Positions 1-64,000 of a DNA stretch of 64,000 nucleotides are shown here, one piece after another. Position numbers and translations under genes: made by a program. The DNA is from Acidobacteriota bacterium (GTDB taxonomy: Bacteria; Acidobacteriota; Vicinamibacteria; Vicinamibacterales; SCN-69-37). Under the pieces are notes generated by a model. It saw nothing but the letters and a program-made list of their open reading frames with translations, had not been told where the DNA came from and ran no database searches. How positions within the stretch are numbered: position 1 is the first letter of the stretch; each line of letters begins with the position of its first letter. Where the stretch lies: contig JANLHE010000192.1 of the NCBI GenBank assembly GCA_024653875.1, positions 565-64,564 on the forward strand, in the 5' to 3' direction.

Positions 1-627
1 GAATACGAGATTCAGGGCTACGGCACCATCGACGATGCGATCGGCTGGTCCTACGAGATGCAGGGCCACGAGTTCTACGTCCTCGAGTTCCCGACCGCGA
101 AGAAAACCCACGTCTACGACGCGGCCACCAACACGTGGTGCCACCGGTCCTCGCGTGATGTCTCCAACGGCCTCGACCTGGCGTGGCGGCCGCGCTGGCA
201 CGTGTACGCCTTCGGCAAGCACATCGTGGGCGACTCCACCACGGGCCGCACCTTTGAACTGAGCCTCGACTACGCGACCGACGTGGACGGCCAGATGATC
301 CGGCGCGTCCGTCGGGCCCCGCATATCGGCCAGGAACTGATGATGCTCAAGTTCGGCATGTTCCGGCTGGACGTGGAAACCGGCGTGGGGATCTCGAGCG
401 GGCAGGGCAGCGCGCCCACGGCCATGCTCCGGTATTCCGATGATGGCGGCCGCACCTGGGGCCCCGAGCTCTGGCGCGAGGTCGGCGCCATCGGGGAATA
501 CAACGCCATCGTGCAGTGGGATCGCCTCGGCGCCGGGCGCCGGCGCGTGTTCGAAGTGTCGTTCACCGATCCGGTGCCGTGGCGCCTGATCGACGCCTAT
601 CTCACCGTCAGCCCGGGGAACAACTGA
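1..627 (+). CDS. Virion structural protein, C-terminal part (5' end outside window), Asp-box/BNR motif
   Basis: Frame 1 is open from nt 1 into track ORF 58..627 and has high GC3. YSDDGGRTWG fits the S-x-D-x-G-x-T-W Asp-box of beta-propeller folds. First gene of a + strand virion operon. Confidence 0.5.
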   Translation, partial: EYEIQGYGTIDDAIGWSYEMQGHEFYVLEFPTAKKTHVYDAATNTWCHRSSRDVSNGLDLAWRPRWHVYAFGKHIVGDSTTGRTFELSLDYATDVDGQMIRRVRRAPHIGQELMMLKFGMFRLDVETGVGISSGQGSAPTAMLRYSDDGGRTWGPELWREVGAIGEYNAIVQWDRLGAGRRRVFEVSFTDPVPWRLIDAYLTVSPGNN

Positions 628-1151
628 TGGCGGCGCTCACCTCTCCTCCCGGCGATTCCCCGCTCCTCTCGGACGTGGCAGGACGGTCCTGGTCTGCGAC
701 GTCCTCGGTGGCCTCCCGCCCGATGCACCGGGAGTGGTTGCGCTGGATCACACTGCTGCTGGCGATGGTCAACGTGTCGTCGCTGCGCCAAGGTGTGAGC
801 ACACTGACCGCGCAGGCCGCCTCGATTGCCGCCACCGCGATCCCCTTGGCGCCCAATGCCGCGCTGGCGACCTCGGACGGTCGGTATCGGGTGCTGGTCT
901 ATGCCCGCGTGACGCGCGCGGCGACCACGAGCAGTTCCTTGGCCGTGACGATCGGTTGGACCGATGGCGGGATCGCGTGCACCAAGGCGATCTCGGCCGT
1001 GACCGGCAACACCACGGCAACAGTCCTCCAGGAGCAGGTTGTGATCCGGGCCGACAAGGGGACGACGATTAATTACTCAACAACCTACGCATCCGTAGGC
1101 GGCGTTGTGATGACTTACAGCCTAGACGTCGTCGCGGAGGTCGTGCCGTGA
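627..1151 (+). CDS. Hypothetical virion-associated protein (174 aa)
   Basis: ATG at 627 overlaps the upstream stop (TGATG) and is in frame with track ORF 516..1151. Ala/Thr/Ser-rich, with no motif I recognise. Confidence 0.45.
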   Translation: MAALTSPPGDSPLLSDVAGRSWSATSSVASRPMHREWLRWITLLLAMVNVSSLRQGVSTLTAQAASIAATAIPLAPNAALATSDGRYRVLVYARVTRAATTSSSLAVTIGWTDGGIACTKAISAVTGNTTATVLQEQVVIRADKGTTINYSTTYASVGGVVMTYSLDVVAEVVP

Positions 1152-1195
1152 GCGCCCTTCTTTGTTTTCTGCTGGTGCGTAAGGAGTAGTCACCC

Positions 1196-2182
1196 ATGTT
1201 GGACCTGTTTAATCTTCCAGAGATTCCCAATCTCCCACCGGTGACGTTGGCAGTAGCCTGGGTTCTTCCGGCGATCGGCCTTGGCTTGTCGGCCATCACA
1301 TCCTTGTTCGGCGCTAAGAAGTCCTCCGATGCCTCCAAGAAGGCCGCGGCCGCCCAGAGTGCCGCTGCGGACAGGGCTGCGATCGAAATCAGCAAGCGGT
1401 ACGACGAGTCCCGCGCGCTGATGGATCCCTACGTGAAGAACGGAGGCGCGGCGAACGACCTCATGGGACGAATGATGAGTCCTGGTGGTGGCGGCCTTGG
1501 CGCGTATCAAAGCACAAGGTGGGGGAACACTCCTCAGACGCCCCCGATGCAGAACACCAGCGCGCCGGCTCAGTCGGGCGGTCAGTCGCCGGACGCGTGG
1601 ATGGGCGCACGAAGCGCGTCCGTGTCTGGCGGACCTATCGGCAGTGGCAACCGAGCCTTGGAACCGCAAGGCCGCATGAGTGAGATGCGCGCGATGATGG
1701 GCGACAACTCAGACATGGCTAATGGGGCCGCGCCTGGTGGCGAGATGCCGCGGTCGTGGGGCGCGCCTGGCGACGTCGGTGGCGCAGCCGGCGCGGCGAT
1801 GCGCGCGAGGGCGACCCCGTATCAGAGATCACAAGGTGGTGGTGCCCCGATGCCGTCCGGTGGAGACATTCCGCAGTCGTGGCTCGACAACCCGACCGAT
1901 CCGTCTGGGCGTCCGTATCCCAGAAACCCAGGCACGGCAGCTCTTGGCGCTCGTGTGCAGGGCCGCGAATACAACACACCCTTCGGCGTGTCAGGCGGCG
2001 GCTCTGGTGGTGGTGCTCCGATGCCGCAGTCGTGGCGCGGCGCGCCCATTTCCGGCGGCGGCGCCCCGATGCAAGGCCCTGGTGGCGCGCCGGAAATTGA
2101 TCCAGCCACGGGCCGGCCGATTGGCCCCCAGCGGTATCAGCCCTATCAAGGAAGGATGGGCGCACTTTCTCGGAGGGCGTAA
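1196..2182 (+). CDS. Gly/Pro/Met-rich low-complexity protein with N-terminal TM helix; probable internal virion/ejection protein
   Basis: AAGGAG SD upstream of the ATG. Hydrophobic helix VTLAVAWVLPAIGLGLSAITSLFG. Repeated GGGAPMP and PQSW peptides. Confidence 0.5.
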   Translation: MLDLFNLPEIPNLPPVTLAVAWVLPAIGLGLSAITSLFGAKKSSDASKKAAAAQSAAADRAAIEISKRYDESRALMDPYVKNGGAANDLMGRMMSPGGGGLGAYQSTRWGNTPQTPPMQNTSAPAQSGGQSPDAWMGARSASVSGGPIGSGNRALEPQGRMSEMRAMMGDNSDMANGAAPGGEMPRSWGAPGDVGGAAGAAMRARATPYQRSQGGGAPMPSGGDIPQSWLDNPTDPSGRPYPRNPGTAALGARVQGREYNTPFGVSGGGSGGGAPMPQSWRGAPISGGGAPMQGPGGAPEIDPATGRPIGPQRYQPYQGRMGALSRRA

Positions 2183-2185
2183 CCG

Positions 2186-5100
2186 ATGCCAAACCCTAAC
2201 TTCGACGAAGACAAAGGCATCGGTACCTTTGATCCGATGAATCCGCGAGGTCCGCAGACTATGGATCCCGGGATGAGCACGCCTACGCCGCTCTCATGGG
2301 GCGCCAGCGGGCCGGGCAATGCGTCCCTGGGGCCGGCGCCCGCAGGCGGAACCGACACCATGGGCTACTTCCTCACGCCGTGGACGGGCAAGTTTGACTC
2401 CTCGAAGTACGGCGGGGGGGGTGGCGGCGCGTATCCCACGCTGCCCTCGTTCAACTTCGGCGCGTTCACGCCGAGCAACTACAACGCCCAGAAGTTCAAC
2501 GCGTCGGGGGAGTTCAAGCCCCAGACGTCGAACTTCAAAGGGTCGCGCCTGAGTGCGCCGCAGGGCTTCCAGTCGCCGAACACGGGCTTCATGGGGGGGT
2601 TGACGCAGCGGGCGCCGTCGCAGGCCGCGCGAGGATTCCAACAGGCGTCAGTCACACAGCAACAGCCGAATCGGCCCGCGCCGGTGAAGCCAGTCAACCC
2701 CATGGGATCCAAGGCGCCTGGATCGCCAGACCCCTTCCAGGGTAATGGCGTGTGGACTGGCGACGGGTGGGTGCCCAAAGGCCATCCCCTGGCCGAACCC
2801 GTGTTGCAGAAGCAGCAACAGTACGACGAGGCCATGCGCACGTACGAGACGGATCTGGCCGCGTACAACACCCCCGCGCCGGTCGCCGCGCCTCAGCCAG
2901 CCGCCCTGAATCCTGTCCGTGCAGAGGTTCAGCCAGTCGATCCCCGACAGGAAGGCCCTCCATCAACGCGCCCTGGCGGCTTGACGCAGCGCGCGACCGA
3001 CACGTTTCAAGGCGCGCGCCTTGACACACCAGACGCGTTCGCCGGCGGCCCGAACTTCTCGTACGACAACTTTGAGGGGGGACCGGACTATCAGGCCGAA
3101 CGGTTTGGTCCGGCCGCGCAGTTTGCCGGCGGCGATCGGCTGTCCGTAGACAGGTTCAACCAGGGCCCGGACTTTCAGCCGACCGACGCCTACCGCGCGG
3201 AACGGTATGACCCGGGATCGGAGTTCTCGGCCAGTACCGGTCCGCTCGAGCTCGACCGCATGAACGCGGCCCGCTTTGACAGCGGCCAGCAGCCCTATAC
3301 GGCCGAGCGGGTGACCGGAGGCCAGGACTTCAATGCCCAGACGGGTCGCTTGGCGTTAGGCCGCTATGCCGGACGCGCGGACTTCACCGGTGGCCCGGGC
3401 GCCGACACGCCACTCGCGCTTGATCGCTTCGCCCAGGAACGGCTGTCGGATCGGCCGGACTTCGAGGTGCCCAGCTACGCGGAGGCCGAAAACGATCCGG
3501 CCTTCCAGTTCCGCCTCAAGATGGCGAATCAGCAGATCCAGAACTCGGCGGCAGCGAAGGGATCGCTCCGGTCCGTGAACACCATGAAGGGCCTGATGGA
3601 CTACGCGCAGGACGCGGCGTCCCAGGAATACGACAAGGTGTACGGGCGCCGGAAGGGCGAGTACGACACGGCCACGCAGAACGCCCAGAGCACGTACGCC
3701 GCCAACCAGCAGGAGCGGATGGGCGGGTTCGACCGCAACAATCAGGCGGCGCTCAACGAAGGCACGATCAACTTCGACCGCAACGCGCAGGTCTTTGATC
3801 GCAACGTGTCACAGGACATGGCCCGCTACGACCGCGATGTGGCCGCGACCGGGGCCGAGTACGAAGCCGACTACGGCCGGGAACTGGACACGTTTGACCG
3901 GAACGAGGCGCGCCGATTGGGCGAGTTTGACCGCAATGCCGCGGCGACGCGCGACCAGTCCGCGATGCGCTTCGACCAGGCGGCCGGCACGTATGACCGC
4001 AACATCGCGGCCGATCTGGCGTCCTATGACCGGAATACCGCCGCCGATGCGGCGGAAACGGCCGACGCCTACGGGCGCGAAACCGACACGTTCGACCGGA
4101 ACCAGGCGCAGCGCGCCGGGGAGTTCGACCGAAACAGTGAAGCCGCACGTGCCGAGAACGAGATTGCCTATGGGCGCTCGTCCAGTGAATACGACCGAGA
4201 CACGACGAATCGGCTGGCTGAATTTGACCGCAACGCGCAGGCGGGCATCCTCGAAAACCAGACCGCTTATGACCGGTCCATGGGCGAGTTCGGCGTCAAT
4301 GAGGACAGCCGACGGGCCTCCTACGACCGCGAGGCCGCCGCCGCCCGGGATGAGAGCACGATCAACTTCGACCGACGCGCCGCCACCGACGCCACCAACT
4401 ACAACCGCGCGCTGACCACGAACGACTTGAACTACACGCGGAACGCCAGCGAATACGATCGGAAGGTCGCCAACGACCTGGCTATCAATGAGGCGAATTA
4501 CGGCCGTGGCGCCTCCGAGTTCGACCGCAACTTCGGGAACGCATTCAACATCGACCAATCCCTGTACGACCGTGCCGCGTCCGAATACGACCGCGACTTC
4601 TCGCAGAACATGGCGGTAGATGAGACCAACTACGGGCGTGGATCCTCCGAGAACGACCGGGACTTCGGCCGCGAGTTCGATATCTACCAGGGCAATTACA
4701 CGAACGAGCTCAACGCGTTCGGGGCCAACAGTGGGGCGTCGCAGGCGGCGGCCGGACTTAACTGGCAGATCGATCAGGGCCGGTACGACCGTAACTATCA
4801 GGATGCGCTGACCCGGTACGGGATGGACCGCGATGCGGCCATGGGCGCGTACAGCGCGGGGCAGTCTGGCGCGAATCAGGAGTACAACCGCGCGCTCAAT
4901 GACTACGAGCGTGAGCGGGATGAGTACTGGAAGCAGCAGGACATCCAGTACGGGCGCGTCTACGACCAGCAACGGTTGGGCTACGACGCCTCCAGCCAGG
5001 CCGCCGGGTACGCGACCGGCTACGGTCGTGACCAAGCCAACAACGCCTACGACCGGGGCAACGCGGAGGCGTCCGGCTACATGGGCAGAGCCAACGCGTG

Positions 5101-5230
5101 GAACCGAGGCGCGCAGGGCGTCGGCGACGCCGCGCTGACGGCCGGGATGTACGCCGCGACACGGCCTGGGCAGACACCGCCGCCGCCACAAACCACGCTG
5201 CCACCGCCGCCGCCATACAGAGGGCCATAG
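2186..5230 (+). CDS. 1014-aa repeat protein (aromatic-D-R punctuated 7/11/15-residue modules); probable internal virion protein
   Basis: The ATG lies 3 nt after the upstream stop. The long ORF has high GC3. The central third is built of FDRN/YDRN/YGR-initiated modules (see repeat 3893-4387). Confidence 0.6.
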   Translation: MPNPNFDEDKGIGTFDPMNPRGPQTMDPGMSTPTPLSWGASGPGNASLGPAPAGGTDTMGYFLTPWTGKFDSSKYGGGGGGAYPTLPSFNFGAFTPSNYNAQKFNASGEFKPQTSNFKGSRLSAPQGFQSPNTGFMGGLTQRAPSQAARGFQQASVTQQQPNRPAPVKPVNPMGSKAPGSPDPFQGNGVWTGDGWVPKGHPLAEPVLQKQQQYDEAMRTYETDLAAYNTPAPVAAPQPAALNPVRAEVQPVDPRQEGPPSTRPGGLTQRATDTFQGARLDTPDAFAGGPNFSYDNFEGGPDYQAERFGPAAQFAGGDRLSVDRFNQGPDFQPTDAYRAERYDPGSEFSASTGPLELDRMNAARFDSGQQPYTAERVTGGQDFNAQTGRLALGRYAGRADFTGGPGADTPLALDRFAQERLSDRPDFEVPSYAEAENDPAFQFRLKMANQQIQNSAAAKGSLRSVNTMKGLMDYAQDAASQEYDKVYGRRKGEYDTATQNAQSTYAANQQERMGGFDRNNQAALNEGTINFDRNAQVFDRNVSQDMARYDRDVAATGAEYEADYGRELDTFDRNEARRLGEFDRNAAATRDQSAMRFDQAAGTYDRNIAADLASYDRNTAADAAETADAYGRETDTFDRNQAQRAGEFDRNSEAARAENEIAYGRSSSEYDRDTTNRLAEFDRNAQAGILENQTAYDRSMGEFGVNEDSRRASYDREAAAARDESTINFDRRAATDATNYNRALTTNDLNYTRNASEYDRKVANDLAINEANYGRGASEFDRNFGNAFNIDQSLYDRAASEYDRDFSQNMAVDETNYGRGSSENDRDFGREFDIYQGNYTNELNAFGANSGASQAAAGLNWQIDQGRYDRNYQDALTRYGMDRDAAMGAYSAGQSGANQEYNRALNDYERERDEYWKQQDIQYGRVYDQQRLGYDASSQAAGYATGYGRDQANNAYDRGNAEASGYMGRANAWNRGAQGVGDAALTAGMYAATRPGQTPPPPQTTLPPPPPYRGP
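3893..4387 (+). repeat. Five in-phase 33-residue (99-nt) tandem repeats, each 11+15+7 residues, inside CDS 2186-5230
   Basis: The units read FDRNEARRLGE/FDRNAAATRDQSAMR/FDQAAGT, then YDRNIAADLAS/YDRNTAADAAETADA/YGRETDT, and so on for five units. More degenerate 7/15-residue modules flank them from about 3600 to about 4900. Confidence 0.8.
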
Positions 5231-5232
5231 AC

Positions 5233-6969
5233 ATGCCACTCGACTACAGCATCCCGCTTCAGGGCCAAGTGGCCCAGTTCGAACCCCTAAAGATCATGGG
5301 CGACATGACGCGCCTGCACGCCCAGCGGCAGGAGAACGAGATCAATCAGATGCGTATGGGGGAGTTCACCCGCGAGCGCACGATGAAGGACGCCACGATG
5401 AAGGCGCTGCAGGGATCTGGCGGCGACCCGAGCAAGGCCATCAGCACGCTCCGATCCCAAGGCTACTGGGAAGCGGCGGACAGCATCGACAAAACACTCC
5501 GCGAGAACCGCAAGGCGATGGCCGAAGAAGTCAAGACCCAGAACGCCAACCGGGCCGATGGGCTCGGACAAGTCACACAGATCATGCAGGCGGTCAAGTC
5601 CGCCGATGGCTACAAGGCCGTGCTGCCGACCGTGCGCTCGATTCTTGAGAAGACCGATCCGAACCTATTGTCGCAGGTTAAGGACGAGTACGATCCTGAG
5701 TTCGTCTCACAAGCGACGACATGGGGGATGAAGGCCAGCGAGTATGCGACGATCCGCAAGGAAGCGGCCGAAGCGTTGGAGAAGCTCGCCGAACAGCCGC
5801 TGAAGGAGATCGAGCGGCACAACAAGTATCTCGCCGAGGGCGCGAAATACCTCTCCACGGTGGACACGCCCGAGGAATGGACGGACACGATCAACGGCAT
5901 GCACGAGATGGGCTTCCCGGCCGCGACGCTCGAAATGCTAGGGCATCAGTTGACACCCGACAACGTGGAACAGGTCAAGTTGCTGGCCGGAGGCAAACAG
6001 CTGGAACCGGGCACGTTCGGCAGTTACCTGACGCAGTTGGCGAAGGAACGGAAGGTGGACGTGACCGACCTGAGCACGCAAACGATCGAGGGCGCGCGCC
6101 AGCGGTGGTCCGCATCCGACAACATGCCCCGAGGGGAAGCCGTGCAACCGGGCACGTTCCAGTCGTTCGTGCGTGCGAAAGCGAAGGAACTCGGCGTCGC
6201 GCCAAGTGCGCTGAACAGCGAGCAGCAGTTGGGGATCCGCAACGCGTGGGGCGCTGAAGGTGCGTCCCTGGCGCAGATCGGCGCGGCCGAACGGTGGAAG
6301 GAAGATCAACTCGCGCGTATCCGCAGAGAGCGCGCGGCCGATCTCAGCCAGTCAGTGCCTGCCGAGTTCTGGGATGGGGAAATGCGACGGGTCGAGGAAT
6401 CGTACCGGAAGCAGTTGCCCGCTGGCGGCGCGCCGGCGGCGCCTCGTAGCGGCGGTTCTCCGATTGGCCCATTGCCGGACATCTTCCAGTCTCAGCCGTC
6501 GCGTGTGGCGCCGATGCAGATGCCTGGACCGGTGCGTGGGCTCCCTGGTGGAGGGGGACCGCCCCAGGGCGGCGTGAATTTAGGATCGTTGTCTGGCCGC
6601 GGCCCGGCACCCTCCGGGCCTCCACCGCAGGCCCAACCGCTTCAGCGGCCTCAGATGTCCGCGCCACGTCCGAGTGGCCCGCCGGCGCCGCCGATGAGCG
6701 CCCAGGTGGACACGACGCGCATGGGATCGTTGAGCGCGCCGCCCGCGCCAGCGCGCCCGTTCGCTCCGGTCCCGCAGTCGCCCCCGATGCGACCGGAACC
6801 GTCGAGCCCGCGCGCCGCCGCGCCAGCCGCGGCGCCGTCCGCGCCGGACCAGATAGTTCGTTTGTTGGAGAAGCGCGCGCCAGGGCAATATGACCTGGCT
6901 GATGGCAGTTCCTGGTTCAAAGATCCGACAGGATCGATTCGCCAACTCAAACCTGCCGGCCGCCGATAA
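5233..6969 (+). CDS. Hypothetical 578-aa protein, helical N-part and Pro-rich C-part; probable internal virion protein
   Basis: The ATG at 5233 lies 3 nt after the upstream TAG and is in frame with track ORF 5098..6969. The C-terminal 170 aa are rich in P/A/G/S. Confidence 0.5.
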   Translation: MPLDYSIPLQGQVAQFEPLKIMGDMTRLHAQRQENEINQMRMGEFTRERTMKDATMKALQGSGGDPSKAISTLRSQGYWEAADSIDKTLRENRKAMAEEVKTQNANRADGLGQVTQIMQAVKSADGYKAVLPTVRSILEKTDPNLLSQVKDEYDPEFVSQATTWGMKASEYATIRKEAAEALEKLAEQPLKEIERHNKYLAEGAKYLSTVDTPEEWTDTINGMHEMGFPAATLEMLGHQLTPDNVEQVKLLAGGKQLEPGTFGSYLTQLAKERKVDVTDLSTQTIEGARQRWSASDNMPRGEAVQPGTFQSFVRAKAKELGVAPSALNSEQQLGIRNAWGAEGASLAQIGAAERWKEDQLARIRRERAADLSQSVPAEFWDGEMRRVEESYRKQLPAGGAPAAPRSGGSPIGPLPDIFQSQPSRVAPMQMPGPVRGLPGGGGPPQGGVNLGSLSGRGPAPSGPPPQAQPLQRPQMSAPRPSGPPAPPMSAQVDTTRMGSLSAPPAPARPFAPVPQSPPMRPEPSSPRAAAPAAAPSAPDQIVRLLEKRAPGQYDLADGSSWFKDPTGSIRQLKPAGRR

Positions 6970-6981
6970 GGACGTTTCCTG

Positions 6982-9900
6982 ATGGCGTTCCAGAACTTCG
7001 GCCTGTTGGGCTCGACGATGGGGGGCCTCACCCGTCGTCTGTCCGCACGTACGCCGACTACCTCACGGCTGACGCCGTTCAAGCCGGTCTCGTCGCATGA
7101 CGACGAGGAGGACGATCCCTACCAGATCGTGCGGTTCAAGCCGGTGGCCAGCCATACGCAGGAACCGCCCGAAGAAGAGGACCGCTTCCAGATCACGAAC
7201 TTCACACCGCTGGGCCAGATGACACCGGCGCCGAGTCATCGCGTGGACCCGTTGGCCCTCCTCAAGATTGAGCCGAACGTCGCGGCCACCAAGCAGACCG
7301 ATCAGGACGACACCGGCGACCTTGGCGCGGCCTGGAAGCGGTTCCAGACAAAGTTCCCGTCTGCCGCGCAGGCGATTGGGTATGTGCGCTTCGGCGATCC
7401 CGCCCTGATGGACAAGAAGAAAGTAGACGGCTGGGTCAACTCTGAGCGCGGCATTGAAATCAACCCCAGCCGACTGTCAAGGGATTCCGATCTGGAATCG
7501 TTGATCGCGCACGAGGTGACACATCTACTGCGTGACGACGGGGACGCCGAAGGGCGCGCCAACGCTATCGAGAAGGCCTACAAAGTCTCAATGCTCCCTA
7601 CGATGCGGCCCGTGAGTTCGCACGGCGCCTCCACAAAGCCGAGCACAACCAGGACGCCGATTTCCAACAAGGATGATCCGCTCCGGGTTGTGAACTTTGT
7701 GCCATTCGAGCGCAATCCCATAGCGATCGGACCCGCGCAGCCACGGCCGATGTCCATGTCGGACCTGATGCGCGCGGAGATGAACAAGGCGCCGCTTCAA
7801 GCTGGCGCCATAGTGGATCTGACGGTCCCTGACCGTGACCCCCATTTCGACGTAAGCGGGTCGCTGCCCATCAAGACACCGCAACGCCTGTACATGACGC
7901 CGGGAGCGAAGCCCGGCGATGATCCGACCTTCTCGCCGGAGATGCCGAAGCCTGACGCGCCCTTTACGCCAAAGGGCGCGAAGGTCCCAGAGATGCTCAG
8001 TCGCGGTGTCGTCTCAGGCGTGTCCTCGCTGGCGGCCGGCGCCGGCGGCATGCTGCAGGCGGTCGCTGCGGAGGGGAGCGCGGCGGAACGTCACGGCCAG
8101 GCGCTGGTCGAACTCGACAAGAAGATCCAGAAACTCGCCCGGCCGGCCGAACGCTACCTCGTCGATGTGTTCGAGAATCCGGAACTGGCGAAGGACCCGG
8201 AATGGTGGGCGTACACGGCCGGCACGACGTTGGGCTCCATGGTGGGATTCATGGTGCCCGCGCAGGCGGGAGCGATGATTGGGGGGCGCCTTGCGGTAGG
8301 GGCGGCGGCCCTGCTGAGTCGAACCGCTCAAGCCAGAGAGCTCTTTATGGGCACCGGCTTTGTGCTGGGCGGCGGCGTGGTTGAGGGTTTAATCGAAGGC
8401 GGAAGCGCGTTCAACGACGCGATCGCTGCCGGCAAGTCGAAAAAAGAAGCGGGCGAAATCGCGGCGTCTGTGGCGGCCTTGAACGTCCCGCTGATTGCCG
8501 GGACGGCCGGATTGGGCTACCTGCCGCAGTTGTTCAATGCCGGTGGGGCGAAGTCTGCCGCCAAGCGAACAATCCAGTGGTTCTCTGGCGGCATGATGGA
8601 ATCAGGGCAGGAGGTAGGACAGCAAGGGATCTCCAATCGGGCTGCTGGGCGTCCAATCACTGAAGGGATGGGCACGGCCGCTGTCGGAGGGTTCATCGGT
8701 GGCGGCGTGGCGGGTCCAACGATCGGTGCCATGAACACCGAGGACTCGAAGGCCAGCGCGCGCGGCACGCAGGACCCAGGCCAGACGCGGTTCTACGAGA
8801 ACATGACGGCGAACCTGATGACGCCCCCGCGGCCGCCGTCTGGCCCGACCTCGCCTGGGCCTGTGGCGCCGAGCGTCGCACCCACCCCAGCCGCCCCAGA
8901 GATCGTCACCTTCACACCGGCCGACAAGGTGAAGGAACCAGCAGTTTCGCCGGATGTTTCCCGTGGAACGTCACCTGATCCGGCAGTCCTGCAGCAGCAG
9001 GCCGAGCGGTTCAGCGATCTGCGGGCCTTGGAAGCGCAACTCAAGGACACGAACAGCCCGAAGCGCCGGCAGGAGATCGAGTTCGAACTGACCGGCATCC
9101 GGCGCCATTACGAGGACACCTACCAGGCGATTGAGCAGGCCGGCGTGGATCCGGTGCAGGTCCGGCACACGGTGGAGCAGGGGCAGCCCGAGGCGCCGTC
9201 GGAGCCCTACAGTTACTCGACCACGCAGTTCAACCTACCGGAACCGGTGGCCGAGCGCGTACTGGACTTGGGCCGGAAGATTCCTGATGTGGACCTGGCC
9301 GAGGATGGCCGGGAAACCGAACCGCACCTGACGGTGAAGTACGGCCTACACACCGAGGACGTGGAGGAGGTCCGTGCGGCGCTGGCCGACATGAAGCCGT
9401 TCAAGGTGAAGCTGGGCGCGACGTCGTTCTTTCCGAATGGGGAGTCAGATTCCGGCGACGTGCTGAAGGTGGACGTTTCTTCCGCGTACTTGAGCCTGCT
9501 GAACAAGCGGTTGGCGAAGGCCCTGGACCACTCGGACACGAAAGCGTACAGCCCGCACGTGACCATCGCGTACCTCAAGGCGGGACGGGGCGAGGCCTAC
9601 ACGAACGACGACGCCCTGAAGGGCACCGAGATCCTCGTGGACCGGATCACGTTTGGCGGCAAAAATGGCCAGCGGGTCGAGATTCCCCTAGGTACGCAGG
9701 CGCAGCCAGTGCCACCTCAAGAGTTTCAAACTGGACAGCAGGCGGCTAAGGAAGAAATCGCTCTATCGGATCAACAATGGAAGGCTGCCACTGATCGGTG
9801 GGTCGCAGCGAGAAGAGACTTGGAGTCTGGAGCTATTTCCCCAGCGCAATTCGAGGCTGAACAAGCACGCTTCTTGGCATTGACAGACGATTTATCCAGA

Positions 9901-18900: not shown

Positions 18901-20841
18901 GTGCCGTTCCAGACGAAGTTCGGCGAGGTGCCTGGCGGGTACTTCCCCATCAAATACGACCCTGAAGCGGACCCGAAGGCGTACGCGCACAACGTCAAAG
19001 AACTCGCCGAGCAGATGATGCGAGGCCAGACCACGTCGAGCACCACCCGACGTGGCTTCACTCAGGCCAGACAAGAGGTCGTCAAGAACCGCCGGATGCG
19101 TCTGGACTTCAGCACGATCTGGCAGCACACCGCTGACGTGATTCACGACCTGACACATCACGAGATGTTGATCGACGTGAACCGCATCCTGCGGCACCCC
19201 AAGGTGGCTACGGCAATCCGTCAGCACTACGGGATGCCGGTGTACCGCGAACTCCAGGCGTCCCTCCAGGACATTGCCGCCGGGGACGTGCCGGTCCAGC
19301 ACCAGGGGGAGCGCGCCCTTGAGTGGCTCCGACAGGGTACATCGATCGCGCGTATGGGCTGGAACCTGATGACCTCGGCGGTGCAGCCGTTAGGCCTCAC
19401 GGTGTCCGTGGTTCGTATCGGTCCGAAATGGGTGGCGCGTGGGGTCGCCCGCTGGCTCGGCGATGCCGCGCGCATGGAGAACACCGTCTCGCAGATACAC
19501 AAGCAAAGTGCGTTTATGCGCCTGCGTCACAAGACGCTGGAACGCGAAATCCGCGAGATCCAGAGCCGGATTCAGCCACGTGGGGCTTGGGCCTTGTCTG
19601 CGCTCGGCCGCAGCGTGGCCGGCGGCGCTGGCGCTCGTGCGGGCCATGAGATTGCGTCGAAGTACGCCGCAGTTGAGGACTCGTATTTCTGGTTTATTTC
19701 GCGGGCTCAGATGGTGGCTGATATCCCGACGTGGCTGGGCGGGTATGAGAAGGCCCGGGCGCAGGGCAACGATGAGAAGCGATCCGTGGCGTTGGCGGAC
19801 CAGGCCGTTATCGACTCGCAGGGGTCTGGGCACATCAAGGACATGGCGCACTCTCAGCGCGGCACGCCGTCGCTGAAGTTGTTTACCCAGTTCATGGGCT
19901 ACTTCAGCGTGGTCTACAACCAGGGGTCTGAGGCCATCGGCCGCACACGGTTGAGGAACCCGGCATCGATCGGACGTCTCGCCGTGGACCTGTTGATGCT
20001 CTACACGGTCCCGATGGTCTTGGAAGAGGCGCTGCGGGCCGCCATTTCCGGTGGCGATGACGACGATGACGACTTGCTGGTCAAATTTGCCAGAAGTCAG
20101 GCGGCGTACTTCTTGAATACCGTCGTGTTCGCTCGGGAATTGGGCGGCGCGGTAGAAGGGTATCGGTATAGCGGGCCTGCCGGTGGAGGCGTGTTTGATG
20201 AAGCCGCCAGACTCATCACGCAGATCGGACAGGGCAAAGTGGACGACCCACTGGTGAAGTCACTCAACAACACGGCGGGTATCGTGTTCCACTATCCGGC
20301 GACGCAAGTGGAGCGGCTAGTGCGGGTTGCGCTGGCGCTCAAGGATGGCACCGCTACCCCGTCGATGCTGTTTCGGGCCACGGCCGGCAACGCCTCTGAA
20401 CGGCCCGACTTGTCGGCCGCGGCTCGCACGGTGCGATCGGGTGAGCAGCAGCAGTCGAAGCGCGCCCAAGAGGCCGTGGCGGCCTCGGTGGAAGCGTTCT
20501 TCCAGTTGCCACCGGCACGGCAAACACAGGATGAGATTATCCAGCGCACCAGGGCATTAGCTAAGGCGCTGTATGCCGATCCGGACGTGCGAGACGACAA
20601 GTTCAGCGACTTGCTCACTAATCACCGGGTGGGCGTCGCGCGCGGCCAGAAAGACCAAGTGCTCAATGCTGTGCTGACGGCTGGCAGCAACGCGCAGAAA
20701 TTGGCGGTCCTGGCGGCGGCTAGCGAGAAGATGTCGCCAGACGACTTCAGGGCGTGGGTGAAGAAAACCAGGCCACTCCAGGTGGTCTCAAGCACCGTGC
20801 TCGACCAAGCGATGGCAGCGGTGAACGCGCGCGCGCGATAG
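6982..20841 (+). CDS. Giant polyvalent protein (4,619 aa) with multiple enzymatic modules; probably virion-packaged effector
   Basis: Uninterrupted ORF. Motifs read in order: HEVTH (nt 7510), a hydrophobic block (7990-8735), HLTV and HVTI (9325, 9556), GGPGSGKST (11191), YHGT/GSYFT (12496, 12568), EEIQSDWH, HELAH (14761) and HEYGH (16429). Confidence 0.8.
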   Translation: MAFQNFGLLGSTMGGLTRRLSARTPTTSRLTPFKPVSSHDDEEDDPYQIVRFKPVASHTQEPPEEEDRFQITNFTPLGQMTPAPSHRVDPLALLKIEPNVAATKQTDQDDTGDLGAAWKRFQTKFPSAAQAIGYVRFGDPALMDKKKVDGWVNSERGIEINPSRLSRDSDLESLIAHEVTHLLRDDGDAEGRANAIEKAYKVSMLPTMRPVSSHGASTKPSTTRTPISNKDDPLRVVNFVPFERNPIAIGPAQPRPMSMSDLMRAEMNKAPLQAGAIVDLTVPDRDPHFDVSGSLPIKTPQRLYMTPGAKPGDDPTFSPEMPKPDAPFTPKGAKVPEMLSRGVVSGVSSLAAGAGGMLQAVAAEGSAAERHGQALVELDKKIQKLARPAERYLVDVFENPELAKDPEWWAYTAGTTLGSMVGFMVPAQAGAMIGGRLAVGAAALLSRTAQARELFMGTGFVLGGGVVEGLIEGGSAFNDAIAAGKSKKEAGEIAASVAALNVPLIAGTAGLGYLPQLFNAGGAKSAAKRTIQWFSGGMMESGQEVGQQGISNRAAGRPITEGMGTAAVGGFIGGGVAGPTIGAMNTEDSKASARGTQDPGQTRFYENMTANLMTPPRPPSGPTSPGPVAPSVAPTPAAPEIVTFTPADKVKEPAVSPDVSRGTSPDPAVLQQQAERFSDLRALEAQLKDTNSPKRRQEIEFELTGIRRHYEDTYQAIEQAGVDPVQVRHTVEQGQPEAPSEPYSYSTTQFNLPEPVAERVLDLGRKIPDVDLAEDGRETEPHLTVKYGLHTEDVEEVRAALADMKPFKVKLGATSFFPNGESDSGDVLKVDVSSAYLSLLNKRLAKALDHSDTKAYSPHVTIAYLKAGRGEAYTNDDALKGTEILVDRITFGGKNGQRVEIPLGTQAQPVPPQEFQTGQQAAKEEIALSDQQWKAATDRWVAARRDLESGAISPAQFEAEQARFLALTDDLSRANEAPLGAPALATPFAQMSREEQNVAVSPLVPDAASVEPSTTQPEWPVVELPRTDKAQSAPQAKPGRFLVDAKAGTMATAPKGARPGIGQVLVRYSDTGKQTVLQVGKKVAPRDLRKLKALERPVPPVVAPTVPASQREHFDQLLKDARQNGYEGDDKTLEQLYLQKLDEARLANDGATLASEDADSSRELLVAISKMGGIGLEAEGEAGMRGELETMLEGLNRHAGIIRRGARAGQRLPASFRRAGGLPGAPNIITRSGGRPLDTVLESIHEDPRWEHRFESLSDFTQAIDDAIRIETGTTAAPAAAYGPRLDATLEMLGVAPGTDWWEPGRIIVTPHRQGAADEANERAAIRGLNARRDTLQQDYEAQFGRVVNDDNMRELLGAHSPDRRWGNLNAVRSSSGAAVRQVFRQILDEPMDPTRDAVLLTAGGPGSGKSTSAGEDPSFFAVFDSTLHNYEQAKALIEQVKASGRVAVVRYVRRNPVEAFMDGVLTRALDPSNGRPVSIKSHAEKHVEGRETIARLIGEYADDLQVPIVLAESTPSGLKPIDDLESAVEEARVYNDVDALRADIETALRREIASGRQGLTPELAARLGLRPEDRPAVAGDGQPEARRGDQERPAEGLQPAPLAADPTPVSAAPPVRSKAVSPARTEDILATGEIQPRLPGDVGAVRDQEVADAKLELKRADPDDFSLSAQAVDAGQPRLSEPDDSDSSPAYKAAYAAYETAHDRFQPFKQDYENRTISPDVYLREAKAFDAAKDALDAAERAERAARRAARKPAEAPRQSFSAKSLQSVFGITATEAEAAVAIAEAMDLDTDKILLTAGGVPGKGALEQPGQQGTKAFKKWFGRSVVVDTEGPRRVYHGTSGPKPISAFKESVSGLFGRGSYFTESAEDADNYAGNKLVKLKDGSVRTSGRSAIVPVYLQIEHPFEMDGRDTWQDLFEVVMGRRPKNDDAEMPSPAQARALQAAMVAQGHDGIVIKNFEANLTEDFTTHYVVFSPEQVKSATGNQGTFDPKNPNILYQEAPVNAPKLSKWYYSNISKALATWQPKGTAAQLLAHLQKFKGANEEAETIGFGAWLKSQEKVTRAEAQAWLGEHQIHVQDVVRRSRGTDDQQEARSERYMQALQVLERHNLDVASEEANDPPIALIHREERDDRGELKALIAEDIKALPQEAQDAWDVVEEQERLAASKDLKYAAYQTPGGTGYREVLLTLPASATRTVWRVIDRNNNHIIAKFDNYEEAAKLADEKDLAVSEKQDVPAKDTYQSSHWDEPNVLAHVRMNDREVDGQRVLFVEEIQSDWHPALRKHLAAKAAGQLTTKVPDAPFKGAGWKKLALKRALAMAAEGGYDGLAWTTGSMQQDRYDLSKQAHEISAFNRGDGTFDFMVRAKDTNRTHDISKVARDQVSEHIGKDLAERVLKQPAGEWQGYTGLDLKVGGQWAENLYDRELPNLANDIVRKYGVKAGTIELPNTNKVMAYSGPSNVTGDDLDKLIKVSRGLGNSTISPITGREAGHPVERASVTKQAQDIRAYMQAGHSFVEAMNTHGSPMMAGMVGGKMVDEDRGVSVHHLPLTQQMREDVRDNGLPLFQGAKAAVEFAEGGKAIIRALERPDVSSPAHELAHVARRFLLDRNVATEDRLGISDEDIATAETWAGAANGVWGREAEEKFARGFERYLQIGKAPTTKLQALFDKFATWLTDIYRDLKGSDIDVEISAPMQAVFDKLVTRRTAREQRDAAPERQSKPAPTKARASTPTPVSAEPVTGTGDAGAELTFNKRNRRRGGLTWEDVVGQNQTLRVSQTTKANVYPQPEYAALIDGGMEPVVAHIVKQVYDAIAVKPQTTAPTDADLQAYIAGVNRVMDGTLAWANNKDAIRKWANAQVRTARAMQGTPTSLSDLVDVPTLSLSVYPESKQGLSDALRNEARLIGGRRVLGALHAGYSETARATKAVAGGWPAKQEAWQRQGYKVVSSAEAVQVKTGERYVSGGKETVHYLEINRRGFHDVASAEAAEARKAAFKPWLLLKKSGRIEGEFDTKADAEDAARAAVKRESKAIDVRGTAVTEAERTGPPRREPGQNISSDVLLETFEFKGINFGNWLKGKGGNEAERQLHLNHAYDAFADMADILGIPPKAISLNGLLGVAFGAQGSGKNAAHFVPGVNEINLTRTQGAGTVAHEYGHALDHYFATQAGLAGYPEPFLTEHVSHPGTTGYNRAGGKRTAPDTLRPEIAEAFRVIVSSMNRVLESGAQAETRLLMAGTQALKSVNGWLGQIKRDFTSAGVAESAFDALAERIRTLDLGDGKVAVGNAQLSPAVAALRDLYKSAGGSRAYSLDSIKSLQSNVDYLAYLKSDAIAGRAHTPQTVSTDYSRQASALDQEKGGKAYWSTNLEKFARAFDAFVRDRLAARATRNTYLSRDGQPATWEPQGAERIAINEAFDTLIGEFQVTPDTNVLYQEAPPTASELEQIRARRAALVSELGATLRGRAGMGIDFDALELVVDIIKSYLDEGIVRFKDAALAFRRDYPMGADLDDYFESAWQEATGETHLVADALASPETETDIAVAPETALATKASELSKTRRTKQDVIDDLSDALKDLRQTIRSGGVQMREARVPYALIAATAKEQVAAAIVRDLRPAEALATVRPLVTKATEAAARGEFDKAGDLEHEALSALALYREQQRVVKDIDARVRRARLLGTKSAQQRLGLAGQEMYRAPVNAILDGYSFERFGRKALDKRASLLEFIEKATEENMPVDIPAAVREGANRVPYQELTVGEFVEVTDTLDHLLHLSGLKNRLLKSTSTRTFNEQMDDLAASIAAHSRGARRTALEPHLASNQIGRGMAGFAAWQRKLGSLIREMDGGKDGGPMWEAVMRPINASADDETVRQEAAAVAFADTNKTFTTDDKVDLSKPMEIPEIGDSLTRAARIIVALNWGNPGNQQRLMSGFDWSESQVQAILDTLTEKDWTFVKAVWAHINSYKAEIVAKQERVFGVAPEMIEGVPFQTKFGEVPGGYFPIKYDPEADPKAYAHNVKELAEQMMRGQTTSSTTRRGFTQARQEVVKNRRMRLDFSTIWQHTADVIHDLTHHEMLIDVNRILRHPKVATAIRQHYGMPVYRELQASLQDIAAGDVPVQHQGERALEWLRQGTSIARMGWNLMTSAVQPLGLTVSVVRIGPKWVARGVARWLGDAARMENTVSQIHKQSAFMRLRHKTLEREIREIQSRIQPRGAWALSALGRSVAGGAGARAGHEIASKYAAVEDSYFWFISRAQMVADIPTWLGGYEKARAQGNDEKRSVALADQAVIDSQGSGHIKDMAHSQRGTPSLKLFTQFMGYFSVVYNQGSEAIGRTRLRNPASIGRLAVDLLMLYTVPMVLEEALRAAISGGDDDDDDLLVKFARSQAAYFLNTVVFARELGGAVEGYRYSGPAGGGVFDEAARLITQIGQGKVDDPLVKSLNNTAGIVFHYPATQVERLVRVALALKDGTATPSMLFRATAGNASERPDLSAAARTVRSGEQQQSKRAQEAVAASVEAFFQLPPARQTQDEIIQRTRALAKALYADPDVRDDKFSDLLTNHRVGVARGQKDQVLNAVLTAGSNAQKLAVLAAASEKMSPDDFRAWVKKTRPLQVVSSTVLDQAMAAVNARAR

Positions 20842-21185
20842 GTCACGTTTGGGGTATCCCCGAACAATGCCGCGTCGGCGCAGTAGAGGGTGCAATGGGG
20901 CACAAAATCACCCACGTATCCGGGGAAACGGACGCTTCGTTCTGTCCCGCTCCTGAGAGGGCAAACGCCGCATTTGTGGCGCGTTGCGATCCACGCTGGT
21001 GGACCGCCGGCGCCGCACAGAAACCGTCGAACGCGTCTGTTTTCTGTGGGGATCGTTTGGTGATTCGACTGTTCCCCTCAACACTGACAGAGCATGGGTA
21101 GAGTGCGGACATGCCGTGCTACGCCTTGGATCTCGCCGTAGGGCAGATCGCCCGGAAGGGAGCGCGCCTTGTAGGAGTTCGATGA

Positions 21186-21863
21186 ATGAGCGGCACACTT
21201 AGCCCGGTCGGACCCAGCCAGTTCTTTGACGATGACGGCGATCCGCTGGCCGCGGGGTTGCTGTACACCTACGTGGCCGGGTCCTCGACGCCCGCGACGA
21301 CCTACAGCGATTCGGCCCTGAGCACGGCCAACGCCAACCCGATCGTCCTGGACGGCGCCGGCCGGTGCACGATCTACCTCGACTCGGCCAGCTACAAGTT
21401 CGTCCTGAAGGATGCGGACCTAGCCACGATCTGGACCCAGGACAACATCTCGTCGGTCGCCTTGGGGCAGTCGGTGTTGGGCGAGGTGTTCACCTTCGGC
21501 GGCGAAGCCTCGACCCCCATCACGGACACGACCTACCCGTCAGGGGCCACTTACGACAAGCTCATGTCCGGATCCGCCATTCTCAGCGTGGACTCGGCCA
21601 ACCTGGTCGGCACCTACGCCATTGCCGGCATGTTGTTGTCGAACGCCGGCGTGACCGTCACGGTCGCCCTGGTGAACCTGAGCGACGGATCCCCCGACAC
21701 GCCCATTGCCACGATCTCGAGCACGCACGCGACTGGCGAGCGGGTCATCAGCGGCGCGATCACGTTCCCGGCGGCTGGGGCCAGTAAGAATTTTGGAATC
21801 AAAGCCAAAGTGTCCAGCGGAACTGCTTTTGGGTGGGCTTTGAGTTTGCAGCGGCTGTCCTAA
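21186..21863 (+). CDS. Tail fibre / tail spike N-terminal adaptor-type protein (225 aa)
   Basis: AGGAG SD 9 nt upstream. The N-terminus (FFDDDGDPLAAGLLYTYVAGSSTPATTYSD...ANPIVLDGAGR) resembles the conserved virion-attachment N-terminus of phage fibre and spike proteins. Confidence 0.5.
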   Translation: MSGTLSPVGPSQFFDDDGDPLAAGLLYTYVAGSSTPATTYSDSALSTANANPIVLDGAGRCTIYLDSASYKFVLKDADLATIWTQDNISSVALGQSVLGEVFTFGGEASTPITDTTYPSGATYDKLMSGSAILSVDSANLVGTYAIAGMLLSNAGVTVTVALVNLSDGSPDTPIATISSTHATGERVISGAITFPAAGASKNFGIKAKVSSGTAFGWALSLQRLS

Positions 21864-22513
21864 TGAACAGGTCTTTTTTGCGTTCGATCCGGCGGAATCA
21901 GGAGCGCCATCGCTATTGGCCACCCGCGCGTCACGCGGTCTCGCGTCAGTTGCGGATCGTGGCTATGCAACTCAGACGCCTGCGTCATGGTCATTTCAGC
22001 GCCGTTGACCTCGATGACTCTATTGCTGGACCGATTGTTCTGTTGGGCTTTCTGCGTCGCCCATCTGCAGTTCTCTTTGCAGTAGTCGCCATCGTTGTCG
22101 ATGCGGTCAAGGCTGTGCTTGGGGCTTGGGCGAGGTCCTATGTCTCGCAGGAAGGCATCAAACGACTGCCATTGCTTGGAAAGCGTGATGCCCCTTCCTC
22201 CGTACCGCTGAAAGCTGGCGTTTCGAGGATTAAAACACCTGGACCTCATAGAGGCCCAGACCTGGTATTCGGCCAGTGTGGAGCCTTTCTTGGCGGCTCC
22301 ATGGGTCGTATTGATCCTGACCATTCTGTTGTGGGCCATGCGGCGAGTATGGCAGCCGCAACTGGTCGTCGTGCCGGTCTTGAAATTACTGCTCATGTAC
22401 GCCTTGACCGTGCCGCATTCGCATCGGCACCACCATTTTCTATCTCCTGGAGCACGGCCTATGACTAAGAGCTTCCTGAACTTCTGGCCAGTGAGATCGA
22501 TGCGGGCGCTCAT
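21860..22513 (-). CDS. HNH/AP2-like DNA-binding or homing-endonuclease-like protein
   Basis: Internal Met (MSARIDLTGQKF...) of track ORF 21860..22744. Motifs: IDLTGQ, CxCxCG...SCGC, and YGGRGI...SLDRIDNDGDYCKENCRWAT. It is the only minus-strand gene in the structural block, and its GC is lower than its neighbours. Confidence 0.55.
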   Translation of the reverse strand: MSARIDLTGQKFRKLLVIGRAPGDRKWWCRCECGTVKAYMSSNFKTGTTTSCGCHTRRMAHNRMVRINTTHGAAKKGSTLAEYQVWASMRSRCFNPRNASFQRYGGRGITLSKQWQSFDAFLRDIGPRPSPKHSLDRIDNDGDYCKENCRWATQKAQQNNRSSNRVIEVNGAEMTMTQASELHSHDPQLTRDRVTRGWPIAMALLIPPDRTQKRPVH

Positions 22514-25061
22514 TGTTGCACCTATTTTAGCAGTTGCGATCGTGGCCGCGAATCCAACCCCCTTGTCGGCGCAGGTGCGCCCGGTGATTGCCACCACGGT
22601 ACAGACAACCGACACGACCGCCAACGCGCTCATCGTTGGGTGCGCGATCGGTTCGACCACGTGCACCGGTGGGGTTCGGGCCGGCACGATCCGGCTGACT
22701 GCTGGCATTGCGCTTGACGGCGCGACCGCCTCGGACCACGGCATTGTGTTGGCGTCGGCGATTCCCGCGTCTACTGCGATGGCGATTTACCAGAGTGCCG
22801 GCACGCTCTATTTTAACGGATCTGTGGTGGCGTTGGGCTCCTCGGTCTCGGGCACCATCGGCGCGATCAGTGTGTTCACGGCGTCCAACGCGCTGGGCGA
22901 TTCGATTATCGCGCAGAGCGGCGGCAACACGATCACCGTGACCGGCACGACCAATACCACGGTTGGCTACAACCTGAACGGGACCAGTATCAACACGGCT
23001 GGCACGCTCTCGAACGTGGCCTACGAGAATCAGGCGAACACGTTTGTGCCGTCGCAGACGTTCAGCGCAGGGATCGGCGTATCAGGCGGGTCGCCGTCTA
23101 CCCACGGGATCATGATTCCCTCGGCGGTGCCTGGGGTTCTCACAACAAACCTGCACAATTCATCGGGCACGTTGACTTGGCCGAGTGGGGCGTCGTTTAC
23201 GACGGTGAACACCGGCCAAGGCGCGAACGAACTCTACGACATGGACCAGAACGTGCTCACCACGTCCAGTCCGTCGTTTGTGCTGGGCACGTGGACTGGC
23301 TTCGGGACGCACAGTTTTAGCGCAGGGGGGACGGGCGCGAACCTACTGAGGGTTGTCAATACGACCAGCGGCGCGGCGAATTTTGGCGAGTTTGAGGTGA
23401 CGGGTGGCACGACATCACTGTATGTCGATGCGTTCTCGCAGGGCTACACGACAGCCACCTCCGAGATCGCGGCGAGTGTGCGGATCTTGTCGAATGGCGT
23501 AGGCGGCTTAACCTTGATGGCGAGTGATCCCATCGGCGATGTGCGCCTCTACGCCCGCAATGCCCTCGCCCTCACTATCGGGGCCGTCCAGGCGGCGGCG
23601 TTTACGGGGGCCGTCAGTGCGTCTAATCTGAGCGGCACGAACACTGGTGACAACGCGGCCAACTCCACCTACACGATTGGGTCAGCGACACAGGCGTACG
23701 ACGCGGACTTAACGACGTGGGCAGGGGTGACGCCCGGCACCGGGGTAGCCACCGCCCTCGCCATCAACGTCGGGTCAGCGGGTGCGCCAGTTGTGCTGAA
23801 TGGGGCGCTCGGGACGCCATCGAGTGGTAGCGCAGCTAATCTGACAGCCCTACCTGCGGCCCAATTGTCTGGCACGATTACATCGGCCACGCAGGACTTG
23901 ATCACGCGCACGGCCACGCTGGTGGCGGGCGCCACGGGTGCGGGGTTCACCGTGGCACTGGCGACCTCCACGATGAGCGGGGATCTGCCGGATGCGAACC
24001 TCAGTGCCAACGTGCCGCTCTTGAACGCCGCATCGAATGCCTTTGCGAATGCCGTGACCGTTGGCACCACACTGGGCGTCACGGGGGCAACGACACTGGC
24101 CCACGTTGGTGTCAATGCGACCGGTCCGACGAATCAATTATTGACGATAGGGGGCAGCTATACGCTCCCTGCCGCGTATGCGTTATTCGACATACCCGCA
24201 ACCGCCACGCTGACGAGCGGTGGGAATGGGTTTCAGGCTCAACTCGCAGGCGCGTTTGTTACTGCGGCGAGCGGCACTCATGCGCTCGTATCTCCCCTTC
24301 AGATTGCGACCGGTGTCGCCGACACCGGCGCGACAATCACGAACTATGCCGCGATTGACATTGTCTCTATGGCGGCATTTGCCAACGTCACGACGGCTAG
24401 TGGACTGCGCATCGCGGCCCCAACCGGGGCAGGGACCAACTACGCCATCAACGTCACAAGCGGGAATACGCTCTTGCAGGCGGCGACGTTTGCAGGGGCG
24501 ATTGGCAGCACGGTCAGCGTGGCCTTGACCGGCACCACAAACAACCTCGGCACGATCACCACGGGCGTGTGGAACGCCGGGGCGGTCACGAGTTCAGGCG
24601 GTGGCAGCTTCACCACGGGCGCGTTCAGTTCCACGCTCACCCTCTCGGGCACCGCCGCCAACATCGCCCTCGGCTCCAACTACCTGAGTGGGGATGGGGG
24701 GGATGAGGGGATCTCGATTGACGCCAGCGGCAACGGCGTGATTAGCGGGACGTGGAAGCTCACCGGAAACCAGCTGCTCGGCACCAACATCATGGACTCG
24801 GTGGGGACGCCGAGTTGCACCACGGGCTGCACGGGTATCGCCGGAAAAGACTACGCCTTCTACATTGCCGATGCGGACTCTGGGGATGTTGTCACTTTTG
24901 GTAATACATGGTCTACAGCCCCAGTTTGTGTGGTCACAAATGTTGGTGCGGGCGCGTATGCCGTATGGGCAGTAGCTACCACAACGACCACGCTTACACT
25001 TGGGTCGATTGATTCATCCGGTGCAAGCACAGGCTTGATGGTCATTTGCCGGGGTTATTGA
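22461..25061 (+). CDS. Tail fibre-like protein (866 aa), Thr/Gly/Ala/Ser-rich, with signal-peptide-like N-terminus
   Basis: GGAG lies 9 nt before the ATG at 22461 (alternative ATG at 22500). Contains fibre-type motifs (LGTPSSGSAANLTALP, SNLSGTNTGDN). The N-terminus MRALIVAPILAVAIVAANPTPLSAQ is hydrophobic. Confidence 0.55.
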   Translation: MTKSFLNFWPVRSMRALIVAPILAVAIVAANPTPLSAQVRPVIATTVQTTDTTANALIVGCAIGSTTCTGGVRAGTIRLTAGIALDGATASDHGIVLASAIPASTAMAIYQSAGTLYFNGSVVALGSSVSGTIGAISVFTASNALGDSIIAQSGGNTITVTGTTNTTVGYNLNGTSINTAGTLSNVAYENQANTFVPSQTFSAGIGVSGGSPSTHGIMIPSAVPGVLTTNLHNSSGTLTWPSGASFTTVNTGQGANELYDMDQNVLTTSSPSFVLGTWTGFGTHSFSAGGTGANLLRVVNTTSGAANFGEFEVTGGTTSLYVDAFSQGYTTATSEIAASVRILSNGVGGLTLMASDPIGDVRLYARNALALTIGAVQAAAFTGAVSASNLSGTNTGDNAANSTYTIGSATQAYDADLTTWAGVTPGTGVATALAINVGSAGAPVVLNGALGTPSSGSAANLTALPAAQLSGTITSATQDLITRTATLVAGATGAGFTVALATSTMSGDLPDANLSANVPLLNAASNAFANAVTVGTTLGVTGATTLAHVGVNATGPTNQLLTIGGSYTLPAAYALFDIPATATLTSGGNGFQAQLAGAFVTAASGTHALVSPLQIATGVADTGATITNYAAIDIVSMAAFANVTTASGLRIAAPTGAGTNYAINVTSGNTLLQAATFAGAIGSTVSVALTGTTNNLGTITTGVWNAGAVTSSGGGSFTTGAFSSTLTLSGTAANIALGSNYLSGDGGDEGISIDASGNGVISGTWKLTGNQLLGTNIMDSVGTPSCTTGCTGIAGKDYAFYIADADSGDVVTFGNTWSTAPVCVVTNVGAGAYAVWAVATTTTTLTLGSIDSSGASTGLMVICRGY

Positions 25062-25801
25062 TGCGCCGATTGGTGATCATCGTAGCCGCCCTGTTGTGCA
25101 GCGTCGCCGCGCACTCACAGGTCGAACCACGCCTCTACATTATCGACAGTGGTGTCAACCTTGTGAACACGACGGCTGGCCCCAACTACGCGTCCGGCCC
25201 TCACGCGGACTGCAACGGCCACGGCACGACGGTGGGACAGATTGCGCGCGACTACGGGGCAGGCCCCATCATCTCCGTACGTGTGTTCGATTGCTCTGGC
25301 GGCGGCTACGACGCGAGCATCACTGCCGCCCTCCAATGGGTGATTGCCGATCACAACCCGGCCAACGGTCCTGCTGCTGTCTTGATGGCGATGGGCGGTC
25401 CCGGCGAAGTCCCCGCATGGATCGCGCTCATTGACGAGGCCGCGCAGGACGGGCTTGCCGTGATCGTCCCAAGTGGTCATGGCCCGGACTGGACCTTCTT
25501 TCAGAAGCTCGCTCGCAGTGAGACGGCCATTGTGGTGGGCGGCGTGATTGGCACTGCCCCGCTGTGGTACGGCAACTTCGGGCCGCAGATCGACATCTAC
25601 GCCTCGGCCACCGCGTACGGCTGGCAGGGCACGTCCATGAGCGCCGCCGTGGTTGCCGGGAAAGTGATTGGCCTCCTGCGCCAGATGCCGTGGGCACCTC
25701 CGGCGCACTTGCGGACAGTCCTCGTGGACTCCGCAACCCCCACGCTCTCGCCAGTGCCTCCGGGCACAACTGACCGCATCGTATTGGCCCCTAACCGTTA
25801 G
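25061..25801 (+). CDS. Subtilisin-like serine protease (S8 family) with signal peptide
   Basis: The ATG overlaps the fibre stop (TGATG). Asp-His-Ser triad contexts are IIDSGV, NGHGTTVG and GTSMSAAVVAG. N-terminus MRRLVIIVAALLCSVAAHSQ. Confidence 0.7.
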   Translation: MRRLVIIVAALLCSVAAHSQVEPRLYIIDSGVNLVNTTAGPNYASGPHADCNGHGTTVGQIARDYGAGPIISVRVFDCSGGGYDASITAALQWVIADHNPANGPAAVLMAMGGPGEVPAWIALIDEAAQDGLAVIVPSGHGPDWTFFQKLARSETAIVVGGVIGTAPLWYGNFGPQIDIYASATAYGWQGTSMSAAVVAGKVIGLLRQMPWAPPAHLRTVLVDSATPTLSPVPPGTTDRIVLAPNR

Positions 25802-25823
25802 CCCATCATCGAAAGGAACCATC

Positions 25824-26171
25824 GTGAATCTGCTGAGTTCGTACAAACAACATCTTGCCGGGGCGCTCGTGGCGATTGCTCTGGTGCTCGCCACACTGAT
25901 CGCCGTCTGGGGTCACGGGCAGTACAAAGCTGGCCAACTGTCACACGCGCAGGCACAGGCGGCGGTCAATGTCCTGTTCCAGGCGGCTGATACCGAGTTT
26001 GTGATCACGGACGCGAACGGTCAAAAACGGCCCGCGACGGTGGGGGAAATCCTCCAGGTGGTTGCCAAAGAACGCGTGGCCCAGTTCAAGCAGCAGCAGG
26101 CCCAGGCGGCGGCACGCGAGACCGCGGCGGCTCCAAGCCAACCCAAGCCAGGAGGCGGCGGTAGGCCGTAG
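25824..26171 (+). CDS. Small membrane-anchored protein (115 aa), lysis-cassette associated
   Basis: GTG start with a GAAAGGAA SD, in frame with track ORF 25668..26171. One TM helix (LAGALVAIALVLATLIAVWG). Confidence 0.4.
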   Translation: MNLLSSYKQHLAGALVAIALVLATLIAVWGHGQYKAGQLSHAQAQAAVNVLFQAADTEFVITDANGQKRPATVGEILQVVAKERVAQFKQQQAQAAARETAAAPSQPKPGGGGRP

Positions 26172-26222
26172 ATCTTCACCCGAGGAGATCACAGGGAAGG
26201 CCCGCACACGAAGGAGGACGGA

Positions 26223-26363
26223 ATGGTGACGATTCAAACGGTGCTGATTATTGCGGCGATGGCGCTGTCGTTTGTCGAAGTGTTCAAGTCGAAGGGCACG
26301 TCGGCCCTGGCGTGGGCGTGCCTGTGTCTGTCGGTGGCGTTGCTGCTGCCGCGGATTGGGTGA
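26223..26363 (+). CDS. 46-aa two-TM protein, holin-like
   Basis: Below the track size cutoff. GAAGGAGGA SD before the ATG. Sequence MVTIQTVLIIAAMALSFVEVFKSKGTSALAWACLCLSVALLLPRIG. Confidence 0.4.
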   Translation: MVTIQTVLIIAAMALSFVEVFKSKGTSALAWACLCLSVALLLPRIG

Positions 26364-26369
26364 CGGCTG

Positions 26370-26861
26370 ATGTCGCCTGATACCCGGCCTGTCGTGCGTG
26401 ACGACTTCACGGACCTGTCGCGGCAGTTCTCTGATCGGTTTGAGCAATCCGATCAGGCCACGCATCGACTCATCACGGGTGTGAAAGATGAAATCGTTCG
26501 CCTGAACGGGAAGATCCAAGACGCGCATGTGAAGATTGCCGGGCACGAGACAGCCCTCACGCTGGCGCATGAGCGGTTAGAGATGACAGCCAAGAGCGGG
26601 CATGAACTGCGATCGGTCCTCTCGGCGCAACAGACGCAGTTGGGGCATTCGTTGTTGCTGATCGAGCGCATCCAGAACCGAGCGGATACCGCCGATGCGA
26701 AGGCGGTGGACGCGGCGGCGCTCGCGGTGGATGTCGCCAGCAAGCTATCCGAGGCGCAAAAGAACGAGCGGTTCACGCTGGCGTCGGTGATCTGGATCGC
26801 CCTCACGGCGTCCGGCGCGGTCTACGGCATCATCCAGGCGATCATCGCCCTCAAGCCATGA
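26370..26861 (+). CDS. Coiled-coil protein with C-terminal TM anchor (lysis accessory, spanin/holin-like?)
   Basis: Track ORF. Helical heptad-like centre and a C-terminal hydrophobic helix (VIWIALTASGAVYGIIQAIIAL). Its stop overlaps the endolysin start. Confidence 0.45.
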   Translation: MSPDTRPVVRDDFTDLSRQFSDRFEQSDQATHRLITGVKDEIVRLNGKIQDAHVKIAGHETALTLAHERLEMTAKSGHELRSVLSAQQTQLGHSLLLIERIQNRADTADAKAVDAAALAVDVASKLSEAQKNERFTLASVIWIALTASGAVYGIIQAIIALKP

Positions 26862-27358
26862 CCACCGCCGCGCAAGACGAGATCGTCGCCAGGGTCCTAA
26901 AACGCGAAGGCGGCGTCAAGGACATTGGTGACGGTAAAGGCCTGACGCGATTCGGCCAGACGCCGGGCTGGCTGACGCAGTTCAACCTACTCGCGCCGAC
27001 CAATGCCGGAGAGGCCGCTGATAACTACGTTGCGTGGCTGCGCAGGACGCGGCTGGACGTGGTGATTAGCGACCACGCCGATGCCTTGTCCGATGCCGTG
27101 ATCGACTGGGCGGTGCATTCCGGGCACGTTACGCCCATTAAGGCGCTCCAGCGCGTGCTGGGCGCGGCGCCGGATGGCGTGATGGGTCCTGAGACCGCAC
27201 GACTCTTGGCCGCCGCTGACCGGCGCGTGCTGGCCGTAGGTATCATCGCGGACCGTGTGGAAATGATCGGGCGACTCATCAGCGGGAAGGTCAGCAACGC
27301 CCGATATGCGCACGGGTGGGCGCGGCGGATGGCCGAGCACATTCGGGCGCTGGGATGA
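26858..27358 (+). CDS. Endolysin, GH108-like lysozyme with C-terminal peptidoglycan-binding-like domain
   Basis: The N-terminal REGGVKDIGDGKGLTRFGQT resembles the GH108 EGG...D.GG.T..G motif. ATGA-type overlaps on both sides within the lysis block. Confidence 0.55.
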   Translation: MTTAAQDEIVARVLKREGGVKDIGDGKGLTRFGQTPGWLTQFNLLAPTNAGEAADNYVAWLRRTRLDVVISDHADALSDAVIDWAVHSGHVTPIKALQRVLGAAPDGVMGPETARLLAAADRRVLAVGIIADRVEMIGRLISGKVSNARYAHGWARRMAEHIRALG

Positions 27359-27579
27359 TGGCCGTCCACTACCGCCCGAAGGACGAACCCTGGCCCGGTG
27401 GCCGTGGCGTCTACGACTGGGCGCGCGGAGGATTTGTGCAAGTGCTGGAACGGGAAAGCGCGGGCCAGTACTTGGACCGCACGAGTCATTGGGTGATCGT
27501 GCCACGGCACGCGCCGGATGAACGATGCGCGTTGAATGGGGGCCGGCAGGTGCGGGCCAAAAAGACGTTAGGTAACTGA
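27355..27579 (+). CDS. Hypothetical 74-aa protein
   Basis: ATGATG overlaps the endolysin stop, in frame with track ORF 27316..27579. Confidence 0.35.
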   Translation: MMAVHYRPKDEPWPGGRGVYDWARGGFVQVLERESAGQYLDRTSHWVIVPRHAPDERCALNGGRQVRAKKTLGN

Positions 27580-27606
27580 CGCGGCTGAGGCCGCAAGGAG
27601 ACGGAC

Positions 27607-28422
27607 ATGGAAGGTGTATCGATTCTGCAGCTCACGTCGCTGACGACCATCGTCACGGCGTCGATCTTTCTGACGTGGGTGGCCAAGCGCGCGCTGGCCG
27701 AGGTGCCGATTGCCTCAAAAGTGCCGGTCTGGATCTACACCGGTGCGATCGCGGCCGTGCTCACGTACATCGCCAACCGGGTGACTGGGACTCTGGAAGG
27801 TCAGACGGGTGTGCTGATGATCGACGCGGTGATCAATGGCGCGCTGGCGTCTGGCATCCGCGAGTGGTTCACCGCCGGGACCAAGCCGCTGGAGGATTCC
27901 GGCACCGCTCGGAAGACGATCGCAGCCAATACTGACGGGTCGGTCAAGCCACGGCTGGGCGTGATCGTGTTGCCGTTTCTGCTGGCCAGCGCCGTCGCCG
28001 CGTCGGCGTGTGGCGGACTGACCCCGGCCCCGGTGACCCCCAATCCAACGGAGGCCCAGATTCAAGCCACGCGCGCGAAGGCGATTGAGATCGCCACGGC
28101 GGTGGAGTCGGTCGGGAATCTCGTGGTGGAGGCGCGACGGTCCGCGAGTGCGGCTCATGCGGCCGGGCTGATAACGCTCGCCCAGCGGGACGCAGTAAAT
28201 CAGGCCGTGATCGACTTGGAGCCCCGTGCCCACGCGGTGATCGACATCGCGGCCACGGTCACGACGGACCCGCAGTTGCGCTCTACGGTTCAGGCGTTGA
28301 TGACCGTCATGGATGACTTTCTGGCGAAGCTGGCGGATGGGAATGAGGCCATGCGGACGGTGGCCGTGTCCATTCGCACGGCGCTGCAAGTGGCGTCGAT
28401 CTATCTGGGAGGTGGCCGATGA
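27607..28422 (+). CDS. Membrane protein: N-terminal multi-TM (holin-like) part plus internal lipoprotein-like signal and helical C-part
   Basis: GGAG SD. Three hydrophobic helices lie in the first 100 aa. An internal KPRLGVIVLPFLLASAVAASACGG resembles a lipoprotein signal peptide. Confidence 0.5.
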   Translation: MEGVSILQLTSLTTIVTASIFLTWVAKRALAEVPIASKVPVWIYTGAIAAVLTYIANRVTGTLEGQTGVLMIDAVINGALASGIREWFTAGTKPLEDSGTARKTIAANTDGSVKPRLGVIVLPFLLASAVAASACGGLTPAPVTPNPTEAQIQATRAKAIEIATAVESVGNLVVEARRSASAAHAAGLITLAQRDAVNQAVIDLEPRAHAVIDIAATVTTDPQLRSTVQALMTVMDDFLAKLADGNEAMRTVAVSIRTALQVASIYLGGGR

Positions 28423-28736
28423 ACGCCAAAGGTATCGTTACGCATCTGCTGGGGTTGGCGGCGCGGTTTGTCGACACGGATGGCGACGGCCGGGTTGAGA
28501 TCAGCGACATTCCCGGCGCGCTGGCTAAGGCCGCGTCGTTGCGGGCTTCCGGCTTGGCGTTGATTCGCTCAGGGGAGGCCACGCTGGAGGCGATTCGCGC
28601 GGCCGCGCAGGCGGATTCCTTGACGTCGGGCGGGGTGCCGGTCACGGCCGCCGACGTGGAAGCGGCGTGGGTGAGGGCGAAGGTGCCGTTCAGCACGGCT
28701 GCCGATGAAGCCCGCGCCGAGTTGGCGAAGGGCTGA
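28419..28736 (+). CDS. Small protein with EF-hand-like Ca-binding loop
   Basis: ATGA overlap with the upstream gene. DTDGDGRVEISD fits the 12-residue EF-hand loop pattern D-x-D-x-D-G-x-x-x-x-x-(D/E). Confidence 0.4.
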   Translation: MNAKGIVTHLLGLAARFVDTDGDGRVEISDIPGALAKAASLRASGLALIRSGEATLEAIRAAAQADSLTSGGVPVTAADVEAAWVRAKVPFSTAADEARAELAKG

Positions 28737-28739
28737 CCG

Positions 28740-31169
28740 ATGCGGATCCAACCCGGCACCGGACGGGTCGCCCACGGCATCGCTGGGGACGGCGTGTACG
28801 TGGATGGCGTCCGCGTCCCTGGCCAGCCGCCGACCTCCGGGATGCCCGATTGGTGGGGCGGCCGGGCGATCTACGTCGCCGCCGATGGCCGCGCCCTGCG
28901 GTCCTGTGCAGCTGATGGGTCCGATGATCGCGCGGTAGCTGACGGCCCTGTCGCCTTCGTCCGCGCGTCTCGGCACGGCTGGGCCGCGTGGCATGACACC
29001 CGAGGCGTCTGGACCTCGTGGGGGCTGTCACTGCCCTTCGCGGTGTTGCTGGACATGGCGCCCGATGGCGCGCTCGTGGTTGGAGACGACTATCAATCCG
29101 GCGTGGGCCTGAGCGTCCACATGCCGGGGATGGCACACCCGGTCTGGAAGATACCCGATGCGCGGCCGGTGCTGCGCTTCCCGTACTCGCAAGTCTCCGC
29201 GCTCAGTGTGGATCGCGTCATGTGGATCGAACAGAACGGGCGGGTGATTCGGAGCCTGAGCTTCCGCCCGCTGTCGCTGCCCTGGACGGCGCTCCATCCG
29301 ACGTTGTGCGAAGTCAGCGGGCAAGTGTGGCTGACCACGCTGCGTGCCGAGGACGATGCGGTGATTGCGGTGCCGTGGGCCTTTGATGGGCGAGGGGTGA
29401 CGCAGATCCCCGGAGGCTATGGGCCAGCCTGGGACGGGGGAGGCCTGCTGCACTGGAGCGTCGGCGCCGGGGAATTGCCCGAGGACATGCGCCAGCGCGT
29501 CGTCACGGCGGCGGACGTCGGGCCGATTCCTGCCGTGGCGCTTCCCCCGGTTGTTGTTCCACCTTCCCCTCCGCCCCCGGCGCCTACTCCCGAACTCCCA
29601 CGCCTGGGCGTCACCATCGACCACTACACGCCCGGTGGCCCTGCCCCCTTCCACCTGACCGCCGATTACCACGTCGAAGGCCACGGCCATGCCCCGGTCC
29701 AGGTCTACCTCACGCTGGACGGTCAGCGCGTGGCGATGGAAACCGAGCCGGCCGGCCAGCTCGAAACGACGATCACCGAGCCGGGCGAATACCGCCTTGG
29801 GGCTGTAGTCGATTGTGCCGGCCGACGGGCACAGACCGGCGCCGTGCGGATCGTGCGGGTGCAAACGCCGGTAATTGTGCCTCCGATCCCGCCTGTGACA
29901 CCCGTTGCGACCGGCCGCGATGCCTACACCGTGGCCGCACAAGAGGCTCGAGCCGAACTCGCCGCGCCCGTGGAGCCGCCTGAGCCACCGACACCAGACG
30001 ATCAGATCCCAGCGTCGGTCTGGCGCACGATCCGGCGAGTCATTGCGGCGTTGCCGTTTCCGCACGGGGACGGATCGGAGGCGTATATCCAAACGCTACG
30101 AGAGTGGACCCGCCGGCTGTGTGAACAATTGCGGTACACCCACGGGCCGGAGTGGGGGCACAAGGCAACGTCCCCTGGGGCGCCGCCCTCGAAGGAGTCG
30201 ATCGCGCGCAAGATCGGCCCTGATTTGCACGTGTGGGACATGCTGATTGGCGCGTCCTCGGGTGCCCCTCGGTTATCAGATCAGCCCAGTCACTACCACG
30301 TCAACGACCAGCACTTCATCGCTGTCGATCCGGTGGACCATCTGGCGGCCGTCGTGCCGCCGCCGGCGCGCGCGCAGATCCCCCAGCCGTGGATCGGCCT
30401 GACCGCGTTTGACCTGGGGGTGCGTCTTGAGTCCGGCGACCGTCGCTGGGTTGAGATGATGGCAGCGGCAGGGTTTACGGTGGCGCGGGTGGTGGTGGCG
30501 TCGGTGTATCGCACAGTACGCACCCCAGCCGATGGCCTTCGCCAGTTGCCCTTAACGCTCGCGGCATTGGCCGGCGCGGGGTTAAAAGCAGAAGTCGTCG
30601 TCTTGGTGGACACCCGCGACTACGACATGACGCGATCCGTGATGCGCGACTACCTCCGTGCGGTCATGGCGATTTGCCAGCAGTCTCCGTCCGCGATTGC
30701 CGGGATTGAGATCGCCAATGAAAGCACACACAGCACGCAAGTGATCGACTTGGCCGATCCGGTGTTTCTTCGGGAGTTATCCGAGTTGGTGCCTCAGCAG
30801 TTTGCGATCTCGTGGGGGAGTTCGCACGGCGGCGAAGCGCCCTACATTGGGCAGGGCTCCTACATCACCCACCACGCGGATCGCGACAGGTCACCCGAAG
30901 AGAACGCGGGCGTGATGGCTGAGGCCCAACGGGTATCAGGGCAACTCGTCATTGACGATGAGGCGTTGGGGATTGCTGAGACACAGCGACCTGGCGCACG
31001 CACCGACGATCCGGCTTATGGGGAACGTCAGGCACGGGCGGCACGGGTGCACAGGCTCGGCGGAGTCACTTTGCACATTGAGGCAGGGCTGGCGGCGAAC
31101 GTCGATCTGTTGGGGTCTGTGCAGCGTGAGGCGATCACGCGGTTTGTGGCGGCCATGAGGGCGCGGTGA
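28740..31169 (+). CDS. 809-aa multidomain protein; C-terminal TIM-barrel glycoside-hydrolase-like domain (possible depolymerase)
   Basis: Track ORF. Pro-rich linkers separate an N-terminal beta-rich domain, an Ig-like segment and a helical segment. The C-terminal region contains GIEIANESTH, an NE-type acid/base motif like GH5-type hydrolases. Confidence 0.45.
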   Translation: MRIQPGTGRVAHGIAGDGVYVDGVRVPGQPPTSGMPDWWGGRAIYVAADGRALRSCAADGSDDRAVADGPVAFVRASRHGWAAWHDTRGVWTSWGLSLPFAVLLDMAPDGALVVGDDYQSGVGLSVHMPGMAHPVWKIPDARPVLRFPYSQVSALSVDRVMWIEQNGRVIRSLSFRPLSLPWTALHPTLCEVSGQVWLTTLRAEDDAVIAVPWAFDGRGVTQIPGGYGPAWDGGGLLHWSVGAGELPEDMRQRVVTAADVGPIPAVALPPVVVPPSPPPPAPTPELPRLGVTIDHYTPGGPAPFHLTADYHVEGHGHAPVQVYLTLDGQRVAMETEPAGQLETTITEPGEYRLGAVVDCAGRRAQTGAVRIVRVQTPVIVPPIPPVTPVATGRDAYTVAAQEARAELAAPVEPPEPPTPDDQIPASVWRTIRRVIAALPFPHGDGSEAYIQTLREWTRRLCEQLRYTHGPEWGHKATSPGAPPSKESIARKIGPDLHVWDMLIGASSGAPRLSDQPSHYHVNDQHFIAVDPVDHLAAVVPPPARAQIPQPWIGLTAFDLGVRLESGDRRWVEMMAAAGFTVARVVVASVYRTVRTPADGLRQLPLTLAALAGAGLKAEVVVLVDTRDYDMTRSVMRDYLRAVMAICQQSPSAIAGIEIANESTHSTQVIDLADPVFLRELSELVPQQFAISWGSSHGGEAPYIGQGSYITHHADRDRSPEENAGVMAEAQRVSGQLVIDDEALGIAETQRPGARTDDPAYGERQARAARVHRLGGVTLHIEAGLAANVDLLGSVQREAITRFVAAMRAR

Positions 31170-31417
31170 GTCCACGCGACTACAGCCGATTGTTCGGCCG
31201 CGCCTTCCTACTGGTGGCACTCGTGGCGTGGAATGTCCGCAACGTGGCGCAAGGGGAGTTCGGGCTGGCCTTCCTGACCGGCACACTGGTCAGTTGGGTC
31301 TGGTGGGCCAACAGCCGATCCGCCGCCCACTCGGACGCCCGGTATGCCCGGCACGTCTACGCGCTCGGTGCTGGACTCGGCACGGTGTTCGGCGTGTGGA
31401 TTGGGGGGCACTGGTGA
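31166..31417 (+). CDS. Small membrane protein (83 aa, about 3 TM)
   Basis: GTGA overlap with the upstream stop. Hydrophobic helices FLLVALVAWNV, LAFLTGTLVSWVWW and ALGAGLGTVFGVWIGG. Confidence 0.45.
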   Translation: MSPRDYSRLFGRAFLLVALVAWNVRNVAQGEFGLAFLTGTLVSWVWWANSRSAAHSDARYARHVYALGAGLGTVFGVWIGGHW

Positions 31418-31665
31418 GGCGACTCGCCGCGTGGCTTCGGCGCGTGGCCGATTGGCTGGATACTGAAACGCATGCTGAAACGATTGTCCCGAACGGGAAC
31501 GCCGTGCCCGATCTGTGCAGCACGCCCCTGTCCATTGTCCCGAACGGGATGACCGGGCGGCCTTGCGGTATCCCCGCACAAACACCGCAAACGCCGCACA
31601 CCCGCGTCAGCGCCTGGGGCGTGGACGACACGATACAGGAGCGACATGGCGACCAAACGATCTGA
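31414..31665 (+). CDS. Doubtful 83-aa ORF; the region may instead be regulatory
   Basis: GTGA overlap start, in frame with track ORF 31228..31665. It is full of DNA repeats (see 31463-31549) and its composition is unconvincing. Confidence 0.2.
   Translation: MRRLAAWLRRVADWLDTETHAETIVPNGNAVPDLCSTPLSIVPNGMTGRPCGIPAQTPQTPHTRVSAWGVDDTIQERHGDQTI
31463..31549. repeat. Repeat cluster: 2x CTGAAACG (12-bp period) followed by 2x ATTGTCCCGAACGGGA (51 bp apart)
   Basis: Exact copies at 31463/31475 and at 31483/31534. Each 16-mer contains the inverted repeat TCCCG-AA-CGGGA. The cluster lies about 100-180 nt upstream of the metallophosphoesterase gene. Confidence 0.7.
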
Positions 31666-32551
31666 TCGTGTGACCACGAAAGTGGGTCGCAAGTGGGCCA
31701 TGCGCGAACACGCCCGCAACATCCACGTCATCACCATCAAGTTGGACCGCGTGGGCGACTCGCAAGCCTGCCTCCTGCAATCCGATGTCCATTGGGACAA
31801 CCCCCACTGCAAGCAGGACTTGTTCTATCAGCACCTGGACGAAGCGTTAGCGCGTGACGCCCCGGTGCTGGACAACGGCGACTTCTATTGTGCGATGCAG
31901 GGGAAATGGGACAAACGCGCCAACAAAAACGACCTCCGGCCGGAGCATCAACGCGCCGACTACCTTGATGCGCTCGTGTCTACGGCGGCGGAAAAACTGA
32001 AACCCTATCGCAGCGTCCTGACAGTGCGGGGTCAGGGCAACCACGAAACTTCCGTGGCGCGACACCATGAGACCAATCTCTGTGAGCGCCTCACGGAGCG
32101 CATCAAAGCCTACGGGAACACGCCGGTTGCGCTGGGGGGCTATTCCGGGTACGTGGTGTTTGTGGTGGAGCTGCACAATGGAACGCGGGTGCCCTTCAAA
32201 ATGCATTATCTGCACGGGCACGGGGGCGGCGGGGCCGTGACGCGCGGTGTGATTCAGACGAACCGGCACGCGGTCTATCTGGCCGACGCCGACATCATTT
32301 GGACTGGGCATTCACATGACGCTTGGCAGGTGCCGATTGCCCGCGTGCGTTTAAATCAGGACAACACGAAGATCGTCCACTCGAACCAGTACCACCTCAG
32401 CACGCCCGGCTACAAGGAAGAATGGCAGGACGGGTACGAGGGCTGGCACGTCGAACGCGGGGCACCGCCGAAACCCACAGGGGCCGCGTGGCTCACGTTC
32501 AAGTATGCGTCCACCGCGCACGCCACGTTTGAGATCACCGAGGCAAAGTAA
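31646..32551 (+). CDS. Calcineurin-like metallophosphoesterase
   Basis: AGGAG SD. Motifs in order: SDVHWDN (DxH), NGDF (GD), GQGNHE (GNHE), HGHGGG and TGHSHD (GHxH). Confidence 0.7.
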   Translation: MATKRSDRVTTKVGRKWAMREHARNIHVITIKLDRVGDSQACLLQSDVHWDNPHCKQDLFYQHLDEALARDAPVLDNGDFYCAMQGKWDKRANKNDLRPEHQRADYLDALVSTAAEKLKPYRSVLTVRGQGNHETSVARHHETNLCERLTERIKAYGNTPVALGGYSGYVVFVVELHNGTRVPFKMHYLHGHGGGGAVTRGVIQTNRHAVYLADADIIWTGHSHDAWQVPIARVRLNQDNTKIVHSNQYHLSTPGYKEEWQDGYEGWHVERGAPPKPTGAAWLTFKYASTAHATFEITEAK

Positions 32552-32720
32552 ACATCTCCACGGCTGAAGCCGGGAGCTTTCCACCTAGGCCGCGAGGCCT
32601 GGCAGTTCTGAGGCTGGTTTACAGGCAGCCTGAGCCCGAGACGCGATGTTCCGGGCGGCGTTGAAATCGGCGGATATGGAGTGGTCGCAATGCAGACAGC
32701 GAAATTCGGCTTGGCTCTTT
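32540..32720 (-). ncRNA. Candidate omega-RNA (reRNA) overlapping the tnpB 3' end; extent is a guess
   Basis: By analogy with TnpB systems. The hairpin CTCC(A)CGGC-TGAA-GCCGGGAG at 32555-32575 lies 10 nt beyond the tnpB stop. No covariance model was run. Confidence 0.3.
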
Positions 32721-33673
32721 CGGTTGCCCTTCTCACAGTGGCCGCATTGACTACAGGTGCGACTCGTGTTGCGGGGATCGACGGCGACGACACGCACGCC
32801 CGCCAGTGCCGCCTTGTACTCGACGAAGGCCCTGAGTTGTGCAAAGGCCCAGCCGCCCTGTCGGTTGCGTTGCTTCCGCCGAACCGTGGCCCGCTCGCGG
32901 ATATGCGTCAAGTCTTCCACGCCGATCCCGCGCGCCGTGTCTTTGGCGGCCTGAACAATCTGTTTACTGATGCAGTGGTTCTCGTGCCGTCGGAATCTCG
33001 ACTCCTTCTTTGCGATTCGCTTCAGTTTCTTTTTTGCTCCCCGCGTGTTCCGTCGTTGCAAGGCGCGTCGTTGCTTCGTGTGCTTCCGCCGGACGCGCTC
33101 GACAGCCTCGCCGGTGTGCGTCGTGCCGTCACTGTCGGTCGCCAAGTTCACGATGCCAAGATCCACGCCAAGGAAATCAGCGGGTTCAATCGGCGCACCG
33201 TCAGGAACAGTAATGCTCGCGTAGAGGTAGAACTGCCCATCGCGCAGGACCAGATCGACCTGTCCCTTCATGCGGTCAAAGCGTTGCCGTTGGTACTCGC
33301 CGTAGATCAAGGGCACCAACTCCCGGCCGTCCAATGTCAGCAGGCTCACGGTGTCCATGCCTTTGAAGGACATCAAACGTTCGTCATACGTCATCGCGCC
33401 ATCGGGCCGGAAGACGGGGCAGACCGTCTTGTCACGGGCGAAGTACTCGACGGCCTTGCCGATGGCGCGCACCGCCATTTGACTCGACAGTCCGAACTTC
33501 TCCCGGAGTTGGTAGTACGTCAGCCGATGGATGCTCGGTTGACTCCGCAGGCCCGCCTCGAAGCCGACGCGCGCGGCATAGGTGGCGGCGGCGTTGAAGG
33601 CGCGCATCGTGGCCCGCAATTGCGCGGCTTGCTTAGCGGTCGGCAGCAGGCGCAATTGCAAAGTCAGAACCAT
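32585..33673 (-). CDS. tnpB: TnpB RNA-guided endonuclease (RuvC-like plus zinc ribbon), 362 aa
   Basis: Internal Met (MVLTLQLRLLPT) of track ORF 32585..33826. RuvC contexts GVDLGIVNLATDSDG, IGVEDL and SADFNAARNI. Zinc ribbon CSQCGHC...CLHCDH. Confidence 0.85.
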   Translation of the reverse strand: MVLTLQLRLLPTAKQAAQLRATMRAFNAAATYAARVGFEAGLRSQPSIHRLTYYQLREKFGLSSQMAVRAIGKAVEYFARDKTVCPVFRPDGAMTYDERLMSFKGMDTVSLLTLDGRELVPLIYGEYQRQRFDRMKGQVDLVLRDGQFYLYASITVPDGAPIEPADFLGVDLGIVNLATDSDGTTHTGEAVERVRRKHTKQRRALQRRNTRGAKKKLKRIAKKESRFRRHENHCISKQIVQAAKDTARGIGVEDLTHIRERATVRRKQRNRQGGWAFAQLRAFVEYKAALAGVRVVAVDPRNTSRTCSQCGHCEKGNRKSQAEFRCLHCDHSISADFNAARNIASRAQAACKPASELPGLAA

Positions 33674-33679
33674 ACGGAT

Positions 33680-33709
33680 ATTGTAGGACTTATACTGTCC
33701 GTAAGTCAA
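33680..33709 (-). promoter_or_regulatory. Near-consensus sigma70-type promoter for tnpB: TTGACT-N18-TACAAT
   Basis: On the minus strand, TTGACT is at 33709-33704 and TACAAT at 33685-33680. The -10 ends 6 nt before the tnpB ATG (33673), which implies a very short leader. Confidence 0.5.
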
Positions 33710-33777
33710 CCCACCGACCGAGAGGGGCGACTCTCCTCCCCACAGCTTAAGCTGGGGGTTTCCGTGTCGTCCATGCG

Positions 33778-34185
33778 ATGAGAATCCACGCGCAGCGACG
33801 GTCGCACGACTGCGGCGTGGCGGCATTGGCGTCGTTCATCGGGACTGCCTACGAGGACGCCTATGTGGCAGCAGCAGCGGCGTCTCCGCGCTTCCTGCAA
33901 CGGCAAGGGTTGACCATCAAGGAACTGCTGCGAATGTCAGCGGCCTTCGGGCGGCCCTTGGTGCAGCTCCATTGGCGCAAGGTGGACGTGGATGAGCATG
34001 TCGGGATTCTCGGGGTGAACTGGCACAAGTCCCAATGGAAGCGGCACGGGGCCACGGGGCATTGGGTGATTCTGCGGGCCGGCACCATCATCGATCCTTC
34101 GGGGCCGTCGTTTGACGACGCCACCGACTACCTGGTGACAAACAAGGGCCGCGTGGGGACGCTGCTCATGGAGGCCATGCGATGA
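33778..34185 (+). CDS. Papain-like cysteine peptidase, C39-like
   Basis: Track ORF. HDCGVAALASFIG gives the Cys context and GATGHWVIL the His context, as in C39-type peptidase domains. Confidence 0.45.
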   Translation: MRIHAQRRSHDCGVAALASFIGTAYEDAYVAAAAASPRFLQRQGLTIKELLRMSAAFGRPLVQLHWRKVDVDEHVGILGVNWHKSQWKRHGATGHWVILRAGTIIDPSGPSFDDATDYLVTNKGRVGTLLMEAMR

Positions 34186-34382
34186 AGGCAAAGGAATATC
34201 CAGCACTGGTAGACGCGCTCGACAGCGGCATCTTGTTTGGCCTCTCGCGGGCCGACAAACACGCCTCGGACCCGCTGACAGAAGCCCAGCGCGACCGCGT
34301 GGCGGAACACGTCAACCGCGAAGTGCTGAATGCGATCTGCGAACGGTTCGACTTTGAGGATCAGCACGACGAAACCCCCTGA
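34182..34382 (+). CDS. Hypothetical 66-aa acidic protein
   Basis: ATGA overlap with the upstream gene. Followed by a hairpin terminator candidate. Confidence 0.4.
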   Translation: MKAKEYPALVDALDSGILFGLSRADKHASDPLTEAQRDRVAEHVNREVLNAICERFDFEDQHDETP

Positions 34383-34397
34383 GACGGGGGGCTTTGT
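34375..34397 (+). terminator. Candidate intrinsic terminator
   Basis: CCCCC-TGAGAC-GGGGG(G) stem-loop spanning the stop codon, followed by CTTTGTG (a weak U-tract). Confidence 0.4.
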
Positions 34398-34541
34398 GAT
34401 ACAGCCGGCGGTATCACTCGTGCGACGTGATAGGGCCGACGATATCAATGTCACGTTTGTGGACGGAAAAACATAGCAGTTTTTGCGTCAAGTCTGACAC
34501 GAATAATACCCACTTTTTGTGTCAGGAGTTTAGGATTCTCG

Positions 34542-34564
34542 CCTGTTCATTATTAATGAACAGG
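34542..34564. promoter_or_regulatory. Perfect 11-bp inverted repeat CCTGTTCATTA-T-TAATGAACAGG (operator-like)
   Basis: Read directly. It lies in the 336-nt lower-GC non-coding island (34383-34718) and is flanked by the direct repeat CACGTTTGTGG (34452, 34567). Confidence 0.6.
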
Positions 34565-34718
34565 GCCACGTTTGTGGGGTGATTCGGGCCGCCCAACGCG
34601 CCGTATGAGTGCGGGGCCGCTCTGCCTGGGTAATACCGGGCACACCCCATTCCCGATGATTGACGCAGCACGATTCCCGATTACAGGGTTTGTAATACCG
34701 ACTACGGAGAGTGACGTA

Positions 34719-35027
34719 ATGGCAGCGAGCGAAGGCGATCCGGGATTCCTCAAGGCGCTTGATGAACTGAGGGAACTCCATAAAAGCAAGGGCGGCGACT
34801 ATGCCGATAAGGCAGACCCGCTGCGCAATTACGCCGTGAGCGCCACGGACAACGGCCTCCCCGCATGGCGGGCGGCACAGGTGCGTCTGAGCGAGAAGTA
34901 CCACCGCTTGGTGAACCTGACCCTAGACGGCCGCGCGCCCAATCACGAAAGCGTGGACGACACGCTCATGGACCTGGCCGCGCTGGCGCTGATCGTGCGG
35001 TCGCTGCGGACGCGAGAATCCCGCTAA
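34719..35027 (+). CDS. All-alpha DUF1599/MazG-like protein (102 aa)
   Basis: GGAGA SD 8 nt before the ATG at 34719, in frame with track ORF 34572..35027. The pattern LHKSKGGDYA...DPLRNY...VRLSEKYHRLVNL...NHESVDDTLMDLAALALI matches this family as I recall it. Confidence 0.4.
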   Translation: MAASEGDPGFLKALDELRELHKSKGGDYADKADPLRNYAVSATDNGLPAWRAAQVRLSEKYHRLVNLTLDGRAPNHESVDDTLMDLAALALIVRSLRTRESR

Positions 35028-35252
35028 CGTCCGATTGGCGGGGCGCTAGGGCTGCTACCGTGCCATTGGTGACACTGTGTGAACTATTCGGAATTGCCGA
35101 AGGGTTGCCCGCGCGAGATTGGGATCGTAGTCCTGCTACGATACAGGTGGTTCGTCTAAACCTTAAGGAGTCCGCGTGTCCTAAACTGGAGTCCTCGGCT
35201 GTAACTGACTGTTAACACATGGCTTCTGGTGAGGCCTCTCGCTTCACACGGC

Positions 35253-35287
35253 GGTGGTCGCAGGTTCGAGTCCTGCAGCGCCCACCA
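35253..35287 (+). other. tRNA 3'-end fragment (T-arm, acceptor 3' strand and ACCA) = probable attP core
   Basis: GCAGG-TTCGAGT-CCTGC-AGCGCCC-A-CCA. No D-arm or anticodon arm lies upstream. It sits 140 nt from the integrase stop, and direct repeats (CTAAAC..GGAGTCC x2, 35156-35194) lie upstream. Confidence 0.55.
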
Positions 35288-35427
35288 ACCAATCACTCCA
35301 ATTCACTCAATAAATAAGGTGATTCCGCTCGGCGGCGTCGCGTCGTGTGCGTGTGAAATCGTTTTGTAACGCTTTCGCATGTCTCATAATTGCTCAATGT
35401 TTCTCATTGTGTGCCGGACCGGTCGTC

Positions 35428-36663
35428 CTAAAATGTCGTCCTCGTGCGGTGCCGCCGGCGCGCCAAGCACGCGGCACAGTGGCGATACTTGGCCTGCGCC
35501 GTGATCGGGACCCGGCAACTCGCGCGCCAGCACTGGCCTGGAGACCACGGAACCCCGGCGCGCTGGGCCGGCAGGACTGGGCCGGCGGCGGCCGGCGCCG
35601 CGGGGAAGGTCTGCCCGAGGCGCGCGCCTTTCTGCTCGAGCGCACGTTGCATGGCGCGCATGACGTACCGCTCGGTCGTCTGGCGGTTCCCGTGGCGCAT
35701 CAGGGCCTTCGCCAGGTCGAGATCGTCGGTGAGGTCGAAGACAACCGTGCCGAAGGAGTGGCGCAGGTCGTAGGGCCGCACAGGGGCCGTCACGCCGGCG
35801 CGGCGCGCGGCCAGCGTGAAGGACTTGTAGAGCGAGGACCGACTGAACGGCCCCCAACACTTCAAGCGGGCGAACTCGCGGAAGGCGTCCACGGCGGCCG
35901 GCATCAAGGGCAGCACGCCGCCAGGCACCCCGGCGCCCTTCTGCCGCCGCGGGAGGCGAATCAGACCCCGCTCGAGGTCCACGTCAGCCGACGTCAAGTG
36001 GACCAACTGGGCGGGCGGCAGGCCGGAGTAGGCCAGGACCCGGACCCGCGCCTTGGTTTGGGATCCGCGCGGCCGCGTCTGCCCGTGCACAGGGCGTCCC
36101 ACGTCGGGCATGTGCGCGATAATGCGCTCGATCGTGGGGTAGTCCAGGTCCCGGGCGACCGGGTCGGGCTCGCGGATTTCATCGACATCCCGCACCGGAT
36201 TGGGCGCCCGCTTGCCGTCGAGGACGGTCCAGAGGTTGCTGAGGGCCCGCAGCCGCTTGTTGATGGTGCCGGGGCCAACCGGCCGGGGATCGTGGGCACT
36301 CCGAGGGGCGATCGCCCAGCGGTCCCGTGCCTCGCGGATATCGATCGGCCGAATGGCGTCCCGCGGCCGCGTGCCGAAGAGGGCAATCCATCGGGTGATG
36401 TCGGCCACGCGCTGGGCGTACGTAGGCATCGTTTGGACCGCGCGCAGGTAGCGCCGGGCGTCGCCTTCGAATGTGCCCTGGTTGGCCCGTTGCTTCCGCG
36501 TGATCCGCAGGTGCGCCTGTTGATCCGCGCGCCAGGCGACCATGACGGACATGGGCGTGTGCAGTGGAAAGGTCTGTTTGAAAGGCGTGAGTCCACGGCC
36601 TCGAGAGACGACGGCCCGCCAGCCAGCGCCGTACCGGTAGATGCCGCGGGCGCCTGTGGGCAT
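35428..36663 (-). CDS. int: Tyrosine recombinase / phage integrase
   Basis: Track ORF. Contains YDLRHSFGT (the xxLR box) and HGNRQTTERYV (His plus the catalytic Tyr context). Has an N-terminal SAM-like region and lies next to the tRNA fragment. Confidence 0.85.
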   Translation of the reverse strand: MPTGARGIYRYGAGWRAVVSRGRGLTPFKQTFPLHTPMSVMVAWRADQQAHLRITRKQRANQGTFEGDARRYLRAVQTMPTYAQRVADITRWIALFGTRPRDAIRPIDIREARDRWAIAPRSAHDPRPVGPGTINKRLRALSNLWTVLDGKRAPNPVRDVDEIREPDPVARDLDYPTIERIIAHMPDVGRPVHGQTRPRGSQTKARVRVLAYSGLPPAQLVHLTSADVDLERGLIRLPRRQKGAGVPGGVLPLMPAAVDAFREFARLKCWGPFSRSSLYKSFTLAARRAGVTAPVRPYDLRHSFGTVVFDLTDDLDLAKALMRHGNRQTTERYVMRAMQRALEQKGARLGQTFPAAPAAAGPVLPAQRAGVPWSPGQCWRASCRVPITAQAKYRHCAACLARRRHRTRTTF

Positions 36664-37187
36664 TACTTCGTCATCGTGAACGTGTGGTTCACCGTCACAA
36701 TGCCTAAGCCATTTGTGCGCTCATCCCGTCGGAACACGTTCCAGCTTTCGCCGACGGTCCCGGTCATGGCGGACCCGTTGACCGTCGCGGTCACGCTCCG
36801 CGCGAAGAGGATTACGTCGCGCTGTTGGCCATTGCAGGTGGCCTGGTAGCCGCCCGGTTCACACGTGGCGACATTGAGACTGATCGTGCCGTCGCCCGCC
36901 GTGCCGGTGTAGGTGCAGCTTTGCCCGGTGTTTTGTGACCCAGCCGTCGCGGCCAAGGTGGCGCCCGTCTGCGTGAGGGCCAGGGTGTAGCGGTCCGATC
37001 CCCCGTTGGACTGCTGGAACAACGCCAAGCACTCGCCGCCGGTGACGCTCACCTGCGTGACGTTGCCCGTCCAGACGCCTGCGACCTGCGAGATGGTCGG
37101 CGTGGGCGCCGCAGGGCTGCCGCCACCACCGCACCCGAGGGCCGCAGGGAACACGACGAGGAGAAGCGCGATCGTGCGTTTCATCAT
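36663..37187 (-). CDS. Lipoprotein (174 aa), lysogeny-module moron (possible superinfection exclusion)
   Basis: MMKRTIALLLVVFPAALGCGGGG gives a signal peptide plus lipobox Cys. AAGGAG SD. Its stop overlaps the int start (TAATG). Confidence 0.6.
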   Translation of the reverse strand: MMKRTIALLLVVFPAALGCGGGGSPAAPTPTISQVAGVWTGNVTQVSVTGGECLALFQQSNGGSDRYTLALTQTGATLAATAGSQNTGQSCTYTGTAGDGTISLNVATCEPGGYQATCNGQQRDVILFARSVTATVNGSAMTGTVGESWNVFRRDERTNGLGIVTVNHTFTMTK

Positions 37188-37279
37188 CCAGTCTCCTTTA
37201 AAAACTGATCCAGTAAGCGATTCACGATTTCAGCCAAGACGCTGTTCCTCTGCGTGAGGGCCTCGAGCTTCGCGTGCAT
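37184..37279 (-). CDS. Doubtful 31-aa ORF (MHAKLEALTQRNSVLAEIVNRLLDQFLKETG) overlapping the repressor 3' end
   Basis: Its stop overlaps the lipoprotein ATG (ATGA). GC3 switches in favour of this frame near 37280. Alternatively this reflects a frame change in the repressor gene. Confidence 0.2.
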   Translation of the reverse strand: MHAKLEALTQRNSVLAEIVNRLLDQFLKETG

Positions 37280-37880
37280 GGCTTTCGATGAGGAGGCCGA
37301 GTTGGATGCAGGCTTCCCGTAGCACGCGAACGTCGTGTTCGAGGGTGGTAATTCTGTCGGCGTCGGAACGAGTCTGATCGTGCGATGGCTCACCGTTGGC
37401 GCCCTCCTGGATATTGCGCGCAAGGGAGGCCACCGGTGCAAGGGTTGATCTGTCTGCTGGGGAGGTGCCATAGGGGTGCCCGTCCTGGGTGTCGTCGTGC
37501 GGTGACGTGGACGACAAAGCAGACAGCATGACTGTGACAGCCGCAGTCGCACGTGCCTCGACCTGATGTTGCACGTGGGCGTGATAGTCCGGATATGCCC
37601 GGATCAAGATGTCATCGACCGTTACGCGCAACGCGACGGCCACCGCCATCAGGTTGGGAAGCGCGAGGGCGCCGCGCCGGTCGTTTTCCCAGTCACTGAT
37701 GATCTGCGATTTCCGGCCCAACGCCTTTGCCAGTTTCACTTGCGTGGGGAAGCCTGCCTCTTTCCGCAGTTCAGCGATGACCTCCCCTAGCGTCGGCACC
37801 CCCAGAGGATAGGTCTTGGAAAAAAAAGTCGCAAGGGCGTAAATGCTTGATTCGCTAGAGGTTACGTGCGTTGCCTTCAT
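37230..37880 (-). CDS. CI-like repressor, XRE-family HTH (no S24 peptidase domain seen)
   Basis: HTH segment TQVKLAKALGRKSQIISDWENDRR. Transcribed divergently from a Cro-like gene across a 71-bp operator region. Confidence 0.7.
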   Translation of the reverse strand: MKATHVTSSESSIYALATFFSKTYPLGVPTLGEVIAELRKEAGFPTQVKLAKALGRKSQIISDWENDRRGALALPNLMAVAVALRVTVDDILIRAYPDYHAHVQHQVEARATAAVTVMLSALSSTSPHDDTQDGHPYGTSPADRSTLAPVASLARNIQEGANGEPSHDQTRSDADRITTLEHDVRVLREACIQLGLLIESHAREARGPHAEEQRLG

Positions 37881-37909
37881 GGGCGCCCCAAAGGTGACTG
37901 AAAAAGACG

Positions 37910-37938
37910 TTGACGCATAACGTGATAGCGCGTATAAC
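37910..37938 (+). promoter_or_regulatory. Promoter for the cro-like operon: TTGACG-N17-TATAAC, with flanking operator repeats
   Basis: TTGACG at 37910-37915 and TATAAC at 37933-37938. AAAAGACGTT is repeated at 37902 and 37942. Inverted repeat ACGTT-N7-AACGT at 37907-37923. Confidence 0.55.
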
Positions 37939-37951
37939 AGGAAAAGACGTT

Positions 37952-38218
37952 ATGCCCCTCACTCGAAAACAACTTCAAGCCCTGCGCGCCACGGTGCCGG
38001 CCACCGGCAACCGGGTCCGCCTGGCCCGCAAGCTGATGGGCTGGACCCAGGTGGAACTGGCCGCGGCCGCGGGGTTGCAGCAGCCCTACGTTTCGGCGGT
38101 GGAGCGGGGGCGGTATTCCGTGGAGGTCCGTAACGCGTGGCCGCTGGCGGTCGTCTTCGGCTGTTCCATTGAAGACCTCTTTTGCCCCGATGGCGTGAAG
38201 GCCAAGGTCGCGTCATGA
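37952..38218 (+). CDS. Cro-like XRE-family HTH regulator (88 aa)
   Basis: ATG at 37952, in frame with track ORF 37910..38218. HTH segment WTQVELAAAAGLQQPYVSAVERGR. AGGA SD-like sequence upstream. Confidence 0.7.
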   Translation: MPLTRKQLQALRATVPATGNRVRLARKLMGWTQVELAAAAGLQQPYVSAVERGRYSVEVRNAWPLAVVFGCSIEDLFCPDGVKAKVAS

Positions 38219-38349
38219 GGGGCCTCCTGCAGCGCGGCCAGGGCCTTGCGCAGTTCTGTCGCGCAGCGGTCGCGCTCGGCCAGCGCCTCGAGCAGGTCGG
38301 CCTGCGCCAGCGAGACGCGACGGGCGGCGATGAGTGTGTTCGTCAACAT
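38086..38349 (-). CDS. Doubtful antisense coiled-coil ORF (87 aa) overlapping the cro 3' end
   Basis: In 38215-38349 the minus frame has higher GC3 than the co-phased + frame and reads as a helix (MLTNTLIAARRVSLAQADLLEALAERDRCATELRKALAALQE). However, it would overlap cro by 133 nt. Confidence 0.2.
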   Translation of the reverse strand: MLTNTLIAARRVSLAQADLLEALAERDRCATELRKALAALQEAPHDATLAFTPSGQKRSSMEQPKTTASGHALRTSTEYRPRSTAET

Positions 38350-38411
38350 GGCGCCAGTTTCGAACGGCCGGCGCTGTCCATTCCAGTCCATTCCCTGATC
38401 GGAGGTTGACG

Positions 38412-38786
38412 GTGATCTGCTTCCTTGGCGCGTCACAGCGGGCTCCGATGGATGCCGAGTGCATTGCCATGATCGAACTGGCGCTGCTGCGGGCGGGGTA
38501 TTCCAAGAAAGCGGCGGCGGCCGATGTTGGGAAGGACCCGTCGCAGTTCGCGCGGGACCTAGGCGGCGGGCTGTTGCGCTTGCGGGACTTGATCCGGCTG
38601 CGGTCGGAGTTCTGGACGGAGTTCGTGCCGCTGTTGGGCACCCGCTACGGGCTGCAGGTCACCAGCGAGGATGCGGCCACGCGCGCCATGACGGACCTGT
38701 GCGATCTCATGGGCCGGCTGGCGCGGCAGATGCGGCCCGTGTCGATGTCGCTTCCTGTTTCAACCAGAAAGGACCGTGTGTCATGA
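38412..38786 (+). CDS. Putative DNA-binding regulator in CII position
   Basis: GGAGG SD 6 nt before the GTG at 38412 (alternative ATG at 38448). HTH-like segment AGYSKKAAAADVGKDPSQFARDL. Confidence 0.4.
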   Translation: MICFLGASQRAPMDAECIAMIELALLRAGYSKKAAAADVGKDPSQFARDLGGGLLRLRDLIRLRSEFWTEFVPLLGTRYGLQVTSEDAATRAMTDLCDLMGRLARQMRPVSMSLPVSTRKDRVS

Positions 38787-38971
38787 CCGTTGTGTTCGCG
38801 CAAGTGTTCGCGCCCGTCATGTCCCCCTGCTGGCAATACGCCTGGTCGGACTGGGAGTTCTGGTTCTACTCCTGCTGGATGTTCAACTACGACCTCGCCA
38901 TTGGACTCGTGATGGCCGGCATGGTCGGCGCGTCCCTGTGGGCGGCGCGCGGTGGGTCAAAGGCCGCCTGA
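38783..38971 (+). CDS. Small hydrophobic Trp-rich protein (62 aa)
   Basis: ATGA overlap start, in frame with track ORF 38459..38971. Confidence 0.35.
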   Translation: MTVVFAQVFAPVMSPCWQYAWSDWEFWFYSCWMFNYDLAIGLVMAGMVGASLWAARGGSKAA

Positions 38972-39210
38972 TGTCCTGGCCCTGTCACGAGCCGTTCCCT
39001 AAGGCCATGACGCCGCAGGACCTGATGCGCGCGCTCACGATCAGCCGCGCGACCTACCAGCGCCGGGCGGTCGCTGGGGACTTTGACCGGTTCAAGGTGG
39101 CCACGCCCATCGGCGCCGCGATGTATTCGGGCGCCAAGGTGCAGCAGTGGATCGACGGGGTGCGCGTTCCGGTGACGCGCCACTTCGGCGCCGCACGGAG
39201 GTCCGCATGA
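38971..39210 (+). CDS. Excisionase/AlpA-like HTH protein (79 aa)
   Basis: TGATG overlap start. MTPQDLMRALTISRATYQRRAVAGDF...VQQWIDG resembles MerR-type excisionase HTH proteins. Confidence 0.45.
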   Translation: MSWPCHEPFPKAMTPQDLMRALTISRATYQRRAVAGDFDRFKVATPIGAAMYSGAKVQQWIDGVRVPVTRHFGAARRSA

Positions 39211-39428
39211 CGGCCTTCGCGTGGTGGCTCGGCATGGTGGTGGTCGAGTTCGGCCTGTGCATGGTGGCCGCGTTAGTGGCGAGCGCGTGGGGCTACCCGG
39301 AGGCGGCTGAGGCTTTCGTGCGCGCCGCTGTGGCGATTGCAGGAATTGGCGTGGCGTCCTGTGTGGCGCTGGCCGTGTTCGTGCTGTGGGTTCGTGTCCG
39401 GCACTCTGAAGGGCAGGCGTCGTCGTGA
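39207..39428 (+). CDS. Small membrane protein (73 aa, 2 TM)
   Basis: ATGA overlap start, followed by two long hydrophobic helices. Confidence 0.4.
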   Translation: MTAFAWWLGMVVVEFGLCMVAALVASAWGYPEAAEAFVRAAVAIAGIGVASCVALAVFVLWVRVRHSEGQASS

Positions 39429-39877
39429 ACATCGCCCATGTGGAAGCCATCGCACTTCGCAAGGTTGGCGCACCTCTAAACTTCAAATGGTTTGCCTATG
39501 AGCGAATCGGCACCGATGCCATAAAGCTGACCGGGTGTGTGACCACTGAGGTCTATGCCAGCGGCCCGCGCAAGGGTCGTGCGAGATACGAGGGCGAGAA
39601 GGTTGTCGCCATCGTCACGGAGTCAGAGAAGCAGGCGGAGTGCGCCGCGTATGAAGCCGCCACGGGTAATTGTGGGCGGTGCATGGGCGAAGGCAAAGAG
39701 GTCGCGCGGGTTTCTGTTAGCGACGGCATAACTTACCGGCCGTGTTTCACGTGTAGCGGCACTGGACAAAGTGCACAAGTTCGCGCTCGTGCGGGCGCTG
39801 GGCTCAGTGGTGACCAACGACTGAGAGCGGGCCAAACACCCGCGAGTCCGCACGGGCCGATTAACAGGAGGGCGTGA
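39425..39877 (+). CDS. Protein with DnaJ-type zinc-finger motifs (CxxCxGxG x2)
   Basis: GTGA overlap start. The motifs are CGRCMGEG and CFTCSGTG. Confidence 0.5.
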   Translation: MNIAHVEAIALRKVGAPLNFKWFAYERIGTDAIKLTGCVTTEVYASGPRKGRARYEGEKVVAIVTESEKQAECAAYEAATGNCGRCMGEGKEVARVSVSDGITYRPCFTCSGTGQSAQVRARAGAGLSGDQRLRAGQTPASPHGPINRRA

Positions 39878-40281
39878 TGGGTAGTTGCGATTCAATGGAC
39901 GAGGTGCGGTTCGCGAAGCGGTCTGTCCTATGGGTGATCCTCGTGCTGTTCGCCGTGTCAGTCGGCGGCTGGTTCCTGACACGAGCTGGGTCGATTGCGG
40001 ATACAGCAGTCGTCCGTTACGAGGAGTTCCAGGAAATCTATAACACCTGCCGGAAGATCGACACGGATCTCGCGACGGTGCGCGCCGTCCCGGAGGACGA
40101 CCGGATGTTCGCGGCCTTCTCGAAAGCGGCGATGGTCGCGCAGAAGAAGCAGCAGCTTTCGCGATGGGTGGAGGAATACAACGCCAAGAGCCGCATGTGG
40201 AATCGTGCGCTCTGGAAATCCGACGCGCTGCCGTATCAACTTAACGTCAACCAGTTCGCTAACTTCGGAGAGGTCAAATGA
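39874..40281 (+). CDS. N-terminally TM-anchored protein (135 aa)
   Basis: Track ORF with ATGA overlap. TM helix VLWVILVLFAVSVGGWFL. Confidence 0.45.
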   Translation: MMGSCDSMDEVRFAKRSVLWVILVLFAVSVGGWFLTRAGSIADTAVVRYEEFQEIYNTCRKIDTDLATVRAVPEDDRMFAAFSKAAMVAQKKQQLSRWVEEYNAKSRMWNRALWKSDALPYQLNVNQFANFGEVK

Positions 40282-40835
40282 GAAAGCTGATCGCGGTATT
40301 CGCCTGTGTTGTCGTCACCCTCGCGTGCGATGTGCAGAACAAGACAGCCTTGCAGGAGCAGGCCGCCACGGAGGCGAACCAAGCGGGCCTTCTCGCCACG
40401 CAACCCCCGCCGTCGCTGTCCTGGTCGATGGAGCGCGACAACCTGATCAAGCGGTTCAAGCTGATGAACGACCGGGCGGTCGTGTTCTACATGTACGTGT
40501 TCATCGAGGGCGTCGCGGACCCGGTCGGCTACTACATGGTGAACAAGGTGTCGTCGGTGGACTCGCAGCTGACCAATCCCATGCAGATCGTGCAGGCGTA
40601 TTCCGGTGGGGAGCGGAACGTCCTGCCGTCGCCCGCGGAAGACGGCAGCTACGGCACGAACGGCACCGGCGTCTTCGGCTTTACGCCGGAGGACGCTTAT
40701 GTCGAGCACAACCTGAAGTACATCACATCAACGATCCCGCTGACGTTCGCGAAGCCTGTGCAACGGCTGGCGATTGTGACGAGCGAAGAAGCGCAGGCGA
40801 TGCTGAAGACGAGCAAGGCGGCAATGGCGAAGTGA
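40278..40835 (+). CDS. Lipoprotein (185 aa)
   Basis: MRKLIAVFACVVVTLACDV gives a signal peptide with a lipobox-like TLAC. ATGA overlap. Followed by the hairpin GGCCCCTG-N7-CAGGGGCC (40872-40894). Confidence 0.5.
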   Translation: MRKLIAVFACVVVTLACDVQNKTALQEQAATEANQAGLLATQPPPSLSWSMERDNLIKRFKLMNDRAVVFYMYVFIEGVADPVGYYMVNKVSSVDSQLTNPMQIVQAYSGGERNVLPSPAEDGSYGTNGTGVFGFTPEDAYVEHNLKYITSTIPLTFAKPVQRLAIVTSEEAQAMLKTSKAAMAK

Positions 40836-40911
40836 TGCACCTGGCGAAGGCGGGGCTGCAACTAAAAGTTCGGCCCCTGCTGTGAACAGGGGCCAGTGAG
40901 GGGAGAACCGA

Positions 40912-41109
40912 ATGATGAGTGAACAGACACAGGATAGCACAAAGCCGAAGCGCCTCAAGGCGATTCCGACACGCGAGGTGCTTGGAATTATTACGGCCAC
41001 CTGGAAAGAAATGGTTGGATATCGCGGCGACTACGAACGCGGATGGCGGGATGCGCTCCGGCTCGTTCGTGAAGAAGTCGAGAAGTCGGCCGATGGCGGT
41101 GTCAAATGA
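40912..41109 (+). CDS. Hypothetical 65-aa protein
   Basis: Track ORF with a GGGGAG SD-like sequence upstream. Confidence 0.4.
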   Translation: MMSEQTQDSTKPKRLKAIPTREVLGIITATWKEMVGYRGDYERGWRDALRLVREEVEKSADGGVK

Positions 41110-41675
41110 GCGCTATTCACGACCACGAAGCCGACGCCCTGCCGCAAGCGCGCCAGAACAGACAAAGTGTGCTGGCGCTGATTCGCAAGTCCGGCCCGGC
41201 CTTCGAGCCTTCCGCAGGGATGTCCATTCAAGAGCGGGACCTGACGATCGCCCTGCTGGTGGATCGGTTGGTGCCCCTCCTGTACTACGCGATGCAGGCC
41301 CACGCCCTGGGCGCCATCGACAACGTGCACCTGGACGAACTCCCGGAGGCGACGATCACCACCTTGCGCCGGAGCGCCCGGCAGGCCCTGAACGGCCAGT
41401 CCAGCCTGCACCGGGACGAAGCCCGGCGGGTGGCACGGTTGGCACTGGCGAAGGAAGTGAAAGACGCCGCGCTGCACTTCCCTTACCTGAACCCGTGCGC
41501 GGATGACGCGGAACAGCGCCGGCGCCAGTCGGCCATGAACATCGTCATGCGCCACCTGGAACTGATGAAGGTGGACGAGCGGACTGTGGAGGCCTTCGAG
41601 GAGGCGCTGGCGACGCCGATCACGGGCACGGCGGGATCGCAGGTGGCACGGATGGCGATCGGAGGGTGGCGATGA
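41106..41675 (+). CDS. Hypothetical 189-aa protein
   Basis: Track ORF with ATGA overlaps at both ends. Confidence 0.45.
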   Translation: MSAIHDHEADALPQARQNRQSVLALIRKSGPAFEPSAGMSIQERDLTIALLVDRLVPLLYYAMQAHALGAIDNVHLDELPEATITTLRRSARQALNGQSSLHRDEARRVARLALAKEVKDAALHFPYLNPCADDAEQRRRQSAMNIVMRHLELMKVDERTVEAFEEALATPITGTAGSQVARMAIGGWR

Positions 41676-42619
41676 CCACGACCGCACTCGCACCCGTCGA
41701 ACGGCACGAACTGGCGTTGGACCGGCCGGCCACCGCTGTTGAAATCCGCGCCCAGGTGAACCTGATTCAGGAAGTGATGAAGGCCGTCATGATGGACGGC
41801 GTCCATTTCGGCACGATTCCTGGCACACCTAAGCCCACCCTCTACAAGCCGGGCTCCGAGAAGATCCTCAGCACGTTCCGGATCGCCATCGAGCCCATCG
41901 TCGCGGACCTGTCCACGCACGACGAAGCGCGGTATCGAGTGGAGACGCGTGCGACGTCACAAGCCACCGGCATGTATCTCGGGTCGGGCACAGGTGAAGC
42001 CTCCTCGAACGAAGAGAAGTACCGCTGGCGGAAGGCCGTGTGCCAGGAGGAGTTCGACGCCACGCCCGAGGATCGGCGCCGGAGCGTCTGGAAGAAAGGC
42101 CAGAACGGCGCCTATCAGATCCCGCAGGTCAGGACGAATCACGCGGATGTCGCCAACACCATCCTGAAAATGGCGAAGAAGCGGTCCCAGATCGACGTGA
42201 CACTGACGGTCACCGCCGCCTCTGACGTGTTCGCGCAGGACATCGAGGACCTACCAGAGGGCGTGCGTGAGGCCGTGGCGTCCGAGGAAGGCGCCAGGCC
42301 CGCCGCGAAGCCGCCCGTCCAGGCCCCCCAACGCAAGTCGCAGAGCACGGCACCGGCTGGCAATCTCGCGTCGTGCAAGGTGAAGGTCAGCGGCCTGCAG
42401 TCCAAGGATGGCGAGAGCGAGAAAGGCCCGTGGCGCAAGTGGGCGTTCAAGGGGAGCGACGGCAAGTGGTACTCGACCTTTGACACCATCGTGTCCACCA
42501 CGCTCCGAGAGGCCGAAGAGGGCGGGGACGTCGTGGAACTGACGTTCACCGAGGACAAGTACGGCCGGAACATCAAGACCATCGCCATCGTGAGCCGTGA
42601 ACCTGGAGCGGAGGGATGA
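41672..42619 (+). CDS. Putative single-strand annealing recombinase (family uncertain)
   Basis: GGAGGG SD and an ATGA overlap. Motifs HFGTIPGTPKPTLYKPGSEKIL and ILKMAKKRSQIDVTLTVTAASDVFAQD. Immediately followed by a PD-(D/E)XK exonuclease gene. Confidence 0.4.
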   Translation: MTTTALAPVERHELALDRPATAVEIRAQVNLIQEVMKAVMMDGVHFGTIPGTPKPTLYKPGSEKILSTFRIAIEPIVADLSTHDEARYRVETRATSQATGMYLGSGTGEASSNEEKYRWRKAVCQEEFDATPEDRRRSVWKKGQNGAYQIPQVRTNHADVANTILKMAKKRSQIDVTLTVTAASDVFAQDIEDLPEGVREAVASEEGARPAAKPPVQAPQRKSQSTAPAGNLASCKVKVSGLQSKDGESEKGPWRKWAFKGSDGKWYSTFDTIVSTTLREAEEGGDVVELTFTEDKYGRNIKTIAIVSREPGAEG

Positions 42620-43272
42620 GCGTCCCTGGCACCCTCTGGGTGAAGAACGACGCGCGCATGACCTTCGACGAAGCGAGTCATGTTTACCGGCTCGGCGACA
42701 TGGTGCTGACTTCCGTCACACAGATCCTCGCAGAGGCGGGGCTGGCCCAGTTCGACGGGCCATGGTTCTCGGATGCCGTGAAGGCCCGCGGGACCCATCT
42801 GCACACCGCGATCGCCCTGGACGTGGAAGGGGACCTGGACGAGGACACCCTGGACGAGCAGCTGCTGGGCGGCGTGACCGGCTGGCGCAAGTTCATGGCC
42901 GACACCGGCGCGCGGATCGAGTTCGCGGAGTTCCCCTTGTGCGACCCGGAGTCGCGCACGGCGGGCCGACTGGATTACATCGTTGTGATCCCTGATCAGA
43001 AACACCCCGGCCGGACACTCCGCACGGTGCTGGACGTGAAGCGCGCGCTGTATCCGTCGGCGGCAATTCAGTTAGCCGCTTACGCCGAGATGGCCCTCCC
43101 GCTCTACGCGCAGCACCCGTTGTTCTCCCGCGCAGCCTTGGTGCTGCCCGGGGACGGCTCGTACCGGCTCCACCGATTCACCGACCCGACTGATCGCGCC
43201 ACCTGGCACGCCGCCGTGCGCGTCGTGAACTGGCGCAAAGAACACCTGAAGGAGTTGGCCCATGTCGCATGA
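42616..43272 (+). CDS. PD-(D/E)XK (RecB/Cas4-like) exonuclease
   Basis: Motifs SHVYRLGDMVLTSVTQIL, GTHLH, GRLDYIVV and LDVKRA (a D...D-x-K arrangement). Confidence 0.55.
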   Translation: MSVPGTLWVKNDARMTFDEASHVYRLGDMVLTSVTQILAEAGLAQFDGPWFSDAVKARGTHLHTAIALDVEGDLDEDTLDEQLLGGVTGWRKFMADTGARIEFAEFPLCDPESRTAGRLDYIVVIPDQKHPGRTLRTVLDVKRALYPSAAIQLAAYAEMALPLYAQHPLFSRAALVLPGDGSYRLHRFTDPTDRATWHAAVRVVNWRKEHLKELAHVA

Positions 43273-43984
43273 GACTGCCGTACTTGAGACCCCGGAAACC
43301 GCCGCGGTCATGGCCCAGGCTTTGACCTGGCCGGAGAAGGCGCGCGCGCTGACCGTCACCAGTGACGAGACGTATGCCGCCGCCGCGGACATCCTGAAAG
43401 GGATCAAGGCGCTGCGTGGGGAAGTGGACGCGGCGTTTGGCCCCATTGTCAGGGCCGCGTTCACGGCCCATCGAACGGCCGTCGAACAGAAGCGGAAGGC
43501 GGAAGCCCCGCTGACGGAGGCGGAAGCCATCATCAAGCGGTCACTGGGGGACTACAACACCGAACAGCAGCGCCTCCGTGACGCGCAGCGCCGGGAAGAC
43601 GAGCGTCTTGCCCGTGAGGCCGAAGAGGCGCGGGTCCTGGCGGAAGCCGCGGCGATGGAATCTGAGGGCCATCAGTTCGGTGACGAGGCGATGGTGGCCG
43701 AAGCCCACGCCATGATCGAGCGGCCCATCGTGGCAGCGCCCATCGCGCCGGCGCCGCGGCCTGTGCCGGCCGTGGCCGGGGTCAGCCACCGCACGACCTA
43801 CAGCGCCGAGGTGACCAACTTCGCGCAGTTCGTGGCGCACATCGCCGCCCATCCCAACCTCCTACCGTTGCTCCAGGTGAATCAGACGGCGTTGAACGGT
43901 CAGGCGCGCAGCCTCAAAGAGATGCTGTCGCTGCCAGGGGTGCGCGTCGTCAAGACCAACACGGTGGCCGCAGGGAACCGGTGA
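43262..43984 (+). CDS. Conserved phage coiled-coil protein (240 aa)
   Basis: Track ORF. Its N-terminus has the pattern typical of proteins encoded next to phage recombinases (LTVTSDETYAAAADILKGIKALRGEVDAAFGPIV). Confidence 0.45.
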   Translation: MSHETAVLETPETAAVMAQALTWPEKARALTVTSDETYAAAADILKGIKALRGEVDAAFGPIVRAAFTAHRTAVEQKRKAEAPLTEAEAIIKRSLGDYNTEQQRLRDAQRREDERLAREAEEARVLAEAAAMESEGHQFGDEAMVAEAHAMIERPIVAAPIAPAPRPVPAVAGVSHRTTYSAEVTNFAQFVAHIAAHPNLLPLLQVNQTALNGQARSLKEMLSLPGVRVVKTNTVAAGNR

Positions 43985-44583
43985 TGGCCTTCGGGATGCT
44001 CACCAAGCCCGTGCCGCTGACGCGGGAACAGCGCCAAGCCAAGCGGGCGGCGCGGAAGAACGCACGGGTCGACGCCAAGTTCGGCCGGGTGAAGGTGCGT
44101 GATAACGCGAGCAACTGCGCGGAGCTGGCCCTGTCGAAGGGCGTGACCAGCGACGAACAGATCGCTGCTGAGCACACAGCCGAAGTGAAACAGATCCGGC
44201 TGACGCGTGCGAAGGTGTTTCGCCGCTCCCAGTTCTGCGAGTGCTGTGGCGACTCCGAACAGGAGACCTCTCAGAAGTCCCCGAAGGCTGCACACGAGAT
44301 GCACGAGACGACGCCGCGGTCATTGACGCGCGGGTTGCCGCCGGCTGAGCGATTCAACGTCCGTATCTGCATGAGGGCCTGCGCGATTTGTCATCCGCTC
44401 CTGCAGCGCCGTGTGCTTCGCATCGACTTCCACAACGACGAACGCCGGATGACAGGCGATTACGACGTGATTGATGGGGCCACGGGGCACATCATCCGCC
44501 ACATGCGGCGCGGTGTAGATCGTCGCATCGCCCTACTTTCCACTGAGAAGTATCGCTACATCAGCGAACAGAGGGGAGCGTAG
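43981..44583 (+). CDS. Zinc-binding HNH-like/NinG-like nuclease candidate
   Basis: CECCG...HEMHE...CAICH arrangement. GTGATG overlap start. Confidence 0.35.
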   Translation: MMAFGMLTKPVPLTREQRQAKRAARKNARVDAKFGRVKVRDNASNCAELALSKGVTSDEQIAAEHTAEVKQIRLTRAKVFRRSQFCECCGDSEQETSQKSPKAAHEMHETTPRSLTRGLPPAERFNVRICMRACAICHPLLQRRVLRIDFHNDERRMTGDYDVIDGATGHIIRHMRRGVDRRIALLSTEKYRYISEQRGA

Positions 44584-44586
44584 CCC

Positions 44587-44757
44587 ATGAGCGAATCACG
44601 CAAGGTGTTTGACATCGAGCGGCAGCTTGCCCGCCGGCATCGTCGCCAGCACTGGCTGAAGGTGCTGAACGTGGCTGGGCTGCTGGCGTTTGGGGCTGTC
44701 GCGTTGTGGGCCGTGTGGTCCTTGCTGGGCTACCTGGCCGGGGCGGTGGTCCTGTGA
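44587..44757 (+). CDS. 56-aa C-terminally TM-anchored protein
   Basis: Below the track cutoff. Sequence MSESRKVFDIERQLARRHRRQHWLKVLNVAGLLAFGAVALWAVWSLLGYLAGAVVL. Confidence 0.35.
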   Translation: MSESRKVFDIERQLARRHRRQHWLKVLNVAGLLAFGAVALWAVWSLLGYLAGAVVL

Positions 44758-44981
44758 GGCCATTGGAGTCCGCCGAACACTTAGAAGGAGAGCGCCTATT
44801 GTGGCGTGATCATGCCCTTATGTTCGAGCGCCTGATTGTGCGTCTCGCTGAGGCGCGCCGAGCGATCAGAAACGCGCAAAGCAAACCCGCCTACCTCTCA
44901 GCCGCCACCGACGAATGGGACGCGTTGCGTGAGATTGATGGGTTCGTGAGCCATGTTCAAGGAAGCAAGGTGACGCGATGA
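44754..44981 (+). CDS. Hypothetical 75-aa protein
   Basis: GTGA overlap start, in frame with track ORF 44706..44981. Confidence 0.3.
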   Translation: MRPLESAEHLEGERLLWRDHALMFERLIVRLAEARRAIRNAQSKPAYLSAATDEWDALREIDGFVSHVQGSKVTR

Positions 44982-45184
44982 GGTTGTCCTGGCTGCGCTC
45001 GCTGTTCATTAGCCCCGGCGCCCCGCTGACTGACGAGTGGCGCAAGTCCCACGCGGCGGAATCGCTGAAGGCGGGATGGGATGGCCCCCGCTGGCGGACC
45101 CCCAAGGAACGCGCGGACATGATGCGGCAGGAGCGCCGGGCCGCGATGCGCGTGGTGCCGGACTTGAAAGCGAGGGCGAAGTGA
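44978..45184 (+). CDS. Hypothetical 68-aa basic protein
   Basis: Track ORF with an ATGA overlap. Confidence 0.4.
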   Translation: MRLSWLRSLFISPGAPLTDEWRKSHAAESLKAGWDGPRWRTPKERADMMRQERRAAMRVVPDLKARAK

Positions 45185-45909
45185 TGGCGGATCGACTGAC
45201 GGAGGCAGAGGTGACGGAGGCGCGGGCGCTCTGTGAAGGCCTGTCAGCGCGTCTGGCAGATGGCCGCGTCGAGGAGGGCTGGCGCGACGTGATGGCGCTG
45301 GTGTCACGGCTGCGGGAGGCGCATGAGGCGCTTCAGCTGGAGTTTGATGCGCTTCAGGAGGATCACGATGCCGTGCGCTACCGCGAGGGCGCGACGTTCG
45401 ATGAACTCAAGTTGCGGCGGCAGGAACTGTTTGCCGTGGGTGCCGACCGTGACCGGCTGGCCGGGGAAGTGGAGCGGCTGACACTGGCGCTGACTAACCA
45501 CTTGTGCCAACACGACATGGCGGACTGGATGGCTTGTGCTGGCGGCCATGACACTGAGTGTGTTGTGTGCCAGCACGACAAGGGCACTGAACACACATGG
45601 CTGGCCCGCGCCGAAAAGGCCGAAGCCGAAGTCGCCCGCCTGACCGCCCTCGTCCCCACGCCCCTGGACGCCGAACTCGACGTGGTAGTCCGTGACCATG
45701 TGTGGGAGCTGCAGCAGGAGGTGATCCGCCTGAACGACGAGAACAATGCCCGCCGTGAACAGTGGGAGGCGCTCAAGGTCGCTATCCAATCCCTGCGGAT
45801 GCCTGGACAGATGGTAAGCGGTGGAAGCCAATGGACAGCCGCGTGTGCTCGGGATCAGATTGCCCGAAACCTACAGGCGAACATGACCGACCTGGAGGCC
45901 CAGCAATGA
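45184..45909 (+). CDS. Coiled-coil protein with Cys/His cluster (241 aa)
   Basis: TGATG overlap start, in frame with track ORF 45037..45909. Cluster HLCQHDMADWMACAGGHDTECVVCQHD. Confidence 0.45.
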   Translation: MADRLTEAEVTEARALCEGLSARLADGRVEEGWRDVMALVSRLREAHEALQLEFDALQEDHDAVRYREGATFDELKLRRQELFAVGADRDRLAGEVERLTLALTNHLCQHDMADWMACAGGHDTECVVCQHDKGTEHTWLARAEKAEAEVARLTALVPTPLDAELDVVVRDHVWELQQEVIRLNDENNARREQWEALKVAIQSLRMPGQMVSGGSQWTAACARDQIARNLQANMTDLEAQQ

Positions 45910-46160
45910 CACGTGACGAGATGGCGACGGCGTGTGAGGACGTGGCCGTTGGCGCCGTCGTGGAAGACGTGAACGTGCATCTATTCGCGGCGGCTGACGA
46001 ACTCCGCAAGACGTGCGCATGGGCGGTTGATGACGACGGCATCTATCACACCGGGTGCGGTCATGCGTGGTTCTTCGATACCGGAACGCCGGCTGAGAAC
46101 CAGCAGCAATTCTGCGGCTACTGCGGCGGCGCGTTGGAAACGAAGCAGGAGGGGCAGTAG
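45906..46160 (+). CDS. Small zinc-ribbon protein (84 aa)
   Basis: ATGA overlap start. Contains HTGCGH...CGYCGG. Confidence 0.4.
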   Translation: MTRDEMATACEDVAVGAVVEDVNVHLFAAADELRKTCAWAVDDDGIYHTGCGHAWFFDTGTPAENQQQFCGYCGGALETKQEGQ

Positions 46161-46325
46161 ATGGCGACGTTGATACTGCAAATCGTGGCGACGGCAGCGG
46201 CAGTATTTGCCTGCGGGTGTCTCCACAAGGACGCCATAAGCAACGATGTTGATTCCTTTTTAGCTCGCGGGTTGGAGTTGGTATTTCTCACCATGCTCCT
46301 GCTGGCGATCTGGAGGGTTTGGTGA
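46161..46325 (+). CDS. 54-aa membrane protein
   Basis: Below the track cutoff. AGGAGG SD. Two hydrophobic helices. Locally lower GC. Confidence 0.3.
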   Translation: MATLILQIVATAAAVFACGCLHKDAISNDVDSFLARGLELVFLTMLLLAIWRVW

Positions 46326-46573
46326 TGGCGATGCAAGTGACATCAGTTCTGGTGATTCCAACAAACGACACGTTTTCCCTTGGGTGCGCGACCTTTGGAG
46401 CCTCGCGGCGGGCGGATGGTCAGTTTCGCACACTCGTGAATCGTATCGAGCGCGTCTCGAAGAACGGTGAGATGGCTCCGATCCCGTGGCTGACTATCCA
46501 TATCAGCGAAGGCCTCACGGTTGAAGCCAGGGAAGCTGATTGCATCATTGTCACAGAGGCGGTGCGCCTATGA
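46325..46573 (+). CDS. Hypothetical 82-aa protein
   Basis: GGAGG lies 8 nt upstream of the ATG at 46325 (TGATG overlap), in frame with track ORF 46319..46573. Confidence 0.4.
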   Translation: MAMQVTSVLVIPTNDTFSLGCATFGASRRADGQFRTLVNRIERVSKNGEMAPIPWLTIHISEGLTVEAREADCIIVTEAVRL

Positions 46574-46968
46574 CCCCCGACCGCACGGCGTGCCTCGCGT
46601 GGGTGCAGGACAGGGCTGACAAGGCATACAAGGGTGCGCTGTTCGCGTCGGAAGCTGAGCTTCGCAGCACGTCTACGCAAGAGGCGCTGTCTTGGCATCA
46701 ACGCGGTATGGACGATGCTGACGATGCCAATCACTTCGACGCCCTCGCCGCGCTGCTGGAGGCGCAGCAGTGGCAGCCAATTACGACGGCCCCGAAGGAT
46801 GGGACGCCCGTGGTGCTGTATATGGGCGACTGGCTTGAGCCGTGTTTCTTGGCGGCGCATTACGCTGGGGCGTCTTGGCTGGTAGGCCAGCACGCGACCG
46901 TGGACGGGCCGACTCACTGGTTTCCGCTCCCCCTTCCTGTACCGCCCCCAGAGGAGCCGAGCCGATGA
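46570..46968 (+). CDS. DUF551-like phage protein
   Basis: ATGA overlap start. The C-terminal WQPITTAPKDGTPVVLY matches the DUF551 signature as I recall it. Confidence 0.45.
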   Translation: MTPDRTACLAWVQDRADKAYKGALFASEAELRSTSTQEALSWHQRGMDDADDANHFDALAALLEAQQWQPITTAPKDGTPVVLYMGDWLEPCFLAAHYAGASWLVGQHATVDGPTHWFPLPLPVPPPEEPSR

Positions 46969-48311
46969 GTGACCAGACGTTTACGGCAGAGCAGTATGAG
47001 GACGCGGCACAAGCCTCGTTCCTATCCTCGTCCCGGACAGACGCAAGCAAGTTACGGGACATGATCCGCTACGCGGCAGGGCTGGCGAAGGAGAACCAGG
47101 GGTTGACAGCGGAAAGTGCAGGTCGCCTGAAAACGCTGTTGCGCACGGACGAAGAACGCCGCGATGAGTGGACCCGCGCCGAGAACGCCCTTGCGGACTT
47201 TGACGCCCTCCGCGCCGTGATTCAGCAGGAGGTGTTTAACGACGATTCAGCCTCGAACTCCTTTGTTCGCATTGTTGGAGCGGCGGGCCTCTGGCCCAAG
47301 GGGGAGCAGGTGCCTGTCAGTTTGCCGCCACAGGCCGACGCGCTCCCACCGCAGACGCGCACCATGTTCACCGGGGATGAAGTGTCTACCCTACTGGAAT
47401 ACCTGACGCCCAAGGGGGAGCAAGCGCCGACGCAGCCTGTGGACATTACGACCGCCACCATGCAGGCCCATGCCCGACTCGCCAAAGCGCACTTCGTCAA
47501 GCGCGAACACGACCACGATGACGAGGGGGAGCAAGCGCCCGAGCCACGTCCACCTGTTTTTCACCCCACGATGCCCTCCACGTCCGGCGTGTGCAGTCAC
47601 GTTCACCCGCAAACGACCTGTCCGAAGTGTCACCCGGTGCGTGTCGCGGCGGCGTGTCAGCCATTCGATGATGGCCGCGATGTCCGGTGTCAGTGCGAGG
47701 TGTATCAGACGTGCCAGTGGTGCAGGCCCAAGGGGGAGCAAGCGCCACAGGAATCGCCCGCGCCGACACAACCCCAGTGGCGCTGCACCCTCTGCGGCTG
47801 CCTTTGGCGGCGCGAGTGGCCGGATTCGTGGTCCCTGTGGGACACCAATCAACGCTCCTGCGAAGTGTGCGACAACTCGACGGAGTTCGGGCGCGTGATT
47901 ACGCGTGTCGTTCCCTCACCTGCGGAGCGTGCCGAGCAATGGCTCCGGCTGCACGCGAACGATTACAACTCGCCCGCCTCGGTCAAGTGCGCGGTGCGGG
48001 ACTTTGTGACCCACAACGCGGCCACGTGTGCGTACTGCAACCCCGCGCCAGAACCGAAGGGGGAGGCACATCTGCCAGCGCCAGGGCACACCTGCACCTA
48101 CGCGATACCGTTCACGCCAGACGACAAACTCCACGCCGCCGCTGACTTGGAACGGGCGATGGCCGACGTGCCGGACATGCTGCGCGCGGAACACGCCACG
48201 GTCACGAAGGTGATCGCGATGGTGGAGGCACGGCGTTGGGAGACCCGGTGGGAGCGCAGCGAATCAGAGTGGCTCGGCGACGTGCTGGCCGCGCTGCGGG
48301 AGGGCCGCTGA
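46965..48311 (+). CDS. 448-aa Cys-rich modular protein with five PKGEQAP-type linkers
   Basis: ATGA overlap start. Several CxxC pairs. A 20-nt DNA repeat encodes the linkers (see repeat 47295-48070). Confidence 0.5.
   Translation: MSDQTFTAEQYEDAAQASFLSSSRTDASKLRDMIRYAAGLAKENQGLTAESAGRLKTLLRTDEERRDEWTRAENALADFDALRAVIQQEVFNDDSASNSFVRIVGAAGLWPKGEQVPVSLPPQADALPPQTRTMFTGDEVSTLLEYLTPKGEQAPTQPVDITTATMQAHARLAKAHFVKREHDHDDEGEQAPEPRPPVFHPTMPSTSGVCSHVHPQTTCPKCHPVRVAAACQPFDDGRDVRCQCEVYQTCQWCRPKGEQAPQESPAPTQPQWRCTLCGCLWRREWPDSWSLWDTNQRSCEVCDNSTEFGRVITRVVPSPAERAEQWLRLHANDYNSPASVKCAVRDFVTHNAATCAYCNPAPEPKGEAHLPAPGHTCTYAIPFTPDDKLHAAADLERAMADVPDMLRAEHATVTKVIAMVEARRWETRWERSESEWLGDVLAALREGR
47295..48070 (+). 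repeat. Dispersed in-frame repeat CCCAAGGGGGAGCAAGCGCC (2 perfect, 3 partial copies)
   Basis: Copies start at 47295, 47409, 47520, 47727 and 48054, with spacings of 114, 111, 207 and 327 nt. The copies at 47409 and 47727 are identical over 20 nt, including synonymous positions. Confidence 0.8.
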
Positions 48312-49288
48312 TGCCTCTCAGGACGGCGATTCAGTGGACGGACTTTTCGAGCAACCCAATTCGCTTCCGTCGTGCCGACGGCGAGCGCGTGAATTGGGCG
48401 TGCGTAAAGGTGTCGCCTGGGTGCGCGCACTGCTACAGCGCCACGATGGCGCATCGCTTCGGCGGCGAGGACTACACCGCGGGCGAGATGGCGAAGCTCA
48501 CTCCCTACTTGTGCGAGAAGGAACTGCGCGCCCTGCTGACCTCGAAGGCGATCAGCGGCAAGCGCGTGTTCGTCGGCGATATGACGGACATCTTCGGCGA
48601 GTGGGTCAGTGACGAGATGCTCGACCGACTGTTTGCGGCCATTTACATCCGTTCGGATGTGACGTGTCAGGTGCTCACGAAACGGGCTGATCGGGCGCAG
48701 AAGTACTTCACGGCTCGCTCGTACGATCAGCGGCCGTTGAGCGGGCAGTGGTTTCAATGGGGCCGCTTCTATCGAGGCGTGCCGCCCGAACAGGGTTGGC
48801 CAATCCGAAATCTCTGGCTGGGCGTGAGCGCCGAGAACCAGCAGGCGGCCGACGCGCGCATCCCGCTGTTGCTCCAGACACCGGCCGCGGTGCGGTTCGT
48901 TTCGGCTGAGCCGCTGATTGGACCCGTCTCGTTGTCGTTTGCGATGCGTCCGCCTGGTCCACCTGATCCGCCAGTCACAGGACCGGCATGGAACCGACGC
49001 ATGGTTGAGCCGCGCCCATGGATCGACTGGGTAATCGTCGGCGGCGAGAGCGGGCACGGTGCGAGGGATTGCGACGTGGCTTGGGTGCGGGAGATTGTCA
49101 AGCAATGCGGATGGTCGGGCGTGCCGGTGTTCGTAAAACAACTCGGCTCCCAACCGATCATTGGGCGCCGTGCCGAAGGCGCGTTCGTGCCGGACTACGA
49201 ATACCACTTCAGCGATCGCAAGGGCGGCGATCCGGGGGAATGGGCCGCTGATCTCCGCGTCCGCCAGTTCCCGGAGGATCGGTCATGA
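48311..49288 (+). CDS. Gp37/Gp68-family (DUF5131) protein
   Basis: TGATG overlap start. Motifs IQWTDFSSNP...GCAHCYS, VFVGDMTDIF, WLGVSAENQ, FVSAEPL and WVIVGGESG. Confidence 0.65.
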   Translation: MPLRTAIQWTDFSSNPIRFRRADGERVNWACVKVSPGCAHCYSATMAHRFGGEDYTAGEMAKLTPYLCEKELRALLTSKAISGKRVFVGDMTDIFGEWVSDEMLDRLFAAIYIRSDVTCQVLTKRADRAQKYFTARSYDQRPLSGQWFQWGRFYRGVPPEQGWPIRNLWLGVSAENQQAADARIPLLLQTPAAVRFVSAEPLIGPVSLSFAMRPPGPPDPPVTGPAWNRRMVEPRPWIDWVIVGGESGHGARDCDVAWVREIVKQCGWSGVPVFVKQLGSQPIIGRRAEGAFVPDYEYHFSDRKGGDPGEWAADLRVRQFPEDRS

Positions 49289-49698
49289 AAGCCGGAGTCC
49301 ATTCGACTACTGGCTATGTCTGGGTTCGCGCCATTGGGCATCCCAGATCGACCAACGGGTGGATTTACGAGCACACCCTCGTTGCAGAGAAGGCCTTCGG
49401 GAAACCCCTTCCACTAAAAGCGGTCGTGCATCATGTCAATGGGAACAGAGCAGATAACCGTCCGTGTAATCTGGCCATCCTTCCCGACCCGTATTACCAC
49501 GCTGCGCTGCACTACCGTCAAAAGGTCAGAGCGGCTGGTGGTAATCCATTTACCCAGCGTATTTGCAGCGCATGCAAAGAGGTAAAGGACTTCGATCAGT
49601 TCACTCACGCCAAGGGTCGCACGTTCCATTGTGAATGTAAGTCGTGCTCTCGTGAGCGATGCCGCATCTATGCACGCCGGGTGCGAGGGTCCCGCTGA
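49285..49698 (+). CDS. HNH endonuclease (homing-type)
   Basis: GYVWVR...EHTLVAEKAFGKPLP...VHHVNGNRADNRPCNL plus a C-terminal Cys cluster. GC is clearly lower than in the flanking genes. Confidence 0.7.
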   Translation: MKAGVHSTTGYVWVRAIGHPRSTNGWIYEHTLVAEKAFGKPLPLKAVVHHVNGNRADNRPCNLAILPDPYYHAALHYRQKVRAAGGNPFTQRICSACKEVKDFDQFTHAKGRTFHCECKSCSRERCRIYARRVRGSR

Positions 49699-50051
49699 TG
49701 CGGCACATCTCCTTCGCACTCACGACAGACCAGGTGCGCACCCAGACCAAGACGGTCACACGCCGCCTGGGGTGGAAGACCTTAAAGCCGGGCACGCTGT
49801 TACAGCCAGTCGTGAAGTCCCAAGGACTCAAGAAGGGCGAAACGGTTGAGCGAATCGGCGGTCCCATCCGCGTGATTGATGTCGTTGTTGAGCGGCTGAA
49901 TGGCGGCGTCTCGCAGTCGGACGTGTGGCGCGAAGGCTTCCCCCAAATGTCGCCGGAGCAGTTTATCGACATGTTCTGCCATCACAACAAGTGCGAACGG
50001 ACCGCTGAGATCACGCGGATTCACTTCGAGTACATGGAGGCGCGGCCCTGA
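49698..50051 (+). CDS. ASCH-domain-like protein
   Basis: TGATG overlap start. The N-terminal SFALTTDQVRTQTKTVTRRLGWK resembles the ASCH beta-barrel start. Confidence 0.45.
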   Translation: MRHISFALTTDQVRTQTKTVTRRLGWKTLKPGTLLQPVVKSQGLKKGETVERIGGPIRVIDVVVERLNGGVSQSDVWREGFPQMSPEQFIDMFCHHNKCERTAEITRIHFEYMEARP

Positions 50052-50503
50052 TGCACGCCCCCCTCCTACGTCAGCCCGCCTTGCCGATGTATGGCCAGCA
50101 GCCGGAGCCCGCGCCGAGGCCCGTGCCCTTCCGGAAGGCCGTGCGTGACGTCTCGAAGGAAACCTACAACGTCCTGGCGGACACCGGGGCGCTGGGCGCG
50201 GCGACCACCAAGGTCATGCGGTCGCTCAAGGCCTACATCAACCGGCACGCGGACTATCCAACGCCGGCCGAACTCTGCAGATGGATGTTTGACACCGGCG
50301 TCATCAAGCACAACCGGACCAATCTCGTGGCCCCCAGGCTCACGGAGTTACATAAGGGCCGCGTGATCCGCCGCAAGGGCCAACTGCCGGTGCGTGTCGG
50401 CGGCAGTGAGATTGAGAAGTTACCGCTGCGCGTGTGTCGAGAGACGGGCGGCGATGCCCACCCAGTGCGGCCGCGGCAGAAGGGAAGCGAGGACTCACGA
50501 TGA
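50051..50503 (+). CDS. Hypothetical protein, possible winged-helix
   Basis: Track ORF with a TGATG overlap. Confidence 0.4.
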   Translation: MHAPLLRQPALPMYGQQPEPAPRPVPFRKAVRDVSKETYNVLADTGALGAATTKVMRSLKAYINRHADYPTPAELCRWMFDTGVIKHNRTNLVAPRLTELHKGRVIRRKGQLPVRVGGSEIEKLPLRVCRETGGDAHPVRPRQKGSEDSR

Positions 50504-50907
50504 CCCGCTGTGCCCGTTCTGGTTGCCGTGGTGAGGGGAAGCCGAAGTTCTGCAGCGCCAAGTGTGCGGCCTCGACCGGCTGGGGCAAGGTGAATGGACA
50601 TGGCCGCAAGCCGCAACAGCGGTCGTGTGCCCGTCCCGGGTGCCTTCGCCATCTGCGGGCCGGAGCGCCCACGTACCAGAAGTACTGCGGGAAGCGATGC
50701 GCCGGCATGGTGGCCGCGGCCAATGGGCACTTCGTGGCCCCGGAGCATCGCCCGGACCGTCACCACGCGGCCACGAAGCCTGTAGCGGCGCAGAAGGACT
50801 CCTGGTGGCTCAACGGTGCGAAGTTTTACGAAAACGCTCACGCGCGGTTTCCTGACACATCCCCGCGCGGCAAGGTGATCCTCTACGCGAAGGATTCTCA
50901 GGCATGA
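50500..50907 (+). CDS. Protein with two FCS/TRASH-like zinc motifs
   Basis: ATGA overlap start. The two motifs are CARSGC...KFCSAKCA and CARPGC...KYCGKRCA. Confidence 0.4.
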   Translation: MTRCARSGCRGEGKPKFCSAKCAASTGWGKVNGHGRKPQQRSCARPGCLRHLRAGAPTYQKYCGKRCAGMVAAANGHFVAPEHRPDRHHAATKPVAAQKDSWWLNGAKFYENAHARFPDTSPRGKVILYAKDSQA

Positions 50908-51044
50908 CCTGCACCTGTGGCGCTGCTGCGGTGCCGAGTGTGTTCCCGTGGGCGCCTCGCTGTGTCCGCTGTGGGCAGGCGCTGCTGAGTGGGTGGCGCT
51001 GGATTTGGCGCGGGGATATTGGGCAACAGAAGGGGCGCGATTAG
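50904..51044 (+). CDS. Doubtful 46-aa Cys-rich ORF
   Basis: ATGA overlap start. Contains CTCG...CVRCG. It fills the gap to the next gene. Confidence 0.2.
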   Translation: MTCTCGAAAVPSVFPWAPRCVRCGQALLSGWRWIWRGDIGQQKGRD

Positions 51045-51317
51045 ATGGCCTACATGAACCGCTGGCGCTGCACAAACTGCCACACGATCTCGCTCCGGGC
51101 AGACTTACTCCAAGGGCCGAACCCGTTCGATCTAGAGTCGGAAGTGTTCGGCTGCCCGAACTGCCAGGCGGTGGAGTGTTTCGACCATCTCTGTGATGAG
51201 CCTGACTGTGTGGACGTGGTGAGTTGCGGCACACCCACAAAGCCGGGAGGGTATCGGTTTACGTGTAGCCGACATCAGCCGGAGGCGCGTGGCGACGGGC
51301 CGAAGGAGCGGGATTGA
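51045..51317 (+). CDS. Zinc-ribbon protein (90 aa)
   Basis: Track ORF. Contains CTNCH...CPNCQ plus further Cys residues. Confidence 0.4.
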   Translation: MAYMNRWRCTNCHTISLRADLLQGPNPFDLESEVFGCPNCQAVECFDHLCDEPDCVDVVSCGTPTKPGGYRFTCSRHQPEARGDGPKERD

Positions 51318-51514
51318 TGGCGATTCGCTTGACGACCGTGGTACCGTTTAATAAGCGGGACATATGGAGCACGAACGCTCCACATGCCCCTGAACCGGCA
51401 CTCGGTTCCGCGCTTGGAGGCGCGTTCGTCATGTCGATCTTCCGCGATTCTACCCCAGTCCGTCCAGCCGCAACAGCGAACAAAGTTCGCAAGCCCACGG
51501 CGGTGCAGCCATGA
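51314..51514 (+). CDS. Doubtful 66-aa ORF
   Basis: Track ORF with an ATGA overlap, but poor composition and lower GC. Confidence 0.2.
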   Translation: MMAIRLTTVVPFNKRDIWSTNAPHAPEPALGSALGGAFVMSIFRDSTPVRPAATANKVRKPTAVQP

Positions 51515-51711
51515 CGACGTGGATGAACCGCACAAAAGATGCTGAAGCGGCACGTATCGCGGCGAGCCGAGAGATGCGTCAAAAGGCTGGTAATTGCATC
51601 AGGTGTGGGATTGCACGTGACAAAGCGAGTAAGCAGCTTTGCACGAAGCATTTAGTGGCACAGCGACTACGAGCACGGGCAAAAGCAGTTGACGACAAGG
51701 CGGCTCGCTGA
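51511..51711 (+). CDS. Small basic protein with CxxC (66 aa)
   Basis: Track ORF with an ATGA overlap. Confidence 0.35.
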   Translation: MTTWMNRTKDAEAARIAASREMRQKAGNCIRCGIARDKASKQLCTKHLVAQRLRARAKAVDDKAAR

Positions 51712-52214
51712 TGGCCAAGCCCACATACTGGGAACTGCTTAAGCACCCAAACTGGCAGCGCAAGCGGCTTGAGGTGATGCAGCGCGACAACTTCACCTGC
51801 GTGTCGTGTGGTAGCACAGAAAACACCCTCAATGTGCATCACTCCTACTACACCAAGGGCGCAATGCCTTGGGATTACCCCGCCGATAGTCTAAAGACGC
51901 TGTGCCAGCAGTGCCACGGCGATCACCATGAGGCCATGGAAAATCTCAAGGCGTCCATTGGGCTTCTTGATATCACCGTCCTCGACATGGTTCGCGGATA
52001 CGTGGACGGCCTGCTCTGGTCCGAGGGTGACTACAGCAGAAAAGTCCACATTGAAAGCTACGAATACGCACAGGGCGTGGGCCATTGGTGGGGCGTCTCA
52101 GCGGACGACATTATCGCGCTGGTGAACTCAAAAGGCGTCATATCGGTTGACACACTAAGCGACTTGGAAACAGGGTTTATATCCGCGTCACCCGAGCACA
52201 AGGAGCCAGAGTAA
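51711..52214 (+). CDS. HNH-type nuclease domain protein
   Basis: WQRKRLEVMQRDNFTCVSCGS...LNVHHSYY...LKTLCQQCHGDHH. Lower GC than the flanking genes. Confidence 0.55.
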   Translation: MAKPTYWELLKHPNWQRKRLEVMQRDNFTCVSCGSTENTLNVHHSYYTKGAMPWDYPADSLKTLCQQCHGDHHEAMENLKASIGLLDITVLDMVRGYVDGLLWSEGDYSRKVHIESYEYAQGVGHWWGVSADDIIALVNSKGVISVDTLSDLETGFISASPEHKEPE

Positions 52215-53179
52215 TGGCTTGGGTGAAACTCGACGACAAGATGACTAAGGGTCCAAAGGTGAAGCGGGCCGCGCTGGAGCTTGGCGGTGTCCATCCCCGC
52301 GCCCGTGTGGTCTACGTGTGGGGCGATGCGATGTCCTATTGCAACCTCAACCTTACTGATGGTTTTGTGCCTGACTACGAAATTGCCGAATATGACGATG
52401 ACGACACGCAGGCGGTGTTTCGTGCGATGTCGGTTGGCGATGATCACTTGGGCGCCATTGTCGAGCGAGACGAGGCCCGCAAAGGTTGGGTGTTTCGCAA
52501 TTACGGCGAGTATCAGCCCCTCAAGGCTGATGTTGAGGAACGGCTGCAAAAGGAGCGGGATCGTAAGCGTAAACCAAAAGGCGAGGACTTCCGCGCGGAG
52601 GAATCGCGGATTCCGCTTGGAGGAATCGCGGATTCCGGACATACCGATCCGATCCGGACCGACCCGGACCAGACCGTCCCGAACCTACCCGAACCAGAAC
52701 CGGACCCTGTAGAGCCATCGGCGACGCCGGCTGATTTAATGGCTGTGTGGAACGACATCACGCAAAGGCCCATCCCTCGATGCCGCGAACTCACCGACAA
52801 ACGCCGGAAGCACGCCAAGACTCGACTCGCTAAACGCCCATTGTCCGAGTGGCGCGAAATCATAGCCATTGTCCAGTCGTCGAGGTTTTGCCGGGGTGAA
52901 AACGATCGAGGTTGGACGGCTTCGTTTGACTGGCTAATCGCATCGGACGACCCTGCGGTGAAGGCGTTGGAAGGCACCTACGACGAACGCAGGCGTGGGG
53001 GTTTGACTGAGGTGAAGCCGCTCCACACGCCAGCCGAAATTAAACAAGCGGCCCGTGCGCTCGGATCGCGCAGCTGGGCGGCAGAGTGCGTGCGCCTTCA
53101 CGGTGGCCGATGTGGCAGTGCGCCATCGCATGATGACCGGATGGTGCTGGACGCCGGGAAAGCGCAGGCCGCGTCATGA
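52214..53179 (+). CDS. Putative replication initiation/organiser protein
   Basis: The N-terminal WVKLDDKM... region and the C-terminal NDRGWTASFDWLI...ALEGTYD resemble phage replication-protein termini. The linker contains DNA-level tandem palindromes. Confidence 0.45.
   Translation: MAWVKLDDKMTKGPKVKRAALELGGVHPRARVVYVWGDAMSYCNLNLTDGFVPDYEIAEYDDDDTQAVFRAMSVGDDHLGAIVERDEARKGWVFRNYGEYQPLKADVEERLQKERDRKRKPKGEDFRAEESRIPLGGIADSGHTDPIRTDPDQTVPNLPEPEPDPVEPSATPADLMAVWNDITQRPIPRCRELTDKRRKHAKTRLAKRPLSEWREIIAIVQSSRFCRGENDRGWTASFDWLIASDDPAVKALEGTYDERRRGGLTEVKPLHTPAEIKQAARALGSRSWAAECVRLHGGRCGSAPSHDDRMVLDAGKAQAAS
52597..52637. repeat. Perfect 19-bp tandem direct repeat GGAGGAATCGCGGATTCCG x2 (22-bp period), each holding the palindrome GGAATC-GCG-GATTCC; candidate ori iterons
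   Basis: Copies at 52597-52615 and 52619-52637. The period is not a multiple of 3, so the two copies are translated in different frames (EESRIP versus GGIADS). Confidence 0.55.
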
Positions 53180-54054
53180 GCGTAGCGCGCCCAGCCCTTC
53201 GTTATCACGGAGGCAAATGGAAGCTGGCCCCGTGGATTGTGTCGGTCCTGCCACCTCACCGTGTCTACGTGGAGCCGTTCGGCGGGGCCGCGTCCGTGCT
53301 GATACAGAAGCCGCGCAGTTACGGCGAGGTTTACAACGAATTGTCCGATGACGTGGTGAACCTGTTTCGCGTCCTCCGTGACCCTGTGGCGCAGCGCGAG
53401 CTGATACGGGGACTTCGACGCACGCCATTCTCCCGGCTCGAGTTTGAGGACGCCTATAAGGCGTATGAAGTGCCAGTGGCACGGGCGAAGGCGCTGATTA
53501 TTCGGTCGTTCATGGGGTTTGGATCGAACGGGCACAACATCAGAGTCAAGACCGGCTTTCGCGCCAACGCCAATCGGAGCGGCACGACACCAGCGCAGGA
53601 TTGGCCGAACTATCGTCGAGCGCTACCGGCGCTGATTCGGAGGCTGGAAGGCGTCGTCATTGAACACCGAGACGCTGTGGAGTGTATGCGTCAACACGAC
53701 GGCCCGGACGTGCTGCACTACGTTGATCCGCCCTACGTTTTGTCCACGCGATCGGTGGCAAATCCCTACGACCTGAAATACCGGGCCAAGGGCTCCATGC
53801 ATCGCGCGGGTTGCTACGACCACGAAATGACGGATGAGCAACACATCGAACTCTTAGCCGCACTTCAGAACCTCACTGGCATGGTGGTTTTGAGCGGGTA
53901 TCGGTCTGGCGTCTACAACGAATTGCCATGGCGGCATATCGAGCGTGAATCTTTAGCCGATGGCGCGAAGAAGCGCACTGAGGTTTTATGGTTCAACGCT
54001 GCCGCCTGGGCTGCATCTCCTATGCATGGAATGTTCGCTGAGGCCACCGCATGA
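53176..54054 (+). CDS. dam: N6-adenine DNA methyltransferase (Dam/D12 class)
   Basis: Motifs YHGGK, EPFGGAASV (FxGxG) and YVDPPY (DPPY). Confidence 0.8.
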   Translation: MSVARPALRYHGGKWKLAPWIVSVLPPHRVYVEPFGGAASVLIQKPRSYGEVYNELSDDVVNLFRVLRDPVAQRELIRGLRRTPFSRLEFEDAYKAYEVPVARAKALIIRSFMGFGSNGHNIRVKTGFRANANRSGTTPAQDWPNYRRALPALIRRLEGVVIEHRDAVECMRQHDGPDVLHYVDPPYVLSTRSVANPYDLKYRAKGSMHRAGCYDHEMTDEQHIELLAALQNLTGMVVLSGYRSGVYNELPWRHIERESLADGAKKRTEVLWFNAAAWAASPMHGMFAEATA

Positions 54055-54269
54055 GAAACCGTGGCTCTATCGAACTCGCCTTGATTGCCGAGTCCATGAA
54101 GCTCCCAGCCTCAGAACGCTCGGCCTGGATTCTCCAGCGCAAGGCGGAGATTGCCCACGGTGGTCCGGAGCCTGCGCCGTATCAGCCCGAGGGGTTCACA
54201 GCGAAACCATTCGCGGACGTGGCCGACGATCCCGTTATTGCGCGGCTGTGCGCGGAGGGCAACAAGTGA
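54051..54269 (+). CDS. Hypothetical 72-aa protein
   Basis: Track ORF with ATGA/GTGA overlaps on both sides. Confidence 0.4.
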   Translation: MRNRGSIELALIAESMKLPASERSAWILQRKAEIAHGGPEPAPYQPEGFTAKPFADVADDPVIARLCAEGNK

Positions 54270-55171
54270 TCCGCGTGGCTGATCTGTTCGCAGGGGCCGG
54301 CGGATTCAGCGAAGGCGCGCGCTTGGCCGGCCTGCACGTGGTGGCCAGTGTGAACCATTGGCGCATCGCGTGCGACACGCACGACGCGAACTTCCCGCAT
54401 ATGACGGCGATGTGTCAGGACGCCGCGTTGATGGACCCGCGCGACCTGCCGGCGTTCGATGGGTTACTGGCGTCGCCGGCGTGTCAAGGCCACTCGCCGG
54501 CGCGCGGGAAAGATCGGCCACACCACGACGCGGCGCGCGCGACAGCCTGGTGCGTCGTGAATACCGTCGAAGTGACGCGCCCGCGCTGGTTCGTGGTGGA
54601 GAACGTGCCGGCGTTTCTCACATGGGCGCTGTACCGGCCGTGGGCTGAGGCATTGCGCCTGCTCGGCTATTCGCTGTCTGAAAACATTCTGAACGCGGCG
54701 GAGTTCGGCGTGCCGCAGGACCGCAGCCGGGTCTACATCGTGGGGATGCGCGGAAAGTCCGCCCGGTGGCTCACGTCCCCCCGCCTGGAGCATCAGCCGG
54801 CCGAATCCATCCTCGACGCCGGAGGCGTGTGGAGCGACGTGCGCAAGGCCGGACGCGCGACGCAAACGCTCAGCCGGATCGAGTCAGGACGCCGACGGTT
54901 CGGCCGCCGGTTCCTGATTCCGTACTACAAGTCCGGGTCTGGACTGACGGGGCGGTCAGTGGCCCGCCCACTCGGCACCGTGACGACGAAAGATCGGTAC
55001 GCCCTGGTTGACGGCGACAAGATGCGCATGCTGACCGTGGCCGAATACCGCCGCGCGATGGGCTTCCGTGAGGACTACATCGTCACCGGCACCCGCGTTG
55101 AGCAGGTCAAGCAGTACGGCAACGCCGTCTGCCCGCCGGTGGCTGCGCACATCCTGCGGGAGGTCGCATGA
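54266..55171 (+). CDS. dcm: C5-cytosine DNA methyltransferase
   Basis: GTG start in frame with track ORF 53960..55171. Motifs DLFAGAGG, SPACQGHS (PCQ), ENVPAF, VPQDRSRVYIVG and GNAVCPPV. Confidence 0.85.
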   Translation: MIRVADLFAGAGGFSEGARLAGLHVVASVNHWRIACDTHDANFPHMTAMCQDAALMDPRDLPAFDGLLASPACQGHSPARGKDRPHHDAARATAWCVVNTVEVTRPRWFVVENVPAFLTWALYRPWAEALRLLGYSLSENILNAAEFGVPQDRSRVYIVGMRGKSARWLTSPRLEHQPAESILDAGGVWSDVRKAGRATQTLSRIESGRRRFGRRFLIPYYKSGSGLTGRSVARPLGTVTTKDRYALVDGDKMRMLTVAEYRRAMGFREDYIVTGTRVEQVKQYGNAVCPPVAAHILREVA

Positions 55172-55356
55172 GCCGCCTCACCTGCGCCAACGGCTCCCGC
55201 TGGGGAGCGAAGGGCTGTGGCCCGTGCCGGAAGTGCCGCCGGGAAGCGGCCCGCATGGACCGAGAGTTTGATATCGACGCACTCATGGGCAAATACAACC
55301 TGCGCGGCTACGCACCGACGGAGTGGGCCGCATATCAGCGTAAGGGGCTGTCATGA
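55168..55356 (+). CDS. Hypothetical 62-aa Cys-containing protein
   Basis: Track ORF with an ATGA overlap. Confidence 0.35.
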   Translation: MSRLTCANGSRWGAKGCGPCRKCRREAARMDREFDIDALMGKYNLRGYAPTEWAAYQRKGLS

Positions 55357-55679
55357 GGCAGCCGGCCGCAATTGATCACGCCGTTCTCTGTTTTATTCCG
55401 TGGGGCGGTGACGAGAGTGATGTTACAACGCTAAGCGACAAAATGGTGGTCGCTCGCAAGGAGGCCTCATGCGCCATTTGCTTTGGCCCCATTATGCCCA
55501 AAGATCGCGTCCGGGCTCAGGTCCAAGTGTATGACGGCAAGGTTCGTACGTTTCAGTTTTGCGTGGTCTGTTGCGCTGCAATGGTGCGCCGCTACTTTGC
55601 CACATCCGCAGAGGATGAGATGGAGATTGAAGACCGTTACGATCTCGGGCGACTCGCCGCTGAGAACAAGGCGTTATGA
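55353..55679 (+). CDS. Hypothetical 108-aa protein with CxxC...CxxC
   Basis: Track ORF. Contains CAIC...CVVCC. Confidence 0.4.
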   Translation: MRQPAAIDHAVLCFIPWGGDESDVTTLSDKMVVARKEASCAICFGPIMPKDRVRAQVQVYDGKVRTFQFCVVCCAAMVRRYFATSAEDEMEIEDRYDLGRLAAENKAL

Positions 55680-56194
55680 GACAACCCGCCCCGCTCCGCA
55701 AGGGACCGAGTCTCCGCCAGCAGCCGTCAGCCGTACCGCTGCTGCTCTTCCAGTGCGAGGCGCTTAGGTTGCCCGCCCCGGTCACGGAGTACTTCTTTCA
55801 CCCGACCCGTAAGTGGCGGCTCGACGTGGCGTGGCCAGACTACCGGCTCGCGGTGGAAGTGGACGGCGGCGGGTTCGTGCCGGGCGGTGGTCACCACTCC
55901 CGCGGCGTCGGCATGGAGGACGACTGCGAGAAGTATGCCGAGGCCCTGTTGAAGGGCTGGCGCATCCTTCGCACGACGCCCAGACAGATCAAGAAGGGCC
56001 AGACGTTCACCTGGCTCGAACGCGCGTTTTTACTCATCAAACCCCAAGTCCCTCAAGCCCCCCAATCAGGAGTCCCCCATGTCCCGATTCAGTCAGTCCG
56101 ATCCTCGTCAACGTCTAGTGTTCCATGTGCAGGAACTCGAACGCCTGGAAGAACTCAAAAAAGAAGCCTCGAACGACCTGAAACAGGGATTTGA
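55676..56194 (+). CDS. Vsr/DUF559-like PD-(D/E)XK endonuclease
   Basis: EYFFHPTRKWRLDVAWPDYRLAVEVDGGG...HHSRGVGMEDDCEKYAEALLKGWRILR. The C-terminal 116 nt overlap the next gene. Confidence 0.5.
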   Translation: MRQPAPLRKGPSLRQQPSAVPLLLFQCEALRLPAPVTEYFFHPTRKWRLDVAWPDYRLAVEVDGGGFVPGGGHHSRGVGMEDDCEKYAEALLKGWRILRTTPRQIKKGQTFTWLERAFLLIKPQVPQAPQSGVPHVPIQSVRSSSTSSVPCAGTRTPGRTQKRSLERPETGI

Positions 56195-56732
56195 GGCCGC
56201 TAAAGCTGAGGGCTACGACACGACAACGTTGAAGGTTGTCTTGAAGCTCCGCAAGATGACAGCCGGGCAGCGGCAGGAGCGGCGTGCGCTGGAAGCCATC
56301 TACATGGCGGCGCTCGGCATGCTGGAAGGGGACGCGTTGCCGGAGGAAGCGCGGCGCCGCCTGGATCCACCGTCAGCACCGCCTGAGCCGAAGGCCGACG
56401 ACAAGGCGCCACAAAAAGGGCCAAAGAGCAAGAGTGCTGAAGCGCCAAGACCGAAACCGCAACCAGTCCTTCCGCTCAAGGAACCCGCCGAGGCGCGCGC
56501 GGAAGGTGTCACGGCGGCAGAGGCAGGCAAGCGCATCTATGACAACCCGTATCCGGCTGGTGACCCGTGCCGCGCGGCGTGGGATGAAGGTTGGTGTTCT
56601 GCGAAGAAATCCAACGGGATGGAGACGCCAGAGGCATACCAGCGCCGCAAGTCACCGGACGATGGCTCCGCATCATCGGAACAGTATGAACAAGGGGCAG
56701 CGTCCGACGAACAGAAGAAAGGGGCGGCGTAA
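56079..56732 (+). CDS. GapR/DUF2312-like DNA-binding domain fused to an Rmf-like C-terminal motif
   Basis: AGGAG SD. N-terminus LVFHVQELERLEELKKEASNDLKQGFEAAKAEGYDTTTLKVVLKLRKM...AIYMAALGML. C-terminus IYDNPYPAGDPCRAAWDEGW. Confidence 0.6.
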   Translation: MSRFSQSDPRQRLVFHVQELERLEELKKEASNDLKQGFEAAKAEGYDTTTLKVVLKLRKMTAGQRQERRALEAIYMAALGMLEGDALPEEARRRLDPPSAPPEPKADDKAPQKGPKSKSAEAPRPKPQPVLPLKEPAEARAEGVTAAEAGKRIYDNPYPAGDPCRAAWDEGWCSAKKSNGMETPEAYQRRKSPDDGSASSEQYEQGAASDEQKKGAA

Positions 56733-57641
56733 ATGCTCGTTACCGCCTCAGCCAGTGACGCCGTCGAACGGGCGCTTGAGCGTGTTACAAAGTTCGCGCA
56801 GGTGCTCAGACCGTCCGAGGTTGACGAGCCTATCCTCGCGCCGTCCGTCGCGCATGCCATCCACGAATGGCTGCTGGAAATCAACAACGCGACCGAGCTG
56901 GCGGCCGTTGGTGTTCAGCCGCGACGGCTGGCGCTTTTGTATGGCCCCCCAGGCACAGGCAAGACAACGCTCGCGCATCACCTCGCGGCCCGATTGGGAT
57001 TGCCGCTCGTGGCTGTGCAATCAGAGCGCCTGATTGAGGGGTACGTCGGTGCCACCGGCGGGAATATCGGCAGCCTGTTCGACATTCTCAGCGAGTTGGA
57101 GAAATCCTGCGTCCTGCTGCTAGATGAGTTTGACGCCCTTGGCCTAAAGCGCCTGAACGCCAAGCAAGGTGCTGAACAGGAACGCAACAACTTCGTGACG
57201 GTCTTACTGCGTCGAATCGAGCAATTCAAGGGCATCGGACTGGCCGCGACAAACACGAAGGACGCCATTGACCCAGCGATGTGGCGTCGGTTCGGGCTGC
57301 AAATCTCCGTGGATCTCCCCGGCGAGCATGAACGGTTCGCCATCCTCCGCAAATACGCGCTCCCGTTCGATCTCGATGACAGCGCCATTGACAACCTCGT
57401 CACGGCGACACGCGGCTGTAGCCCGAGCCTGCTGCGTCAGTTAATGGAGGGGATGAAACGCACCCTCGTATTGGCCGCGCGGGTGAACTTCGACATCAGC
57501 CGACCTGATGCCGTGTTTGGTCGGGTGATTGCCTCAATAGCGCCACCGCCAGAAATGGAACAGCCGCCGCTGTGGAGCAACGTCGCCGCCACACTCGAAT
57601 CGATCAAGGGGATGGCCTGGCCACCCGTGAGGAGCAACTGA
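56733..57641 (+). CDS. AAA+ ATPase (classical AAA clade)
   Basis: Walker A motif LLYGPPGTGKTT and Walker B motif VLLLDEFD. Sensor/arginine-finger region ATNTKDAIDPAMWRRF. Confidence 0.8.
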   Translation: MLVTASASDAVERALERVTKFAQVLRPSEVDEPILAPSVAHAIHEWLLEINNATELAAVGVQPRRLALLYGPPGTGKTTLAHHLAARLGLPLVAVQSERLIEGYVGATGGNIGSLFDILSELEKSCVLLLDEFDALGLKRLNAKQGAEQERNNFVTVLLRRIEQFKGIGLAATNTKDAIDPAMWRRFGLQISVDLPGEHERFAILRKYALPFDLDDSAIDNLVTATRGCSPSLLRQLMEGMKRTLVLAARVNFDISRPDAVFGRVIASIAPPPEMEQPPLWSNVAATLESIKGMAWPPVRSN

Positions 57642-57815
57642 TGGATAGGAAGCCGAAGGCCAAGGCCCGCAAGCGGCAGGCGGTGAACTGATGGCGGGCA
57701 TGCGCTGGGCCACCGCCGTCGCCGTTGTCAGCCAGGGCGTGGAAGCCCACATCGAGGCGCGGAACCAAGAAGCTGCCCGCGGGCGGGACGCCTGCGATGA
57801 AACGGGGCGTGGCTG

Positions 57816-64000: not shown

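Follow-up and report, generated by a model that had tools for sequence, protein, structure and literature searches.

A giant ORF next to genes of the internal-virion type

The window, i.e. the whole 64,000-nucleotide stretch of DNA analysed, harbors a giant ORF preceded by three ORFs on the same strand (Table 1). The second of these upstream ORFs matched phrog_598, annotated as 'DNA ejection'. A fragment of a head-closure/tail gene was found upstream of the giant ORF, and the large terminase subunit is encoded within the window. Homologues of the upstream ORFs stand in the same order before the giant ORF in a viral contig, and the gene order is syntenic with the structural cassette of BPP-1.

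Table 1. Position of the giant ORF, its modules and the upstream ORFs in the window.
Feature	Position	Strand	Remarks
Upstream ORFs 1196-2182, 2186-5230 and 5098-6969	1196..6969	+	Positioned like the BPP-1 internal virion/ejection genes bbp12 and bbp11
Giant ORF	6982..20841	+	Single uninterrupted ORF, 4,619 aa; polyvalent, putative Bbp10-like internal virion protein carrying the 2H module
Pro/Ala/Ser/Thr-rich linker, aa 601-660	8782..8961	+	Composition scan; ~80 aa upstream of the 2H domain (start aa 742)
2H phosphoesterase domain, aa 742-904	9205..9693	+	PF13563, AlphaFold2 model, Foldseek, phrog_755 (E 1.8e-7)
Catalytic motif 1, H782-L-T784, in GRExxPHxTVKYGLH	9325..9333	+	Aligns with Acb1 H44/T46
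Catalytic motif 2, H859-V-T861, in YxPHxTIAYLK	9556..9564	+	Aligns with Acb1 YxPHITxxY
Zeta-toxin-like P-loop kinase module, aa 1306-1655	10897..11946	+	Pfam Zeta_toxin, 38 bits (excised region); Walker A at aa 1404
ART-PolyVal ADP-ribosyltransferase module, aa 1833-1989	12478..12948	+	Pfam PF18760, E 1.8e-22
LPD1 (large polyvalent protein-associated domain 1), aa 3351-3415	17032..17226	+	Pfam PF18796, E 7.6e-13
C-terminal conserved region, aa 3595-4463	17764..20370	+	tblastn; common to Bbp10-type internal virion proteins

By its domain content, the giant protein qualifies as a "polyvalent protein". It combines several disparate domains including signature ones (ART-PolyVal, LPD1, Zeta_toxin and 2H; Pfam), and a motif scan revealed three HExxH motifs. 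These polyvalent modules are shuffled among relatives of the protein. A near-identity DNA search with the giant ORF against GenBank phages gave no match, the whole protein matched nothing in the PDB by phmmer, and PADLOC returned nothing. Comparison by tblastn revealed 40% identity between aa 3595-4463 and gp040 of Caulobacter phage SR18 (E 2e-164) and 37% identity between the C-terminus and BPP-1 bbp10 (E 1e-132), whose record carries the note 'part of the structural protein cassette'. The C-terminal region presumably anchors the giant protein in the virion and in the ejection apparatus.

Homology and gene position together suggest that the giant protein is probably delivered with the virion. 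Three observations argue for this: ART-PolyVal and LPD1 are signature domains of polyvalent proteins, the C-terminus resembles Bbp10 and SR18 gp040 from the structural cassette, and relatives of the 2H domain sit in giant ORFs. Among relatives of the module, Tunturi_5 gp321 is encoded between connector and tail genes. The first-pass annotation had taken the giant protein for a virion protein, and homology, synteny with the internal-virion cassette around BPP-1 Bbp10 and the polyvalent architecture back this assignment.

Sequence and predicted fold of the 2H domain

The same annotation had assigned a segment of the giant protein to the 2H phosphoesterase superfamily on the basis of two HxT motifs in beta-strand contexts. 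Translation of 9205-9693 confirmed both motifs exactly as described: it contains RETEPHLTVKYGLH and AYSPHVTIAYLK, the His codons begin at nt 9325 and 9556, and the spacing is 77 residues. The giant protein as a whole has seven HxT/S triplets and 83 His residues, which is about the number of triplets expected from composition. HxT motifs alone are therefore not significant, and the significance of the 2H call derives from the profile matches. Pfam PF13563 (2_5_RNA_ligase2) matched the domain at E 3.4e-14 with 53.6 bits (cut-off 27), and LigT_PEase (PF02834) also scored above threshold (29.3 bits, cut-off 23.3). TIGR02258 matched at E 4.7e-9, its 36.4 bits lying under the equivalog cut-off of 65.7. 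A phmmer search of the PDB with the module alone gave just a marginal CPDase match (E 1.4), and a family profile was needed for this comparison.

An AlphaFold2 model of aa 732-914, built on a 19-sequence alignment, reached a mean pLDDT of 91.2 and a pTM of 0.83. The 10-residue block means of confidence were high between query residues ~11 and ~170 and low at both ends of the segment. The secondary-structure elements extend over query residues 15-171 (aa 746-902, nt 9217-9687), so that the segment proposed initially coincides almost exactly with the folded domain, which is bounded by low-confidence or low-complexity sequence within the multi-enzyme protein. Both catalytic histidines begin beta-strands in the model (E51-58 and E128-134), in agreement with the predicted context. 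All 39 Foldseek matches in the PDB at E<=1e-3 were 2H enzymes with TM scores of about 0.5-0.63. They comprised TT0787/LigT, CPDases, YjcG, Usb1, AKAP18, Acb1 and viral 2'-5' PDEs.

Alignment of 246 relatives displayed a strongly conserved active site. H782, T784, P858 and H859 are invariant, G776, R777 and E778 are conserved to 95-99%, and Y856, T861, A863 and Y864 to at least 98% (T861 99%). The copy in the window keeps every position conserved to >=95%, and the clade-specific residues GRE, F817 and YxPHxTIAY are intact. We are thus almost certain that 9205-9693 encodes a 2H phosphoesterase with intact fold and active site. The domain is predicted to act as a metal-independent phosphoesterase.

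A clade of 2H domains in phage polyvalent proteins

The 2H domain of the window falls into a clade restricted to phage polyvalent proteins and corresponding solo proteins of phages. When grouped at 50% identity, the clade yields at least 6,795 clusters (E<=1e-3), mostly inside giant phage ORFs. Most of the best 150 of the 6,795 cluster representatives are 1,000-5,760 aa long, and 52 of 81 IMG/VR loci of relatives fall in ORFs of >=1,000 aa. A protein-pattern scan of genome contigs revealed only one relative, on a Kiloniellaceae MAG contig, and an exact 48-mer taken from the module occurred in neither the genome contigs nor the viral contigs. This clade was described by Iyer, Burroughs, Anand, de Souza and Aravind in 2017 (J Bacteriol, PMC5512222) in a study in which Bordetella and BPP-1 are unmentioned. 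The authors proposed that the 2H domains degrade the nucleotides of nucleotide-activated defence systems, or act as RNases (section 20 of PMC5512222). The idea of immune-nucleotide degradation, which also came up in the first-pass annotation, is thus not new. Our literature search found no published experimental test of any polyvalent-protein 2H domain.

The RNase proposal, given first in that study (PMC5512222), would place the module in the direction of Usb1/Mpn1, as an enzyme that cuts or trims host RNA, leaves a 2',3'-cyclic phosphate and stops host translation or defence RNA right after injection. Usb1 structures are indeed among the top Foldseek matches (E ~2e-5 to 4e-5), 2H domains are fused to MuF and portal domains as PBECR RNase domains are (PMC5512222), and in several relatives the 2H domain forms the C-terminus of a 600-900-aa protein, resembling toxin-type cargo. 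We nevertheless regard such a role as improbable. The module has no sequence affinity to Usb1, its Pfam, PHROG and PDB sequence matches being LigT, CPDase and Acb1; no factor that would shield phage RNA from such an RNase was found; and the motif signature in common with Acb1 points to small cyclic substrates.

The surroundings of the 2H module are diverse. There is no obligatory neighbour domain, and the largest neighbour cluster accounts for 11 of about 140 flanks. A fixed dyad of 2H and one neighbour was rejected, as an association with a Zeta-like kinase or a histidine phosphatase occurs in a minority only. Of 164 long relatives, 11 (~7%) have the kinase close to the 2H module, with a gap of 0-770 aa, and in another eight relatives the 2H module is flanked by a histidine-phosphatase module.

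These neighbours fit RNA or nucleotide end-processing equally well as immune-signal degradation and speak to that extent against the latter. The 2H domain might act on tRNA or mRNA cut by metal-independent host defence RNases (anticodon nucleases, HEPN/Abi effectors or Cas13-type) and open the resulting 2',3'-cyclic phosphate ends, and the Zeta-like kinase may phosphorylate the 5'-OH, comparable to the CPD and kinase modules of Trl1. The LigT/ThpR type of the top general models (PF13563, LigT_PEase and TIGR02258) and the LigT and CPDase structures among the best fold matches are consistent with end-healing. We consider it unlikely for several reasons. TIGR02258 stays below its equivalog cut-off, the kinase is confined to few relatives, and in the protein of the window it is 382 aa away from the 2H domain (P=0.18 on its own). 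The polyvalent 2H versions were never associated with RNA ligases (PMC5512222). Pfam detected neither an RNA ligase nor a Tpt1-type domain in the giant protein, scanning of 29 other ORFs of the window revealed none either, and tRNA genes are absent from the window. Moreover, bacterial RtcB ligates 2',3'-cyclic phosphate or 3'-phosphate ends directly, and 'healing' by a CPDase to a 2'-phosphate would hinder rather than help RtcB-type repair.

The ART-PolyVal module in the same polypeptide raises the question of an NAD/ADP-ribose role, in which the 2H domain would hydrolyse a product tied to the ART domain, such as ADP-ribose 1'',2''-cyclic phosphate or a similar compound. The plant CPDase acting on Appr>p matches well (1fsi, E 2.6e-4 with the profile; 1jh6 by fold), and Tunturi_5 gp321, which is annotated as a NUDIX hydrolase, has the same 2H module. 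On the other hand, ART-PolyVal belongs to protein-modifying ART clades and not to KptA/Tpt1 (PMC5512222), Pfam gave no Tpt1 match in the giant protein, and an ART region and 2H co-occur in only a handful of the best 150 relatives. Such a role is very improbable.

Relationship of the module to Acb1

Among 38,880 PHROGs the 2H module matched a single one, phrog_755, the family that holds T4 Acb1; the T4-type 57B/Acb1 and FBB1 Acb1 score 228 and 199 bits against it. The top PDB sequence match of the family profile was Acb1 of Burkholderia phage BCSR5 (9q2g, E 1.2e-4). An hhalign comparison of the 2H family with an Acb1 alignment gave a probability of 92.4% (E 5e-7) and spanned both motifs. Pfam Acb1 was matched at E<=0.01 by 17 of 19 close relatives, and three solo members of the clade pass its threshold with 30-37 bits and have Acb1 as their top match. 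The copy in the window scored 19.2 bits against Pfam Acb1 (PF23474), below the cut-off of 27; for reference, true Acb1 proteins reach 197-203 bits and BCSR5 Acb1 56 bits. The Pfam Acb1 matches of clade members end at about position 111-114 of the 144 profile positions and leave the C-terminal part unmatched.

The catalytic tetrad of Acb1 (T4 H44, T46, H113 and T115) is present in the window's copy according to both hhalign and MAFFT. Acb1 stacks the bases with the aromatic residues Y12, W74, F107 and W147 and contacts adenine through E141 (PMC9117128). Of these five positions only W74 is matched, by the invariant F817. At the position of F107 the window's copy has Lys854, and 66% of the clade has His. 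W147 and E141 have no Trp or Glu counterpart in the alignment, which is unreliable in the Y12 region. The conserved C-terminal segment of the clade, FxxKxGxxxxIPLG, is unlike the Acb1 lid, which shuts a pocket for a di- or trinucleotide. We therefore rejected filing the window's copy as Acb1, its score being sub-threshold and the lid residues absent, while some clade members formally pass.

In the Foldseek search of the PDB, Acb1 ranked behind LigT, CPDase and Usb1, and in a structure search of BFVD it appeared at ranks 24, 45 and 49 behind many generic phage 2H proteins. By predicted structure, the module thus stands at least as near to other phage 2H proteins as to Acb1.

Degradation of immune signals as possible function

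The best reading of the module is an Acb1-like degradation of immune nucleotides by a virion-delivered enzyme, to which we assign a probability of roughly 40%. We lean towards it because phrog_755 is the sole PHROG match, because hhalign links the families with a probability of 92% and because the motif signature is common to both. That Acb1 uses the 2H fold, as the first-pass annotation stated, is correct (Hobbs 2022, PMC9117128), and degradation of immune nucleotides by viral 2H PDEs has been demonstrated repeatedly (PMC9117128, PMC11410667).

According to this model, the giant protein would be packaged in the capsid and ejected together with the DNA, so that the enzyme would be inside the cell ahead of any phage gene expression. 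Catalysis by the two His-Thr pairs would be of the metal-independent acid-base type and proceed in two steps: attack of a ribose 2'-OH on the neighbouring phosphodiester, followed by hydrolysis of the 2',3'-cyclic phosphate formed. The likeliest substrates would be host cyclic di- or trinucleotides of the CBASS type or related 2'-5'/3'-5'-linked signalling oligonucleotides, and the module would resemble Acb1 in degrading immune signals but differ from it in the substrate lid. A phage particle usually contains only a few copies of its internal virion proteins, as in T7, and this low copy number may limit bulk degradation of a signal.

The range of substrates considered initially, which covered second messengers of CBASS, type III CRISPR and Thoeris-like pathways, was in part too broad. 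Thoeris signals (ADPR isomers) are not obvious 2H substrates. T4 Acb1 leaves cA4 uncleaved (PMC9117128).

A more far-reaching version, which we regard as speculative and rather unlikely, is that the whole polyvalent 2H clade and Acb1 are sister groups that differ in their lid. The enzymes of the clade would then enter the cell ready-made and degrade CBASS-type cyclic oligonucleotides from the very start of infection, perhaps also some whose ring size or linkage Acb1 is unable to cleave. If so, virion-borne polyvalent proteins would be the largest reservoir of anti-CBASS enzymes. If the module degrades immune second messengers, it would show that phages can carry a counter-measure in the particle, ahead of early gene expression, and Acb1-type evasion would no longer be confined to a few hundred T4-like genes but reach thousands of giant virion proteins. 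Both the architecture and the idea date from a 2017 publication, and viral 2H enzymology is well established. The window offers a further example and, with aa ~735-910, a clean construct, but no new concept.

Comparison with known systems

The polyvalent 2H proteins described by Iyer et al. (2017) are likewise giant, lie among virion genes and carry ART, LPD, kinase and metallopeptidase-type modules. Their clade likewise has solo phage counterparts and no linked RNA ligase. Nothing essential differs; the window adds a very large case with a Bbp10-type C-terminus from a BPP-1-like podophage.

Acb1 (T4 gp57B; Erwinia phage FBB1, 7T26/7T27; BCSR5, 9Q2G; PF23474, phrog_755) shares the 2H fold and the HxT/HxT tetrad with the module, as well as the motifs HxTxxY(G/S) and YxPHxTxxY, an aromatic residue at the W74 position and the same PHROG. 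Unlike Acb1, the module exhibits the additional conserved motifs STQ, GRE and KxGxGxxY. Furthermore, Acb1 is a soluble gene product of ~150 aa, whereas the module is embedded in a probable virion protein.

In structure, the module is matched best by the RNA 2',3'-cyclic phosphodiesterases LigT/ThpR (1IUH, 5LDI and 5H7E; Foldseek E 9e-7 to 1e-4, TM ~0.6). They also match PF13563 and PF02834 and have a similar domain length of ~165-185 aa, but identity to the module is only 16-19% and the module falls short of the TIGR02258 equivalog cut-off. LigT is a cellular housekeeping enzyme, whereas the module is probably virion-borne.

LigT-like PDEs of eukaryotic viruses (coronavirus ns2, the C-terminal domain of rotavirus VP3 and the avian poxvirus cGAMP PDE) degrade 2-5A or cGAMP (PMC11410667). 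They are also viral 2H enzymes, in some cases form part of a large polyprotein or multidomain protein (VP3, torovirus pp1a) and appear as fold matches. With 12-16% identity they are distant, they act in other hosts and on other signals, and they are not virion-ejected effectors.

The Rauchvirus internal virion proteins BPP-1 Bbp10 and SR18 gp040 are homologous to the C-terminal ~760-870 aa of the giant protein with 37-40% identity. They occupy the same place in the tail/internal-virion/tail-fibre cassette and have the module at aa 2563-2705 in common with it; SR18 gp040 also has its ART region. Unlike the giant protein of the window, both are ~2,000 aa long and devoid of the 2H module, neither being among the module's matches.

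A two-histidine phosphoesterase domain within a giant phage protein

The 2H module flagged by the first-pass annotation was confirmed as a real feature. Translation of its reading frame includes GRETEPHLTVKYGLH and KAYSPHVTIAYLK, which contain the two reported H-x-T motifs with His codons starting at nt 9325 and nt 9556, 77 residues apart. The whole giant protein has 83 histidines and seven HxT/S triplets; such triplets by themselves are of little meaning, and the weight rests on profile and fold evidence. The module scored 53.6 bits (E 3.4e-14) against Pfam PF13563 (2_5_RNA_ligase2; gathering score 27), 29.3 bits against PF02834 (LigT_PEase; threshold 23.3) and E 4.7e-9 against NCBIfam TIGR02258, the last under the equivalog cut-off. 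An AlphaFold2 model calculated from a 19-sequence alignment reached a mean pLDDT of 91.2 and a pTM of 0.83. Its secondary structure elements span aa 746-902, in agreement with the segment boundaries originally proposed, and both catalytic-motif histidines are located at beta-strand starts. Foldseek, recommended as a check in the first-pass annotation, returned 39 PDB matches at E<=1e-3. All 39 were 2H enzymes, including Thermus TT0787/LigT, Deinococcus and Arabidopsis CPDases, YjcG, Usb1, AKAP18, E. coli LigT, Acb1 and viral 2'-5' PDEs, and the assignment to the 2H fold is correct.

Coordinates of the giant ORF, its modules and further genes in the window
Feature	Position (nt)	Position (aa)	Strand	Evidence or remark
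Giant ORF, 4,619 aa	6982-20841		+	single uninterrupted ORF
HExxH motifs (three)	7510-7524, 14761-14775, 16429-16443	177, 2594, 3150	+	motif scan
Gly/Ala-rich region	8000-8780	~340-600		upstream of 2H; mildly hydrophobic
2H module	9205-9693	742-904	+	translation, profiles, predicted fold
Conserved module	~10279-10911	~1100-1310		between 2H and kinase; no Pfam or NCBIfam match
Zeta-toxin-like P-loop kinase module	10897-11946	1306-1655	+	Pfam; Walker A at aa 1404
ART-PolyVal		1833-1989	+	Pfam, E 1.8e-22
LPD1		3351-3415	+	Pfam
IS-type transposase	32585-33826		-	phrog_506, E 1e-45; opposite strand within otherwise phage-like region
O-like replication initiator	52214-53179			upstream of methyltransferase pair
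D12-class Dam-like DNA methyltransferase	53176-54054			adjacent to next gene
DNA methyltransferase, phrog_116 type	53960-55171			adjacent to preceding gene

Polyvalent proteins, giant multi-domain proteins of phages (Iyer et al. 2017, PMC5512222), have ART-PolyVal and LPD1 among their signature domains. A Pro-rich linker precedes the 2H module by ~80 aa. The Gly/Ala-rich region, in which one 19-residue window (aa 493-512) exceeds a Kyte-Doolittle value of 1.4, is co-conserved with the 2H module in two relatives (P0144 and P0020) and may represent membrane-inserting segments of an ejection protein. The conserved module between 2H and kinase also comes after 2H in at least six other giant proteins (P0025, P0053, P0080, P0109, P0160, P0162). 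The module around aa 2563-2705 recurs in Bbp10 of Bordetella phage BPP-1 (31% identity) and in other polyvalent proteins (52-58%). The HExxH motifs possibly belong to zincin-type peptidase modules processing the polyprotein.

The giant gene lies in a virion protein cassette

The C-terminal part of the giant protein (aa 3595-4463) is 40% identical to gp040 of Caulobacter phage SR18 (E 2e-164) and 37% identical to BPP-1 Bbp10. In BPP-1, the tail genes bbp14 and bbp13 are followed by bbp12 (internal virion protein), bbp11 (transglycosylase protein), bbp10 and the tail fibre gene, and the record describes bbp10 as "part of the structural protein cassette". The window has the same arrangement, with a head-closure/tail fragment and a 1,014-aa ORF matching a "DNA ejection" PHROG upstream of the giant ORF. 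On the viral contig L013, homologues of the window's three ORFs upstream of the giant gene precede a giant ORF of >3,997 aa, whose 2H module is 65% identical to that of the window and similarly positioned. Elsewhere, the window encodes a large terminase subunit, an O-like replication protein, DNA methyltransferases, DUF5131, an AAA ATPase and an IS transposase, while a search for tRNA genes within it found none. The window represents a podophage or prophage resembling BPP-1 (Rauchvirus-like), with a GC content of 62-66%. Because of the Bbp10-type homology and the gene position, we infer that the giant protein is packaged in the virion and ejected.

A 2H module (31% identity) also occurs in the 1,362-aa protein gp321 of the 309-kb Tunturiibacter phage Tunturi_5 (L093, 1483-5571). 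Its gene is flanked by head-tail connector and minor tail genes, so that gp321, incompletely annotated as 'MutT/NUDIX hydrolase', is a further polyvalent protein from a virion cassette.

The 2H clade is large and conserved

A word-indexed search yielded 18 relatives of 31-57% identity, all short solo proteins. When 1.84 billion cluster representatives were searched exhaustively with a profile, 6,795 proteins passed E<=1e-3, of which 2,879 also passed E<=1e-30; in the majority of the best 150, the module resides within proteins of 1,000-5,760 aa. The single pattern YxPHxTIAY gave at least 537 confirmed relatives among 600 IMG/VR stretches listed. In a sample of 80 IMG/VR loci kept and one MAG contig, 52 modules were located in ORFs of >=1,000 aa and 14 were solo. 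Apart from the 2H module, the giant protein of the window has little in common with the others, modules being shuffled among them.

In an alignment of 246 2H domains, H782, T784, G788, F817, P858 and H859 were invariant, and G776, R777, E778, D826, V827, Y856, T861, A863 and Y864 were at least 95% conserved. The copy in the window retains every one of these residues and deviates from the consensus only at less conserved positions, e.g. K854 (His in 66%) and G892 (Ser in 91%). The 2H domain thus evolves under purifying selection and is presumably catalytically active.

Possible functions of the 2H module

By analogy with the superfamily, we expect with confidence the same catalytic chemistry, in which the two His-Thr pairs would act on a ribose 2'-OH and the neighbouring phosphate by acid-base catalysis that requires no metal. 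Our best reading, at a probability of about 0.4, is an enzyme packaged in advance that breaks down immune oligonucleotides, either cyclic or 2'-5'/3'-5'-linked. The suggestion in the first-pass annotation that a virion-borne module destroys immune signals is a rediscovery: Iyer et al. 2017 (PMC5512222, section 20) described 2H domains both within polyvalent proteins and as phage proteins on their own, never saw linkage of these versions to RNA ligases, and therefore considered Usb1-like RNases or degraders of 2'-5' oligoadenylate more likely. Architecture and functional idea alike had thus been published before. Later work, including cleavage of cGAMP by avian poxvirus 2H PDEs (PMC11410667), strengthens this prediction. 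The first-pass annotation extended the idea to type III CRISPR and Thoeris; this is unsupported, since Acb1 leaves cA4 uncut and the ADPR-derived signals of Thoeris are no evident substrates of 2H enzymes. The Usb1-like RNase, the other proposal of Iyer et al., is doubtful in our estimate.

RNA end-healing, which we rate slightly above the RNase but still as unlikely, finds some support in a recurring Zeta-like kinase: of 164 long relatives, 11 have one near the 2H module. The gap was 0-770 aa in all 11, with either module coming first, and the combined p is roughly 1.6e-9, without correction for shared ancestry; the 382 aa separating the two in the window are not significant alone. Kinase and 2H may constitute a mobile pair. 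In another eight relatives (P0045, P0059, P0069, P0111, P0116, P0121, P0138, P0139), a histidine phosphatase module (Pfam His_Phos_1) directly adjoins 2H on either side and could remove the terminal phosphate left after the 2H reaction. However, neither a ligase nor Tpt1 was found in the giant protein or in 29 other ORFs scanned in the window, and RtcB does not need healed ends. A function coupled through Appr>p to the activity of ART is weakly supported and very improbable.

A literature search for an experimental test of any polyvalent-protein 2H domain found no paper. The module in the window offers a clean way to test a prediction, now eight years old, that covers thousands of phage proteins.

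Relationship to Acb1

Among 38,880 PHROGs, the module matched only phrog_755 (E 1.8e-7), to which T4-type 57B and FBB1 Acb1, anti-CBASS proteins, score 228 and 199 bits. The top match of the family profile among PDB sequences was Acb1 of Burkholderia phage BCSR5 (9q2g, E 1.2e-4), ranking above plant CPDase, FBB1 Acb1 and PH0099. Alignment of the family with five Acb1 sequences by hhalign covered both motifs (probability 92.4%, E 5e-7). In a joint alignment H, T and Y-x-x-H-x-T-x-x-Y are invariant in both groups, which also share an aromatic residue at the position of Acb1 W74. For the solo clade members P0010, P0013 and P0012, Pfam Acb1 (PF23474) is the top match with 30-37 bits (threshold 27). 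These three, some of which lie on contigs of 327-516 kb, are 40-43% identical to the module of the window, which stays under that threshold. The line drawn by Pfam to separate Acb1 from 2_5_RNA_ligase2 runs through the clade.

Strict Acb1 identity was rejected for the copy in the window. It scores 19.2 bits against Pfam Acb1, under the threshold, compared with ~200 for true Acb1 proteins. Acb1 ranks after LigT, CPDase and Usb1 among PDB structures and at positions 24, 45 and 49 in BFVD, after many generic phage 2H proteins; the top BFVD match, a fragment, derives from a different giant phage protein (query-normalised TM 0.83). Moreover, the C-terminal lid tryptophan (W147) and the adenine-reading glutamate (E141) of Acb1 have no equivalent, and the position of F107 is occupied by lysine. 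Taking both sides together, we therefore treat the module as related to Acb1, and possibly Acb1-like in action, but not as a strict member of that family.

Follow-up and report, generated by a model that had tools for sequence, protein, structure and literature searches.

Insertion sequences of the IS1341 group, as described within the IS200/IS605 family (PMC13565253), carry a single tnpB gene and no tnpA, have no inverted repeats, cause no target duplication, bear subterminal hairpins at both ends and insert 3' of a fixed tetranucleotide. All these traits recur in an element that we describe here from a 64,000-nucleotide stretch of DNA (the window). In contrast to the described group, this element uses TCAT as target, with TCAC or TCAA in its place in sister subclades, and ends in TTAC on the right. 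A literature search for a TnpB with a TCAT TAM found no paper.

In IS608 from Helicobacter pylori, cleavage takes place 19 nt 5' of the hairpin at the left end and 10 nt 3' of it at the right end, and each cleavage site is read by a tetranucleotide located 5' of the hairpin (PMC3201880). Here, the TCAT target is likewise separated from the left hairpin by 19 nt on the 5' side, the right site is found inside the element a few nucleotides 3' of its hairpin (TTAC ends 8 nt away, compared to 10 in IS608), and the hairpins have an extra-helical T. The locus therefore shows the subterminal-palindrome geometry of IS200/IS605 elements (about 19 nt left, about 10 nt right). The AAAG:TTAC pair at the right end is literally the pair used at the left end of IS608 (PMC3201880). 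IS608 however has a tnpA gene, a TTAC target and a TCAA right end, whereas the present element has TTAC as its right end and TCAT as its target.

TnpB and omega-RNA of ISDra2 constitute an RNA-guided nuclease and act in transposon retention (PMC8612924, PMC10055086). The protein encoded here has the same domain set and catalytic motifs; as in ISDra2, the predicted guide RNA would come from the 3' end of tnpB and the right end, with the right flank as guide, and the predicted TAM is the transposon target site. Nevertheless, the sequence similarity to ISDra2 is only distant (8exa, 1.3e-7) and the TAM is different.

Two further systems are relevant to the phage setting. SegF and Mob of T4 are free-standing phage homing endonucleases (reviewed in PMC13565253). 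Like them, the present nuclease gene lies between two conserved phage genes, and the prediction is that its product cuts alleles without the gene, which is then copied into them through recombination when phages co-infect. In contrast to SegF and Mob, recognition would be RNA-guided and not by protein, and the element has defined transposon ends and can also move to new sites via TnpA. TldR, a phage-encoded, nuclease-dead TnpB-like repressor (PMC10705468), is likewise a TnpB-family protein in temperate phages; the present protein differs by its intact RuvC triad, its flank-derived guide and its intact transposon ends.

Ends and insertion site of the element

We interpret positions 32548 to 33777 as a non-autonomous IS1341-type (TnpB-only) insertion sequence that moved by transposition into the genome of a temperate phage, and give this reading a probability of roughly 0.8. 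The features of the locus are listed below in window coordinates.

31646..32551, + strand: gene A, 301 aa, a widespread phage protein (ORF and insert-free comparison)
32528..32547, − strand: predicted guide segment TTTGCCTCGGTGATCTCAAA, flank DNA that reads antisense to gene A at its 3' end
32548..33777, − strand: whole element, 1,230 bp, a complete tnpA-less IS200/IS605-family element of IS1341 type
32548..32551, − strand: right cleavage site TTAC, last four bases of the element (right-end comparison)
32548..32662, − strand: predicted omega-RNA scaffold (modelled part), 115 nt, four helices (covariance model)
32556..32576, − strand: right imperfect palindrome CTCCCGGC-TTCA-GCCG(T)GGAG with extra-helical T (read from sequence)
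32580..32577, − strand: right guide tetranucleotide AAAG, 5' of the right hairpin
32585..33673, − strand: tnpB coding sequence, 362 aa (Pfam, structure alignment, 36 homologues)
33680..33709, − strand: promoter TTGACT-N18-TACAAT, with the -10 box ending 6 nt before the ATG (pattern scan)
33738..33758, − strand: left imperfect palindrome CCCCCAGC-TTAA-GCTG(T)GGGG with extra-helical T (read from sequence)
33759..33762, − strand: left guide tetranucleotide GAAA (G_L), directly 5' of the left hairpin
33778..33781, − strand: left cleavage/target site TCAT, predicted TAM, 19 nt 5' of the foot of the left hairpin
33778..34185, + strand: gene B, 135 aa, weak peptidase C39-like match, with its ATG abutting the left end (ORF, Pfam)

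The ends were deduced from sequence conservation among four relatives at separate locations: the block conserved among the window, L001, L002 and L003 starts at TCAT and stops at GTTTAC, and the flanks are unrelated. In three insert-free relatives of this phage module (L101, L102 and L103), homologues of gene A and gene B are joined by ...AAATGA... with no element in between. This empty junction, GAGGC(N)AAATGA (...gaggc(c/g)aaATGAt... in L101 and L103), has the TGA stop of gene A overlapping the ATG of gene B, and taking the element out of the window reconstructs it. Compared to L101 and L103, the element is placed between ...GGCAAA and ATGA..., nothing is duplicated and terminal inverted repeats are absent. 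Judged from these junctions, the insertion is shown to be 3' of TCAT (ATGA on the opposite strand), exactly at the phage stop/start overlap. This orientation places tnpB antisense to the phage operon.

An earlier note, made from the letters of the window, had located the element at 32552-33777 and suggested insert-free relatives as a way to define its ends and TAM. The junctions in L101 to L103 now fix the ends, with TCAT as the predicted TAM: 33777 is indeed the exact left end, whereas 32552 is 4 nt inside the true end at 32548. TCAT is common to relatives at independent sites, and 55 of the 56 right ends listed are TTAC or TTAA, the remaining one being TTAT. For several relatives the ends were curated by eye, the automatic end calls being wrong there. 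The right end of the window copy is 98% identical to that of L001 while the proteins are only about 85% identical. Among 50,697 phage records, blastn found no match to the locus, and neither IMG/VR scans with both neighbour proteins nor an IMG/VR scan for the exact empty-site target found anything, which includes an insert-free allele with an exact guide match.

The insertion leaves its mark on both neighbours. Gene A ends in GCA AAG TAA in the window and in AAA TGA in insert-free relatives: its last codon and stop have been rewritten from AAA TGA to AAG TAA, a synonymous change. Read on the + strand, the right-end TTAC gives G followed by the TAA stop codon of gene A, and the TCAT target gives ATGA with the start codon of gene B. 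Gene B shares 72% identity with the gene that comes after gene A in L101, and 67% with the counterpart of that gene in L103. The locus is about 1.5 kb away from an integrase and a tRNA-fragment attP-like region, in line with the temperate phage and nearby attP proposed previously.

Both ends carry the palindromes expected for transposition. The left one, found exactly where it had first been seen (33738-33758, on the upstream side), is kept in relatives, gives a partial match to the right-end hairpin part of our covariance model R1 (below) and is presumed to be the TnpA binding site on the top strand. The right hairpin had been given as 32555-32575, 10 nt past the stop; it exists, but its true span is 32576..32556, 8 nt past the stop, and it displays compensatory changes in 8 of 8 pairs.

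Across the family, the ends covary with the cleavage sites. In all but one of 22 unique left ends, the fourth base of the target can form a Watson-Crick pair with the base preceding the left hairpin (fourth target base to last guide base: T:A 13, A:T 4, C:G 4). At the right end, AAAG is found with TTAC, and AAAT with TTAA in L074, L091, L035 and L076. Going by covariation only, the cleavage sites would be recognized by tetranucleotide pairing, in agreement with the rule described for IS608 (PMC3201880).

The 64-kb window, out of a source contig of 67.7 kb, has no Pfam match to Y1_Tnp or to a resolvase in any ORF of at least 80 aa, and tblastn with a Y1 probe gave no significant match there; both searches thus agree with the earlier remark that no Y1 transposase is found in the 64 kb. 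By contrast, a Y1_Tnp domain (Pfam) adjoins L083 (4.2e-36) and, as a truncated remnant, L052 (2e-12), both of which belong to the family. Y1 TnpA is thus probably the transposase of the family, absent from this copy as in the IS1341 group. Membership of the IS607 family was rejected: there is no resolvase domain in the window, the ends follow the IS608 rules and relatives carry a Y1 TnpA. IS607 elements have a serine-recombinase TnpA and ends without IS605-type hairpins.

Nuclease, promoter and predicted omega-RNA

The tnpB gene, which stops with TAG at 32587..32585, encodes a protein matching the Pfam families OrfB_IS605 (8.6e-13) and Cas12f1-like_TNB (2.2e-22). Residues D171, E253 and D336 as well as C307/C310/C326/C329 are invariant in 36 homologues. 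The RuvC and zinc-ribbon residues align with the motifs of solved Cas12f structures, and the nearest solved structures are Cas12f proteins (9nzq, 1.9e-26); an exact match is found in NCBI protein (P0001). The RuvC D-E-D triad with the zinc ribbon and the OrfB_IS605 and TNB domains identify the product as a TnpB. Pfam, invariant residues and structure alignment accordingly agree on the intact 362-aa TnpB with RuvC and zinc ribbon noticed before, and the alignment has none of the inactivating RuvC substitutions that the earlier note had named as grounds for abandoning its reading.

Three other assignments were rejected. A 413-aa version of the tnpB ORF starting from 33826 overruns the left end, and the homologues start at 33673. 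The 366-codon ORF on the + strand (32681..33781) was dismissed as a gene, since it mirrors the codons of tnpB in the antisense frame and failed the GC3 criterion. The antisense frame of GC-rich genes stays open. A type V-F CRISPR-Cas12f system would have a CRISPR array next to it, together with a tracrRNA and adaptation genes; no repeat array is found in 25-42 kb and the 362-aa protein is flanked by transposon ends.

The promoter proposed previously is present at 33709..33680. A single match of this kind in 4 kb corresponds to chance expectation. The same promoter geometry is nevertheless found in 30 of 50 unique relatives compared to only 2 of 1137 control windows, and among relatives the promoter is conserved 6-7 nt from the start codon. 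With the -10 box 6 nt before the ATG, a leaderless tnpB mRNA is implied. The promoter spacer also contains an inverted repeat (GGAC at 33700..33697 and GTCC at 33689..33686), and the stem is at least 4 in 14 of 16 close relatives compared to a shuffle mean of 3.4.

Next to the nuclease, we examined the 3' part of the element for an omega-RNA, for which the earlier note had suggested a covariance model. An independent MAFFT and RNAalifold run recovered the right-end hairpin only, because the other helices were misaligned between subgroups, and a hand-annotated seed and covariance model were therefore built. In the hand-built seed alignment 91% of the cells pair, compared to 76% in shuffles. The resulting model R1 matches the 3' end of tnpB in more than 60 loci. 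In its alignment pairing reaches 94% of the cells, and compensatory changes are seen in 23 of 24 pairs, although these two figures lean towards structure as the alignment was fitted to the model; slid controls reach only 29-46% pairing.

The four helices (32656-32652/32638-32634, 32631-32626/32616-32611, 32600-32596/32591-32587 and the right-end hairpin) are all unbroken in the window copy. A single-sequence fold of the 3' 250 nt is no better than shuffles (z = 0.51), so that thermodynamics alone is uninformative here. The right-end hairpin is also a TnpA DNA signal, and part of its conservation therefore need not reflect RNA. By this covariation, the last 115 nt are shown to form a four-helix structure, as expected of an omega-RNA scaffold. 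Rfam gave no match over the whole window at gathering thresholds, and the one match from a permissive Rfam scan of the locus, to CcsR1, was at chance level and lay outside the element.

The right end also determines where the predicted guide begins. Previously, the guide was proposed to read ATGTTTAC..., starting after the hairpin. This has to be revised: as relatives and insert-free alleles show, the conserved right end extends beyond the hairpin by another 8 nt and closes with TTAC (32551..32548), so the predicted guide starts at 32547 and reads TTTGCCTCGGTG... (beginning TTTGCCTCGGTGATCT). The corrected guide still runs antisense to the neighbouring gene at its 3' end, as first proposed. 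The sequence following the right end is the first non-conserved stretch in all relatives. Within the window, the guide segment matches exactly at its own position only and has no other close match. Its length is taken by analogy from ISDra2, and the 5' end of the omega-RNA is likewise a presumed one. The guide has several mismatches to the insert-free relatives, which may for this reason escape cleavage.

Taken as a whole, the earlier observation is confirmed: every sequence feature that it listed is present, and its claim of a TnpB/omega-RNA element of the IS200/IS605 family with its own promoter, subterminal hairpins and no tnpA is borne out, the omega-RNA being a predicted one.

Mobility and alternative explanations

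By analogy with ISDra2 and IS608, tnpB would be transcribed as a leaderless mRNA from the left-end promoter. The 3' part of the transcript would then be processed to an omega-RNA composed of the scaffold (32662..32548) and the adjacent-flank guide TTTGCCTCGGTGATCT.... Loaded with this RNA, TnpB would cut copies of the locus that lack the element and read 5'-TCAT followed by TTTGCCTCGGTG..., be they donor joints left behind by excision or insert-free phages that co-infect the cell. The occupied site would be protected because TTAC, and not TCAT, precedes the guide-matching sequence. Recombination with the occupied copy would restore or spread the element, and transposition to new sites would need a Y1 TnpA acting in trans, from a related autonomous element of the host.

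The relatives at 73-89% identity are found alone, mostly antisense to their neighbours, at different sites and in other phage-like contigs. That the closest relatives occupy different sites on their own in other phage contigs points to a mobile hitchhiker rather than a domesticated gene. Of the two options in the earlier note, "domesticated or hitchhiking", the second is favoured by the intact IS608-type ends and by relatives of 83-87% identity that occupy other sites in other phage contigs; the first finds no specific support, and the mobility features are kept.

A stronger form of domestication would make the locus a weapon of the phage, with TnpB and omega-RNA destroying co-infecting or superinfecting insert-free relatives and transposition no longer mattering, akin to the marker exclusion practised by the free-standing homing endonucleases of T-even phages. 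The lineage does recur mainly in phage-like contigs, the predicted guide targets a conserved phage gene junction, and some relatives without a left hairpin (L014, L006/L017/L018 and L107) keep the promoter and tnpB, most of them also the right end. The window copy, however, has kept a hairpin, a guide tetranucleotide and a cleavage site at either end; the covariation of these TnpA-related features across the family argues that selection for transposition continues, and close relatives at different loci require transposition. We thus consider an exclusively defensive role unlikely, bearing in mind that such a function is compatible with a selfish one.

The same relatives with decayed ends, together with the lack of tnpA within 64 kb, would also suit an inert relic, which landed once, had no TnpA on hand and no longer expresses its TnpB and omega-RNA or has them inactive. 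Yet the ORF is intact, none of its catalytic or zinc-binding residues has been lost, the promoter stays near consensus, every helix of the RNA model is preserved and the right end has stayed almost identical to that of L001 despite the divergence of the proteins, which makes a relic very improbable. There is hardly any chance that the protein is an RNA-guided repressor like TldR, that is, a nuclease-dead TnpB derivative regulating a host or phage promoter. Phage-encoded TldR proteins do exist (PMC10705468), but the RuvC D/E/D triad is intact and invariant, the guide is plain adjacent flanking DNA as in mobile elements, and the window offers it no other close match; we rule out TldR membership on the triad and the guide.

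Insertion at stop/start overlaps

Under the preferred reading of a mobile IS1341-type element, the position of the insertion raises a further, tentative possibility, which we regard as doubtful: this TnpB lineage may be specifically adapted to compact phage genomes. The target TCA-N may be suited to such genomes as the reverse complement of NTGA stop/start overlaps (ATGA, GTGA, TTGA), the right end TTA(C/A) may supply an in-frame TAA replacing the displaced stop codon, and the leaderless promoter may permit expression antisense to the operon.

Exact ATGA overlaps can be reconstructed at four sites (window, L001, L054 and L051), and at five independent sites the neighbouring gene call starts exactly at the junction ATG; for comparison, about 4.5% of the ATGA sites in the window are gene starts. 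By hand count, 21 sites have a clear flanking ORF of at least 100 codons, and in 16 of them the right-end TAA falls in the frame of that ORF. The ORF-length enrichment is modest (12/18 compared to 37%, p = 0.013). The counter-reading is that survivorship of harmless insertions explains most of the overlap pattern. The loss by gene B of its ribosome-binding site, the original GAGG of which is now 1.2 kb away, also speaks against adaptation.

Solo TnpB elements are very common, and another one is therefore not news. This copy is useful as a testable case, with exact ends, an empty site, a predicted TCAT TAM, a 115-nt scaffold and a guide. The nuclease is compact (362 aa) and has Cas12f proteins as its nearest solved relatives. 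Its location between two conserved genes puts a predicted RNA-guided nuclease in the position of a phage homing endonuclease. The locus also provides a checkable idea, namely that the family may prefer, or only survive at, overlaps where its end restores the lost stop. If the adaptation were true, insertions would be nearly scarless and the element could pass from one co-infecting phage to another in the manner of an RNA-guided homing element.

Phage setting and TnpB protein

The window is the genome of a temperate phage, whose main landmarks are as follows.

Phage features in the window
59529-61531: small and large terminase
In the window: C5 methylase
In the window: peptidoglycan-binding domain protein and S8 peptidase
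37230-38218: divergent CI-like/Cro-like HTH pair
35428-36663, minus strand: tyrosine integrase
About 35249-35287, plus strand: tRNA 3′ portion with T arm and CCA end, between integrase and element

The tRNA 3′ fragment beside the integrase, accompanied by a weak tRNA-Sec-like match (35219-35287, plus strand), resembles an attP core and fits an unintegrated or excised phage genome; no complete tRNA was found anywhere in the window. Nearly all phage genes are carried by the plus strand, and tnpB is antisense to them. A single 4,619-aa ORF of coding-like composition (6982-20841, plus strand), not annotated here, is very long for a phage genome of about 68 kb.

The tnpB ORF runs on the minus strand from ATG at 33673 to TAG at 32585 (362 aa; ORF listing and strand reading from 34100 to 32200). 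Its product contains OrfB_IS605 (8.6e-13) and Cas12f1-like TNB (2.2e-22) Pfam domains and is identical to an NCBI entry, 'MAG: transposase [Acidobacteria bacterium]', from a 67.7-kb contig. The TnpB has more than 5,000 homologues. Among solved structures, Cas12f proteins rank top (9nzq, 1.9e-26), with ISDra2 TnpB far weaker (1.3e-7). Structure alignments identify GVDLG, IGVEDL and SADFNAARNI as the three RuvC motifs and CSQCGH...CLHCDH as the zinc ribbon. D171, E253, D336, C307, C310, C326 and C329 are unchanged throughout an alignment of 36 homologues; the catalytic residues are intact, as the earlier note had read them. The reported absence of a Y1 transposase within the 64 kb also held: no Y1_Tnp or resolvase domain was found by Pfam among window ORFs of at least 80 aa, and a Y1 probe gave no significant tblastn match to the window.

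Element ends and insertion site

Three of the closest relatives (83-86% identity) lie in phage-like contigs, solitary and antisense to their neighbours; further relatives were drawn from IMG/VR, metagenomes and additional searches. Boundaries were defined from a flank alignment of four copies at different locations. Conservation begins at TCAT (33781..33778), about 105 nt 5′ of the start codon, and ends at GTTTAC (TTAC at 32551..32548), 34-38 nt past the stop; the flanks outside these limits are unrelated among the four.

The phage gene at the right end of the element, gene A (31646-32551, plus strand), is a member of a large family of phage proteins. In contigs carrying its closest relatives, a homologue of gene B, the gene on the other side, comes directly next with a 4-nt overlap (72% identity in L101, 67% in L103); in a further such contig, L100, it lies one gene further along (50% identity). 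The insert-free junctions read ...actgaggccaaATGAtcgcc... (L101) and ...gctgaggcgaaATGAtcatc... (L103), and removing 32548..33777 from the window gives ...accgaggcaaa/ATGAgaatc..., the same junction. Because this excision restores the insert-free junction, the element is exactly 1,230 bp long and entered 3′ of a TCAT (tnpB strand) without duplication; comparison with insert-free relatives, proposed in the earlier note, thereby fixed both ends and the insertion site.

Gene A, which ended GCA AAA TGA before insertion, now ends GCA AAG TAA, its final lysine preserved and its new stop supplied by the element-terminal TTAC on the opposite strand. Gene B keeps its ATG; its GAGG ribosome-binding site, within the gene A 3′ end, is displaced by 1.2 kb, and no purine-rich ribosome-binding site is found 5′ of gene B after insertion. 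A two-codon mini-ORF, ATG CGA TGA (33769-33781, plus strand), ends on the gene B ATG in this copy only and is not conserved in relatives. A 366-codon plus-strand ORF (32681-33781), antisense to and codon-aligned with tnpB and terminating on the TGA within the ATGA junction, was judged an artefact of GC-rich coding sequence.

In IS608, 19 nt separate the left hairpin from its cleavage site, which is 5′ of it and outside the element; the right cleavage site is inside the element, 10 nt beyond its hairpin on the 3′ side. A tetranucleotide adjoining each hairpin at its 5′ foot reads the site (PMC3201880). Both hairpins named in the earlier note are present here, each with an extra-helical T, the downstream one at 32576..32556 (minus strand, read from the sequence). 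TCAT likewise stands 19 nt from the left hairpin, whereas TTAC finishes 8 nt past the right one. The fourth position of TCA-N complements the nucleotide that directly precedes the hairpin in 21 of the 22 unique left ends (T:A 13, A:T 4, C:G 4; the sole exception is a doubtful call). At the right end, AAAG precedes the hairpin where the end is TTAC, and AAAT where it is TTAA (four unique listed cases). A Pfam-verified Y1 transposase adjoins tnpB in two more distant members, complete in contig L083 and as a C-terminal remnant in L052. Based on end geometry, end covariation and these Y1 TnpA proteins, we assign the element to the tnpA-less IS1341 group (as defined in PMC13565253) of the Y1-dependent IS200/IS605 family. 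The L052 remnant (L052:374-568, 64 aa, Pfam 2e-12), directly 5′ of a tnpB whose product is 51% identical to the window's, reads as a snapshot of tnpA loss en route to a TnpB-only element.

The element had been described as 'domesticated or hitchhiking'. Covariation of the TnpA signals, together with the scattered positions of close relatives, indicates that transposition to new sites still happens, and hitchhiking is favoured over domestication. Some relatives retain promoter and tnpB and have no left hairpin (L014; L006/L017/L018; L023, L024, L036; L107), with TCAT near the promoter; such copies seem immobilised or in decay. L107 has neither hairpin; this phage-like contig, which encodes Gp77 and Gp80 domains, carries two TnpB-family genes on opposite strands 3 kb apart (L107:3001-4143 and L107:5921-7069).

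Promoter and predicted guide RNA

Elements upstream of tnpB
33709..33680, minus strand: promoter-like TTGACT-N18-TACAAT, the only one in 4 kb
33686-33700, minus strand: inverted repeat GGAC-N7-GTCC in the promoter spacer, abutting the -10 box

One such promoter match per 4-kb region is the chance expectation and alone proves nothing. TTGnnn-N16-19-TAnnnT ending 6-7 nt 5′ of the start codon nevertheless recurs in 30 of 50 unique relatives, compared to 2 of 1137 control windows, which argues for a real promoter, as the earlier note had proposed, and a leaderless tnpB mRNA. The spacer repeat varies in a compensatory manner (GGAC/GTCC, GGATA/TATCC, GGAGG/CCTCC, GGAGT/ACTCC), and its stem reaches at least 4 in 14 of 16 close relatives (at least 59% identity), where shuffles average 3.4. 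Possible roles are an operator, a left-end DNA hairpin or an RNA hairpin of read-through transcripts; in IS608, too, a further potential structure lies 3′ of the left hairpin (PMC3201880).

No Rfam family matches the guide-RNA region, and single-sequence folding is uninformative (z = 0.51). Aligning 43 relatives made four helices visible by eye, and a MAFFT alignment of 12 sequences, annotated with a structure written by hand, served as seed for a covariance model. In the seed, 91% of cells pair, compared to 76% in shuffles and 32-52% in slid controls, with compensatory changes in 13 pairs. Within the window, the model has a single full-length match (32662..32548) and a partial one on the left hairpin; elsewhere it matches the tnpB 3′ end in more than 60 other loci. 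The model-derived alignment, which is fitted to the model and biased towards the structure, has 94% of cells pairing, compensatory changes in 23 of 24 pairs and 381 compensatory cells compared to 89 in shuffles. The covariance-model search suggested in the earlier note supports a conserved four-helix, RNA-like structure. The right end and guide-RNA region (32548-32650) shares 98% DNA identity with a relative (L001:7018-7120), the TnpB proteins sharing only about 85%; this reflects either very strong RNA/end constraint or recombination between elements.

Beyond TTAC the copies have unrelated sequences, as expected of a flank-derived guide. The guide proposed earlier, ATGTTTAC..., takes in 8 nt of the conserved right end; the predicted guide should start TTTGCCTCGGTGATCT at 32547, and the window contains no other exact match to it. 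The observation in the earlier note is confirmed, and its interpretation was right in kind, a TnpB element, with the right end and guide corrected.

Proposed working and possible target preference

Beside the anatomy, precise insertion, end rules, intact catalytic residues and conserved RNA-like structure, which the sequence comparisons establish, we propose a working by analogy with ISDra2 (PMC8612924) and the retention model (PMC10055086). TnpB would bind an omega-RNA derived from the tnpB 3′ region, read TCAT as the target-adjacent motif and cut where the guide-matching flank comes after TCAT, that is, at the donor joint left by excision or in an insert-free phage sharing the cell. Recombination with an occupied copy would reinstate the element, and the occupied locus would escape cutting, since its target is preceded by TTAC. 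New sites would be reached only with TnpA in trans.

Read on the opposite strand, TCAT becomes ATGA, and the TCAC and TCAA used by sister subclades become GTGA and TTGA; all three are stop/start overlaps. The junction ATG is the neighbour's exact start codon at five independent sites with gene calls (background: 16 of 354 ATGA sites in the window are gene starts), and ATGA overlaps were exactly reconstructed at four sites. Of 21 sites with an ORF of at least 100 codons, 16 have the right-end TAA in the reading frame of that flanking ORF (hand count from the frame table); a cruder ORF-length test reaches modest significance only (12 of 18 compared to 37%, p = 0.013). Adaptation to stop/start overlaps is unproven, because survival of harmless insertions would give the same picture. 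Twelve more 4-nt overlaps between plus-strand genes are unoccupied in the window, and the nine ATGA among them would be the same kind of target.

Unoccupied overlaps, plus strand
ATGA: 26858, 28419, 40278, 41106, 42616, 55168, 55353, 60107, 63464
GTGA: 31166, 43981, 59529

The insertion-site pattern of the family is modestly interesting, and the element itself is an IS1341-type TnpB element, of a known kind, resolved well enough for direct testing.

Follow-up and report, generated by a model that had tools for sequence, protein, structure and literature searches.

The window, a stretch of 64,000 nucleotides of contig JANLHE010000192.1 analysed as a whole, includes a gene for a mosaic protein of 448 aa (46965..48311, plus strand), and the carrier of this gene is a temperate phage. 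The start codon overlaps the upstream stop codon (ATGA), and the stop codon overlaps the start of a DUF5131 gene lying directly 3' (48311..49288, plus strand; E 1.6e-56). PMC9477430 places DUF5131 as a subgroup of the radical SAM superfamily. The mosaic protein itself has no match in Pfam, PHROG or NCBIfam. Its gene sits among early and replication-region genes and not in a tail-fibre locus; an O/DnaD-like replication-initiator gene lies about 4 kb away (52214-53176) and contains a partly palindromic 22-nt tandem repeat of 2.2 copies (52589-52637). Two PHROG matches labelled 'exonuclease' were found at 42616-43981, and searches of PHROG, Pfam, NCBIfam and the PDB identified no single-strand annealing protein in the phage and no recombinase beside these exonuclease-like genes.

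The mosaic gene contains five direct copies of a short sequence. With the pattern CCCAAGGGGGAGCAAGCGCC and up to three mismatches, plus-strand matches start at 47295 (2 mismatches), 47409 (0), 47520 (3) and 47727 (0), where 0.01 matches are expected; four matches were reached in none of 100 shuffles. The exact copies at 47409 and 47727, previously described as identical over 20 nt, in fact share 21 nt (GCCCAAGGGGGAGCAAGCGCC). The fifth copy, at 48054, has only CCGAAGGGGGAG in common with the others (11 of the first 12 nt) and diverges beyond it, so that the five in-frame occurrences reported in the preliminary description consist of four 20-mer matches and a core copy. All five share one strand and one reading frame within 780 nt of the same ORF (ATG 46965 to stop 48311). 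Start-to-start spacings are 114, 111 and 207 nt for copies 1-4, the first two being the 38 and 37 codons counted earlier, and 327 nt from copy 4 to copy 5; all are multiples of three and therefore fit the requirement of in-frame exchange. The encoded peptides, at residues 111, 149, 186, 255 and 364, are PKGEQVP, PKGEQAP, DEGEQAP, PKGEQAP and PKGEAHLP, and translation of each agrees with the consensus (P/D)(K/E)GE(Q/A) given before. The boundary of identity is sharp: the final proline codon is CCT, CCG, CCC and CCA in copies 1, 2, 3 and 4, respectively. Outside this gene, the whole 3,213,183-base assembly contains neither the 17-mer nor a PKGEQ or KGEQ[AV]P peptide.

The copies, hereafter joints, separate two helical end parts and four modules, all read from the plus strand. 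The N-terminal helical part (aa 1-110, 46965..47294) was delimited from alignments of relatives and from AF2, which predicts helices at residues 8-106 with a pLDDT of about 70-80; it closes with the stretch ALRAVIQ...AAGLW (aa 81-110, 47205-47294), conserved in the family alignments. Joint 1 follows (CCCAAGGGGGAGCAGGTGCC, PKGEQVP, 47295..47314), in which PKGE is invariant in six of six family members. Module 1 (47316..47408) has 31 aa, a Pro-rich lead and then a short helix. Joint 2 (47409..47428), an exact 20-mer encoding PKGEQAP, leads to module 2 (47430..47519), of 30 aa with one predicted helix. Joint 3 (GACGAGGGGGAGCAAGCGCC, DEGEQAP, 47520..47539) precedes module 3 (47541..47726), 62 aa rich in Cys and His, and joint 4 (47727..47746) is again the exact 20-mer and PKGEQAP; joints 2 to 4 were placed by pattern match. 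Searches for relatives found none for modules 1 and 2, and none outside its own contig for module 3. Module 4 is composite. Its first piece, 4a (aa 262-322, 47748..47930), is a Cys-rich mini-domain, W(R/K)CxxCGCLWR...SWSL.D..Q..C..CDN, defined by phmmer matches, and the second, 4b (aa 318-363, 47916..48053), is also the terminal part of P0009, an unrelated protein of 122 aa. Joint 5 (48054..48077) consists of CCGAAGGGGGAG and a divergent tail, encodes PKGEAHLP and aligns with the single PKGEA site of a minimal homologue, P0027. The C-terminal helical part, FTPDDKLHAAADLER...DVPDMLRAE...WLGDVLAALREGR (48078..48308), is common to the relatives P0002 and P0003 and is shortened in P0027.

The units between the copies are mutually unrelated, as the preliminary description had said of the flanking sequence: z was below 2.3 in all 15 pairwise comparisons, at both the DNA and the protein level. 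A tandem-repeat protein arising by internal duplication was rejected on the same comparisons, which show no unit similarity beyond the short motif. The modules have no paralogues elsewhere in the assembly, and the array is therefore not a decayed tandem duplication. GC and GC3 show no notable difference among the modules. In the AF2 models of both the mosaic protein and P0027, the joints are predicted as non-helical, low-confidence stretches between helices, a placement that counts as weak evidence because mean pLDDT is only 51 for the whole mosaic protein and 62 for P0027. The ESM Atlas gave no usable lead (best feature score 0.82, all TM by query at or below 0.24).

Both parts of module 4 are also known from other proteins, and their limits there bear on the position of the joints. 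In a phmmer search covering 1.84 billion representatives, and with the own-contig record P0001 excluded, the best stretch starts at query aa 249-272 in 28 of 33 matches (P0004-P0008, P0010-P0013, P0015-P0026 and P0028-P0034), that is, on or just past joint 4 (aa 255-261); the match to P0002 starts at aa 266. In these other proteins module 4a stands alone or is fused at differing positions. P0009 matches module 4b with 53% identity over aa 318-360, and the match ends 3 residues short of joint 5. Independent domain limits thus coincide with the joints.

Five relatives (P0002, P0003, P0014, P0027 and L006) were found in the protein databases searched, making a family of six sequences among 5.8 billion. 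All six have the N-terminal helical part, which closes with AAGLWPKGE, identical in every member (...ALRAVIQ...AAGLWPKGE); the relatives that are complete at the C-terminus also have the C-terminal helical part in common, and the differences sit between the two. Four relatives show these differences as follows: (i) in P0002, PKGEQVP is followed by an unrelated 50-aa stretch and then directly by module 4, with PQGEARLP at the position of joint 5; (ii) in P0003, PKGEQVP leads to a different Cys module, GGEQAPT and the C-terminal part; (iii) in L006, a metagenomic relative, PKGEALP is followed by one small CxxC...CxxC piece and a short C-terminal helical tail, which alignment places only partly on the shared C-terminal part; and (iv) P0027, of 125 aa, has one site, AAGLWPKGEA-ASAYTPDERNALASDLER. 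BLASTP aligns P0027 to the query at residues 81-127, through joint 1, and again at 364-407, from joint 5. Its single site therefore has two counterparts here, copy 1 and copy 5, so that the block aa 111-363 is bracketed by a duplicated PKGE site. Among the relatives, N-side matches stop at query aa 119-127 and C-side matches begin at aa 267, 359 and 364. Homologues thus differ by whole blocks whose edges coincide with a copy or lie only a few residues from one. Two marks of motif-bounded module shuffling were found: unrelated segments separated by a motif, and relatives that carry other segments with breakpoints at that motif. Joint 1 is of the QVP type in four of the six members, and the inner joints are of the QAP type, in three copies here and in P0003 (GGEQAP). 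Joint 5 differs between close relatives (PKGEAHLP versus PQGEARLP).

L006 came from the JGI metagenomes, which gave this one locus. A search of IMG/VR by family alignment yielded 38 pattern matches and one of the GTDB representative genomes 80, none of them confirmed in either set; 401 genomes of the same order gave a match only in the genome that carries the phage, tblastn against the INPHARED phages gave none, and a word-index search with region 70-125, shorter proteins included, found nothing. Two IMG/VR motif matches, L004 and L005, were rejected as relatives, being unrelated by tblastx and in the wrong context.

Since the linker copies stand exactly at the splices of unrelated modules, they are most likely seams of module shuffling and not a signal for DNA binding or ribosome binding. 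The 20-mer most likely encodes a linker of seven residues, PKGEQxP, and marks where the units of a beads-on-a-string phage protein meet. We consider the chances slightly better than even that the copies lie where modules were joined in frame by way of a short linker common to them, and that they owe their identity to copying. Recombination joints between shuffled mini-domains were the third option of the preliminary description, and it is the one that fits the block-wise homologue differences at the copies. The basic protein of the family consists of two helical parts and a connecting loop that carries the invariant AAGLWPKGE. In the present phage, four small modules without mutual similarity, two of them short and helical, one Cys/His-rich and one composed of the Cys-rich mini-domain and a second piece, would have been spliced in frame into the PKGE loop, with each junction carrying a copy of the loop sequence and then a Pro-rich stretch. 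Joining could have proceeded by unequal crossovers between alleles with the linker on both sides of an insert, or by an insertion that duplicates its target, and the same repeats may also mediate in-frame loss of modules. From sequence comparison we infer that recombination across the 20-mer made the array, and made it recently. Against such seams it counts that the short sequence must already exist on both partners and is known only in family members, and that 12-21 nt is short for homologous recombination.

The identity of the copies at synonymous positions bears on what has been selected. Using the codon usage of a crude gene set of the window, the probability that two independent PKGEQA stretches share all six codons is about 0.007. 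GGG makes up 24% of Gly codons and is nevertheless found in five of five copies; CAA makes up 28% of Gln codons and occurs in three of four. Codon bias alone is therefore insufficient to account for the identity. PKGE is encoded once elsewhere in the phage, at 52575-52586, as CCA AAA GGC GAG, so the phage needs no G-run to encode this peptide. The preliminary description took nucleotide identity to argue for selection on the DNA or RNA; that premise does not follow, because copying by descent leaves an identical pattern, and under the seam interpretation synonymous-site identity would come from copying and not from a separate constraint on each copy. L006 is the sole relative with DNA, and the codon comparison covers joint 1 in L006 only. 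There, AGLWPKGE is encoded as GCC GGA TTG TGG CCG AAA GGC GAG, where the present gene has GCG GGC CTC TGG CCC AAG GGG GAG: six of eight codons are changed and the peptide is kept. At copy 1, this is the outcome, a conserved peptide with divergent codons, that the preliminary description had named as speaking against its own inference. The peptide, then, is selected at the first site.

Selection on the peptide leads to another explanation, in which each PKGEQxP would be a short motif that a protein recognises, docks onto or cleaves, such as a protease or the translationally coupled DUF5131 enzyme; the peptide would then be what selection maintains, and nucleotide identity would reflect only recent spread of the motif. 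We regard this as a possible but rather doubtful account. No stretch of the family is better conserved than AAGLWPKGE, which withstood the codon changes in L006, GEQAP reappears in P0003 behind a different module, and the contrast of QAP at the inner joints here and in P0003 with QVP at joint 1 could mean a selected peptide motif, which also counts against the seams. Yet the inner copies retain just xxGEQAP, with the AAGLW context gone, joint 5 varies even in close relatives, and the rare codons in common, together with the sharp boundary after 20-21 nt, are unexplained by peptide selection alone. A DUF5131 gene directly follows the family gene in both loci with DNA, here and in L006, but the pairing is absent from 11 IMG/VR loci carrying DUF5131, which have no family member and no PKGE-type motif. 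In cyanobactin precursors of the PatE type, conserved recognition sequences flank variable cassettes, and the resemblance extends to near-identical motifs around unrelated inserts and to an adjoining enzyme gene, here of the radical SAM superfamily. The mosaic protein differs in its 448 aa, its large helical end domains and its inserts of 30-100 aa that include domains found in ordinary proteins; no protease, other partner or maturation gene was identified.

At the RNA level, the core AAGGGGG strongly resembles a Shine-Dalgarno sequence, as noted before, and its occurrence within a gene recalls internal pause or start sites. The copies might then cause ribosome pausing after each module, or internal initiation yielding nested products, which we judge quite improbable. 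The core pairs with the canonical anti-Shine-Dalgarno consensus as generally given, from which that of the host may differ, the 3' end of 16S being absent from the assembly. The real starts nearby use sites of the GGAG type (AGAGGAG before ATG 46965, GGGAGGG before ATG 48311). Internal starts, as raised in the preliminary description, find some support at copy 1, where an in-frame GTG lies 3 nt past GAG and 5 nt past AAGGGGG, and PKGEQVP, hence possibly the GTG, is kept in four of six members; they find none at the other four copies, which have no start codon within 15 nt (copy 2 has a GTG 18 nt past GAG, and copies 3-5 no start codon within 21 nt). The G-run is missing from the PKGE codons of L006, so that the Shine-Dalgarno-like nucleotides are not conserved in the sole relative with DNA. 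The complement of the joint core, CCGCTCCCCCTT, lies at 46921..46932 on the plus strand, inside the upstream ORF, with the start codon 33 nt farther downstream. The MFE fold pairs this complement, but RNA folding gave 46890-47340 no more stability than its shuffles (z 0.02), the tie of this upstream element to the joints is possibly due to chance, and Rfam gave 0 matches in the window. Pausing at Shine-Dalgarno-like sequences inside genes is itself disputed. According to the title of bioRxiv 10.1101/278689, selection removes Shine-Dalgarno-like sequences from within genes.

A set of five direct copies, all on the same strand of a 780-nt stretch and found only here in the assembly, could also suggest protein-binding iterons, sites in the DNA of the gene to which a protein of the phage or its host would bind, and lambda-O-type origins do have direct repeats of similar length, about 20 nt, within phage coding sequence. 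Origin iterons are closely and regularly spaced at helical-repeat distance. The spacings of 114, 111, 207 and 327 nt are far from this, the 20-mer has no dyad symmetry, the copies share a single reading frame and stand at protein module borders, and the nucleotide motif is absent in L006; going by general knowledge of lambda ori, spacing, symmetry and location are all unlike. A better iteron candidate is the 22-nt repeat inside the initiator gene, about 4 kb away. This option of the preliminary description is therefore dropped as extremely improbable.

The four-module array is known from one contig only, and an assembler could in principle have chained alleles with different inserts at their shared 21-mer. 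We give such an artefact hardly any weight. A length of 21 nt is below the final k-mers of common metagenome assemblers, as is generally known, and assembly of the array needs reads that hold every module-joint-module junction. The frame of 448 codons is intact, and P0002 and P0003, from other samples, independently have joints on both sides of an insert.

If seams are what the copies represent, the closest parallels lie in phage mosaicism and in variable phage proteins. In lambdoid phages and mycobacteriophages, mosaicism is seen at gene and domain borders, and an older idea holds that short conserved linkers act as exchange points. The present gene likewise switches sharply between unrelated sequences at functional borders with a short shared junction sequence, but the literature mostly concerns borders between genes, whereas here five in-frame junctions, with an exact repeat of 20-21 nt, fall in one gene. 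In T-even adhesins (the glycine-rich motifs and hypervariable segments of gp38, the His-boxes of gp37), short conserved motifs also stand between variable segments, and relatives hold different segments between identical motifs. The gp38 family has a fixed number of loops in one fold, with the motifs forming a structural core; here the segments are whole unrelated mini-domains, zero to four in number, the motifs are predicted non-helical linkers, and the likeness is drawn from aligned sequences and not from crossovers. Membership of the mosaic protein in the gp38 adhesin family was rejected on the lack of a Pfam or PHROG match and on its early-gene location outside a tail-fibre context.

A stronger form of the seam interpretation would make the 20-mer a selected, dedicated site of in-frame exchange, a nucleotide-level 'domain shufflon', and this we consider unlikely. 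The exact sequence, the rarer GGG and CAA codons included, would be maintained for cassette exchange, and co-infecting phages or prophages would trade, accumulate and lose cassettes, both Cys-rich and helical, in the scaffold's PKGE loop. Were this so, an early protein, for example one caught up in an arms race with host defences, would come in combinatorial variants, and the QAP-type inner joints, which P0003 also has, would keep their synonymous sites even between diverged relatives. Seams without such dedication would document natural domain shuffling with unusual clarity, through five same-marked in-frame seams, P0027 as the empty site and the other relatives as bearers of different inserts, and would give a concrete, testable case for short conserved linkers guiding module exchange in phage proteins. 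Two groups absent from Pfam are defined as well: a widespread mini-domain rich in Cys, W(R/K)CxxCGCLWR...CDN, and a small family of helical scaffolds whose PKGE loop is prone to insertion. As this scaffold family is rare, the practical value is modest.

The exact 20-mer also occurs in four Burkholderiales MAGs, within one REP-like intergenic element of about 75 nt with hairpin arms. We rejected a derivation of the joints from this element, since it shares no more than the 20-mer with them and does not occur in the assembly. The assembly is also remote from three of the four MAGs, to which a partial RpoB shows only 56% identity, and this RpoB has no match in the fourth; a rough calculation puts the number of such families expected by chance in 596 Gb at about one. 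The core 9-mer occurs 9 times in the genome, where 5-13 are expected, and its depletion does not go beyond the general avoidance of G-runs.

The gene carrying the repeats (46965-48311, plus strand, 448 codons) lies in the early region of a temperate phage, represented by a contig of 67.7 kb, of which the window spans positions 565-64564. Matches of the contig to PHROGs include an integrase (35428-36660, minus strand), a TnpB-type transposase (32585-33823), two exonuclease-like genes (42616-43981), an O/DnaD-like replication initiator (52214-53176), a DNA methyltransferase, small and large terminase subunits, head-closure and ejection proteins, an endolysin and a 4,619-aa protein encoded by a single 4,619-codon ORF (6982-20841), whose PHROG matches are of unknown function. 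The 448-aa protein itself had no match in Pfam, PHROGs or NCBIfam. Its ATG at 46965 is preceded by AGAGGAG 9 nt upstream and overlaps the stop codon of the upstream ORF as ATGA.

A pattern search allowing up to three mismatches found the 20-mer at 47295, 47409, 47520 and 47727 (expected count 0.01; none of 100 shuffles gave four matches). With a repeat finder, the match between the two exact copies lengthened to 21 nt, and the spacings were 114, 111 and 207 nt; the fifth site, at 48054, has only CCGAAGGGGGAG in common with the 20-mer. All five lie in one frame of the ORF running from the ATG to the stop at 48311 and encode PKGEQVP, PKGEQAP, DEGEQAP, PKGEQAP and PKGEAHLP, respectively. Outside this gene, the 3.2-Mb, 657-contig assembly contains neither the 17-mer core nor the peptide PKGEQ or KGEQ[AV]P. 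The units between copies show no mutual similarity at the DNA or protein level (all 15 pairs z below 2.3), and a search for their paralogues in the assembly found none. Thus, the preliminary description of five in-frame copies with unrelated flanks is borne out, and the copies cannot stem from a decayed tandem duplication.

Protein sets of 5.8 billion and 1.84 billion sequences were searched for relatives. Five family members were found in addition to the record of the contig itself (P0001): P0002 (303 aa), P0003 (294 aa), P0014 (114 aa, from a 679-nt contig), P0027 (125 aa, from a 586-nt contig) and P0035, which is ORF 3306-3992 of the metagenome locus L006. In alignments, the N-terminal helical part is conserved and closes with AAGLWPKGE, nine residues that are invariant in all six members and form the longest invariant run of the family. 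A C-terminal helical part, F(T/S)PDDKLHAAA.LER..DVPDMLRAE...WLGDLLAALRE, is common to the phage protein, P0002 and P0003 and shortened in P0027; the C-terminal tail of the L006 protein aligns with it in part (.LER... and ..ALRE). Between these parts, family members differ by whole blocks. In P0002, PKGEQVP is followed by an unrelated 50-residue Pro/Thr/Gly-rich stretch and then by module 4 (the segment between joints 4 and 5), with PQGEARLP at the position of joint 5. In P0003, PKGEQVP leads into a different Cys-containing module, then GGEQAPT and the C-terminal part, so that the QAP type of inner joint recurs there. The L006 protein continues from PKGEALP into a small CxxC...CxxC piece and a short C-terminal helical tail. 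P0027 has one site only, AAGLWPKGEA-ASAYTPDERNALASDLER, and aligns with the phage protein in two BLASTP segments, residues 81-127 (through joint 1) and 364-407 (from joint 5). These alignments place residues 111 to 363 of the phage protein as a block inside the single PKGE site of the minimal form, with the site flanking this block on both sides and recurring between its parts. Within the C-terminal part lies a separate 26-nt internal repeat (48164-48189 and 48278-48303, 77% identical, 114 nt apart) encoding DVPDMLRAE and DVLAALREG; P0027 lacks the 38 residues between these two peptides, which makes this a second indel with a short direct repeat at its borders.

Proteins outside the family also mark the joints; phmmer matches beyond the five relatives are not members. 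Module 4a (47748-47930), a Cys-rich mini-domain of the form W(R/K)CxxCGCLWR...SWSL.D..Q..C..CDN.(D/E)F with no Pfam model, is the best stretch in 28 of the 33 phmmer matches besides P0001 (P0004-P0008, P0010-P0013, P0015-P0026 and P0028-P0034). It occurs elsewhere alone, in proteins of 58-77 aa, or joined to one end or the other of many unrelated proteins, most of them uncharacterised; P0007 carries it twice. The 28 stretches start at query residues 249-272, at joint 4 (255-261) or shortly behind it; that of P0002 starts at 266. Module 4b is the C-terminus of P0009, the match ending at residue 360, three before joint 5. The joints thus coincide with domain borders as set by unrelated proteins. 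The joints also fall in non-helical stretches between helices in AF2 models, to which we give little weight as their confidence is low (mean pLDDT 51 for the full-length phage protein, 62 for P0027).

Of the three origins first proposed for the copies, recombination joints between shuffled mini-domains is the best supported, given homologues that differ by whole blocks and joints at domain borders. We consider it somewhat probable that the copies are seams at in-frame joins of unrelated modules and owe their identity to having been copied as the modules were joined. On this reading, each junction at which an unrelated module was joined in frame carries a short linker-coding sequence that belongs to the scaffold family's own PKGE loop. 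We infer recombination as the joining process, most likely unequal or short-homology recombination between alleles with the sequence on both sides of an insert, an arrangement seen in P0002, P0003 and the studied gene. An insertion that duplicated its target would produce an identical pattern. Among known systems, the nearest in principle is that of T-even adhesins, with motif-bounded variable segments and exchanges clustered in the conserved motifs (PMC3157838), although the phage protein falls outside that family.

Codon choice bears on the identity of the copies. With codon frequencies of the window estimated from a crude gene set, the probability that two independent PKGEQA stretches share all six codons is ~0.007; GGG, 24% of Gly codons, is used in five of five copies and CAA, 28% of Gln codons, in three of four. 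The identity ends sharply: copies 1 to 4 close with the Pro codons CCT, CCG, CCC and CCA, respectively. A second PKGE locus of the phage, in the replication-initiator gene, reads CCA AAA GGC GAG. The preliminary description had argued for selection on DNA or RNA, against which homologues keeping the peptide with divergent codons would speak. Such divergence was found at joint 1, the one joint at which codons were compared: L006, the sole relative with DNA, encodes AGLWPKGE as GCC GGA TTG TGG CCG AAA GGC GAG, differing in six of eight codons from GCG GGC CTC TGG CCC AAG GGG GAG of the studied gene. At joint 1, selection thus acts on the peptide, the nucleotides not being conserved.

Loss of the G-run in L006 leaves that gene without a Shine-Dalgarno-like signal, which weighs against the copies being internal ribosome-binding or pausing signals. 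The proposal was right that the core is SD-like: AAGGGGG is a strong match, genuine starts nearby use GGAG-type sites, and copy 1 is followed at a usable distance by an in-frame GTG. It fails at the other copies, since the GTG of copy 2 lies 18 nt downstream of the GAG and none follows within 21 nt at copies 3 to 5. Nothing positive favours pausing, an Rfam search of the window gave no matches, and we regard this explanation as improbable. The joint core AAGGGGGAGC(A)GG has a complement, CCGCTCCCCCTT (46921-46932), 33 nt upstream of the start codon, in a part of the upstream ORF that codes for PLPL. The minimum-energy fold pairs this complement with copy 1, but the whole fold is no stabler than shuffles (z 0.02), and the complementarity may be due to chance.

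An array of protein-binding iterons, the remaining proposal, is very improbable: the spacings are 111-327 nt, the 20-mer lacks dyad symmetry, and the copies share a reading frame and sit at protein module borders. The phage also has a better candidate at 52589-52637, where a partly palindromic 22-nt unit, TTCCGCGCGGAGGAATCGCGGA, is present in 2.2 tandem copies inside the O/DnaD-like initiator gene, followed by a period-15 repeat (both within 52589-52685). Lambda-type origins have this arrangement inside the initiator gene, and 52589-52685 is a likely iteron-bearing origin of the lambda kind.

Four GTDB representative genomes, all of them Burkholderiales-type MAGs, contain the exact 20-mer, in each case within one REP-like intergenic hairpin element of ~75 nt present in 2-6 copies per genome (up to one mismatch). 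In loci L019-L022 the element is found at about position 1470-1550, in the interval from a stop codon to the opposite-strand start of the next gene; L020 and L022 have it in tandem. The element was rejected as the origin of the joints, and the match is judged to be probable chance, because only the 20-mer is shared, the element was sought in the phage's assembly and is absent, and the genomes are distant: over a 518-aa part of RpoB the assembly is only 56% identical to three of the four MAGs and has no match in the fourth. A rough calculation predicts about one chance family in 596 Gb of mostly unrelated DNA.

Directly 3' of the studied gene, with a one-base overlap, lies a DUF5131 gene (48311-49288; Pfam E 1.6e-56), followed by an HNH endonuclease gene. 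DUF5131 is a listed subgroup of the radical SAM superfamily (PMC9477430). At each of the two loci for which there is DNA (the window and L006, about 3993-5052), a DUF5131 gene comes directly after the scaffold-family gene and abuts or overlaps its stop; the pairing was seen in none of 11 other DUF5131 loci from IMG/VR. The upstream ORF (46540-46968) has an N-terminus (MTPDRTACLAWV...) resembling that of P0014 (BLASTP E 0.005) and a different module as its C-terminal half, so that neighbouring genes also look mosaic; it bears a weak likeness to the C-terminal part of the studied protein (E 7.9). An 84-aa ORF (46319-46573; 5833-6201 in L006) is well conserved in both phages at a different position relative to the scaffold gene, and gene order is rearranged between them.
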